The notes under the pieces were generated by a model. The model did not search any database and was not told the origin of the DNA. It was given only the letters and a program-made list of their open reading frames with translations. The position numbers and the translations under genes are program-made. This document shows, one piece after another, positions 1-41,160 of a DNA stretch of 41,160 nucleotides; position 1 is the stretch's first letter, and every line of letters starts with the position of its first letter. Source of the DNA: a virus (lineage: Duplodnaviria; Caudoviricetes); the IMG/VR virus record IMGVR_UViG_3300017910_000891, positions 1 to 41,160 of that record; one strand, written 5' to 3'.

Positions 1-1
1 C

Positions 2-139
2 GGTCGTAGGTCTGTGCCACTCTCCGCCCAATATCTCAGGCCGTTCGAGCACCGCTACCGTGGCCTTCAGCTGACCTTCACCTACGCCGGGACGGGCTTG
101 TTCCGCATTATCGGCGTGGCCATCGAGCTTAGGAGCTAA
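2..139 (+). CDS. C-terminal fragment of a tail tubular/stabilisation-type protein (partial)
   Basis: Open frame GRRSVPLSAQYLRPFEHRYRGLQLTFTYAGTGLFRIIGVAIELRS, TAA at 137-139. Beta-rich C-terminus; lies directly before the tail fibre and ejection genes. Confidence 0.55.
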   Translation, partial: GRRSVPLSAQYLRPFEHRYRGLQLTFTYAGTGLFRIIGVAIELRS

Positions 140-143
140 ATAA

Positions 144-1787
144 ATGGCAGGCATCCGCCAGACAGCAGCGTTCGAGTACGCAAGCTCGGACAAGGTGCAA
201 ACCGAATTTGAAAATGTAGTCCGCTACCTCCAGCAAGCCGAAGTCGGCGGCAAGACGTTGGGCGAAGTCATCGACAACCTTACTGACGACGATGGCAACC
301 TCAACGCCGACATCAGCTTCCGCGTCGACAGTGTTGCTGGTCTCCAGTTCAAGGCTGGCGAGACAGGCGACTGGACGACCATCGCCCCACTGTCCGACAT
401 CCGTGGCGAAGCTGGCCAAAACGTAGGCGACATCGGCGCCCCGATTTTCAATGGCCGCCAAGACTACGTCATCGGGACCACCATTGACCCAACCACTGGC
501 GTGGCCTACCCGGACAACACGACGGTCCTGCAATACGCGCACACCGCCGACGACACGTTGGTCGTGTTCGAGGATGGCATTCTCAAGCGCGACCCGGAAG
601 ACTACGGGACAGATGCAGCGGCAGGCACCGTTACGTTTGTAAACCCGTTGACGATCTCAGGCGGCACCGGTGGCTCCCCACAAACCGTGACGGTCTACAA
701 GATCCGCGCAACGGCAATCACCTCGTTCCAGCGCGTGGACTACGTGGTCGCGGGTTCAGAACGCGCCTTCTCGTTCGCCATGGACGACGCCACCGAGATC
801 CAAGTTTACTTCAACGGCTTCTTGATGCGCGAGGGCGGCGGCAACGACTACATTCGTGACAACGACACCGACACTGTCACCTTCAACCTCGACGACCAAG
901 GCAACAGCCCGACGGACACAGACGACGTCATCACAATCATCACGGTCGAGAACACGGCCAACCAAGTGGTGGCTGGCCTCATGCTTGAACAGGCCTTTAC
1001 CAACCAGCAGACGGGCAAGATCTTGTTCGACAAGCTGGAACTGGCTGACGGGGCAATCGCACAGACCAAAGTCGCCAGCCTAACCACTGACCTTGCTGGC
1101 AAGGCTGGCCTTGTGGACACAACGGCCAGCGCGGCGACTTTGAACACTGGCCCTCTCAACACGTTCTATCTCGAAGACGTTTCCGGCTCACCGCGCCTGC
1201 GCTTCAAGGTCTCCTCCACACAGAACATTGACCTGAACCCGGCCATCGACATTCCAACAGCCTCTGCGTCTGAAAGTGGGAAAGTGCTGCGGGTTGCAGC
1301 GACTGGCGGCTATGAGTTGTCCCCCCTGACCATTGTACTGGCTGGATACTTGAGCCTTGACCAAAAGGGCGTCGCGGATGGTGTGGCTGGGCTAGACGGC
1401 ACGGCTAAGGTGCCGCTCGGACAGCTGCCGTCCTTTGAAGTGCTGCAACAATACCCGCTCATGATTATGGACGAGACGATCAGCACCCCGACGGCCAGCA
1501 CCTCGTACCGCATCAAGCGGATTTCTGGCGCACGGGTCAGGCTCAAGCAGATTTGGGCCTACGTCAACCAAGGCACGCTAGACCTCGACATCTTGGTCGG
1601 CGGCAACTCGATGAACCGGTCGATTGCCGTGACGAGCACAGAGGCCGCTACGCCACTGAACGACATCATAATCGACGCACGTCAGGGTGGCCCTATCGAG
1701 CTGGAGGTAGGCGTCGGGGCCAACGTCACCGGCACGCCGGCCTACCTTGAGGTCGTAATCGAAGCTGACTACGTGGACGCAGTGTAA
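144..1787 (+). CDS. Tail fibre / tail adaptor protein
   Basis: 547 aa, SD AGGAG at 131-135. Two V-x-x-x-G-x-L...DY...TVTF beta-sandwich repeats and the GVADGVAGLDGTAKVPLGQLP motif common in phage fibres. Confidence 0.7.
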   Translation: MAGIRQTAAFEYASSDKVQTEFENVVRYLQQAEVGGKTLGEVIDNLTDDDGNLNADISFRVDSVAGLQFKAGETGDWTTIAPLSDIRGEAGQNVGDIGAPIFNGRQDYVIGTTIDPTTGVAYPDNTTVLQYAHTADDTLVVFEDGILKRDPEDYGTDAAAGTVTFVNPLTISGGTGGSPQTVTVYKIRATAITSFQRVDYVVAGSERAFSFAMDDATEIQVYFNGFLMREGGGNDYIRDNDTDTVTFNLDDQGNSPTDTDDVITIITVENTANQVVAGLMLEQAFTNQQTGKILFDKLELADGAIAQTKVASLTTDLAGKAGLVDTTASAATLNTGPLNTFYLEDVSGSPRLRFKVSSTQNIDLNPAIDIPTASASESGKVLRVAATGGYELSPLTIVLAGYLSLDQKGVADGVAGLDGTAKVPLGQLPSFEVLQQYPLMIMDETISTPTASTSYRIKRISGARVRLKQIWAYVNQGTLDLDILVGGNSMNRSIAVTSTEAATPLNDIIIDARQGGPIELEVGVGANVTGTPAYLEVVIEADYVDAV

Positions 1788-3811
1788 TGGGTTTTTTCTC
1801 CAGACTTTTCGGCGGCGGCTCCAAGCAGAGCAGCAAGAACTATTCGACCAACCCAAGCGGCGAATACTTCTACAAGGAAAACGGGCGGGACATGTACTAT
1901 GCGCCGTGGCTACAGCAGCCTATCGCGCAGCCCACCTCCAACCTAAGCGTCTCGGACTACCCTAAAAGCCAGCAGCATTTGATGAATGCGGCGGGGGTAA
2001 AGCCTAAGCCATTGGCCCCCAAGCCACAAAAGCAGATCACCATTACGGGCGGCACAGGCCCAGCGCCTGTCTACCACAACCCGCCGCCTGCTCCAGCTCC
2101 TGCGCCTGCTCCAGTCCCCGCACCTGCGCCTGCGCCTGCGGCAGCCGCGCCTGTTCAAAGCGTGAACGATCAGCTGGCGAACGAGCGTGAGCGCCGTGCC
2201 CGCCAGCGAGAGCGGCAAGAAAACCGAGCCACCAGAAAATCTGAGCGGTTGGACGCGCAATACCTTAGCGGCTTGCAGAATAAGCTGGACACCCTTGGCT
2301 CCCGTCTCGGCAGCTACACGATCAACGATCTGGCCTCAATCAACTCGGCGCAGCGCCAGCTTGACCTGCTCAGCAACCAAGCCAACAGCTACCGCAGTGA
2401 CACCTCTGATGGTCTCAGCCTCATGGGCGTAGACGACTATCGGAGCATCCTAGACGACTTGCTGACCGAGCGAGCAAGCGAGGCGAACCGCTTTAAGCGC
2501 TTCTCCCGTGGGATAGGCAACGACCTGTCCGAATACTCAGACTACACGGTCAACAGTGACTTGGACGCTGCCGAAGCTGCCTTGCGCGATATGATGATGC
2601 GTGCAGAAAACTACGACACTGGTCTGGACGTCGACCTTTCCAGTCCCATGTCCCGCATCCAGTTCGCCATGGACGACATTAATCGCCTTACCCAAGAGCG
2701 CTCGCGTCAACAGGGCGTCATCGACCAAGCCCGTGAAAGTGCGCTGGATAGTCTTGGTGGTCTTGGCAACCTGTACACGGACGTGGATTATCGTGATGCG
2801 CAAGCGCTGGACAACATTGGCCGGAAGCTGGACGGGATTATCAACCCGAACCTCGGGGTGGATCTTGACTACGACTTCTCCGATTTGTCTGCCGAGGTGG
2901 ACCCGTACCGGCAACGACTGGAGACGATGCGAGAACGCCGAATGCGCGAACTCAACATGCTCGGCGATGACATCAGCGAAATCGGAAACTCCCTGACCGG
3001 GTTTTACGCCAACGAAGGCCTGCCAACTGGTGATGCCTTAGAGGCGTTGGAGGACGCGATGGAGGACGCGATGAACGCGTCTCCGGGCATGACAATTAGC
3101 GAATTTGAAGACTTCCGAGATCGAAACCCGGTGGGCGGCGGCCCCATAAACTACCCCGACCTTTATTACGTGCGAGACGGTAAGGATAATCCTTACCAGA
3201 CCGCTGGTGACGAGTTGTTTAAACTCGATAGGCCGCTCCGCGACATCGAAAGCGCGAGCGAAGTCTACGCGATCCGCGACCGGTTGAGTGAAGCTCTGAA
3301 CTCGCTCGACGCCTTTGGCGTTGGCGACCGGACCAATGAGCTGTCCGAACAAATCTTCCGCCAAGACGAGATTTACAAGCGGCTGTCCGACCAGCTGCTC
3401 GACCGTCAAAGCGGGATCGAGACCGACGCGCAAGCCCAGCTTGACGCGTTTGCTGACGCACGCTTCAGCCGACCAGACGACCTCGCCAGCTTCGAGCAGG
3501 CTCTGCAAGACCTAACGGGTCAGCGAGATCTGTTCGATGCCTCCATCGCTTCAGATGAACTTCAGCGACTGACCGACCAGATTTCGTCTCGGCGTTCCGA
3601 CCTAGAGCGAGACGAGGCAGCGCGGATTGCCCGCGAAGAATTGGAGCGCCGTCGTGCGATGCAGGGCGCAGGAGGCAGCAACCGTTTCAGTAACCAATTT
3701 GTCAGCCCGGAAGATTACAGCGCGTATCTGCGTGCCTTGGAGCTTGGTCGCAAAGACGACTACTTCGAGGACGTGGGCACTGGCTTCAGTCGTGCGCTGG
3801 GCTTGGCGTAG
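1787..3811 (+). CDS. Putative internal virion protein
   Basis: 674 aa, TAATG-coupled to the previous gene. Amphipathic N-terminus MGFFSRLFGGG, Pro/Ala linker, long helical acidic body; located in the ejection-protein block. Confidence 0.6.
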   Translation: MGFFSRLFGGGSKQSSKNYSTNPSGEYFYKENGRDMYYAPWLQQPIAQPTSNLSVSDYPKSQQHLMNAAGVKPKPLAPKPQKQITITGGTGPAPVYHNPPPAPAPAPAPVPAPAPAPAAAAPVQSVNDQLANERERRARQRERQENRATRKSERLDAQYLSGLQNKLDTLGSRLGSYTINDLASINSAQRQLDLLSNQANSYRSDTSDGLSLMGVDDYRSILDDLLTERASEANRFKRFSRGIGNDLSEYSDYTVNSDLDAAEAALRDMMMRAENYDTGLDVDLSSPMSRIQFAMDDINRLTQERSRQQGVIDQARESALDSLGGLGNLYTDVDYRDAQALDNIGRKLDGIINPNLGVDLDYDFSDLSAEVDPYRQRLETMRERRMRELNMLGDDISEIGNSLTGFYANEGLPTGDALEALEDAMEDAMNASPGMTISEFEDFRDRNPVGGGPINYPDLYYVRDGKDNPYQTAGDELFKLDRPLRDIESASEVYAIRDRLSEALNSLDAFGVGDRTNELSEQIFRQDEIYKRLSDQLLDRQSGIETDAQAQLDAFADARFSRPDDLASFEQALQDLTGQRDLFDASIASDELQRLTDQISSRRSDLERDEAARIAREELERRRAMQGAGGSNRFSNQFVSPEDYSAYLRALELGRKDDYFEDVGTGFSRALGLA

Positions 3812-3820
3812 GAGACCCGC

Positions 3821-5323
3821 ATGGACCCGATGACCCTCGGCGCAATCATTTCTGGCGGCGCCTCTTTAATAGGTTCGTTTGTAAACTCTCGAAACGCAGG
3901 CAAAGCTCGCGAGCAGCAAGACCAGATGATGTCTATGCAGCAGGGCAACCTGTCCTTCCAGCGGGACATCCTCAACCGCGAGCTGCAACAGATGGAGGAG
4001 CAGCGGGCCTACTTCCGGCAGCAAGACGCACTAAACCGCCAGCAGGCACAGCTGGAGCGGCAGCAGGCCTTTGACCTCTACTTCCAAAACAACGAACAGC
4101 TACAGAGCGAGCGGGATTACTTCATCCAGCGCCAAGAGTTCGTGGACAAGCAGGCCGCACAAGAGCGTGCCGAGCAGCTTGGCTTCATGCTCCAGAACCA
4201 GCAGATGGCGGCGGAAGAACGGGACTTCGCCTTGGCCGAGCTGGCCCGTGCGCAACAGATTGCAGCGGGTGAGCGAGACGAAGAACTGCGCCGCTATTAT
4301 GACAACCAGTTTCGTGCAGAGGCTGAGCGGCGCTACAGCATCGAGCAGTTTGAACGCGCCCAAGGCATCGCTCGTTCTGAGCGTGAAGAAGAAGGCATGT
4401 TCCGAGACGCGCTTCAGGGGCAACTGGTCAACTTTCAAGACGAGCTGCGTCGAGTGCAAGAAGGACTGGGCGACATCCGTCGTCTCGACCCTCTGACCCA
4501 AGAGCAAATCGACAGCCAAGTCGGTCGCTACCGAGACGTGGCCAAAGACAGCTACAATGAGGTCATCGAACAGATGGCCAGCCTCAACGAAGCTGACCTT
4601 CGCCGCAAAGGCATCTCGGCAACTGATCCGGGCGACACCCGCAGCCGCATGGCCCAGCGTCTCGCAGACGATCTGGCCATGGCGCAACAGCAGGCCGAAC
4701 AGCAAGCACTGGCGTACATCTCTGGTGAGCGCGGCCTCCTGTTCAACGACATCCAGCAGGACATCGCAACGCGCAACGCCATCATGGACGAGACCACTAG
4801 CGTTGGCTTGGCAGGCTTCGACCGGATGCGCGGCCTGATGAACACGCTACCGACTGAGAACGTCGCCGCACCGCTGAACATCGGTTCGACAATCCTCAAC
4901 GCCCAGTTCCGCAGCGCCAACGACTACAACACGCCTGTCGCCATTAACTCCGCACAGTTCGCTGGCGCACTGCCGTCAGCGATTGGCCAAACGATCAACG
5001 TGCCGTCAGGTGTCGCGATGGGCTTCTCCGCTCCATCCGCTGTGACCCAGCCTAGCGCGTCGTCAAACCTTTCAAGCCAGCTGCTCGCCAACCTAAATTC
5101 CGGGTACTCCAACATGGGCACGGCATACGGAAATCAGGCCGCAGCCTACGGCCAAGCGGCGAGCCAAGGGTTTAGCAATTTGGGCGACATCTTCGCTGAC
5201 TACACTGCTTACCAGCAGGGCAGACAAGTCACGCCAACGTACTCGGAAATTCCGGGCGCTACGATCATGAACAGCGGCGGAATGACGAACTACGGTAACT
5301 CGTTCGCAGGGGTTTACGGATAA
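3821..5323 (+). CDS. Putative DNA ejection / pilot protein
   Basis: 500 aa. Gly-rich hydrophobic N-terminus MDPMTLGAIISGGASLIGSF followed by a Gln-rich coiled coil, typical of podovirus ejection proteins. SD GGAG. Confidence 0.7.
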   Translation: MDPMTLGAIISGGASLIGSFVNSRNAGKAREQQDQMMSMQQGNLSFQRDILNRELQQMEEQRAYFRQQDALNRQQAQLERQQAFDLYFQNNEQLQSERDYFIQRQEFVDKQAAQERAEQLGFMLQNQQMAAEERDFALAELARAQQIAAGERDEELRRYYDNQFRAEAERRYSIEQFERAQGIARSEREEEGMFRDALQGQLVNFQDELRRVQEGLGDIRRLDPLTQEQIDSQVGRYRDVAKDSYNEVIEQMASLNEADLRRKGISATDPGDTRSRMAQRLADDLAMAQQQAEQQALAYISGERGLLFNDIQQDIATRNAIMDETTSVGLAGFDRMRGLMNTLPTENVAAPLNIGSTILNAQFRSANDYNTPVAINSAQFAGALPSAIGQTINVPSGVAMGFSAPSAVTQPSASSNLSSQLLANLNSGYSNMGTAYGNQAAAYGQAASQGFSNLGDIFADYTAYQQGRQVTPTYSEIPGATIMNSGGMTNYGNSFAGVYG

Positions 5324-7614
5324 TGTTCTACGCACTCGGCTCCATTGGTTCGTTCTCAGACGGCTACCGAAATCGAAAGAAGGAAATCCGCAACGAACGC
5401 ACAGCCATTCGCGAGGAGTTCGAGCGGTGGAAGGCGGCCAACCCCTACGCAACTGCGATGGACTTCCATGCCAAGGTCAAGCAGCTTGGATCCACCAGCC
5501 CCGGCGGCAACGTAGCCCTGCCCGACAGCGCCAGCATCCAGCGCATGGCCGCCGAAAACCTGCGCCGCAAGCAGGAGGAGGACGCTGAGAAAGCGCGTCG
5601 TCGCCGCATCCAAGACATGGACATGAAGATCAAGGAGACGACTTACGCTCGCCAGCTCCTGATGGACAATCCAAACATGTCCGCGAGCCAGCTGCTTAAC
5701 TCCATGGGTATGCCCACGACCGGTGCCACGCTCGAATGGGCGGAAGGTCTCCAGCAGAAAATGAAGACCGAGCTTGAGCAAGCACAGGCCGACCGCGCAC
5801 GTAAGCTGGAACAAGAAAACTTCCGGCGGCAGCAAGAATTGGCAGGGCTGGAGATGTCGTTTTATGAGGCAAATCCTGCCGCTACCGAGGCCGACCGTAA
5901 CGCATTTATGGCGCAGTTTGGCGGGGCTACCCCAGCTGCACCCTCGGTAGCTGCGCCCGCGACCCCTGACCCCACCTACGGGCCAACGGTCCCGAGCAAG
6001 CCCCCTGCTCCGGCAAAGCCTGCTTCCAATGCTCGCCTGCAAACCTTCATTGATGGGCAGTTCAGCGGGAAACAAGGTCAGTATCTTGGCCCAGACGGCT
6101 TTGAGCAACTAAAGAAAGACGTGATTAGAACCGCACGAATGGGTGGCGCAAGATCCGCCAGTGACGCGGAGATCATTGCGGCGCTCGAAGCGAGCGACTT
6201 TTTTGCCGACTACAGCAAGTCCGCCGACGATGCTGCGTTCGCCAACCAGTTTAGCGGCAAGCAGCCCAGCGAGCTGAGCATCACGGTGGGAGAAGGCAAG
6301 AACGCGATGGCGATTGAGCTGGCCGAGATCTACAACAGCCAGCTGAACAACTCCAACATCCTGTCCAGCCGCCGTGTTCCTTACAACAAGCTCGACGAGT
6401 TCCAGTCCATCGTGGCCCCATACTTTGAGGTTGTCGACGGCGAGGCGAAAATGAAGGAGATACAAGACGTACCCATGGAGCAGGTTCTCGCACAGGTCGA
6501 GCAGCAGCTAAACGCAGCGGGCATCTACAACGAAGGCCAACTGACGCAGATGCGTCAGCAAAAGATTGCTGAATACGGACAGGTCGACAGCCTAGACATC
6601 GTGCTCGCCGAGCAAAAGGACCAGCTCGATAAGGTTGTTGAAGAAGCCGCTGCACTGATGAAGTCCGCTGGCAGCGCGGCGGAGCAAAGCGCAGTTCTCG
6701 CGAACGTGGCCAAGCGCTTCGACTACTTCAAAGGCCTGATTGAAGGCGACCGTATCGCGGACATCTACGCAAACGACGGGATTTACCCGCTCGACATCCT
6801 GCCCACCAATCAGCACGCCCTATACCAGAAGGACGCCTTCTACGCCTTGTTCGACGACGCTATGGCAGAGCTGAACCAGATCGCCGCTGCAAACAAGGCA
6901 AAGGTCTCTACCAGCGGGGAGGTTAAAGAAGCCGAAGAAGAAGGGCTACGCGTTGACCGCGCTACGAACGTAGCAAGTGAGAGCGTAAGCGACAACGAGG
7001 TGAACGCGGCCATCGAAGCCCTTGGTGGTTATGGGATCAGCCAAGGGCTGTTCGTCGGATTTAACACGGACGAGAGCGGGGACTTTTACCGGGAGCCGGT
7101 GCCGACGAAGGAGTTGGCAACAGCTTTGCTTCAGGGAGAAGCTAAGGTGAAGGGTGCGGTCGTACAAGCTATGGCGTCAGCCTTCGAGGCGTTTGAAGCA
7201 CAGCGAGGGACCGGCCTCCAGTACGAGCGGCCCACGGGCCGAAAGGGTCTGTTCAGCAACATTGCTGGGTTCATTGAGGCTGAAATATCAGGCGTACAGC
7301 AAGCCATGTCTCAGTTCCCCGGATACAACCGCGCAGTAGAAGACGCGACTAAGCAATTCCGAACAACACTGGAGATGACGACTGGCACCAGCGGGCTTTC
7401 TTCTGGCGAAATTAGTGCTCTGACCTCAGACTTTGATGCTTACATCAAGCAGGCCACGCGGCAGAGGACGTTGACTACAAACGCTTTTGACATGACACCG
7501 CGTACACCAAACGTCACACAAACCAATCTGCTTGGGCGGCCAGCACAGCCAATGACGTCAGAACAGATGCTCCAACAGTCTGTCCCCGGCGCCCAGTTTG
7601 TGGTCCCCAACTAA
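5323..7614 (+). CDS. Putative internal virion / ejection protein
   Basis: 763 aa, TAATG-coupled, helical. Lies between the pilot protein and the giant internal virion protein. Confidence 0.6.
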   Translation: MFYALGSIGSFSDGYRNRKKEIRNERTAIREEFERWKAANPYATAMDFHAKVKQLGSTSPGGNVALPDSASIQRMAAENLRRKQEEDAEKARRRRIQDMDMKIKETTYARQLLMDNPNMSASQLLNSMGMPTTGATLEWAEGLQQKMKTELEQAQADRARKLEQENFRRQQELAGLEMSFYEANPAATEADRNAFMAQFGGATPAAPSVAAPATPDPTYGPTVPSKPPAPAKPASNARLQTFIDGQFSGKQGQYLGPDGFEQLKKDVIRTARMGGARSASDAEIIAALEASDFFADYSKSADDAAFANQFSGKQPSELSITVGEGKNAMAIELAEIYNSQLNNSNILSSRRVPYNKLDEFQSIVAPYFEVVDGEAKMKEIQDVPMEQVLAQVEQQLNAAGIYNEGQLTQMRQQKIAEYGQVDSLDIVLAEQKDQLDKVVEEAAALMKSAGSAAEQSAVLANVAKRFDYFKGLIEGDRIADIYANDGIYPLDILPTNQHALYQKDAFYALFDDAMAELNQIAAANKAKVSTSGEVKEAEEEGLRVDRATNVASESVSDNEVNAAIEALGGYGISQGLFVGFNTDESGDFYREPVPTKELATALLQGEAKVKGAVVQAMASAFEAFEAQRGTGLQYERPTGRKGLFSNIAGFIEAEISGVQQAMSQFPGYNRAVEDATKQFRTTLEMTTGTSGLSSGEISALTSDFDAYIKQATRQRTLTTNAFDMTPRTPNVTQTNLLGRPAQPMTSEQMLQQSVPGAQFVVPN

Positions 7615-7648
7615 CCGGGACGACAACTAAAAACTCGGCAGCGATACT
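7613..7648 (+). promoter_or_regulatory. Putative phage late promoter (GGACGAC-N18-GATACT)
   Basis: AACCGGGACGACAAC (7613-7627) is identical to 40599-40613, with the same 18-nt spacing to a -10-like hexamer. Confidence 0.65.
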
Positions 7649-7672
7649 CCGCTGAACACATGGAGACTTCTT

Positions 7673-10600
7673 ATGTTCAGCAAAACCTCGCTGCTGGGTT
7701 CGTCGACCCTTTCTTCTGCCCTTCCGACCACCTACGCTGATATTCGCGGCGAGGACATAATGACCGACCCGCGTGTTATCGCGGACGTTCGTAAGGAGTT
7801 TGAAGACCGAGGCATCTACATCGCCGACGACGATGAATTGATGCGGAAGTTCTACGACGACCAGACCTTCAGCAAGCTGAACGCCACCATCGGCTCATTC
7901 AATGCCTATCAACGGGCCGAGGCGGCAACCCCCGAGAGCCGTGCTCGCCAAGCCCGTCTCCGTGACGCGCACAACAAGCTGCCAGCCTTCTACCAGAAAG
8001 GCGGCGTAGGTGTTGGCACTGCGCTGCCATCCTTCGGCAAGGCGCTCCTGTTTGACCCAATCAACCTTGTCGGTGGCTTCGTAGGTGCGTCCGGTAAGGG
8101 CGTTGCGAAGGCCGCACAAGTGGCGCGTGCCGCAGGCGGCAGCCCGACATTGGCCGCCGCACGAGCCGGTGCAATGCGCGGCGCCGCCTATGAAGGCGTG
8201 CTGGGCGCTGGCTTCGGCGCAGCCTACTCCGTGGGCAACCAGAACGTAGACATCAAGCTCGGGCTGCAAGACCAGTTCAGCTACGGGCAGCTGGCAGCTG
8301 ACGTCGCTGGCGAGGCGGCCTTCAGTGCTGGCATCGGTGCTGTAGCCGGTGGCGTTGGTGGCGCCATCTTCAAGGGTGGCCGTCGTCTCGACCCTGACGT
8401 GGCTCCCGAAGACAACGCCGGCGCACCAGCCACCGTCACGCCGTCTGCATCCCCTGTGCTGTCGCAAACCCCAGAGCAGTACCAAGACGCACTGTTGGAA
8501 GATGCTGCGCAAGCCGCTGACGCTGGCAACTTCGACTTGGCAGAAGACCTGCTCGAAGAACGCGCCGAGAGCATGGCCGCCCAGTTCGATCTCGAAGGCT
8601 TCGGAGACGAGGCGCTGCCCGAGACGGCTACGCCTGCGCCAGAGATCGAGACAACGCCCGCCACTGGCGAGACGACAGCCACCGTAGACACAAGCGAGAC
8701 GGCGCCCGCCCCAGCGGCAGCCGAGACAACCACCGAACAAGCGTCAGAAGCTCCGACAACTGACCTGCCAACTGTACGCAGGCACGACCCCCGTGCCATT
8801 TCCCCCAAAGCAAAAAAGCTGGCGAAGGAAAATGGCTACGACATTTCTGTCGACCGCAAGACGGGCACGTTCAATGACCCGCAGGTTGAAGCCTTTGTCC
8901 AAGCTCGTCCCGGCAAAAAGGTCCACAATGGACTGACCGTCACGGAGCTAAAGCAAATCTTCGGCGACAGTGAGCCAGCCGCCGCCCCAGCCGAGACGCC
9001 GACATCCGTCGCAGCCAAAGTCGTTGCTCAGAAGAACGAGGCGGAAGCCAAGACCGGGCAGACTGGGACGCCCGAAGACACCGCAGCTAACGCAGAGCGA
9101 GCTGCCGCAGAGGCTGGCGTCGACGAGGCAGACGCAGCTCAGATTGCCGAAGCAATGGCAGCCGACGAAGAATGGCAAGCGGAGTTTCTGGGGCGCTACC
9201 TGTCCTTGGCCCCCGACCAGCAGCAGCTTGTCGACGCTCGTGTCGAGGAGCTGAAAGACAAAGACGGCTTCCTCAAGGCTGTCGAGAAAGCCATGAACGA
9301 GGTCGACCGCGCAGGTACGATTGAAGGCACAACCCCAAAGCGTGTGGCCGACCGCACAGCAAAAGCGGCGGGCACGATGGCCACGGGCGACGTCAACGCT
9401 GGCCGCTCGCTCACCATCAACATCGACCCGACCACCCAGCGTCAGACCATGAAGCCGGGACGCTACCAAAAGATCTTCCAGAAGGCTGGCAACATGCCGA
9501 CCTTCAACTCCGTCAAACGGTCCTACGCCGAGATGCTGGCACGAAAGAGCTTGGGTCGCGAAGGTGCAATTACTGGCCGGTCCTTGCTTGGGAAGCAGAT
9601 GGACGTGGACAAGCGGAAGCTCGATGACCTGACCGACGATGAGAAGGCACGCTACAACTCGCTTGTTGAAGGCTTCAATGCTGAAGGCAAGACCAACCCA
9701 GAGAAGCGTGCGCTGAACCAGCTGAACCGTGAGCTGAAGCAGTCCATGGCAGCAGCCACCTCGCTCGACGATCAAGGCCGCGTGACAGGCGAGCTGTCAG
9801 CAGAAAACGGCCTCGTGACCTATGTCACCATGGGCCGTATGCCAGCCGCCACCAAGGACGGCTTCAACCAGATGGTCAATCCGGGCAGCGTGGTGATCTT
9901 CGATGCCGAGCTGAACCAGTCATTCGCCGGTGACACCTATGAGGAAGCTCGCGACGTTCTGAGCCGCGTCTTGGTTCACCGCGAACGAACCTCCGTCGAG
10001 AAGAAGGCTGCCTTAGACGCTGATGCACGGGCCATCCAGCAGTTCGAGGACAAGAACGGCGTCACGCGCTACGACTACGGTGCAACTGCCATGGGCCAAC
10101 CAGACCCAATGCTGAGCACCCCGGCCTCCAAGGGCGACCTGCGACTGGTCGCCGAGTACGTCGGTCCAGATGCCGAAGCGCCGTCTGTCCGCATACGGCA
10201 GGCCAGCGACAGCAACATCGCAAAAGGCGGCAACTTCCGAAACATGCTGGGGATGCCTCGCAATGGGCAGGAAATGGGGGCAAACTGGAACCCTGACCAT
10301 TGGAACCTCTACTACCTCCCGAAAGTCAAAGGCGTCAGCAACAAGCAGAAAGTCCTTGCCGACATGGTCAAGGACATGGAGCCGATCAAGACCAGCAAAG
10401 ACGACCTGCCGCTTCAGCGCAAAAGCTACGACGACAAGATTGCTGGCGCTCCGTTGTTCCGAGACATTGCAGACCTTGAGCTGCCAGCGCCCGAGACGGA
10501 TCAAGAGCAGGCGTTGTTCAAAAGCTACTTGGACAACGGACAGTCCTTCGCCACCTTCCAAGACCTGATGACCCGCGAAGCCGAGCTGTGGCGCGTCGGG

Positions 10601-13600
10601 CTGAAGGGCGGCAATGCTGGCCAGCTGATCCAGCGTGCCTCCATGTTCTACGGCTACATGTCTCGCGTGTTGCCGCAGGGGATCACCTTCCCGCAGGCGA
10701 CCCGCGCAGCCGCCTACAAGGCGCTGGAAAGCATGTACAAAGACGCCGACACCGAGACCCTGCAAATGATGCTGCGCCTCGTGACCGGTGTAAAAACAGA
10801 CGGCGCACCCACCCTTGTCAAAGGCGTGGACATGCCAAGAGACGTAGGCGGCACCTACAGCCCCGCCGCCGTACAAGCGCGAGAAGTTGGCGCTAGTCAG
10901 TACAAGTTCAGATCTTCGGGGGAGATTACGCTCAACACTGAGAGCGGCTTCCACCCGATGCACGCCTTGCTCCATGAGCTTGGCCACTGGTCTACCGACT
11001 ACGTTCTGACACCGCGCATCAAGGCGTCGTGGTTTACTGAGTTGGCCCAATACATCGACGACAACGGCAACCTGCGCATGGACCGTCTCGGTCTTGGCGG
11101 TGCGCCAGAGGGTTTGGATGTCGGCGCAAACTTCCAAGAAGTCTTCGCAAACCTGTTTACCAAATGGGCCAGCGACAAAGTCTTCCGTAAGAGCTTGCAA
11201 AACGCCAACCTCACCTTCTTTGAAAAGCTGGGCACGATCTTCCGCAGGCTGTTCGACTTCTTTATGTCTGGCGGTGTTCCAGAGAAGTTCGATCCGATCT
11301 TCTCCAACATCCTCGACGACACCGAGCGCCTGATCTATCGGATCACGGACATGCAGAACCCGCCAAAGGACAAGACGGCCCAAGCCATCCAGTCTCGCTT
11401 TGCCGATCTGGAAGACATCAAGGGCGAATGGACCACTGCAATCGAGCAAGGGTCGGCGCTGGAGGGGATGGCCATTAAGACGCTTGGCTACCTGCACTCC
11501 CTGACCAACACCAAGGCGCAGAACAAGTGGATCGCCCGGCGCAAAGGCGGCACCACTCGCGGAAACAACACCGGCACCTTTGTGCCAATCGACGAAATCG
11601 TCTTCCAAATCCGCAAGGCTATTTCTGACATTAACGACACGGTACTGGTCATCGACACCAGCAAGAGCCGCAACGAGTACGGCTACAACCCCGCCGCAGA
11701 TGAGCTGCCGTTCATCACAGACGAGTTCAGCCCGGAAAAATACGAGCGTATTGCAAATGCGTGGACTGGGGACGAGAATGGCCCCGGCGTCATCCAAGAC
11801 ATCCTGTTTGACATTGAAGTGGTGCTGGAACAGCAGTTCGACGACTTTGCCAGCGGCCAAAGCATCATACGCCGCAGGAAGAACATGAACGACGCGGAGG
11901 GCAGACCCTCAAAGGGACGGCAAGAAAGCAAGAAAAAGAAGGCAGGTAAAGGACGCTGGGCACGACTTGCGAATAGCGCGTACTACCACACGAACGCCAA
12001 CAAGCCGCAAGAGACACTAGAGAAAGAGGCGGTCAACTTCAACGTCCCTGTCGATGCGTCGGTTGAGGAGCTGGCGAGCTTGCTGGATCTCACCAACCGC
12101 CGTGGCCCCCTGCCAAGCCGGGACCGGGCTATTGCCCAGCTCATCAAGCGCAAGCTGGACGCTGAGCCTGTCGATGAAGGCGTTGAAAAGTACACCGGTG
12201 GCGAAGACCGCCAAGGCCTGATGTCTCTTATGCTCAAGGCGTACCACGACAACGACATGGCCGAATTTGCTAAGTACCGCTCTGCGTATAGAAGCATGGG
12301 CGGCAAGGAGAACGTCGTCCCGCAAGACGGTATGGTCGACAACCTGCGCCTGACAGAGATCGCCGAGAACGGCATCAACGAAGACGGCGTCTCGCTGGGC
12401 GCACGGCCCCAGATCCAAGACCTTCAGCGTCGCATGAACGTCCGCCGAGACGAGGAAACCACAGCAACCATGCGGCAGCTGTTCTTCCGCACCATGAACA
12501 TGGTCGGGGCCACTAACACGGGTGACGAACCAGCACGCGAAGCAGTGCTTGCTCCATTGTTTGGCCGCCAGCCAGATGCCAATGGCCCTGCCCTTACAGA
12601 AGCCAGTGACATGTTCCGCCAGCTGCGCACCCAGATGCGCCAGATTGCTCAAGGACTGAAGGGCGGCGAAGATCCGATCCGAGACGTAGCCCTGTTGGCC
12701 ATCCGTGGCAGCAACGACATGGGCCTCGAACGCATCAACGGTCGACCAGCTGACGAGTTCATGGCTGACGCCGTAGTCCAGCTGCTTTCGGGCCGCACGA
12801 CGTTTGACCGTGTATTCCCAGACAGCCCAGACCGAGCCACCTTCCTGCGTCGGGCACGCAACTACATGGACCGCACGGGCTACCTTGTGAACGGACTGAT
12901 CGCCAGCCCAGCGCTGCGCAAAAAGTATCCGGGCCTGACCGTGTACGGCGACATGTTCGCCAACAACAAGCGGCCAATCACAGCGATGCACGGCGTCGGC
13001 AACGCAGTGGCCCCAGAGGTCGCGGCTGACGCGTTCTCCGAAGTCCTGCGTCACGGCACAGCTCGTCTTCGCAACGGCATTCAGATCTTTACCAAAGGCG
13101 CCTTCAACCTCACGCCAGACGGCCTGCCGACTGCGCTCTACGTCCCGGTCCGCCGGGGCCGTAAGGTGGACAACCAAGGCCGAGCGCAGACCAACGGCAT
13201 GTTTGGTGTGGCCACCTACGTCTCGTCCGATCCGGTTGGCGCACTGCGCACGAAGGGCGGAGACATCCCTGCCCGAACCGGCTTTGAGGACGAGGCCGAA
13301 GACATCATGGAACGAGTGGCCAGCATCGACCGGTCCATCCTCCAAGCGCGTGGTCAGCAAGCCATGGCCGAGACCAGCGCAGAGGCTACTGCACTGCGAG
13401 ACAAGCTGTCCTCCTTGCTCGACCAGCGGGAGGGGCTACTCGAAAAGCTGGATGCTACAGGCCGCACGTTTGATGACGTTGCACCTGTGGTCACTCGGGC
13501 GCAGGCCATCGCCAACTTCCAACAGAACATCCAGTACACACCTGACAGCCCAATCGTTGGCCTCCTGATGGATGCCATCTCGTCGGCAGACCAGCGTGCT

Positions 13601-16564
13601 GGCCTCCTGTTCGGTCAGACCATCGACGACATTATCGACGGTGACGATCTCTACGTTGCAGCGGTCGACGTTCTTGAGCGTGCAGGCGTCAGCCAAGGCC
13701 AAGCTCGCAACATCATTAACCAGCGCCTGCGCACGGCTGGATACGATGGCGTTGCCGGGACGATGGACGACGAAGGCGTTGCTCGCCCGATCTTCGCAAT
13801 CTTTGACGGAGACAACGTGCGCAGCCTGCGTGCCCCGGACCTGCCTGTCGACCCAGACGACGAGACCGTCCTGAAGTCCGGTGTTGGCGCAGCGTTCTGG
13901 GAGCTTGTCTCGTCCGAGACGAAACTACCACCAACCAGCGCAGGCGCAGTCGAAGACTATCTGCGAGCCAACTCCGGTGTATCCGAGACGATGGCGGGCG
14001 TGGCCTCTGGCTTGGTCACTGGGTCTCGGACGCGCGTTCTCAAGCCTCTCAGCAAAATCCTGAGTTCCGCGCTCGACGGTGCTGAGCAACGGCTCAACAA
14101 GGCCGGCATGACGACGCTGGCTAAGAAGTTCAACAACTTCACGGCGGAGCACACGAGAGTTCTTGGCCGCACGATCATGCCAATCCTCGAAGGTGACGAC
14201 GAGGTGGTCGGTCTCAACAAATTACCGGGAATGCCAGACAACCTGCTGTCCAAGGTGGCCAACTACATGACCACGTCTTGGCAGGGCAACAAGGTACTGG
14301 CCAAGCAGTTCAACGAGCCTGCCCCGCTACGCCGTATCCGCGCAGCAATGATCGACCCATCCAAGGCGCCGAACCTTGCGAACGCACAAGAGCGGCAGAT
14401 GTACACGCGGTTGCGCAAGGTGTTCCGAAAGCAGCTCGACCGGATGAAAGCCGCTGGCGTACTGGTGGGGGATCTAGGCCCAGACTATTTCCCGCAAGTC
14501 TGGAACCCTGAGATCATTCGCCGAGACGAGCAAGGCTTTAAGAGCCTGATGTTTGCTTATATCCAGCAAGAACGAAGCAAGTCGGGTAGCCCAATCAGCA
14601 ATGAAGACGCGCAAGCCTTCGCCGACAAGATCTTTGCCAACATTACCGGCAACGACACTGGCGTGGTCGACTTCGATGCCGACATGCCGAAAGCCCTGAT
14701 CGACAGCGCGGACTTCAGCCGACTGCTGAAGTTCCACCAAGCAGCCCCCGAGCTGCTGGAGAGCGCACAGAAGTATCAGGAGCAGTCGCTCATGGCGACC
14801 GTCGTCCGGTACTTCGACGAGACGGAGCGCGTGATCCAGCAGGCTGAATACTTCGGCGTCAACGGCCACGGCATCATGGACTATGCGAAGGCCGCACAAG
14901 AAGGGCGCAACGGCATCATCGAACTGCTGGCCACCGACAAGCACTTCTCGACGGGCCGTTACGCTGTCGGACCTGACGGTGCTGAGCGTATGAACAAGAC
15001 CATTGGCATCTCCATGCTGCCGGAAGGTCTGGCTGTTAAAGCTGCCGATAAAGCAATGGCAATGGCCAAGAAAGACATCGAAGGCGCACGTCAGTACCTG
15101 TACGACGTTTACCCCGCAGACACGACGCCGATTACCTACCGACGCCGGGTCGATGCCATCATCGACGCCCTGAAGGACTACAAGGGACAAGAGGCAAACA
15201 TTTCCCGAGACGACATGATGGCCGCCGAAGGTTACAGCCGGCTGATTATGCGCAAGCCAGTGAACCGAGCTTCGCAATCCATGCGGAACGCGTCTCGGAA
15301 CATACGCGCCTTCCAAAACGTGACCCTGTTGTCCTACGCAACCATCACCTCGTTCTCCGACTTGGCCATGCCAATCATCCGCAGCGGCGATTTCAAGGCT
15401 GCGTGGCAAGGATGGTCGAAGTACCTCACCAACAAGGAGTACCGAGACAGCATCCGTCGGATCGGCATTGCAATGGATGGCATCACGCACGAGCGAATGG
15501 CGCAGCTGGTCGGCGACGGCAGCAACATCATCCAGTCGACGTTCTTTAAAATGACTGGCCTCACGCCTTGGACGAACATGCAACGGGCTGGCGCCGCAGC
15601 CATCGCCGAGCATGGCCTCCGTCACCACATGGAGGCGCTGAAGAAGATGGGATCGGGGGCCAAGGGGTCGCCAGCCTACAACCGTCACGCCCGTGAGTTG
15701 ATTAAGTTCGGCATGACTTTTGATCCGTCTCAGCCCCTGCCTCGTGTGGGCGGCGGGACAGATGCGGACGCCATGTTCGAGCGGGCCATCATTCGCTTCA
15801 CGGATGCAACGATCTTCAGCCCCAAGCCACACGACATGCCGTTGTTCGCCAACAGTCCGTGGGGTGCGATGATCTACCAGCTCAAGTCCTTTGCCATCAT
15901 GTACCAGCGCTTCGCCATGGAAATGCTGAAGGACGAGCCGGTCGAAGCGTGGAAGGCTATCCGAGCGGGTGACTTCGGGACGGCGGCCCAGCACCTCAAG
16001 AAGCCAGCGCTGCTGATGACGCTCGGCCCAGCGGTTGCTGCTGGGTCCATCGCCACCAAGGATCTGGTGATGGCTCGGGGCGGCGAAGAAGGGCAGAGCT
16101 TCGGCATCAACCAGACGACCAAACTCAGCAACACCTTTGGCCCCGAGTGGTCAGACGAGCAGCTGGACGCCATGGCCGGATGGTACATGCAGTCCTTCAT
16201 GCAGGCAGGCGGTCTCGGCCTGCTTGGCGACATCTTCCGCACGACGGCAGAGCAGGCCGACAACGGAGCCTACGGCCAACAGCGGATTGCCGAGACAATC
16301 CTTGGCCCGACGCTCGGCCTGTTCAACGACACGCTGAAGGTTGCCGAGGGCATCAAGGACGCCGCCGGAGAAGCCGCAGGCGGCGAAGGCAGCCCCGGCA
16401 AGCAGCGTCAGGCAATCCGCGAGGTCGTCGGGCGCACGCCATTGCTTGGCGGCAACCGGGCGCTCAAGGAAGCCTTGGTCGACCTGAAACCGGTTGAAGG
16501 CAAGTCCAGCGGCGTCGGCGGAAGCGCCTACAAGCGCACAAACTACGGCACCACGGAGTTCTAA
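7673..16564 (+). CDS. Giant internal virion (polyvalent-type) protein with zincin HExxH and ART-like regions
   Basis: 2963 aa, SD GGAGA. HELGH at about 10973-10987 with downstream QEVFA; GMFGVATYVSSDP...GYDGV...FAIFDGDNVRS region; YFPQVWN motif and hydrophobic C-terminal helices typical of the largest podovirus ejection protein. Confidence 0.8.
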   Translation: MFSKTSLLGSSTLSSALPTTYADIRGEDIMTDPRVIADVRKEFEDRGIYIADDDELMRKFYDDQTFSKLNATIGSFNAYQRAEAATPESRARQARLRDAHNKLPAFYQKGGVGVGTALPSFGKALLFDPINLVGGFVGASGKGVAKAAQVARAAGGSPTLAAARAGAMRGAAYEGVLGAGFGAAYSVGNQNVDIKLGLQDQFSYGQLAADVAGEAAFSAGIGAVAGGVGGAIFKGGRRLDPDVAPEDNAGAPATVTPSASPVLSQTPEQYQDALLEDAAQAADAGNFDLAEDLLEERAESMAAQFDLEGFGDEALPETATPAPEIETTPATGETTATVDTSETAPAPAAAETTTEQASEAPTTDLPTVRRHDPRAISPKAKKLAKENGYDISVDRKTGTFNDPQVEAFVQARPGKKVHNGLTVTELKQIFGDSEPAAAPAETPTSVAAKVVAQKNEAEAKTGQTGTPEDTAANAERAAAEAGVDEADAAQIAEAMAADEEWQAEFLGRYLSLAPDQQQLVDARVEELKDKDGFLKAVEKAMNEVDRAGTIEGTTPKRVADRTAKAAGTMATGDVNAGRSLTINIDPTTQRQTMKPGRYQKIFQKAGNMPTFNSVKRSYAEMLARKSLGREGAITGRSLLGKQMDVDKRKLDDLTDDEKARYNSLVEGFNAEGKTNPEKRALNQLNRELKQSMAAATSLDDQGRVTGELSAENGLVTYVTMGRMPAATKDGFNQMVNPGSVVIFDAELNQSFAGDTYEEARDVLSRVLVHRERTSVEKKAALDADARAIQQFEDKNGVTRYDYGATAMGQPDPMLSTPASKGDLRLVAEYVGPDAEAPSVRIRQASDSNIAKGGNFRNMLGMPRNGQEMGANWNPDHWNLYYLPKVKGVSNKQKVLADMVKDMEPIKTSKDDLPLQRKSYDDKIAGAPLFRDIADLELPAPETDQEQALFKSYLDNGQSFATFQDLMTREAELWRVGLKGGNAGQLIQRASMFYGYMSRVLPQGITFPQATRAAAYKALESMYKDADTETLQMMLRLVTGVKTDGAPTLVKGVDMPRDVGGTYSPAAVQAREVGASQYKFRSSGEITLNTESGFHPMHALLHELGHWSTDYVLTPRIKASWFTELAQYIDDNGNLRMDRLGLGGAPEGLDVGANFQEVFANLFTKWASDKVFRKSLQNANLTFFEKLGTIFRRLFDFFMSGGVPEKFDPIFSNILDDTERLIYRITDMQNPPKDKTAQAIQSRFADLEDIKGEWTTAIEQGSALEGMAIKTLGYLHSLTNTKAQNKWIARRKGGTTRGNNTGTFVPIDEIVFQIRKAISDINDTVLVIDTSKSRNEYGYNPAADELPFITDEFSPEKYERIANAWTGDENGPGVIQDILFDIEVVLEQQFDDFASGQSIIRRRKNMNDAEGRPSKGRQESKKKKAGKGRWARLANSAYYHTNANKPQETLEKEAVNFNVPVDASVEELASLLDLTNRRGPLPSRDRAIAQLIKRKLDAEPVDEGVEKYTGGEDRQGLMSLMLKAYHDNDMAEFAKYRSAYRSMGGKENVVPQDGMVDNLRLTEIAENGINEDGVSLGARPQIQDLQRRMNVRRDEETTATMRQLFFRTMNMVGATNTGDEPAREAVLAPLFGRQPDANGPALTEASDMFRQLRTQMRQIAQGLKGGEDPIRDVALLAIRGSNDMGLERINGRPADEFMADAVVQLLSGRTTFDRVFPDSPDRATFLRRARNYMDRTGYLVNGLIASPALRKKYPGLTVYGDMFANNKRPITAMHGVGNAVAPEVAADAFSEVLRHGTARLRNGIQIFTKGAFNLTPDGLPTALYVPVRRGRKVDNQGRAQTNGMFGVATYVSSDPVGALRTKGGDIPARTGFEDEAEDIMERVASIDRSILQARGQQAMAETSAEATALRDKLSSLLDQREGLLEKLDATGRTFDDVAPVVTRAQAIANFQQNIQYTPDSPIVGLLMDAISSADQRAGLLFGQTIDDIIDGDDLYVAAVDVLERAGVSQGQARNIINQRLRTAGYDGVAGTMDDEGVARPIFAIFDGDNVRSLRAPDLPVDPDDETVLKSGVGAAFWELVSSETKLPPTSAGAVEDYLRANSGVSETMAGVASGLVTGSRTRVLKPLSKILSSALDGAEQRLNKAGMTTLAKKFNNFTAEHTRVLGRTIMPILEGDDEVVGLNKLPGMPDNLLSKVANYMTTSWQGNKVLAKQFNEPAPLRRIRAAMIDPSKAPNLANAQERQMYTRLRKVFRKQLDRMKAAGVLVGDLGPDYFPQVWNPEIIRRDEQGFKSLMFAYIQQERSKSGSPISNEDAQAFADKIFANITGNDTGVVDFDADMPKALIDSADFSRLLKFHQAAPELLESAQKYQEQSLMATVVRYFDETERVIQQAEYFGVNGHGIMDYAKAAQEGRNGIIELLATDKHFSTGRYAVGPDGAERMNKTIGISMLPEGLAVKAADKAMAMAKKDIEGARQYLYDVYPADTTPITYRRRVDAIIDALKDYKGQEANISRDDMMAAEGYSRLIMRKPVNRASQSMRNASRNIRAFQNVTLLSYATITSFSDLAMPIIRSGDFKAAWQGWSKYLTNKEYRDSIRRIGIAMDGITHERMAQLVGDGSNIIQSTFFKMTGLTPWTNMQRAGAAAIAEHGLRHHMEALKKMGSGAKGSPAYNRHARELIKFGMTFDPSQPLPRVGGGTDADAMFERAIIRFTDATIFSPKPHDMPLFANSPWGAMIYQLKSFAIMYQRFAMEMLKDEPVEAWKAIRAGDFGTAAQHLKKPALLMTLGPAVAAGSIATKDLVMARGGEEGQSFGINQTTKLSNTFGPEWSDEQLDAMAGWYMQSFMQAGGLGLLGDIFRTTAEQADNGAYGQQRIAETILGPTLGLFNDTLKVAEGIKDAAGEAAGGEGSPGKQRQAIREVVGRTPLLGGNRALKEALVDLKPVEGKSSGVGGSAYKRTNYGTTEF

Positions 16565-16804
16565 ATGGACCTCATGCTCATCCACCAAATCGTAGCCGGG
16601 GGCGCAGCCGCAGCAGCGGCGGCCTTCGGCTTTCTCGTCTACTTGGCTGGCCGCCGAGACAGCAAGCGGGACCAAGACAAGCGGGCCAAACAGAAACTGG
16701 AGGAGATTAAACAACATGCGCAGAGCATTGAGCGCAGCGTGCGGACTGCTAGTGACGCTGATGTTGACGAACGCTTGCGGAAGGGCGGCTGGTTCCGTCA
16801 GTGA
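16565..16804 (+). CDS. Putative inner-membrane spanin (Rz-like)
   Basis: 79 aa; N-terminal transmembrane segment then a charged coiled coil; overlaps a lipoprotein gene. Confidence 0.7.
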   Translation: MDLMLIHQIVAGGAAAAAAAFGFLVYLAGRRDSKRDQDKRAKQKLEEIKQHAQSIERSVRTASDADVDERLRKGGWFRQ

Positions 16805-16913
16805 CGCTTGCGAAGTCTACGGGTACATCTACCCGGCGATGGGCGACACCTCCGAGACAAAGCGACAGGTGTTGGAACACAACCTGCTGCACCAGCAGCT
16901 GTGCGATTACTAA
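16716..16913 (+). CDS. Putative outer-membrane spanin lipoprotein (Rz1-like)
   Basis: 65 aa, SD GGAGGAG. Signal MRR...LMLTNA-C; C-terminal DTSETKRQVLEHN...C; overlaps the 3' end of the Rz-like gene in another frame. Confidence 0.7.
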   Translation: MRRALSAACGLLVTLMLTNACGRAAGSVSDACEVYGYIYPAMGDTSETKRQVLEHNLLHQQLCDY

Positions 16914-17188
16914 ACGACTGGCTTACCTTCAAGCTGTCGGATGCGCATTTCGCAGTAACGCATGGCCTTTTTCCAGTCGGCAATCTCCGACTGCTTGGCC
17001 GTCATCCCGTCATATGATTTCTGTCCAGCACGGCTGACGTACTTAATGACAGCGCCACGGGCGTACATACCATCGGCGTCGTTGCCCATGATAAAGGTGA
17101 TCGGCTCGATCTCGTTCTTCGCGTAGTGGTTTGGATGCTCAATGAGGTCTTCCTCAGTAAGCACTTGGCTCCCAAACTGAATAGTCAT
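16910..17188 (-). CDS. DUF3310 (SaV-like) protein
   Basis: Signature HPNHY...IEPITFI...GAVIKYVSRAGQK...DWKKAMRY. Confidence 0.85.
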   Translation of the reverse strand: MTIQFGSQVLTEEDLIEHPNHYAKNEIEPITFIMGNDADGMYARGAVIKYVSRAGQKSYDGMTAKQSEIADWKKAMRYCEMRIRQLEGKPVV

Positions 17189-17963
17189 CGCAAAGCTCCT
17201 GCGCTGTCTCGGACTTTAATTTGCAGTACCAACGACCGTCGTCTTGGCAAATGGAGTGGAGGCAAGTCGCGCAGTCTTTCTCTGGCAACTTGCCCCCACG
17301 GCACGCACCCCGTTTGAAGCAAAATCTACAACGGAAGTCGTCTTCGTTGTCGGAGCATCTAGGAGCGTCACCACCCATCACACGTTCGGCTCGCGCCATC
17401 AGTGCGTGGAAGACAAGCTCGTCAAACTCAACGACTTCCGCATGAAGCTCAGACGTGTCCTTGTTGTAGGCAAGGAGGACAGCCCGTTCAAAGCCGCCGA
17501 GACCCATGTAGGTTTGCATCTGTGCCAAGTATTGGGGGTGACTTTCAGCCACCCCCTTCTTCACGAACGCTCTCCATTTGGCGGCGTTCATGGTTTTGAT
17601 CTCAAGCAGCGCCAGCTCGCCGTCTGCCACCTCAATTTGGCCGTCGATGTTACCACGTATGTGGCCACCGTATTTTTGTAAGGCGAACTGCCAGTTTGTC
17701 TCGGGGTCACGGTCTAGGACTGTGATCCCCGACTGCTTGAGATCGGAGACGATGAGGTCTTCGAGGGCGTGGCCCAACGCAAAAATTCTTTGCGTCTTAG
17801 GGGGAGGCTCATCGTCTGGGAAGCCGCGCAGAGAGAAGGATAACGCGGCATCACAAGGGCCGCCGATGTTGGACCCACCAATGTAGGCACGCGGCTTCGA
17901 CTTGCGTCTGCCAACAAAGCCTTCGTCAATGGCGGTGAGTATGGTCTCGGCGATTTCGGACAT
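17154..17963 (-). CDS. Cas4-like PD-(D/E)XK exonuclease
   Basis: GHALED, GNIDG, LLEIKT and QMQTY motifs. One N-terminal Cys plus CRFC-x5-C (Fe-S staple pattern) and an extra C-terminal Cys cluster. Confidence 0.85.
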   Translation of the reverse strand: MSEIAETILTAIDEGFVGRRKSKPRAYIGGSNIGGPCDAALSFSLRGFPDDEPPPKTQRIFALGHALEDLIVSDLKQSGITVLDRDPETNWQFALQKYGGHIRGNIDGQIEVADGELALLEIKTMNAAKWRAFVKKGVAESHPQYLAQMQTYMGLGGFERAVLLAYNKDTSELHAEVVEFDELVFHALMARAERVMGGDAPRCSDNEDDFRCRFCFKRGACRGGKLPEKDCATCLHSICQDDGRWYCKLKSETAQELCDDYSVWEPSAY

Positions 17964-17966
17964 GAC

Positions 17967-18464
17967 TTAGAACGGAATATCGTCGTCAAATGTCGAGGTA
18001 GAACCAATGGCCAAGCCCGCCTGTGACGCTGGCTGAGCCGCTGGCTTGACCACGTCGCTGACTTCTGCGTCTGGCTTGTACACCGCCGTGACGTTCTTGT
18101 AGTTGCCAGTTGTCCCGTCGTCTCGGACAAACGCTTTGCCCGGTTCAATCTTTACCTTGCAGCGCTTGCCCTTAAACCAGTTGATGTCGTCCGGGTTGTT
18201 CGGGTCGTCGAAGTCCGTTGCCACAAGGTACTGCTTGAGGCGCTGCTGGCTAATCCGCGCACCGGCCTCGCTCTCGCTGTAAACACGCAGCGTGTCCGTG
18301 TAGGTCGCACCGCCAGCGTTCAGCTCTAGCTCCACGACAGGGCGCTCACCCTGATTGCGGGGGCCAAACTTTGCGTCGGTAATAGTGACCACATGGACGC
18401 CAATGCCCAGCGAGCTGCTTTCGCTGACGCCCGACAGGTCAAGATCGGAAAAGGTTAAGCTCAT
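17967..18464 (-). CDS. Single-stranded DNA-binding protein (DUF669-like)
   Basis: 165 aa, OB-like beta pattern, ending in the acidic SSB tail FDDDIPF; adjacent to the Sak4-like ATPase. Confidence 0.8.
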   Translation of the reverse strand: MSLTFSDLDLSGVSESSSLGIGVHVVTITDAKFGPRNQGERPVVELELNAGGATYTDTLRVYSESEAGARISQQRLKQYLVATDFDDPNNPDDINWFKGKRCKVKIEPGKAFVRDDGTTGNYKNVTAVYKPDAEVSDVVKPAAQPASQAGLAIGSTSTFDDDIPF

Positions 18465-19210
18465 TTTTTGTCTCCGGTTTGGATGCGTTTAATAATCTCG
18501 ACGATGTTGGCCGTCTCCTCGACGGGCCGTGCTGCGCCGTAAGGGTCACGAACCTTGCCATGCCACCCGTTGATCTCGTCGGTGTAGATCACACGCTGGA
18601 TGGTGGGTGGCCCGTCGCTCGACTTGACTGGGGTCTTGGCCCCGCAAAATACGTTGTCGAAGATGGCCGGGATCTTCTTGCCCTGCTTGCTGCCCTGCAC
18701 TTGGGGCCAGTAATGGGTGGCTCCGTTGTTGTCGCTCTCCTCTTTGGCGAGACAGGTCACGACAACGTGGTAATCATTCTGGTCGCGGATCATCCGCAGC
18801 GTGCCTTCGATGGCCTTGCCGTAGTCGGCCCAAACTTTGAAGCCGTTGGCGTCCCCATACAGCTTGTCGTAATGGCGGAAGATGATGTCCGACAGCTCGG
18901 TCAAGCTGTCGAGCATGATCCACTTGTATCCAGCTTTCTTGAACTCGGGGCCACGCATCATTTTCAGCAGGTCTTTGAACGCGACCCCGTCGCCTTCTGC
19001 GTGCTCCCAGCCCGTAAAGGAGACGTAGTCAATCTCCACGTCTTGGAGGCTTTTTAATCCAGCCTCGCCGCTGAAAATGATGCCCTTTCCATAGGCTTCG
19101 GCAAAGTATCGGGCGGTGTAAGTCTTGCCCCAGCCCTGATGAGCTACGAGGAGACTTTTCGAGGGGTCGTCGAGTGCAATGGTCGACGTGCTTCGTATCG
19201 GTAATGACAT
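18461..19210 (-). CDS. Sak4-like (AAA_24) recombination ATPase
   Basis: Walker A variant AHQGWGKT and Walker B MLDSLTE; typical Sak4-SSB-exonuclease gene order. Confidence 0.8.
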   Translation of the reverse strand: MSLPIRSTSTIALDDPSKSLLVAHQGWGKTYTARYFAEAYGKGIIFSGEAGLKSLQDVEIDYVSFTGWEHAEGDGVAFKDLLKMMRGPEFKKAGYKWIMLDSLTELSDIIFRHYDKLYGDANGFKVWADYGKAIEGTLRMIRDQNDYHVVVTCLAKEESDNNGATHYWPQVQGSKQGKKIPAIFDNVFCGAKTPVKSSDGPPTIQRVIYTDEINGWHGKVRDPYGAARPVEETANIVEIIKRIQTGDKK

Positions 19211-19234
19211 TTTCGCTTGCGTCCTCTCGCGGTA

Positions 19235-19255
19235 GGTGTCAAAAAACGCTACACT
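19235..19255. promoter_or_regulatory. 21-bp operator-like site between divergent genes
   Basis: GGTGTCAAAAAACGCTACACT matches the repeated GTGT(C/A)AA-N5-TTTACAC motif. Confidence 0.6.
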
Positions 19256-19290
19256 TTATCCAGCAAGAATTATAAGAAGGCAAGGAAAAA

Positions 19291-19494
19291 ATGCTCGCAT
19301 TCGACAAACTGGTCAAAGCAGTCGGGGGGATGCCCCAACTTGCAGCGCTGGCGGGACGGTCTAGGACGGCCACCTACCACTGGCGTCGATCAAGGGACAT
19401 GCGGATCGCGGACCTTGTCAGGATTTGCAAAGCCGCCGGGCTGGACCCGAAGGACTTTATTGAGGAGGACGACACGAATGGACAACTGGATTGA
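19291..19494 (+). CDS. Cro-like HTH regulator
   Basis: 67 aa: AVGGMPQLAALAGRSRTATYHW...IADLVRICKAAGLDP. SD AAGGA. First gene of the replication operon. Confidence 0.75.
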   Translation: MLAFDKLVKAVGGMPQLAALAGRSRTATYHWRRSRDMRIADLVRICKAAGLDPKDFIEEDDTNGQLD

Positions 19495-21469
19495 CGTCGC
19501 GCTTGAGCTGCACGAAGAAGGGCTACAAGTCCTTGCGCTCAAGAAGGGCGAGAAAATTCCAGCCCATCAATGGAAAGTCTGGCACGACGTTCGCCAAACG
19601 GAGGACGATCTGCTTGATATTGCAGACTATTTTCAAAGTCCCGAGCCACCCGAGTGGCTGCGAGAAGAAGGCGGCGTCCACACTGGGCGCCCGTGGCTAA
19701 GCAACAGTTACAAAGCAAGGCGTCGTTGGCCCACGCCTGTCCAGCTGGACATCGGCGTCATCACAGGCAGCCTGTCTGGCATCGTCGTGGTGGACTGCGA
19801 CACCGCAGAGGCGCGTGACTACGCCGCCAGCATCGGCCTTACCGATACACCCATGGTCGTCCAGACCTCCAAGGGTTGGCACTATTGGTTCAGCCACACG
19901 GGCGAAGCAGTCCGCAACGCTGCCAGCAAAGGGATCGCTGGACTGGACCTCAGAGGGGACGGTGGGCAGGTGCGCGTACCGCCGAGCACAGGGTTGAAAT
20001 GGTTAAGCCGCAGCTCTATCGACGAGCTACCGCCCTTTCCGGGGCTGACTGTTCCCACGACTAGCGACGACGGGCCAAAGTTCAGTGACCTTGACCTGAC
20101 TGAATACGCGGTCAAAGGCCAGACAGCCGAGGAGTGGCTGATGGCCAAATGCCAAGGCCAGCAAGTCACTAAGGGCGAACGCAACGAGACAATGAAGTTT
20201 GTCGTCGGCCAGCTGATCCACCAGCGCCGGGACAAAGAGTGGGTGCTCGACGAAGCCAAGCGGCTGGGCGCCATATACTGGGATCACGAAAAGTACGCTG
20301 GCACTCAGACAGAAATCATCGTCGACAGCCTGTGGCGTGCGGATCTGGAGAACCACCCGGACTTGCACGGTGAGCAGGAGGAGGAAGAAGAACCGCCCAA
20401 GCCAATCGTCGGCTATCTGTCGGACGCAACGTCTGAAAAGTTCCTCGACGCCCTGCCCCCTCGCAAGCCAGCCTTTGTGGAGACAATACTTGAACCCGGC
20501 AAGGCCACGATGGTGGCCGGGTACTCAGGCAGCGGCAAGTCGGAACTGCTGATGATGCTGCTCAAGGCAGCGTGCGACCCGACCAAGCTCGGGAGTTTTG
20601 TTGGCCCATGGCAAATCCAAAGTACGCCACGCGCCTTGGTGCTTGACCCTGAGAACAACCCGCACCTGATCGCTGATCGGCTGCGCCGGTTCTCGCTGAT
20701 CGGCAACAGCGGAGACAACTTGCGCGTCGTGCCGGGCAGCGTACCCGGACCCGAAGGTATGATGGACACGGCCTTGAACCTTACGACCAAGTCTGGCATC
20801 GGCCAACTCAGTGGACTTTTGAAGATACACTCGCCCGACATCGTCGTGTTCGACACTGTTCGTTCGCACTTTCCCGGCCTCAAAGAGAACGAGGCCAGTG
20901 AGTGGACGGACTACAACGTACTGACCCAGAAGCTCACACGCGCTGGGCTGTGCGTCGTGTGGCTGCATCACAGCAACAAGCCCGGTGCAGACGGTCATGC
21001 GACTGAGGCTGGGTCCAGCCACGCACTGACCAACATATCGACGCAGATTTTCGTCAAGCCCGTCTATCAGGACGAGGCCATGGCCCAACGCAAGCACGGC
21101 ATCTGGGACCACGACGAAAAAGTACAGCAGAACGTAAAAGGCGTAGCCTGCACGCCGTATCAGGCGATTGGCCTGACGCACAACATCGCAACGCCGCTCG
21201 ACCGGGTGACGCAGATTTCTTACGGGAAGGTACGGGAGGCCAATCCAATCACGGAGCGCAGCTACTACCTTGGCCAAGCGCTAGGTGAACGAGAATGGCG
21301 GCCAACGCTTCACAGCACGATGAGCGCCAAGCAGGCGGCCTTCCAGTTGGCCACTGATCCACGGTTCACGAGCCAGCCAGACCCGCTGCTTGCCATCAGC
21401 AAGCGTCTTCGGGTTCCTGTGCCTCTACTTGCCGAGTGGGGTCTAGTCGTCGGGGGCCAAGATACGTGA
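19478..21469 (+). CDS. Bifunctional primase-polymerase fused to AAA_25/RepA-type helicase
   Basis: Start re-called at ATG 19478 (SD GAGGAGG). Prim-pol motifs VVVDCD, KGWHYWF, LDLRGDGGQV-PPS; GERNETM; Walker A GYSGSGKS, VVFD, LHHSNK. Confidence 0.9.
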   Translation: MDNWIDVALELHEEGLQVLALKKGEKIPAHQWKVWHDVRQTEDDLLDIADYFQSPEPPEWLREEGGVHTGRPWLSNSYKARRRWPTPVQLDIGVITGSLSGIVVVDCDTAEARDYAASIGLTDTPMVVQTSKGWHYWFSHTGEAVRNAASKGIAGLDLRGDGGQVRVPPSTGLKWLSRSSIDELPPFPGLTVPTTSDDGPKFSDLDLTEYAVKGQTAEEWLMAKCQGQQVTKGERNETMKFVVGQLIHQRRDKEWVLDEAKRLGAIYWDHEKYAGTQTEIIVDSLWRADLENHPDLHGEQEEEEEPPKPIVGYLSDATSEKFLDALPPRKPAFVETILEPGKATMVAGYSGSGKSELLMMLLKAACDPTKLGSFVGPWQIQSTPRALVLDPENNPHLIADRLRRFSLIGNSGDNLRVVPGSVPGPEGMMDTALNLTTKSGIGQLSGLLKIHSPDIVVFDTVRSHFPGLKENEASEWTDYNVLTQKLTRAGLCVVWLHHSNKPGADGHATEAGSSHALTNISTQIFVKPVYQDEAMAQRKHGIWDHDEKVQQNVKGVACTPYQAIGLTHNIATPLDRVTQISYGKVREANPITERSYYLGQALGEREWRPTLHSTMSAKQAAFQLATDPRFTSQPDPLLAISKRLRVPVPLLAEWGLVVGGQDT

Positions 21470-21617
21470 CCTTCGCTGGCCCCATCAGCTCCCTGATCTG
21501 ATCGACGTAAGCAGCCAGCTGCGGCTCCGCCGCACGGTTGCGCTCACGCACAGATGCGTCGGAAATTGTCTCAAATTTTTTACGGAAATTTTGATGCACG
21601 ATCCAGCAAAGACCCAA
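21396..21617 (-). CDS. Small hypothetical protein (start uncertain, possibly GTG 21551)
   Basis: RERNRAAEPQLAAYVDQIRELMG looks like a real helical phage peptide, but the ORF overlaps the helicase 3' end and has no clear SD. Confidence 0.3.
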   Translation of the reverse strand: MGLCWIVHQNFRKKFETISDASVRERNRAAEPQLAAYVDQIRELMGPAKVTYLGPRRLDPTRQVEAQEPEDAC

Positions 21618-21993
21618 GAGGCACGTAGATACGAAGGAGAACTAAAGCCACTTTTTTTGCGGACCCCAAGGGGAGCAAAAAACTTGTACGACCAAACGAA
21701 CTGGTTGTCTGAAAACCACATAACTATAGGGACACACCTCGAAAACGGTGTCAATACTTTACTGTTTTTCAGCACTTGTTAGCACCAGCGTGTGCTGGAC
21801 AAGCCACGAATTTACCCGTCACAGGTAGCAGAAAGTTACCCGGCACTCCCTCAAAGGGCGAGCCAGGAATTGCTGCTTTTTTTCGAGCCGTTACGCAAAC
21901 GCTCCCCCGGAGCCTTTGCTTAGACCGTGCGTTTGTACGCGCTCCCCTCCCTTTGGGGGTCGGTCCGCGATCCGGTGTCCACAGGGTTTTTGC

Positions 21994-22029
21994 TTGCGCA
22001 TGTTAAAAGGTGTAAATAAACTGTACACC
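21994..22029 (+). promoter_or_regulatory. Sigma70-like promoter overlapped by 21-bp operator
   Basis: TTGCGC (21994)-N17-TAAACT (22017); operator GGTGTAAATAAACTGTACACC at 22009-22029. Confidence 0.65.
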
Positions 22030-22048
22030 AGCAAGAGGAAGTCGGCCT

Positions 22049-22324
22049 TTGCCAAAGCGCATACTTTCCCCGGATGAAAAGGACTGGCTACGTGCCCACG
22101 TCGCAGACCCACTACCAGAGCAAGCCCAACGTCTTGGCGTCTGCACGGACACGGTCAAGCGAATGCACGTCGAGCTTGGCCTCCGGCAATATCCCGGCGC
22201 TAAGTTTCAGCCACGCAAGCCCGCGACATGGCGCCGGCCCTGTATTCGTTGCGGCTGCACAAAGCGCCGCCCACGCAATCAGTACCTCTGCAAACGGTGC
22301 AGGAAGGAACTAGACATTGGTTAA
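22049..22324 (+). CDS. HTH + Zn-ribbon protein (candidate transcription activator)
   Basis: TTG start with SD GAGGA. LSPDEKDWLR...QAQRLGVCTDTVKR HTH followed by CIRC...CKRC. Confidence 0.7.
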   Translation: MPKRILSPDEKDWLRAHVADPLPEQAQRLGVCTDTVKRMHVELGLRQYPGAKFQPRKPATWRRPCIRCGCTKRRPRNQYLCKRCRKELDIG

Positions 22325-22697
22325 GGGACGCGGCGCAAAACAAAAAGGCGATGCCTACGAGCGCGAACTGGCCGCCTACTTCAATACTGTCTGCGGTCTC
22401 GACTGCCACCGCACGCCCCTGTCAGGCGGCGGTCGTGGCGAAGCCCTCCCCGACATCACCGGGACGCCCGGTCTCGCCATCGAAGCCAAACGCCACGAAC
22501 GCATATCCATTGAGGCGTGGATGCAGCAAGCCCGCAAGAACTGCGGCCTTGAACGACCCGTGGTCATCAACCGCAAGTCCCGCCAGCCCACACACGACAG
22601 TTACGTCGTCCTCTACCTACAAGATTTCGCCGACCTCTACAGCGGTTGGCTCGCACACAACGGCTACATCACAGGAGGAAACGATGAAGCTGACTGA
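22317..22697 (+). CDS. Hjc-like Holliday junction resolvase
   Basis: KQKGDAYERELA...LPDI...AIEAKR, a PD-(D/E)XK pattern. Confidence 0.85.
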   Translation: MVKGRGAKQKGDAYERELAAYFNTVCGLDCHRTPLSGGGRGEALPDITGTPGLAIEAKRHERISIEAWMQQARKNCGLERPVVINRKSRQPTHDSYVVLYLQDFADLYSGWLAHNGYITGGNDEAD

Positions 22698-23316
22698 CCG
22701 ACTTCTGACAGAACTCGAACGCACACTTGATGAGATCCCAGATCCAACTGCCGTCGTCACGTTTGTCATATCCGAGACAGAAGACGAGGAGGAGCAGCAG
22801 ATCAAAGTCATCGCCAGCCTTCCCACCGGCCACGCCGAGGAAGTCCGCCAGCTTATCAGCGAGGCCATGGACCGTGTCGTCGAGACCAAGCAGCCGCCCA
22901 GCGAGATACCCTTCGCGGACAAGGTGGCTCTCAGCATGTGCGAGACATTTTCAGACGCCCTCGAAGAAAAGCAGCAAGCCCTCTGGGACTTCAACGATGA
23001 CGCCCTCGACCTGTGTGACGCTCTCGTCTCCGCCAACCTGTGCCGAGACGCCCTTCACGATTGGTATTGGCCCTTCCGTTCGTGGATGGAAGACAAGCCA
23101 TACGACATTACCCCCGCCCTCAAGGCCTTCGTACAGCGTGGCCCCGAAGGCAATGCCCAAGAGATAGCCGCGCTGTGGACGGTGTGTGTGTGCCACCTCA
23201 TCCCTGTGGATCACAACGATCCACCAGAAACTGTCTCAGAGACCGTAGACGACGCCGCCACCCATTACGTGGCCAGCTTCCTTGAAACGATTGCGAGACA
23301 AACGGAGAGCCACTGA
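22684..23316 (+). CDS. Hypothetical protein (acidic)
   Basis: Start re-called at ATG 22684 (SD AGGAGG); 210 aa; coupled to neighbouring genes. Confidence 0.7.
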   Translation: MKLTDRLLTELERTLDEIPDPTAVVTFVISETEDEEEQQIKVIASLPTGHAEEVRQLISEAMDRVVETKQPPSEIPFADKVALSMCETFSDALEEKQQALWDFNDDALDLCDALVSANLCRDALHDWYWPFRSWMEDKPYDITPALKAFVQRGPEGNAQEIAALWTVCVCHLIPVDHNDPPETVSETVDDAATHYVASFLETIARQTESH

Positions 23317-23699
23317 TGCGCAACTTCCAACTCGCCCTCGTCACCGCCATACTTTTGGCCGCCGGTCTGTTTTACAGCCAGCACGCCCGATCCATGAACA
23401 TCGTCACGCCACGAGACGCCTTCCTGCACCAGCTGTCCGCAGCTCGTGGCGATCCGCTGCACCCGTTTTGGTTCTACGTCGCTGGCATCGTCTCGGGCAC
23501 AAACGCTGCCAGCATCTTCATCACAGGAAGCGCCGCCATCTGCGACGCCCACCCTTTCGAGCAGCACGACAAGACCGAGGAAGTGCTCATGCGCTGGCTT
23601 CTCGCCAACGATCTGATGGACAACCCGGACATCGTCTTAGAGATAGCCGTCCCGCTCGCGTTCAAAGAAGCGTACCCGTGCCCCAGCATTAAGGCGTAG
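23316..23699 (+). CDS. Secreted Rap1a/Tai-like immunity protein
   Basis: Signal peptide, then YVAGIVSG...IC...VLMRWLLAN...AFKEAYPC, matching the two-Cys Rap1a pattern. Confidence 0.6.
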   Translation: MRNFQLALVTAILLAAGLFYSQHARSMNIVTPRDAFLHQLSAARGDPLHPFWFYVAGIVSGTNAASIFITGSAAICDAHPFEQHDKTEEVLMRWLLANDLMDNPDIVLEIAVPLAFKEAYPCPSIKA

Positions 23700-23766
23700 C
23701 GCTGCCGTCCTCCAATAGCGCTATGCCCAGCCCCCGACCGACATCTCCTCCCTGTCAGTCGGGGGC
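23693..23766 (+). ncRNA. Two-hairpin RNA with anti-SD (CCUCC) loops, cuckoo/CcsR-like
   Basis: Stem 1 (23693-23727) has loop CCGUCCUCCAA; stem 2 (23730-23766) has loop UCUCCUCCC. Confidence 0.45.
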
Positions 23767-23852
23767 GCACCAAACAACAGTACCCGGCGGATCAACGTAA
23801 CATCGGTTGGTAGCGTCTGTTCCTCATAGCAAGCCGGGTACTGTTGGCCCCC

Positions 23853-23888
23853 AACCCGGACGACAGGCTGCCGGCGCCCCAATATTAT
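23853..23888 (+). promoter_or_regulatory. Putative phage late promoter (GGACGAC-N18-TATTAT)
   Basis: AACCCGGACGACAGG matches the other two copies at 12/15 positions, with the same spacing. Confidence 0.55.
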
Positions 23889-23919
23889 GCGCCCAACTCC
23901 AGCTACTCCGAGACGCCCA

Positions 23920-24843
23920 ATGGTAGACGTTCCGATCCCGAAGGCCCGCATTGGCCAGCTCTTTGCCAGCCCCAGCGACGACGGGCGCATGTTCCCGATC
24001 ACGTACAGCGAAGCCAAGAAAGAAAACACCCTTGGCCTCACGTTTGCAGGCAACAGCAAAGCTGCGCCAGCCAGCGTCCGCTTTTACAATCCGGGTGCAG
24101 TTGGCGCCCGTACCGACAAGGGGCACAATCTACTCGGCGCCGTCGAGACGTCCGACCTCCCCGGCTCAGACGGCAACGCACTGTCCACCGCAGCCTTCGA
24201 GACACCCGAGGACGGCATCGCCTACTACGGCTACTTCATTCAAGCCCGCGTCGGCGACAAGCCAACCATCGACAAGATTATGACGGCTTACGCCACCGGG
24301 CACCCAGAAAGCTACAAGAAGTACATCAAGGGCAAGACGGGTCTCGACGCAGACAAGGAACTCGACGACGATCAGCTCGCTTCCGTCGCCCGTGCCATGT
24401 TTGAGTGGGAGAGCGGCGGCGCCGCTGACCCCTACAGCCTCAACGCACAAGCCAACAGGCGCATGATGGAAGGCATCGACGACAAGGACATCAAGGCCCA
24501 GATCAAACGTGGCCGTGAAGCCTTCAAGACGCAGGAAGATCCGGGCGTCCCGGCGTCAGATCCAATCGCCGACATCATCGCTGCCAATGAGGACGTCGTC
24601 GTCCCGGCCAGCCTCAACGAAAACACGTCGTCCAACGACAGCATCGGCGCCTTCATGACCCAGTACGCCGAGACGAACCCACGCGAAATCTCGTTTGGGG
24701 AGCAGTTAAGTCGGGACATCACCAAGACCATCGGCATGACGCTCGACATCGACACGTCACCCGCCACGATGGCCCAGCGCATCGCCAAAGAAAAAGGGCG
24801 CTTGCTCGCTGAGCCGACGCCCTTGTACAAGGTTCGATATTAG
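23920..24843 (+). CDS. Lysozyme-like peptidoglycan hydrolase (endolysin or virion-associated)
   Basis: RFYNPGAV...FETPEDG...TIDKIMTAYA...YKKYI...AMFEWESGG resembles the RNNNPGNI phage lysozyme-like family. Start re-called at ATG 23920, downstream of the predicted promoter (alternative 23887). Confidence 0.6.
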   Translation: MVDVPIPKARIGQLFASPSDDGRMFPITYSEAKKENTLGLTFAGNSKAAPASVRFYNPGAVGARTDKGHNLLGAVETSDLPGSDGNALSTAAFETPEDGIAYYGYFIQARVGDKPTIDKIMTAYATGHPESYKKYIKGKTGLDADKELDDDQLASVARAMFEWESGGAADPYSLNAQANRRMMEGIDDKDIKAQIKRGREAFKTQEDPGVPASDPIADIIAANEDVVVPASLNENTSSNDSIGAFMTQYAETNPREISFGEQLSRDITKTIGMTLDIDTSPATMAQRIAKEKGRLLAEPTPLYKVRY

Positions 24844-24849
24844 TTAAAC

Positions 24850-25071
24850 CTAATTAGCCCGCCGCAAGCGGCTCACCAAAAACTTGGCCGCCTCACCTTC
24901 GGGCGTAGCTTGCGCGATCACGTCCACCGCAGCTTCCAGCGCGTCGTCCCGCACTGGACCGTCCAAGCCATCGAGTGCGTCATATAGCAGCGCAATGGCG
25001 GAACAAGCTGTGAACATGGCGGGGGAAATACCAAAAACCGTTGCATCTTCTGCAACATTGTTCTTAATCAA
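24850..25071 (-). CDS. Hypothetical protein
   Basis: 73 aa, TTG start with SD GAGGA. Its 5' end overlaps the putative promoter of the candidate sRNA on the opposite strand. Confidence 0.45.
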   Translation of the reverse strand: MIKNNVAEDATVFGISPAMFTACSAIALLYDALDGLDGPVRDDALEAAVDVIAQATPEGEAAKFLVSRLRRAN

Positions 25072-25073
25072 TC

Positions 25074-25152
25074 TGTCGTCCTCACTCGAAGACGGGCGAT
25101 GGCGTGCTCCTGCACGTCGGGGCGGTTTTGCTGTGGTTGGTTGAGCCGCCCC
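25074..25152 (+). ncRNA. Candidate antisense sRNA complementary to the early-gene leader motif
   Basis: Three consecutive hairpins whose G-U pairs form only on the + strand. Loops UCCU and UGCUGUGGUUGGUU. Upstream TTGCAT (25041)-N16/17-CTTAAT(C). Confidence 0.55.
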
Positions 25153-25262
25153 TCACACCCGCAATTTATTGGCTCGTTATTTGAACCCTATGCGCTGACA
25201 TTTTACAACCCCCGTTTTTTACTCCATCCCGACTACACTGTTGGGGACAACTACACAGGAAA

Positions 25263-25393
25263 CTCCACAAAGTTCACGGAAAAATAGGGGTGCAATCATT
25301 TCCATCATGGTCCATCGAGGCCTAGAAAACCGTTACAGTTCAGCAGCTTAGGAAGTCGCCCCCAAGGTTTTCGCTCCACATACTTGACGGAAA
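25263..25393. other. Putative attP region
   Basis: AT-richer intergenic DNA upstream of int. Direct repeats CTCCACAAAGTTCACGGAAA (25263-25282) and CTCCACATACTTGACGGAAA (25374-25393), 17/20 identical. IHF-like TTCAGCAGCTTA between them. Confidence 0.55.
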
Positions 25394-25429
25394 CAACTCC
25401 ACCAGCTAGGTGTAAAAAATGTTGAGCGA
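25384..25429 (+). promoter_or_regulatory. Putative integrase promoter with operator-like site
   Basis: TTGACG (25384)-N17-TAGGTG; GGTGTAAAAAATGTTGAGCGA (25409-25429) contains a perfect operator half-site. Confidence 0.5.
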
Positions 25430-25473
25430 GTTAAACTTTTTCAGCATTCCGACACTTAACCGGAGGAAAACAC

Positions 25474-26571
25474 ATGCCAGCCAACCACCTAGAGCATGTC
25501 TACAAGTCCAAGACCGGCACCTACACAGCCCGTCTGCGCGTCCCAGCTGACGTCCAACCCATCATCAAGAAGACCGAGCTGCACCAATCACTGCGCACCA
25601 AGAGCAAGGCGGAGGCAGCAGCCCTCGCCCCCGCAGTCGTGCGCCAGCTACAGAATGAGATTGAGGTGGCCCGTGGCATCCCCAGCGCGACACCGGAAGG
25701 CACGCCCCTTTTGGATGCGGCTGAGTTTTTGCCCAACCCCCACTATCGCCTCGTCCTGCAAGACCTGTCCAACCACTCTGGCTGCGACCAAATCGAACAG
25801 CTCACCTTCGATGCGTGGCAGCGTTGGTGCTATCACCGTGAGGATTTGGTCCCCAAGAGGTCGACCTACACCATCCGCAACGAGACGACGCTAGTCCGAT
25901 CCGCGATCCTCAAGACCATGGCCGCCAAGCGCCGGCCCTACGACCCGGCCATACTCACCACACCCAAGTGGCGGCCACCAACCCGAGACGAGCGGCGTGC
26001 TCGCCGGCAAGCCAACAGCCCGTACACGCTCGAACGATGGCAACATCTCTACGACCGTATGGACCGCAACACCGACATGCAACGGGCCTGTTGCGCCATC
26101 TTTGCGCTTGGCCTGTTCACGGGCGCACGCATCTCGGAAATCTCCAACATGCAAGCAGACCATCTGACAGACGACCTGTGGACCATTCCTCGCAGCAAAA
26201 ATCTGTCGGGCGAGCGCGTCGTCCCCCTGATACCCTTGGCCCAGCACGTCATCAGTCAGCAGCGTCCCGGCCCGGACGGGTTTGTGTTTCCACGAATAAA
26301 CTTGGACTGGAAAATACAGGCGGCCCGGTTCAGCGCACGCGTCAACTTCTATCTGACACGAGCCGGAGCTACGCCATTCGAGACGATGCACTCAACGCGC
26401 TCGACATTTCGGACACTACTACCTCGCTACGCGCAGTCGCCAGAAGGTACAGTCGATATGATTGTGGGGCACTCGCCCAGCGGCCACGTCAGCTCGGCCT
26501 ACTACCGGGCCAGCCTTGAAGACTGTATCCAGCTCATGAGCCATTACCGCCCGGAAGTGCGTGTTGATTAA
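25474..26571 (+). CDS. int: Tyrosine integrase
   Basis: N-terminal YTARLRVPADVQPIIKKTELHQSLRTK (DUF6538-like). Catalytic R (GARISE), HSTR, VGH and Y. SD GGAGG. Confidence 0.92.
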   Translation: MPANHLEHVYKSKTGTYTARLRVPADVQPIIKKTELHQSLRTKSKAEAAALAPAVVRQLQNEIEVARGIPSATPEGTPLLDAAEFLPNPHYRLVLQDLSNHSGCDQIEQLTFDAWQRWCYHREDLVPKRSTYTIRNETTLVRSAILKTMAAKRRPYDPAILTTPKWRPPTRDERRARRQANSPYTLERWQHLYDRMDRNTDMQRACCAIFALGLFTGARISEISNMQADHLTDDLWTIPRSKNLSGERVVPLIPLAQHVISQQRPGPDGFVFPRINLDWKIQAARFSARVNFYLTRAGATPFETMHSTRSTFRTLLPRYAQSPEGTVDMIVGHSPSGHVSSAYYRASLEDCIQLMSHYRPEVRVD

Positions 26572-26887
26572 CGACGCGCCCACGCTTCTTGGCCCACGCC
26601 ACAACTTCGTCGGGGACAAACAGGTGTTTGCCCCTGACCTTGCGGCTTGGCAGCCCCTGCTCGGAACGCATCCGCGCAACCGTCCGAATGTTCTGCACGC
26701 CCAGCACGGCGCACACGTCCCGAGACGACAGCAAGCTGGCCTCCGCCTCGACCAGCGGCTCCGGCGGCCTTAGCTCCTCCGCCAGCTCCAGCGTTCCACC
26801 CGACATCAAGTACGCGTACTTCATGTCCGCCAGCTCCACAGCCTTCCTTCGCTCGTCCGCAGTCATGTGTTCCCAGAGCACGCTCAT
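26534..26887 (-). CDS. Excisionase-like winged-HTH protein
   Basis: LLSSRDVCAVLGVQNIRTVARMRSEQGLPSRKVRGKHLFVPDEVVAW; convergent on int with overlapping 3' ends. Confidence 0.75.
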   Translation of the reverse strand: MSVLWEHMTADERRKAVELADMKYAYLMSGGTLELAEELRPPEPLVEAEASLLSSRDVCAVLGVQNIRTVARMRSEQGLPSRKVRGKHLFVPDEVVAWAKKRGRVVNQHALPGGNGS

Positions 26888-27153
26888 CCCAGCGCCCCCC
26901 TCACAACCTCCGCCTTAACGCCCAGCGCCTGTGCCAGCTCAGCCAGCTCGCTTTCACTCGCCGATCTCAGCCCGTCCGCCATACGGCGCTTTAGCTCGTC
27001 GGCACGCCTGTCTCGGCCCATCTCCACGTACAAGCCACGCCCGTCCAGCAGCGCAGACACACGCTCCAACGTCACCCGAACCATTGGCCCCAGTGCCTCA
27101 TCGCTCTCCAGCAGATCACGCAGCATGTTCGCTGCGACAAGATTAGTTTGCAT
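26884..27153 (-). CDS. Hypothetical protein
   Basis: 89 aa from ATG 27153; ATGA-coupled to the xis-like gene. Confidence 0.6.
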   Translation of the reverse strand: MQTNLVAANMLRDLLESDEALGPMVRVTLERVSALLDGRGLYVEMGRDRRADELKRRMADGLRSASESELAELAQALGVKAEVVRGALG

Positions 27154-27184
27154 AGCAAAACACCCCTGCAAGTTGTCTTGCAAG

Positions 27185-27211
27185 GGTGTCAAAAAAGTTT
27201 ACACCTGTCAA
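27185..27211 (-). promoter_or_regulatory. Promoter with operator filling the -35/-10 spacer
   Basis: Minus-strand TTGACA (27206-27211) directly abuts GGTGTCAAAAAAGTTTACACC (27185-27205), the best copy of the motif. Confidence 0.7.
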
Positions 27212-27216
27212 GCCGA

Positions 27217-27672
27217 CTACTCGGTCACGAGCAGCCCCGGCTTCACTGGTGCAATCAACGGCCTTAGTTCATCTTCGACAGCGGGATCCGTCTCGATCAT
27301 ATAGGTCCGTCCGAAGCCGCCCGTAGCGGCCTTGTATTCAGTGTCGGAGCCTTGGGCCAGAAACTTCTGACCCATGACGCGCAGTTCGCCACGCTTGGTG
27401 ACGCCCATCTTCTTACCGACCTGTCGCAAATGGGTTTTAACGGTCTCCGCAGAGATACCACCCATGATCGTCGCTGTGATGTCAGCATCCAAGCCGTACA
27501 CCAAGCTCTGCAACGCCGCATGTTGTCTTGCGGTAAGGGCAGTCAACTCAGGCACTTCTGCCCCAGCTAGACCACCCCTTCCTTTGGCTTCCATACGCAT
27601 CACGATTTGCGTAAGTCCTTCGACAGCTAAGCGGAGAGATTGCAGCTCACGGACAACGTCCTCGCTATCCAT
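27217..27672 (-). CDS. LuxR/GerE-type HTH regulator
   Basis: LTARQHAALQSLVYG...ISAETVKTHLRQVGKKMGVTKRGEL. Start re-called at ATG 27672 (SD GGAGG). Short N-terminal coiled coil; no autoinducer or receiver domain. Confidence 0.8.
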   Translation of the reverse strand: MDSEDVVRELQSLRLAVEGLTQIVMRMEAKGRGGLAGAEVPELTALTARQHAALQSLVYGLDADITATIMGGISAETVKTHLRQVGKKMGVTKRGELRVMGQKFLAQGSDTEYKAATGGFGRTYMIETDPAVEDELRPLIAPVKPGLLVTE

Positions 27673-27718
27673 GCTCACCTCCAGTTCACGCGCCTTTTTA
27701 AGTAAGCGCTCAAACAAA

Positions 27719-27745
27719 CCTGTCAAAAAACTTTACAACCGTCAA
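27719..27745 (-). promoter_or_regulatory. Promoter with operator filling the spacer
   Basis: Minus-strand TTGACG (27740-27745) abuts CCTGTCAAAAAACTTTACAAC (27719-27739); same layout as the 27185 site. Confidence 0.65.
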
Positions 27746-27766
27746 TGCGGATTTTGCTAATTATTA

Positions 27767-28582
27767 TTACAATTTCAGCACGGCTGCCCTGCTATCACCC
27801 GTGGCCACGTGACTGTACCGCATGACCATGGCCAACGAACTATGGCCCAGCATGTCCGCAATCACACGCAAGCTCACGCCCTGCCGCACCAGCTCACTCG
27901 CGAACGTATGCCGACAATCGTGCGGCTTGAAGTCAGTCATGCCCAAGCCCACCACAACTGGCCACCAGCGATGGCCGAACGACACCGTGGACCACTCCCG
28001 ACCAGACGGCGCAGGGAACACACGGTCTTGGCCCTCCGTCCCCTCCACGTATTGCCATACCCGATCATGCAAAGGCACGATCCTGTGTCGCATCCCACGG
28101 CCACCCTTCAAGGTGCCAAGGTTGATCGTCCGGTCTTCGTAGTCCACCTGTCCCGGCCTCAAGCCCATCAGCTCGCCCTTGCGGGCGCCCGTAAAGAACA
28201 TAGCCGTGACAATCGGCTGTATGTCAGGCGGGCACGCCTCGATGAAGGCGTCCCTTTCCTTGGCCGACAGCCACCGCTGCCGTCCCGAACCCTCACGAGG
28301 CCGGTCACAGTACACGGGCTGCTCCCCGTGCATCTTGCGATAGTAGTTCACTATCCCCTTCACGGTGTTGATCTCCCTACGCTGACCAGCGGCACCCTGC
28401 CCCCGGTCAACGTAGCCAGCGATGTCAGCCCCAGACAACTCCATCACCTTGGCGCTGCCCATCTTGTCCCGAAAACGCTCGGCAAAGTACACGGTCGTCT
28501 TGCCAATAGGCCCATGCCTCAACTTGGCTTGCACCCAGAAGTCGACGGCGTCCTCAACGGTTGGCTTCCTTGGTCTACCCAC
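27767..28582 (-). CDS. Second tyrosine recombinase (no arm-binding domain)
   Basis: TGARKGEL, TLKG, HDCRHTFAS, MLGH and RYSH give a complete catalytic set. Start re-called at GTG 28582 (SD GGGGAG). Confidence 0.9.
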   Translation of the reverse strand: MGRPRKPTVEDAVDFWVQAKLRHGPIGKTTVYFAERFRDKMGSAKVMELSGADIAGYVDRGQGAAGQRREINTVKGIVNYYRKMHGEQPVYCDRPREGSGRQRWLSAKERDAFIEACPPDIQPIVTAMFFTGARKGELMGLRPGQVDYEDRTINLGTLKGGRGMRHRIVPLHDRVWQYVEGTEGQDRVFPAPSGREWSTVSFGHRWWPVVVGLGMTDFKPHDCRHTFASELVRQGVSLRVIADMLGHSSLAMVMRYSHVATGDSRAAVLKL

Positions 28583-28832
28583 GCGCTTGCTCCCTTTTCT
28601 GCATGTCACGAACCCACGGCCAGCTCGCGAGCAGGTACTCCCCGTACCCGCTCTCGACCTCGGCAATCAGCTCGGCCATCCGTTCCGGGTTGCGCATGGT
28701 CACGCGCCTTTCCTTGGCCAGCATCCCGACCTTCACCCAGAAACAATCCGGCCACCACCGCTCGGTCAGCCGATACCAGCTCGCCCGCACCACAATGGCG
28801 GGCGGCTGCTTCTTCCTGCGAAAGAACATCAC
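28575..28832 (-). CDS. Hypothetical protein
   Basis: GTG/ATG start with SD AAGGAG; coupled overlaps on both sides. Confidence 0.55.
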   Translation of the reverse strand: MMFFRRKKQPPAIVVRASWYRLTERWWPDCFWVKVGMLAKERRVTMRNPERMAELIAEVESGYGEYLLASWPWVRDMQKREQARG

Positions 28833-29023
28833 GCAGTCTCCTTGTCCTTGTCGATGGGAGGCTCCCTCAGTACCCTGCACAGGTACACCCACGAGCCATT
28901 TGCGACGAGCTCGTCGTAGTATGCCTCGGCGCATTTCTTGGTGCAGAAGGGGGCGAACTTGTCGTCGTTCTCATCGGGATCCCACCAAACGACCAAATAC
29001 GTTATGCCACTCCCTTTCATCAC
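28829..29023 (-). CDS. Hypothetical protein
   Basis: 64 aa, SD GGAGG, coupled overlaps. Confidence 0.6.
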   Translation of the reverse strand: MMKGSGITYLVVWWDPDENDDKFAPFCTKKCAEAYYDELVANGSWVYLCRVLREPPIDKDKETA

Positions 29024-29307
29024 TCAGCCTCCCCTTCACCAGCCGTCAAGATTTCCAGCACGCCTTCCATCATCCCGGCTCGTCTCGCGTCCGCCATGCC
29101 CTGATCCGTGCGTCCGTCTTGCATGGCCCACGCACTTTGCTTGCGCAGGTTCTTGGCGCCACGTCTCACGGCAGAGGTAAACTCCTGTGCCTCCCAGTCA
29201 TTCAGATGAAGGGTAACGTGCTGCGTCTTCACAGTTTCCAGCAGCTCATACGGTACGTGCCGCAACACCATAAGGTCTTCGGCCAACAGTTTTACGTCGG
29301 TGCTCAT
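29020..29307 (-). CDS. Hypothetical protein
   Basis: MSTDVKLLAEDL..., ATG 29307 with SD AAGGAG; ATGA-coupled. Confidence 0.6.
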   Translation of the reverse strand: MSTDVKLLAEDLMVLRHVPYELLETVKTQHVTLHLNDWEAQEFTSAVRRGAKNLRKQSAWAMQDGRTDQGMADARRAGMMEGVLEILTAGEGEAE

Positions 29308-29534
29308 TGCACAATCTCCTTGTCCATCAGGCGCTCCCACGCCTCGATGGCACCCACTCGGGCACCATCCAAAAATTCTTCGGAAACAGCCCCGCTGCGT
29401 CTCAACACGAGGCTCAATGTCTGGCGGATGAAGTGCCACTTGCCGTCTCCATCCAGATGGGGGGTAGGCTCGTAGCCCACCCCCTGTGCTGCCAGCAGCG
29501 CACGCTGCCGCCCGACGCCGTAGTCGGCGCTCAC
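29304..29534 (-). CDS. Hypothetical protein
   Basis: 76 aa, GTG start with SD GGAGGA; coupled. Confidence 0.55.
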   Translation of the reverse strand: MSADYGVGRQRALLAAQGVGYEPTPHLDGDGKWHFIRQTLSLVLRRSGAVSEEFLDGARVGAIEAWERLMDKEIVQ

Positions 29535-30109
29535 TCAAAGTCCTCCCAGCTGTCGACGCCGTGGTCGATCACCAGCTGTTTGGCCCACGGCAACGGCTCC
29601 ATCCGACCAATCACGTAGTCGATCACGCCCCACGTCAGATAGCACTTGCCACTCAGCACGTAGCGCACCTGCACGATGGTCTTCCCACCCTCGGTCAGAT
29701 ACAAATTAGCCTCTGCATCACTGCCGTTGGGTGACTGGCCCTCGGCATTGCCAAGCCACCAGCCCTTGATGCGCAGCTTCGGCTGATCGTTGCGCTGCAA
29801 CATGAACGTCTCGGGCGTAGCGCTTGGCCACCACTCGGGGTGGTCGGCCTTCGGCTCGGGCACAGGCACGGGCAACGTCTCGTCGCCAAGCACCATGAAC
29901 TCCTCAATCTTGGCCCAGTTTTTCTCCCACGGTACGGTGGTGCCCACCTCCCAGTGGCCGATGGCAGGGGCGCTCATGCCGAACCATTCGGCGCAGCGTT
30001 TTTGTGTCCAGCCAAGGCTTCGACGCTTTGACTTGAACTGCTCACGGTTAAAGATCATCGGCACTTTGCCGTTGCGAACGGGGGTGTTTTCTTGAATGCT
30101 TTTTTGCAT
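29531..30109 (-). CDS. XRE-family HTH protein with a C-terminal domain of unknown function
   Basis: RRSLGWTQKRCAEWFGMSAPAIGHWEVG HTH, PVPVPEP linker, beta-rich C-terminal domain with no S24 peptidase motif. Confidence 0.75.
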   Translation of the reverse strand: MQKSIQENTPVRNGKVPMIFNREQFKSKRRSLGWTQKRCAEWFGMSAPAIGHWEVGTTVPWEKNWAKIEEFMVLGDETLPVPVPEPKADHPEWWPSATPETFMLQRNDQPKLRIKGWWLGNAEGQSPNGSDAEANLYLTEGGKTIVQVRYVLSGKCYLTWGVIDYVIGRMEPLPWAKQLVIDHGVDSWEDFE

Positions 30110-30136
30110 TGGTTTTTCCTGATAGTGGTTGGTTGA

Positions 30137-31834
30137 TTACGCAGCCGCACGGGCCACGACGTTGCGCCCAATGAGCGCTTTACACAGCTCGCCCGTGACC
30201 GTGCGCGGAAGCTCGGCAAGGTCATGCAGAACTGCATAATCGGAGTAGTAGTTGGACACCGAACTGTCTTGCAGTCCGATGCCGAACACACTGAATGATG
30301 GGTCCATCTCCAGCCGCTTGACCGCAGCCTTGGTCGCCTCGTGCAAACGACCGTCTCGGTTGCTGGCCGGGATGCCGTCGCTCAGCACAATCAGAACCTT
30401 GCGCCGCTCCTGTCGCTGTCGGAGCATGGCCTCGGCGCTAATGATCGCATCGGCATCGGCGTTCTCAGCAAACGCCATACGGCTCAGCGCAGTCAGCCCG
30501 AACCAAGCACGCTCGCTCGGCGTGTCGAAGCCCTTGAACTGGTACGTGTACGCAGGGTCACGCTGGCCCTTGAACTTAAATCGGTCGTCGGACCACCCCT
30601 CAACGCTGCCCGTCAGCGCAGCCGCTCGCTCGAAGTTGAGGCTGTCGAACCCAATCACAGCATTCGGCACGCTGGCCCGATCACAAACGGTACTCAAGAC
30701 GATGGCTGTCTCGGCTGCCTGTTCGATCTTCTTGTCGTACTTCATGGATCCCGAGCAATCCACCAACAGCAGCACCGCCGTGTCCAGATCCATGCCGCCC
30801 TCTTTGCGGCGCCACACGGCCTCCTGCCCAGCAACAGCAGCCACCAGCCGCCGACTGTCCAGCCGCCCACTGGTGTGGCCGCCCTGCCAGACGCTTTCCG
30901 TCTCGGTCATCAGCGCCGCTTGCACCCGGCCCAGCATAGGCCCGACCATGTTGCGCAGCTTGCGCTTGATCTTGCCCCACTTGGCCCGGTCTACAGCGTC
31001 AGGCACCTTGCCTTTCCAGCCACGCTCGAAGCTACCCGTGTGTGACAGGTGATGGTCGTCAGGCAGCTGCAAGAAATCCTCCTGCCGCTCCAGCATGATG
31101 TGCTTGTCCCACCGTTTGTCGGGCACGTAGGCGCTGCCATCGTCGCCCTCGACCTCGGGCACGGCCACAGCTTTCTTGGCCTCCCACTCGCCCTGCTCGT
31201 CTTCTTCCTTGTCGTCGTCACCCGGCCACGTATCAGCCAGCACACGCTCGGCCACGTCCAGCACCTCGTCCGCCGTCTCGCACGACATGGCCTCATCAAC
31301 CCAGCGCTCGCACGCATCCTTGGTCTCGTCGGTCAGGCAGTCATAGGCACGCTGCGCCTCGGGGCAATCGTAGCCAGCACGCAACCGGCCCAGCAACGTC
31401 AGCCCGTAGCCCACGTCTCGCATGTCGACGTTGCCGCCCGCCTCCATAGCGTTGGCCGCCTCACGCGCAGTCACGTTGACCACGGCTTCAAGGTTCTTCT
31501 TGGCCCCCGGAAAGTCCTCGATGACCAAGCGCTCCTCGCGCAAATCCTCGATGGCGTTTGTCATTTCCTTGAGCGGCATCCCACCCTTGTCGTGGGCACG
31601 CTGCATCAAGTCTTCCGGCGTGTATCGACAGTGGCCAGCCTCGTGGTCGATATAGCCACGCATGGCACGCTGCGTCTCCTCGTTGACCTCGCCGTTCATG
31701 TCGAAGCCGGGGACAACAATCGTCTTGTGGTCCGTATAAGCCTTGTCTCCACCGACGGAGACGGCAACGCCGCCTCCAAGGGTGGAACCCGTAGTGCTCA
31801 GCTCGTGAGCAAACAGTCCGCTGTTCTTGTTCAT
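30137..31834 (-). CDS. CobT-like protein (HExxH + von Willebrand A domain)
   Basis: DHEAGH...NAIED N-terminal domain, acidic linker, GRLDSRRL, MIDAS DCSGS, IVLSDG. Confidence 0.85.
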   Translation of the reverse strand: MNKNSGLFAHELSTTGSTLGGGVAVSVGGDKAYTDHKTIVVPGFDMNGEVNEETQRAMRGYIDHEAGHCRYTPEDLMQRAHDKGGMPLKEMTNAIEDLREERLVIEDFPGAKKNLEAVVNVTAREAANAMEAGGNVDMRDVGYGLTLLGRLRAGYDCPEAQRAYDCLTDETKDACERWVDEAMSCETADEVLDVAERVLADTWPGDDDKEEDEQGEWEAKKAVAVPEVEGDDGSAYVPDKRWDKHIMLERQEDFLQLPDDHHLSHTGSFERGWKGKVPDAVDRAKWGKIKRKLRNMVGPMLGRVQAALMTETESVWQGGHTSGRLDSRRLVAAVAGQEAVWRRKEGGMDLDTAVLLLVDCSGSMKYDKKIEQAAETAIVLSTVCDRASVPNAVIGFDSLNFERAAALTGSVEGWSDDRFKFKGQRDPAYTYQFKGFDTPSERAWFGLTALSRMAFAENADADAIISAEAMLRQRQERRKVLIVLSDGIPASNRDGRLHEATKAAVKRLEMDPSFSVFGIGLQDSSVSNYYSDYAVLHDLAELPRTVTGELCKALIGRNVVARAAA

Positions 31835-31859
31835 AACGTGTACTCCTGTGGTTGGTTGA

Positions 31860-33428
31860 TTAGATGCGGTCGTACAGACCTTTGATCGTGGCCGCCTCGG
31901 CCTCGGGGCATCGGTTGAGCATGACCCAGTCGAAGGCCAGCTTGAGCGAGTTATCCTTGCCCGTGGCCTCCAAGAACGATGCCGTTGCGGTCCACTCCAA
32001 CATCGTCCGTGGGGTCAGTGGCATTGACGTCTCGGCCAGCTTGAACGCCTTGCTGTGCAGCTCGAAGTAAGCCGCCATGTGCTCGGCTTGCTCGGGGCTT
32101 GCGCCCTTGTTGGCCACCAGCTTCTTCGTCTCGGCTTTGCTCAGGTAATCGACCTCGGCCCAGATCGTGAAGCGATCAAGCATGGCGCCGTTAAGGACGC
32201 GCGTCCCAGCGTAGCTGCCGTGCTCGTCACCTCGGCCCTTGGTGTTAGCCGTGGCGATCAGGCGGAACCACGAGTTGGGCTTGACCTCACGGCCACCATC
32301 CTCGGTGATGATAAGTCCACGGCCCTCAAGCGGGCGCTGCACAGCAAACAGGATGTCAGGACGACCCGCATCGAACTCGTCCAAGATCATCACGTAACCA
32401 GCCTCCATCGCTTGAGGCAGGATGCCATCCACAAACTCACTGGTGCCGTCGCTCAGCGTGTCTCGGCCAATCAGATCCATGCGACCCATGTCGCTGTCCA
32501 TGTTGACACGAGCCACCGGCCAGCCCAGCAGGGCGCACACCTGCTCGATCAGCGTCGTCTTGCCCGTGCCAGTGTGGCCCGTCAGCATGGCCCGCTTGTC
32601 ACCGACCAAAGAGTACAGCACCTGAGCCAGCAGCTCGGGACGGAACTGATAGTCCTCGATGACAGCGGGCACGTCTGGATGCTCACCGTCCCACTGGAAG
32701 ACAGGCACATCGAAGTCCAGCACCTTGGCCCGGCTGCCGAAGACCGTCTGCGCCGAGACCATCTTGACCTCCGTACAGGCGGGGAATGTTGGCCCCTTGC
32801 GCTCGGGCTTGGCCTCGCCCAGCGTGATGGTCACACCGCCGCCCGTGGCAGGACGCTTCTCGGCGGCCTCCAGAGCCTCGGTGAGACCCGTCACGGCCCC
32901 CCGGATATACTCGTAGGCCGGCAAGCCAAAGCCGCTCAGCACGCTGTCCAGCGCCTGTTGCTTGGCCGTGTCCACCGCTGGCAGATCGAGCGTCGGTGCA
33001 GCAGTCGGCGCAGCCGCCGGTGCAGCCGGAACCAAGCCCAGCTCGTCTGCCATCACGTCGTCGATTGGCATGGCGTCTCGGTCGATGGTGCCGTCTTCGA
33101 CTGTCTCCTCCCTAGCGCCCCAGAGAATGCAGTCGTTCTGTCGCTCCGCTTCGTTCGAGTGGGCGTTGTGGGTGGTGTGATAAATTTCGACGTAGTTCTC
33201 GATGGTTGAGCGTAGTTGGCCCATGGTCATTACGTTGACGATGGCCGACCACGTAGGCCGCTCAGCCTTTTCACGGTACTCGTCCATGGCTGTGCAGGTG
33301 ATGTCGTCGAAGTCGAAGCCGGAGACCAGTCTCTTTACAGTGGCACGCCACAGGCCGCGCTGGTCCATGGTGCCGTAGCTGGTGGTGTTAAGGACGGATG
33401 AAAGGGTGGTTGGTTGAATGGTAGACAT
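31860..33428 (-). CDS. CobS/MoxR-like AAA+ ATPase
   Basis: GHTGTGKT, ILDEFD, IATANT, LDRF and TPR motifs; adjacent to its vWA partner. Confidence 0.88.
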   Translation of the reverse strand: MSTIQPTTLSSVLNTTSYGTMDQRGLWRATVKRLVSGFDFDDITCTAMDEYREKAERPTWSAIVNVMTMGQLRSTIENYVEIYHTTHNAHSNEAERQNDCILWGAREETVEDGTIDRDAMPIDDVMADELGLVPAAPAAAPTAAPTLDLPAVDTAKQQALDSVLSGFGLPAYEYIRGAVTGLTEALEAAEKRPATGGGVTITLGEAKPERKGPTFPACTEVKMVSAQTVFGSRAKVLDFDVPVFQWDGEHPDVPAVIEDYQFRPELLAQVLYSLVGDKRAMLTGHTGTGKTTLIEQVCALLGWPVARVNMDSDMGRMDLIGRDTLSDGTSEFVDGILPQAMEAGYVMILDEFDAGRPDILFAVQRPLEGRGLIITEDGGREVKPNSWFRLIATANTKGRGDEHGSYAGTRVLNGAMLDRFTIWAEVDYLSKAETKKLVANKGASPEQAEHMAAYFELHSKAFKLAETSMPLTPRTMLEWTATASFLEATGKDNSLKLAFDWVMLNRCPEAEAATIKGLYDRI

Positions 33429-33443
33429 TAGCTGTTCTCCTGT

Positions 33444-33492
33444 TGAGCTAACAAGTTGTACACTATTTTGACATTTTCCCCACCGCTGTCAA
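33444..33492 (-). promoter_or_regulatory. Promoter for the cobS/cobT-like operon
   Basis: Minus-strand TTGACA (33487-33492)-N16-CAAAAT; inverted TTGACA on + at 33468; degenerate operator at 33444-33464. Confidence 0.55.
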
Positions 33493-33501
33493 TAGGGAAA
33501 C

Positions 33502-33527
33502 AAAAAAGGCCCGCCGAAGCGAGCCTT
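33502..33527 (-). terminator. Rho-independent terminator
   Basis: AAGGCTCGC-TTCG-GCGGGCCTT-TTTT on the minus strand, after the small-gene cluster. Confidence 0.85.
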
Positions 33528-33556
33528 GTTGGGGTTGGGGTTGGTTGGTTGGGGGG

Positions 33557-33814
33557 TTAGTCGTCGGCTTCCTCGTCGTCGGCTTCCTCCTCGTGCTCCT
33601 CGACCTCGACGACTTCGATCAGGTCAGCCGGGACGCCGTCGATGTAGGCGCAGTTGATCTCAGCGCTGCCCCAAGGCAGTCGCTCGATCTCCTCCTGTGC
33701 CTCCCGCTCGAACATCTCCCGTGCCTCGGCCTCCGTCTCGGCCTCGATGTCCAGCGTGACGGTCAGGTCAACGCTGGCGCTGGTGTCCACCTTGATGGTG
33801 TAAAGGGCTGTCAT
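33557..33814 (-). CDS. Very acidic small protein, DpnD/PcfM-like pattern
   Basis: ATG 33814 after motif + AGGAG; 85 aa, about one third D/E; LDIEAETEAEAREM. Confidence 0.75.
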   Translation of the reverse strand: MTALYTIKVDTSASVDLTVTLDIEAETEAEAREMFEREAQEEIERLPWGSAEINCAYIDGVPADLIEVVEVEEHEEEADDEEADD

Positions 33815-33836
33815 GTTGGTTCTCCTGTGTGGTTGG

Positions 33837-34118
33837 TTAGTAAAGGTCCAGCTCGTCACGCTCGGCAGCCGCAGCGAGGCGCTGCTCTGCTCGGAACCTG
33901 TCGAAGTTGAAGCCGCTGTTGCGTGCCGTGGCCAGCGCCTCAAGGGCGTGGGCAAGGTCTTGGCCAGCCTCGTAGCGGTCGTAATGGTCGTCGTTCATGG
34001 CGACGATCTCCACCTCGAAGGCTGCCAAGTGGTCTGACCCACGGTCGGCATAAGCCCAGATCGTGGCCTCATGCTTGTTGTCCAAGCGCTCCCGCTTGAT
34101 AAGCACTCGCTCGCTCAT
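33837..34118 (-). CDS. Hypothetical early protein
   Basis: MSERVLIKRERL..., SD GGAGGA; ATGA-coupled. Confidence 0.7.
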   Translation of the reverse strand: MSERVLIKRERLDNKHEATIWAYADRGSDHLAAFEVEIVAMNDDHYDRYEAGQDLAHALEALATARNSGFNFDRFRAEQRLAAAAERDELDLY

Positions 34119-34309
34119 GCTGCGTCCTCCTTGATGGCTGTGACACGGTACTCTGTCTCGGGTTCGAGGTTCTTGTCCGGGAACTCCACCTCCCAGTCCG
34201 TTAGTTTGCTCGCTGCCTCCAGCGCCTCGGCCTTGCTGCCTGCCTCGATGACCGTCTCGGCGTAGCTGCACTCGATCCAGCGCCGTTCGATTTCAACTCG
34301 GTACTTCAT
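34115..34309 (-). CDS. Small protein, DpnD/PcfM-like pattern
   Basis: MKYRVEIERRWIECSYAETVIEAGSKAEALEAA; ATG 34309 after motif + AGGAG. Confidence 0.7.
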   Translation of the reverse strand: MKYRVEIERRWIECSYAETVIEAGSKAEALEAASKLTDWEVEFPDKNLEPETEYRVTAIKEDAA

Positions 34310-34331
34310 GGCGTTACTCCTGTGTGGTTGG

Positions 34332-34781
34332 TTAGCTGTACGTCGGGCGGCGTTCGGGCCAGCCCGTGAGGTCTTGGTCAAAGCGGATGGAGAAGTGAAA
34401 CGCGCTAGACTGAGGGTCGAACCGTTCGCGTAGCTCCTGCCTAAGCGTGGTGGCCTCCGCCAACGTCGTGCGGAACCAGTGGTCCATCGGCTCGCCGTAG
34501 TCGTACCACCAGCCGCCTTCCTCGGGTCCGCCGTAGGCTTGGCCCGTCTCGTACATCTGCACGACAAAGCCGCGCTCGACCCGGCGCTCCAGCTCGCAGA
34601 TGGCCTGTCTCGCCAGCTCGTTGGCGTGTGTCCGCCAGTGGTGGCTTGGCCACTCGTCCTCCTGCGTGTCGCCAAAGTCGGTGTTCCATACCCGGTAGCG
34701 AAGCTGCCCGTCTTGCAGCAGCACGATGTCGAAGTCGATGGCAACGCCGCCGATCTCAATTTTGGTTATGAGGTGTGTCAT
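34332..34781 (-). CDS. Hypothetical early protein
   Basis: MTHLITKIEIGG...AYGGPEEGGWWYDYG...WPERRPTYS; ATG 34781 after motif + AGGAG. Confidence 0.75.
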   Translation of the reverse strand: MTHLITKIEIGGVAIDFDIVLLQDGQLRYRVWNTDFGDTQEDEWPSHHWRTHANELARQAICELERRVERGFVVQMYETGQAYGGPEEGGWWYDYGEPMDHWFRTTLAEATTLRQELRERFDPQSSAFHFSIRFDQDLTGWPERRPTYS

Positions 34782-34809
34782 GGGTGTAAACTCCTGTGTG
34801 GTTGGTTGG

Positions 34810-35238
34810 TTAGACTGGTTCGCAGCGCCACGTCCCGTCGTCAAGCCGGCGCTCGTGCTCGGTGCTCTCGCCGTTCTCCTCCCAGTCGAGACGAGACGTC
34901 CAGTGGGCGGCGTCCTTGCGTGCCAGCTCGAAGGCTAGCTCCTCCGCTTCGACCTCGTCCCCTGCCGAGACCTCGACCTCGGCGATGTACTCGACCGTGC
35001 GCAGCTGCGTGAGGCCGACCTTGAACTTACGGACAGGCGGCCACTGCGGTTCCTTCGTGGCGTCTTGGCCAAGCGTATGGCAGATAGATTGCTGACGGAG
35101 GCGCACACGGGTCTTTAAAACCTCGGAGCCGCCATACTCCTTTATCGTGTCGTGCAAGACGTCGAGCATACACCACGCGAGGCAAAGCTCCTCGGCCATG
35201 TCTGTGAACTGTTCTTCGGTCAGGTTTTCGTAGTTCAT
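34810..35238 (-). CDS. Hypothetical early protein with a DpnD/PcfM-like C-terminal half
   Basis: KFKVGLTQLRTVEYIAEVEVSAGDEVEAEELAF; motif + AGGAG leader. Confidence 0.7.
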   Translation of the reverse strand: MNYENLTEEQFTDMAEELCLAWCMLDVLHDTIKEYGGSEVLKTRVRLRQQSICHTLGQDATKEPQWPPVRKFKVGLTQLRTVEYIAEVEVSAGDEVEAEELAFELARKDAAHWTSRLDWEENGESTEHERRLDDGTWRCEPV

Positions 35239-35262
35239 GTTGGTTACTCCTGTGGTTGGTTG

Positions 35263-35550
35263 TTATTGGCCAGCGCCATAGCGTCGGCACTGAGCCGCTA
35301 CGAACTCCAGTATTTCGTAGTCGTGGCTAATCTTGTTCACGTCGTCAGCAAACTCCTCGAACAACTGGCCCCACGCCTCTGACAGTCTGGCGTCCGGGTT
35401 GTTGAGGAACTTGCGAGCCATCTCAAAGTAGACGAGCGCCTCTACTGAATGGCCGTAGATGTCGTCGTAGAACTCGTTGACGAGCCGGTCGCTCAGCGCC
35501 TCCCGGTGGCGTCTTTCCTGCTCTCGTATGTCGATGTCTGTGTCAGTCAT
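35263..35550 (-). CDS. Hypothetical acidic early protein
   Basis: 95 aa; motif + AGGAG leader. Confidence 0.7.
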   Translation of the reverse strand: MTDTDIDIREQERRHREALSDRLVNEFYDDIYGHSVEALVYFEMARKFLNNPDARLSEAWGQLFEEFADDVNKISHDYEILEFVAAQCRRYGAGQ

Positions 35551-35574
35551 GTTAGTTCTCCTGTGGTTGGTTGG

Positions 35575-35787
35575 TTAGCGTGGGTTGGCTGCGAGCCAAG
35601 TGTCGAGATCGGCAGCAGCAATGGCGTGTTGGCCTCTCTTGTACGTCTTGCCAGTGATCTGGCTCGCCAGCTCCAGTGCCTTCGTGCGAGACAGCCTGCT
35701 GTGGCTCATGCCTTTGGCCATGAGCTTGACGTGGAAGCGTAGGAACGTGGCCTGCACGCGCAGGTCAGTGGGGTTGTCGATCATCAT
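35575..35787 (-). CDS. Hypothetical basic early protein
   Basis: 70 aa; SD GAGGAG. Confidence 0.65.
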   Translation of the reverse strand: MMIDNPTDLRVQATFLRFHVKLMAKGMSHSRLSRTKALELASQITGKTYKRGQHAIAAADLDTWLAANPR

Positions 35788-35799
35788 GGGTGTGGCTCC

Positions 35800-35964
35800 T
35801 CATGCGAAGGTGTGGGTGATGTCGTTGCGAAGGACGTCGATGCCTGCCGTGGACTTGAGCCGCCACTTCTGTGCGGCTGCCTTGGCTGCCTCGTAGGTGG
35901 TCGAAGCCTCGACGACGAGCGTGCCCTTGCGAGCGTGGACGGCGGTGAATGAGTAAACTTTCAT
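35800..35964 (-). CDS. Hypothetical early protein
   Basis: MKVYSFTAVHARKG...; leader CAGGAGAACCAACCATG. Confidence 0.65.
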   Translation of the reverse strand: MKVYSFTAVHARKGTLVVEASTTYEAAKAAAQKWRLKSTAGIDVLRNDITHTFA

Positions 35965-35978
35965 GGTTGGTTCTCCTG

Positions 35979-36062
35979 TCAGATGATGCGTGTGAGGAAG
36001 ACGATGGCGCAGACGAGCGCCATCGCGATGAGGAACTGGGGTTCGGTGAACAGCGGGTTCAC
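35979..36062 (-). CDS. Small single-pass membrane peptide
   Basis: GTGA-coupled start; MNPLFTEPQFLIAMALVCAIVFLTRII (27 aa). Confidence 0.45.
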   Translation of the reverse strand: MNPLFTEPQFLIAMALVCAIVFLTRII

Positions 36063-36352
36063 GCCTCGTAAGCCTTGCGTGCGAACTCGCTGCAAAGCGC
36101 GTGGAACTCGCCGGCGAGTGCACTGTTGATGGCTATCGAGCCGAACCGTGCGCGTCGTGGGTAGAACTCCCGTATGAGGGCGGTCCACATGACGTGGGCG
36201 TCCGTCCGCCACTTGGGCGCCGTCTTGCGGAGCTTGCCTTTGTTGGCCCCTCGCGTGGCGAAGCAGGCAGCGTAGGCTGCGGACAGTCGTTCGATCATGG
36301 CCTCGTCGCTCGTGAGCGTGGAAGCGGCTCGTTGGCCTAGTTTGTTGAGCAT
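36059..36352 (-). CDS. Hypothetical early protein
   Basis: 97 aa; motif + GAGGA leader. Confidence 0.65.
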   Translation of the reverse strand: MLNKLGQRAASTLTSDEAMIERLSAAYAACFATRGANKGKLRKTAPKWRTDAHVMWTALIREFYPRRARFGSIAINSALAGEFHALCSEFARKAYEA

Positions 36353-36375
36353 GGTGCGTGTCCTCGTGTGGTTGG

Positions 36376-36660
36376 TTAGTCGTTGGCCGTCATGGTCTCG
36401 ACGATGGCGTTTTGCAGCCTCACGATGGCGCTGCGTGCCTCCTCGACCAGATCGTGCATGGCCTCTCGGTCAGCGCTCGCTGCATCAAGCGCCTCGCGAA
36501 CGTCGTCCATGTGCTGGTAGTTGCGGCTGTGAAGGACGTTGGTGATAAGCCCCTCGCGAGCACCTTCGACGGTCAGGAGCGCTTCCTTGCAGCCGAGAAA
36601 CGCTGCGTAGAAGTCTTCGCGGGAGTTGCCGTTGAGGCCGATGCGTGCGTGGATTTTCAT
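36376..36660 (-). CDS. Hypothetical early protein
   Basis: MKIHARIGLNGNSREDF...HSRNYQ; ATG 36660 after motif + AAGGA. Confidence 0.7.
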   Translation of the reverse strand: MKIHARIGLNGNSREDFYAAFLGCKEALLTVEGAREGLITNVLHSRNYQHMDDVREALDAASADREAMHDLVEEARSAIVRLQNAIVETMTAND

Positions 36661-36687
36661 GAGAATTTTCCTTGTGGTTGGTTGTGC

Positions 36688-36800
36688 GGAGCATCTGCTC
36701 CAAAAGACCCGCCACGCGAGCGGGCAAGTTGGAGAAGACGAAAATGAGGCGTGCTTGCCTCGTGATGCTGGCCTCTCGCGAGACCAGCACTGCGAGACAA
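36688..36800 (-). promoter_or_regulatory. Structured intergenic RNA (processing or attenuation element)
   Basis: 19-bp hairpin with GCGA tetraloop (36755-36800), second hairpin 36698-36734, competing hairpin 36688-36701. Confidence 0.5.
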
Positions 36801-36911
36801 TCAATCGAGCGTGTCCTCGTCTGTGATTGGTGCGTTGTCGTGGTCGTCCATGACGGCAGCCGCGAGGGCTGCCAGATCGTCTGCGCGATCGTCTGCGTTG
36901 AAGTCGAACAT
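36801..36911 (-). CDS. 36-aa acidic peptide (absent from the ORF track)
   Basis: MFDFNADDRADDLAALAAAVMDDHDNAPITDEDTLD; strong SD CAGGAG. Confidence 0.65.
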   Translation of the reverse strand: MFDFNADDRADDLAALAAAVMDDHDNAPITDEDTLD

Positions 36912-36938
36912 GTGTTTTCTCCTGTGTGGGTGCGTGGA

Positions 36939-37271
36939 TTACTTGGCGAAGAAGGCTGCGAGGAACGCCTCGCGAGAGGCGGTCAAGCTCGCTTCCACAC
37001 GAGCGCGGAGCGCTGCGTCCGCGTCAGGCTTGGGAGCCGCGTTGCGTGCCTTGGGCACGTCCGCGACGGGAGCCGCCGGCGCTGGAGCGGGCTCGGGAGC
37101 GGACACCATGCGCGTGAGTTTCGCGTGCAAGCTCTGCGAGGGCTTGGTGCGGCGACGTCCCGCCTTGATGCACGCGTCGAGGTACGCGAGGACAGGCTGC
37201 GCTTGCGTTGGGTCTGCCTGCACGAGTGCGTTGAGTTCCTTGGCGGTCTTGAGTGCGTATGCGTTGGTCAT
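36939..37271 (-). CDS. First early gene, hypothetical Ala-rich protein
   Basis: MTNAYALKTAKELN..., ATG 37271, SD AAGGA. Confidence 0.7.
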   Translation of the reverse strand: MTNAYALKTAKELNALVQADPTQAQPVLAYLDACIKAGRRRTKPSQSLHAKLTRMVSAPEPAPAPAAPVADVPKARNAAPKPDADAALRARVEASLTASREAFLAAFFAK

Positions 37272-37518
37272 GGTAGATTTTCCTTGTGTACGTGTGAGTG
37301 CGCGAGTGCGCGTAAATTCTCGTTTGACGAGAGTGAGGGAACCGGAAAAAGCAAAAATCCGATTTCCGCCAAAAAAGTTCCCTTCGGGGGAAATCAAAAC
37401 CCCAACGATTTCAGGAATTTGCTAGCAAATTCCGAGCGCGAAACCCGCAAACGGGGGGCCGGGTGGGCGCCCCGCCGCCGCGCACGCGGGTCGACGTAAC
37501 TGGTGCGTCGAAAATTTT

Positions 37519-37557
37519 TTGCGCAAAATCTGAAAGTTTGTTAAAAAAGTTTACACC
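37519..37557 (+). promoter_or_regulatory. Promoter + operator upstream of the packaging genes
   Basis: TTGCGC (37519)-N17-TAAAAA; TTTGTTAAAAAAGTTTACACC at 37537-37557. Confidence 0.55.
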
Positions 37558-37571
37558 GCAGAGGAAAGTGC

Positions 37572-38432
37572 ATGTTTGAGTGGAAACCGCCCCGTCCACC
37601 ACGCAAGCCCCGCCCAAAGTACCATCCACTCAAGGAGCTGCGCGACCGCCCATGGGGCGTTAGGGGGCCAAGCAGACACAAGCTGCACCCAAGGAACTGG
37701 CTACTGAATGGAATACCCCGCATCTATTGGCCCATCGTCCTTCCAGACGGGCACAAACTGCTTCCACCGGGCCGTAAACACAGCCACAGGCGCGAATGCG
37801 TGTGGTGTCGGCGCGTTTTCTACACGGAAATGGACACCAGCACCCTCTCCAGCCGCTTTTGCTGCTCCCGATGCGAGCAATACTTCGCCCGATACGCTGA
37901 AAGGCACCGGAAAAAGGTCTGGCTCAAGGATCTGGCCACCCAACGCGCCCTTGAATTGGCCGCGTGGCGACAACGAGTACGTGAATACAAGGCTCAGCGG
38001 CTACAAATGGTCCACCAGCTGGCCGAAAGCACCGATCTACCGCTTGAATGGCTACTTCAAATCGAGAAAAGAGGGTTTGCCGCAGTGACAAAAGAACTTT
38101 TGGACATGGCAGAGAAGGCCCGCCTCGTCACAGAGACGCGCTACCACATCGAGCACACCATCGCGACCGAGCTACCCAAGCTCGTCAAGCTGGCCGCCGC
38201 CAGTCTCGATCCCAACAACGCCGACACCCAACCCCTCACCACCGCCCAAGTCACCCTGCTGCGCATGTTGCTCGACAAGGTCGTACCCAACGCCAGCTCG
38301 GCCACCATGAACAACAACGCCGCCCTCCTAGAGATCGACGTCGACACCATGGACGCCGCGCAACTCGAACAACTGGCCGAACAGACCCGCATCCCCATCA
38401 TTGACCACAGCGAGGACGACGACTGTGATTAA
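37572..38432 (+). CDS. Putative terminase small subunit with an N-terminal basic/Zn-finger region
   Basis: SD GAGGA; CVWC...CCSRC; C-terminal LRMLLDKVVPNA...DAAQLEQLA. Position upstream of terL. Internal ATG at 38106 is possible. Confidence 0.5.
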   Translation: MFEWKPPRPPRKPRPKYHPLKELRDRPWGVRGPSRHKLHPRNWLLNGIPRIYWPIVLPDGHKLLPPGRKHSHRRECVWCRRVFYTEMDTSTLSSRFCCSRCEQYFARYAERHRKKVWLKDLATQRALELAAWRQRVREYKAQRLQMVHQLAESTDLPLEWLLQIEKRGFAAVTKELLDMAEKARLVTETRYHIEHTIATELPKLVKLAAASLDPNNADTQPLTTAQVTLLRMLLDKVVPNASSATMNNNAALLEIDVDTMDAAQLEQLAEQTRIPIIDHSEDDDCD

Positions 38433-38640
38433 GAAGAAGAAGTACCTCCCCAGCACCCTGTCCCTGCCCGAACTCGGCAAGGCCATGAAGCAGCTGGACC
38501 TAACCTCCATACCCCCACAGAACCGGGCAAAGGCCATCCGCGAGCACCTGACCAAGATCATGGCCGACACCGTCACCGACGCAGACGCCAAACAGAAGCT
38601 CCGTTACGCCGACTTCCGCAACAAGCACAACTTCCAATGA
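38425..38640 (+). CDS. Hypothetical basic protein
   Basis: GTG 38425 with SD GAGGA; ATGA-coupled to terL. Confidence 0.6.
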   Translation: MIKKKKYLPSTLSLPELGKAMKQLDLTSIPPQNRAKAIREHLTKIMADTVTDADAKQKLRYADFRNKHNFQ

Positions 38641-40292
38641 AGCTCACGCCAAAACAGCTCGCCGCCCTAAACCGGCTCCAGAAACTCAAGAGCGCACAAA
38701 ACAACTTCGAGGGCTTCGTCCGCCTCATCCAGCCTGACTGGGACATCCCGCAGTTCCACCTCGACCTGATCGACACGCTCGACAAGTTCGGCAAAGACCG
38801 GTGGCCCACGAAGAACCTGCTCATCACCATGCCGCCGCGCCATTCAAAAAGCACCTACTGCACGCAGCTGTTCCCGGCGTGGTACATGCTCTGCAAGCCC
38901 GAGCGCTACGTGATGTCCAGTTCCTACAACAGCGAATTGGCCAAAGGCTTCGGCAGAGGGGTGCGCGACCTATTCAACCACCCCCAGTCCCAAGCAGCCT
39001 TCCCGCACTCCAAGATCAGCAAGCACACCCGCTCCGCCTCCCAGTGGGCCACCCAGTCGGGCGGCGAGTATTTCGGTGTCGGCCTCGGCTCCACGACAAC
39101 CGGTCGCCCAGCCAACCTGCTGATCGTTGACGACCCCATCAAGTCCCGCGCCGAAGCGGAGAGCATGACCCAGCGAAACCAAACCTGGGATTTTTACGTC
39201 TCGGGTCTCAGCACCCGTCTCCAGCCCGAAGAAGACGGCACCCCACCACGCCAAGTCGTGGTCCTCACCCGTTGGCACCCTGACGACCTAGCGGGCCGCC
39301 TAATGCAAAGCTACGACTGGCAGGACGGCCTTTGGCACCACGTCAACCTGCCGGCCATCCGCACAGAGACAGTCCAGAAGAAGCGCTGGCTCCTGCCCGT
39401 CGACCACCCAGAGCGTGTGCCCCAGAAGAAGTGCGACCCCGAAGACACCACCTTCCCCGTCGAGCAGGAAGTCGCCCTCTGGCCCGAGCGCTTCGACGTC
39501 CCCACGCTCAAGCGCTTCGAGCGCCAGAACCCCCGCGACTTCGCCGCCCTCTACCAGCAAATGCCTTTCGTCAAAGGGGGCAACCTGTTCCGTACCGACT
39601 GGTGGCAGACCTACGACGAAGCCACGCTGCCCAAGGAATGGTCCTCCATCATCATCGGCGTCGACACGGCCTACACCAAGACTAGCCGGTCCGACTATTC
39701 AGTGGCCGTTATCACTGGCCTCACGCACACCGGCGACATGTACCTGCTTGACGTCATTCGGATGCGGGCCGAGATGCCCGACTTCAAGCGGCGCCTCATC
39801 AACCTCAACTCCGTCTGGCGCGGCAGAGGCCTGCGTGGCATCTACATCGAGGCCGGTGCAGCCGCCTCCGGTGCCACCCTGCTCCAAGAGCTGCGCCGCG
39901 AGACGCCGCTCAACGTACTGCCCTACAAAAACGGTCGCGCAGACAAAGTGACCCGTGCCAGCTCCATCGCACCCTTCATCGAGGGTGGTCGTGTCTTCCT
40001 CCCGGCCCAAGCGCCATGGCTCGATGACTTCGTCGAGGAATGCACCCAGTTCCCAGATGGCAGACACGATGACCAAGTCGATGCCATGGTCATTGCCATT
40101 GACCAGCTCAGCCGCCAGTTCGTCAGCCCCTTCGAGGACATCGAGTACGACCAGCCCAGCCTCGAAGACATGGCCAAGACAGCCGGCGAAAGCCTCACGA
40201 AAAAGATCGCCAAGAAGGACGCCAACATCCACTCCATAGCGGATACTCCTGAGTGGACCGGTTGGGGGCAATCCCGCCTCCCTCCGCGCTAA
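38637..40292 (+). CDS. terL: Terminase large subunit
   Basis: Walker A MPPRHSKS, Walker B LLIVDDP, LTRWHPDDL, nuclease IGVDTA...YIE...HDDQVDA. Confidence 0.95.
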   Translation: MKLTPKQLAALNRLQKLKSAQNNFEGFVRLIQPDWDIPQFHLDLIDTLDKFGKDRWPTKNLLITMPPRHSKSTYCTQLFPAWYMLCKPERYVMSSSYNSELAKGFGRGVRDLFNHPQSQAAFPHSKISKHTRSASQWATQSGGEYFGVGLGSTTTGRPANLLIVDDPIKSRAEAESMTQRNQTWDFYVSGLSTRLQPEEDGTPPRQVVVLTRWHPDDLAGRLMQSYDWQDGLWHHVNLPAIRTETVQKKRWLLPVDHPERVPQKKCDPEDTTFPVEQEVALWPERFDVPTLKRFERQNPRDFAALYQQMPFVKGGNLFRTDWWQTYDEATLPKEWSSIIIGVDTAYTKTSRSDYSVAVITGLTHTGDMYLLDVIRMRAEMPDFKRRLINLNSVWRGRGLRGIYIEAGAAASGATLLQELRRETPLNVLPYKNGRADKVTRASSIAPFIEGGRVFLPAQAPWLDDFVEECTQFPDGRHDDQVDAMVIAIDQLSRQFVSPFEDIEYDQPSLEDMAKTAGESLTKKIAKKDANIHSIADTPEWTGWGQSRLPPR

Positions 40293-40303
40293 GGAGCCGC
40301 CCC

Positions 40304-40597
40304 ATGGCAGACGTCATCAAGTTTCCCACTCTGAACACCAGTTCCGAAAACGAAGAAAAGATCTTCGCCGACCTGATGTCCGGGCACCTGCCCAAACTTG
40401 GAGAAGACTGCCGCTTCACGCTGCCCGACGGCCCCGTCACGGGCACGCTCACGGCCTTAATCGCCGAAGACGGAATGCCCACCGAGCAGTTCAACGAGGC
40501 CCACTTGATGATCGTCGCCTTCCCACAGGACGACGGCTTCACGGTCATCCCTCTTGGCCCCCGCGCACACACGTTCAGCCTTAGCCTGTCCATGTAA
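40304..40597 (+). CDS. Hypothetical protein
   Basis: MADVIKFPT..., ATG 40304, SD AAGGAG. Confidence 0.65.
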   Translation: MADVIKFPTLNTSSENEEKIFADLMSGHLPKLGEDCRFTLPDGPVTGTLTALIAEDGMPTEQFNEAHLMIVAFPQDDGFTVIPLGPRAHTFSLSLSM

Positions 40598-40598
40598 C

Positions 40599-40634
40599 AA
40601 CCGGGACGACAACGTCCCCACAAACAAAGATAAC
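40599..40634 (+). promoter_or_regulatory. Putative phage late promoter (GGACGAC-N18-GATAAC)
   Basis: 15-mer identical to 7613-7627; directly upstream of the portal gene. Confidence 0.65.
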
Positions 40635-40641
40635 CAGCTTC

Positions 40642-41160
40642 ATGGTAGTAGCACTCCCCAATTACCGCTCCAGTGCGGGTGTCCAACTCACTGAGAGCCG
40701 CCTCGTTGCGGATCTTAGCGAGCACGCCGATGCTTTGCTTAATCAGCAAGACATCAGCGACCTCCTCACAGACGAGCAAGAGCGCAAGATCGCCGAATAC
40801 GTGAAGGCCTGCGCCGAGATGTCGTATCACCAAGTCAGCAAGCGCTACGGCAGCTGGCTGGAGGCCGACAGGGCGCACGACGTTTACGTGCCGCCAGACA
40901 CCACTGAGTTCCGCGAAAAGGCCGTCATCCCAGACACCCGCGCCATTGCCGACACTGTCCTGACTTACATGATGGCCGCCACCACGGGCAGGAACCCCAT
41001 GTTCCAGCTCGAAGGCATGAACCGTCAGTCCCGCAACGCCGCCCTCATCCTCGAACGGGTGATCCACCAGCAGATGCGCCGGGGCGCTGGCGAAGCGAAC
41101 GTCGCGCAAATCTTCCTCGACGGCATCCGCTACGGCTTTGCGCCTACCAAGCTGGTCTTC
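40642..41160 (+). CDS. Portal protein, N-terminal part (runs off the window)
   Basis: Open frame MVVALPNYRS...AVIPDTRAIADTVLTYMM...FLDGIRYGFAPTKLVF; D-x-x-x-YG motif and position after terL fit podovirus portals. Confidence 0.8.
   Translation, partial: MVVALPNYRSSAGVQLTESRLVADLSEHADALLNQQDISDLLTDEQERKIAEYVKACAEMSYHQVSKRYGSWLEADRAHDVYVPPDTTEFREKAVIPDTRAIADTVLTYMMAATTGRNPMFQLEGMNRQSRNAALILERVIHQQMRRGAGEANVAQIFLDGIRYGFAPTKLVF

Follow-up and report, generated by a model that had tools for sequence, protein, structure and literature searches.

A candidate antisense RNA in a CRP-810-type phage whose hairpin loop mirrors a start-site tag of the early genes

By sequence comparison, positions 25074-25152 of a marine phage hold a real, conserved, structured element that is tied to a real and maintained tag at the starts of the phage's early genes. 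We consider it moderately probable that this element is the gene of a + strand antisense RNA, C4/GcvB-like in its action, that represses about 12 phage genes. Because the loop of its third hairpin is the exact mirror of their start tag, a small RNA that switches the tagged genes off together is likely.

The window, a virus record of 41,160 nt (41 kb), comes from a temperate marine phage of the CRP-810 type. Its terminase is 51% identical to the homologue of Roseobacter phage CRP-810, and the two have CobS/CobT, integrase, Prim-Pol, Sak4 and Cas4-like homologues in common, with a similar gene order. According to the accessible text of PMC11288001, CRP-810 is temperate and integrates at tRNA-Thr, and most members of its family encode an integrase. 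In the window, the - strand carries the early genes, beginning at 37271 and including, at descending coordinates, cobS, cobT, the gene of an XRE-type HTH protein, int2 and the genes of a LuxR and an excisionase-like protein; int1 (DUF6538, 25474-26571) is on the + strand, as are the genes for replication and the virion. CRP-810, the sole complete relative, is alike in gene order and homology but differs in having no tag, no int1 and no match to the RNA covariance model. By this comparison, the tag and element are confined to a subclade of CRP-810-type phages. Single-protein scans of viral contigs found nothing. We also observed a 2963-aa protein (window 7673-16564) with no PHROG or Pfam match, parts of which are related to three consecutive virion-region genes of CRP-810. 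Among the relatives, L284, a 7-kb phage fragment, had been placed in a Flavobacteriales metagenome bin and is probably mis-binned, and in L101 (71-6271) small genes are preceded by a promoter-like repeat (TATGTTAGG..TAGGGTATATAG), which has 12 copies.

The coordinates and letters of the element were as given in a preliminary description, and the + strand folds into three hairpins, with hairpin B and its CUCCUG confirmed in place (Table 1). The fold of the + strand reached -43.6 kcal/mol (z -4.66; 0/200 shuffles as good) and that of the - strand -31.2 kcal/mol (z -2.60). None of 1002 windows of 82 nt, tiled over the phage in steps of 41 nt, reached the fold energy of the element. The 14-nt loop first ascribed to hairpin C holds as a pairing sequence, in that CUGUGGUUGGUUGA (25131-25144) is a 14/14 complement of the cobT leader, but not as an open loop, since it is mostly closed by predicted G-U pairs; only UGGU is predicted to be open, and opening the 8-nt core would cost 4.2 kcal/mol. 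Similarly, hairpin B does carry the anti-Shine-Dalgarno (anti-SD) CUCCUG, but exposes only UCCU in the window phage. An intrinsic terminator at the element is ruled out by the absence of a U-tract after hairpin C on both strands, as had been claimed, and no + strand terminator was found after hairpin C. An Rfam scan of the window at the gathering score gave no match for the element, and the C4 model at E up to 10 gave none in window 24850-25480 or in L281 11100-11680. Eight DNA contig runs showed low-depth variants only, with insertions at 25118, 25125 and 25129, all outside the seed.

Table 1. Positions of the candidate RNA, its parts, neighboring sites and the tag copies in the window
Feature	Position	Strand	Remark
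Candidate small RNA	25074..25152	+	hairpins A 25075-25100, B 25101-25118, C 25119-25152; ends inferred
Invariant 8-nt seed GUGGUUGG, hairpin C	25133..25140	+	in 5/5 variants and the 12 best in-trans duplexes; extends to 25131-25144 in the window
Anti-Shine-Dalgarno CUCCUG, hairpin B	25107..25112	+	accessory at best in the window phage
Weak promoter-like site (TTGCAT, 16-18 nt, CTTAATCA)	25041..25070	+	within the coding start of ORF 24850-25071
73-aa ORF	24850..25071	-	ribosome site 25079-25083 overlapped by hairpin A; 68% identical homologue in L284
Five ACTMCAC-type direct repeats, two clusters	25232..25402		between element and int1; similar repeats in L284, L281, L279
Target-like site, int1 codons 2-5	25478..25488	+	CAACCAC kept in L284, L279; absent in L281
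Tag, leader of XRE-type HTH gene (29531-30109)	30123..30135	-	word count and predicted pairing
Tag, cobT-like leader	31846..31859	-	14/14 complement of loop
Tag, first codons of cobS-like gene	33404..33416	-	CAACCAC in 6/6 clade cobS copies
Degenerate tag directly before intrinsic-terminator-like hairpin	33535..33547	-	likewise in L007, L083, L102-L105, L281
Tag, leader of gene starting 33814	33827..33839	-	word match
Tag, leader of gene starting 34309	34322..34334	-	word match
Tag, leader of gene starting 34781	34796..34808	-	word match
Tag, leader of gene starting 35238	35250..35262	-	word match
Tag, leader of gene starting 35550	35561..35573	-	word match
Near-copy of tag between SD and start of gene 35964	35963..35972	-	-7.8 kcal/mol; ends in G-U pair
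Tag, leader of gene starting 36352	36366..36378	-	word match
Tag, leader of gene starting 36660	36672..36684	-	word match

There are 11 copies of the tag word CAACCAC on the early (-) strand, nine in early leaders, one in the first codons of cobS and one in the element, so that every copy but that of the element lies beside an early start codon (10/11). Of the five copies on the + strand, one falls in the opening codons of int1. A leader motif in 10 early genes had been described; 10 of the 15 early-strand starts between 37271 and 30109 indeed carry CAACCAC, but it is a leader motif in only nine, as cobS has it in codons 5-8. One further start has a near copy that overlaps it, and four are without the tag. 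We found 13 matches to the leader 13-mer (≤2 mismatches) versus 1.29 expected (0/100 shuffles), and 10 tag copies within 30001-36800 versus 0.8 in local shuffles. Tags are placed from -28 to about +20 relative to the start codons. When 7-mers were counted de novo, CAACCAC/AACCACA ranked first among start-region words in both L083 and L104, and the tag was present at ≥5 starts in just 3 of 32 sequence sets, namely the window, L083 and L104. Where it stands ahead of terminator hairpins, the tag possibly has a role in termination. A distant CRP-810-type phage (L088 2204-15712) has another start word, GAGCAAAGA-like, at ~10 starts, where it lies before the SD, after the SD or in the first codons.

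To score pairing, we used a script that combined bulge-free helices with opening costs over 37 start regions, listed by a simple caller of our own in which at least one start (int2) is mis-set and starts 37271 and 36911 are missing. The predicted net binding via loop C was -7.8 to -14.2 kcal/mol at 12 of the 37 regions; 24 were no better than -6.2 kcal/mol, and the remaining one is a cis overlap. As in GcvB, a G/U-rich seed is thus complementary to many sites, here nine in leaders and three others. Eleven of the 12 predicted in-trans targets are on the strand opposite the element, 5-11.5 kb away. Used as a base-pairing regulator, the - strand reached -3.4 kcal/mol at best and was ruled out. 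For L281, the pairing of its own RNA goes down to 8 bp, and its leader tags score -5.6 to -10.6; the window RNA does better on the same tags (-10.8 to -11.9).

A two-loop model had been put forward, with the loops of hairpins B and C acting together. Both halves are present by sequence in 4/5 variants, but hairpin B is absent from all of the best in-trans duplexes in the window phage, where it showed no cognate preference (z -0.7, p 0.23). Hairpin B of L281 fits several L281 ribosome sites along 9-12 nt (z -3.4, p 0.002 versus 500 flank shuffles), a result that is the best of 28 tests and ~0.06 when corrected. Hairpin B of L314 fits L083 (p 0.026); both contig names bear one sample number. Given a significant hairpin B fit in L281 and none in the window, the balance between loops B and C may differ by lineage.

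We gathered eight loci by aligning the neighboring p318 protein, and all four that reach the stretch between p318 and int1 hold the element (L279, L281, L282 and L284, of which L281 and L282 are near-identical, leaving three distinct sequences). A second pattern, consisting of the seed, the 5' arm and the anti-SD with the 3' arm left out, gave 43 matches, four of them in close relatives. This pattern newly found L314, whose 3' arm is perfectly complementary. The first element pattern had no close relative among the matches listed (116 loci), and covariance model R1, run over 63 sources, returned only its training sequences and two weak leader matches. The element occupies the same position in L284, L279, L281/L282 and L314, and GUGGUUGG is invariant across the window and the four other variants (5/5).

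The outer stem of hairpin C has seven Watson-Crick pairs in each of the five variants, with four different stem sequences and 3/7 pairs changed on both sides, in a register that was set by script and is paired by construction. For that reason, the informative control is the count of stems around all GUGGUUGG copies: such a stem is present at 2/55 copies in clade loci, both being elements, and at 1/164 in other loci. Tool-based covariation on automatic alignments was not significant (40.7% of cells paired, 66/500 shuffles as high), and a second run gave a positive covariation term. Because the automatic alignments are visibly out of register, the covariation claim rests on the script-set register, and pair counts from those alignments speak neither for nor against it. 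Stem compensation, which had been suggested as a check, appears as the both-side changes in our own register but not as significance in the automatic alignments. The stem of hairpin B differs in every variant, while its loop, CUCC(U), is kept in 4/5 and lost in L284; the sequence of hairpin A is not conserved. Relatives keep the tag and the loop together, rather than the motif without the loop. The covariation of loop and leader that had been looked for did not appear in L281, the only other fragment with both the element and early leaders: its loop flanks changed and most of its leaders did not. Co-change of seed and tag cannot be seen because the seed is invariant.

Tag sites move but persist among orthologues. 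In cobS, all six clade copies have CAACCAC in the first codons, with minority codons (CAA 0.36 of Gln, CCA 0.26 of Pro). For cobT, the window and L102 have a leader tag, L083 and L104 have the tag within codons 2-4, and L103 has no more than a near copy. For the HTH gene, the tag is a leader site in the window and in L281, and a coding-start site in L083 and in L104. Where cobT and HTH orthologues have the tag among their opening codons, it is read in differing frames. Three of four int1 copies have it. Small RNAs can repress from the 5' UTR or a five-codon window, according to the accessible text of PMC9486967, and a shift between leader and first codons is, as judged from these orthologues, the behavior of a translation-blocking target whose sites are maintained.

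The promoter assigned to the element, TTGCAT-N16/17-CTTAAT(C), did not stand up well: it has 7/12 consensus letters, and a promoter scan did not call it. A loose promoter pattern (TT..-17/18-TA) occurs just upstream on the + strand in 4/5 variants, which are two related pairs, and on the - strand in 1/5. The z score of the + strand is lower than that of the - strand in 4/5 variants. Because the motif itself forces G-U pairs, we repeated the fold with the motif held open and observed that the + strand was better by 7 (window), 10 (L281) and 2 (L314) kcal/mol, with a tie in L284 and L279. In the same setting the stems still leaned on G-U pairs of the + strand, as had been noted (five stacked G-U pairs on + versus one on -). 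Overall, these folding models tilt the strand of the element towards +.

The 73-aa ORF on the early strand is supported by strain variation, as 10/12 substitutions (run X5) fall at third codon positions; an Atlas search with it gave matches that were all under 0.9. Since a real ORF starts there, transcription of the early strand must extend over hairpin A at the least. Hairpin A overlaps the SD of the ORF in the window, L284 and L281, but this overlap is not conserved, because the predicted 5' end lies downstream of the SD on the + strand in L279 and L314. In L279 (10920-11375), L281 (10760-11235) and L314 (190-650), two small early-strand ORFs replace the 73-aa ORF, the first with a conserved C-terminal half.

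Could the early (-) strand be the one that works? We regard this, the strongest of the alternatives, as unlikely. The - strand RNA, as a structured leader of the 73-aa ORF or as a decoy, would offer two loops, one fully open with CAACCAACCAC and one with AGGAG, to an RNA-binding protein that also binds the tags at all early starts; RegA/CsrA-like logic is the model. All 11 early-strand tag copies, the element's too, read in one sense, and on the - strand the motif sits in an open loop of 8-20 nt with a real ORF downstream. The strands tie in 2/5 variants once the motif is set aside, yet G-U pairs outside the motif favor + by 7-10 kcal/mol in the window and L281, and the loose promoter matches also lie mostly on +. 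A protein repressor would account just as well for tag turnover between leader and coding start, but no CsrA or other RNA-binding family was found among 41 + 20 (partly overlapping) ORF translations compared with Pfam, from a window shorter than the 57.7-kb CRP-810 genome. The eight one-mismatch tags point both ways: 5/8 are C-to-T, which a G in the RNA tolerates, and 0/8 are A-to-G, although pairing would tolerate that change as well. CsrB/RsmZ decoy RNAs carry GGA motifs in the loops of several hairpins and partner with CsrA, whereas the - strand here has a single AGGA loop in 4/5 variants, none in L284, and no CsrA family among the scanned phage ORFs.

That nothing acts in trans at all seems very unlikely to us. 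The tag would then be a mere C/A-rich translation enhancer or a cassette recombination repeat, and the element a captured leader copy that serves RNA processing, stability or att architecture. ACA motifs do enhance translation (PMC3879156, accessible text), the tag mostly comes after a stop codon and also stands before terminators, gene content between tags varies among relatives, and other CRP-810-type phages have repeated start words of their own, as in L088, where no mirrored hairpin was found in the part examined. However, such a role leaves unexplained both the exact invariance of the 8-mer in a loop whose stem and flanks change and the reappearance of the tag in the first codons once it is lost from the leader. 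A mainly cis-acting element, an antisense RNA or riboregulator of the overlapping small ORF(s) with leader matches that are a by-product of shared ribosome-site ancestry, is highly improbable in our estimate: the invariant loop C has no cis target, and the overlap of hairpin A with the SD, present in the window, L284 and L281 and by construction the top duplex (-16.8), is not conserved. Hairpin B of L281 does repeat 11 nt of that ORF's ribosome site, as a cis role would have it.

The preliminary description had placed the element next to attP. A tRNA search of the window found none, and no tRNA-type att site, leaving only the ACTMCAC-type repeats, which we take to resemble integrase arm sites. 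On account of this resemblance, attP may lie between the two repeat clusters, in 25268-25373; no att core was identified at 25232..25402, and no att junction was present in the eight DNA contig runs. In this region (25474-28700), an excisionase-like gene and a LuxR gene are flanked by two tyrosine integrase genes that face each other. The int1 product had no match in the phage collection and is conserved in L279, L281 and L284. If attP does lie between the element and int1, the element would sit just inside one prophage end, separated from early-strand read-through. We consider an integration-coupled switch of this kind distinctly unlikely, in which a single RNA represses the integrase along with a dozen early genes, and integrating itself locks in repression and immunity. 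In the free circle, early-strand read-through over attP would make a mirror RNA that has the tag in an open loop and soaks up the sRNA; upon integration, the read-through would be cut at attP and the sRNA freed.

The suggestion that the RNA stands in for a CI repressor is weakened by the presence of repressor-type genes, an XRE-type HTH (phrog_3, E 3.9e-5), a LuxR-family gene (E 2e-8) and a Cro-like HTH (E 0.0012), together with a palindrome that is a likely operator. A 19-bp palindrome has five copies (≤2 mismatches) versus 0.22 expected. In the form GTGTMAA-N5-TTKACAC (≤3 mismatches) it is found at seven intergenic promoter regions (19236, 22010, 25410, 27186, 27720, 33456 and 37538), and it recurs in L279, L281, L284, L314 and L083. 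It is likely to be an operator for LuxR or an HTH protein. Because these regulators exist, the RNA need not replace a repressor.

As an antisense RNA, the element would work most like C4 and GcvB. The C4 antisense RNA of P1/P7 (Rfam RF01695) has about 77 nt in three stem-loops, one loop lying partly over the ribosome site and one pairing upstream for specificity, and acts in lysogeny and immunity (as described in PMC5320573); icd and ant, its targets, share its operon (as described in PMC8198154). By sequence, an anti-RBS loop and an upstream loop occur in 4/5 variants of the element, which has about 12 predicted targets, 11/12 of them on the opposite strand, in place of one operon. No icd/ant family was found among the scanned window ORFs. 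The P1 stem that closes the C4 cloverleaf is absent from the centroid fold of the window, and unrelated closing stems are predicted only in L281 and L314. RNase P processing is a further feature of C4. There is no Rfam covariance match of the element to C4 or to GcvB. GcvB is Hfq-dependent and has a U-tailed terminator; in the window, no U-tract follows hairpin C. GcvB acts on many targets, pairing just upstream of the SD and silencing ACA-containing enhancers (according to the accessible text of PMC3879156). The likeness is in multi-target pairing by C/A-rich sites, with the element's seed complementary to many leaders; the difference is that GcvB is chromosomal and controls amino-acid transport genes, whereas the element has its seed in a hairpin loop and would target the phage's own genes.

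The P4 CI RNA arises by processing of the very leader that it controls, and its pairing with seqA and seqC leads to premature termination (accessible text of PMC4825925). RNA-based immunity would be common to both, and the tags before terminator hairpins hint at a possible effect on termination; the sites of the element are, however, dispersed and mostly at start codons, and no pairing of the seqA/seqC kind within an own leader was seen. P22 sar, lambda OOP and aQ are phage antisense RNAs that bias lysis versus lysogeny through translation block or decay, each with one main target gene as described in the accessible text of PMC12197685, whereas here one seed matches many starts in trans.

For the + strand antisense RNA, we propose the following course. 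The RNA would be made from the weak promoter at 25041-25070 or by + strand read-through, and the loop of hairpin C would pair with the CCAACCAC tag by the start codons, resulting in a joint translation block of about a dozen genes. Pairing would be nucleated by the open UGGU tip, and the weak G-U part of the loop would then unzip to give 8-14 bp. The duplex may hide the C/A-rich ribosome-loading region, similar to GcvB, or the first codons. Hairpin B may add SD pairing in some lineages, similar to the second loop of C4, and hairpin A would cover, in cis, the ribosome site of the overlapping 73-aa ORF. The most likely use is silencing of int1 and the early genes, both in the lysogen and when related phages come in, atop a protein repressor/operator system; an early-to-late shut-off in lytic growth is nearly as likely.

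The phage regulatory RNAs described in the accessible texts of PMC12197685, PMC8198154 and PMC4825925 each have a single phage gene or operon, or host genes, as their targets. Our literature search, in a collection with few subscription papers, gave no example of a phage sRNA directed against many early genes of the same phage; a table of 38 uncharacterised phage sRNAs in the review PMC12197685 might bear on the novelty of multiple targets. If the proposal is true, the element would be a regulon-level RNA repressor for which a standard 8-nt tag addresses the whole early gene set, and new genes would join the regulon simply by gaining the tag. It would also offer a function for the repeated leader words of phage early regions, which are usually unexplained.
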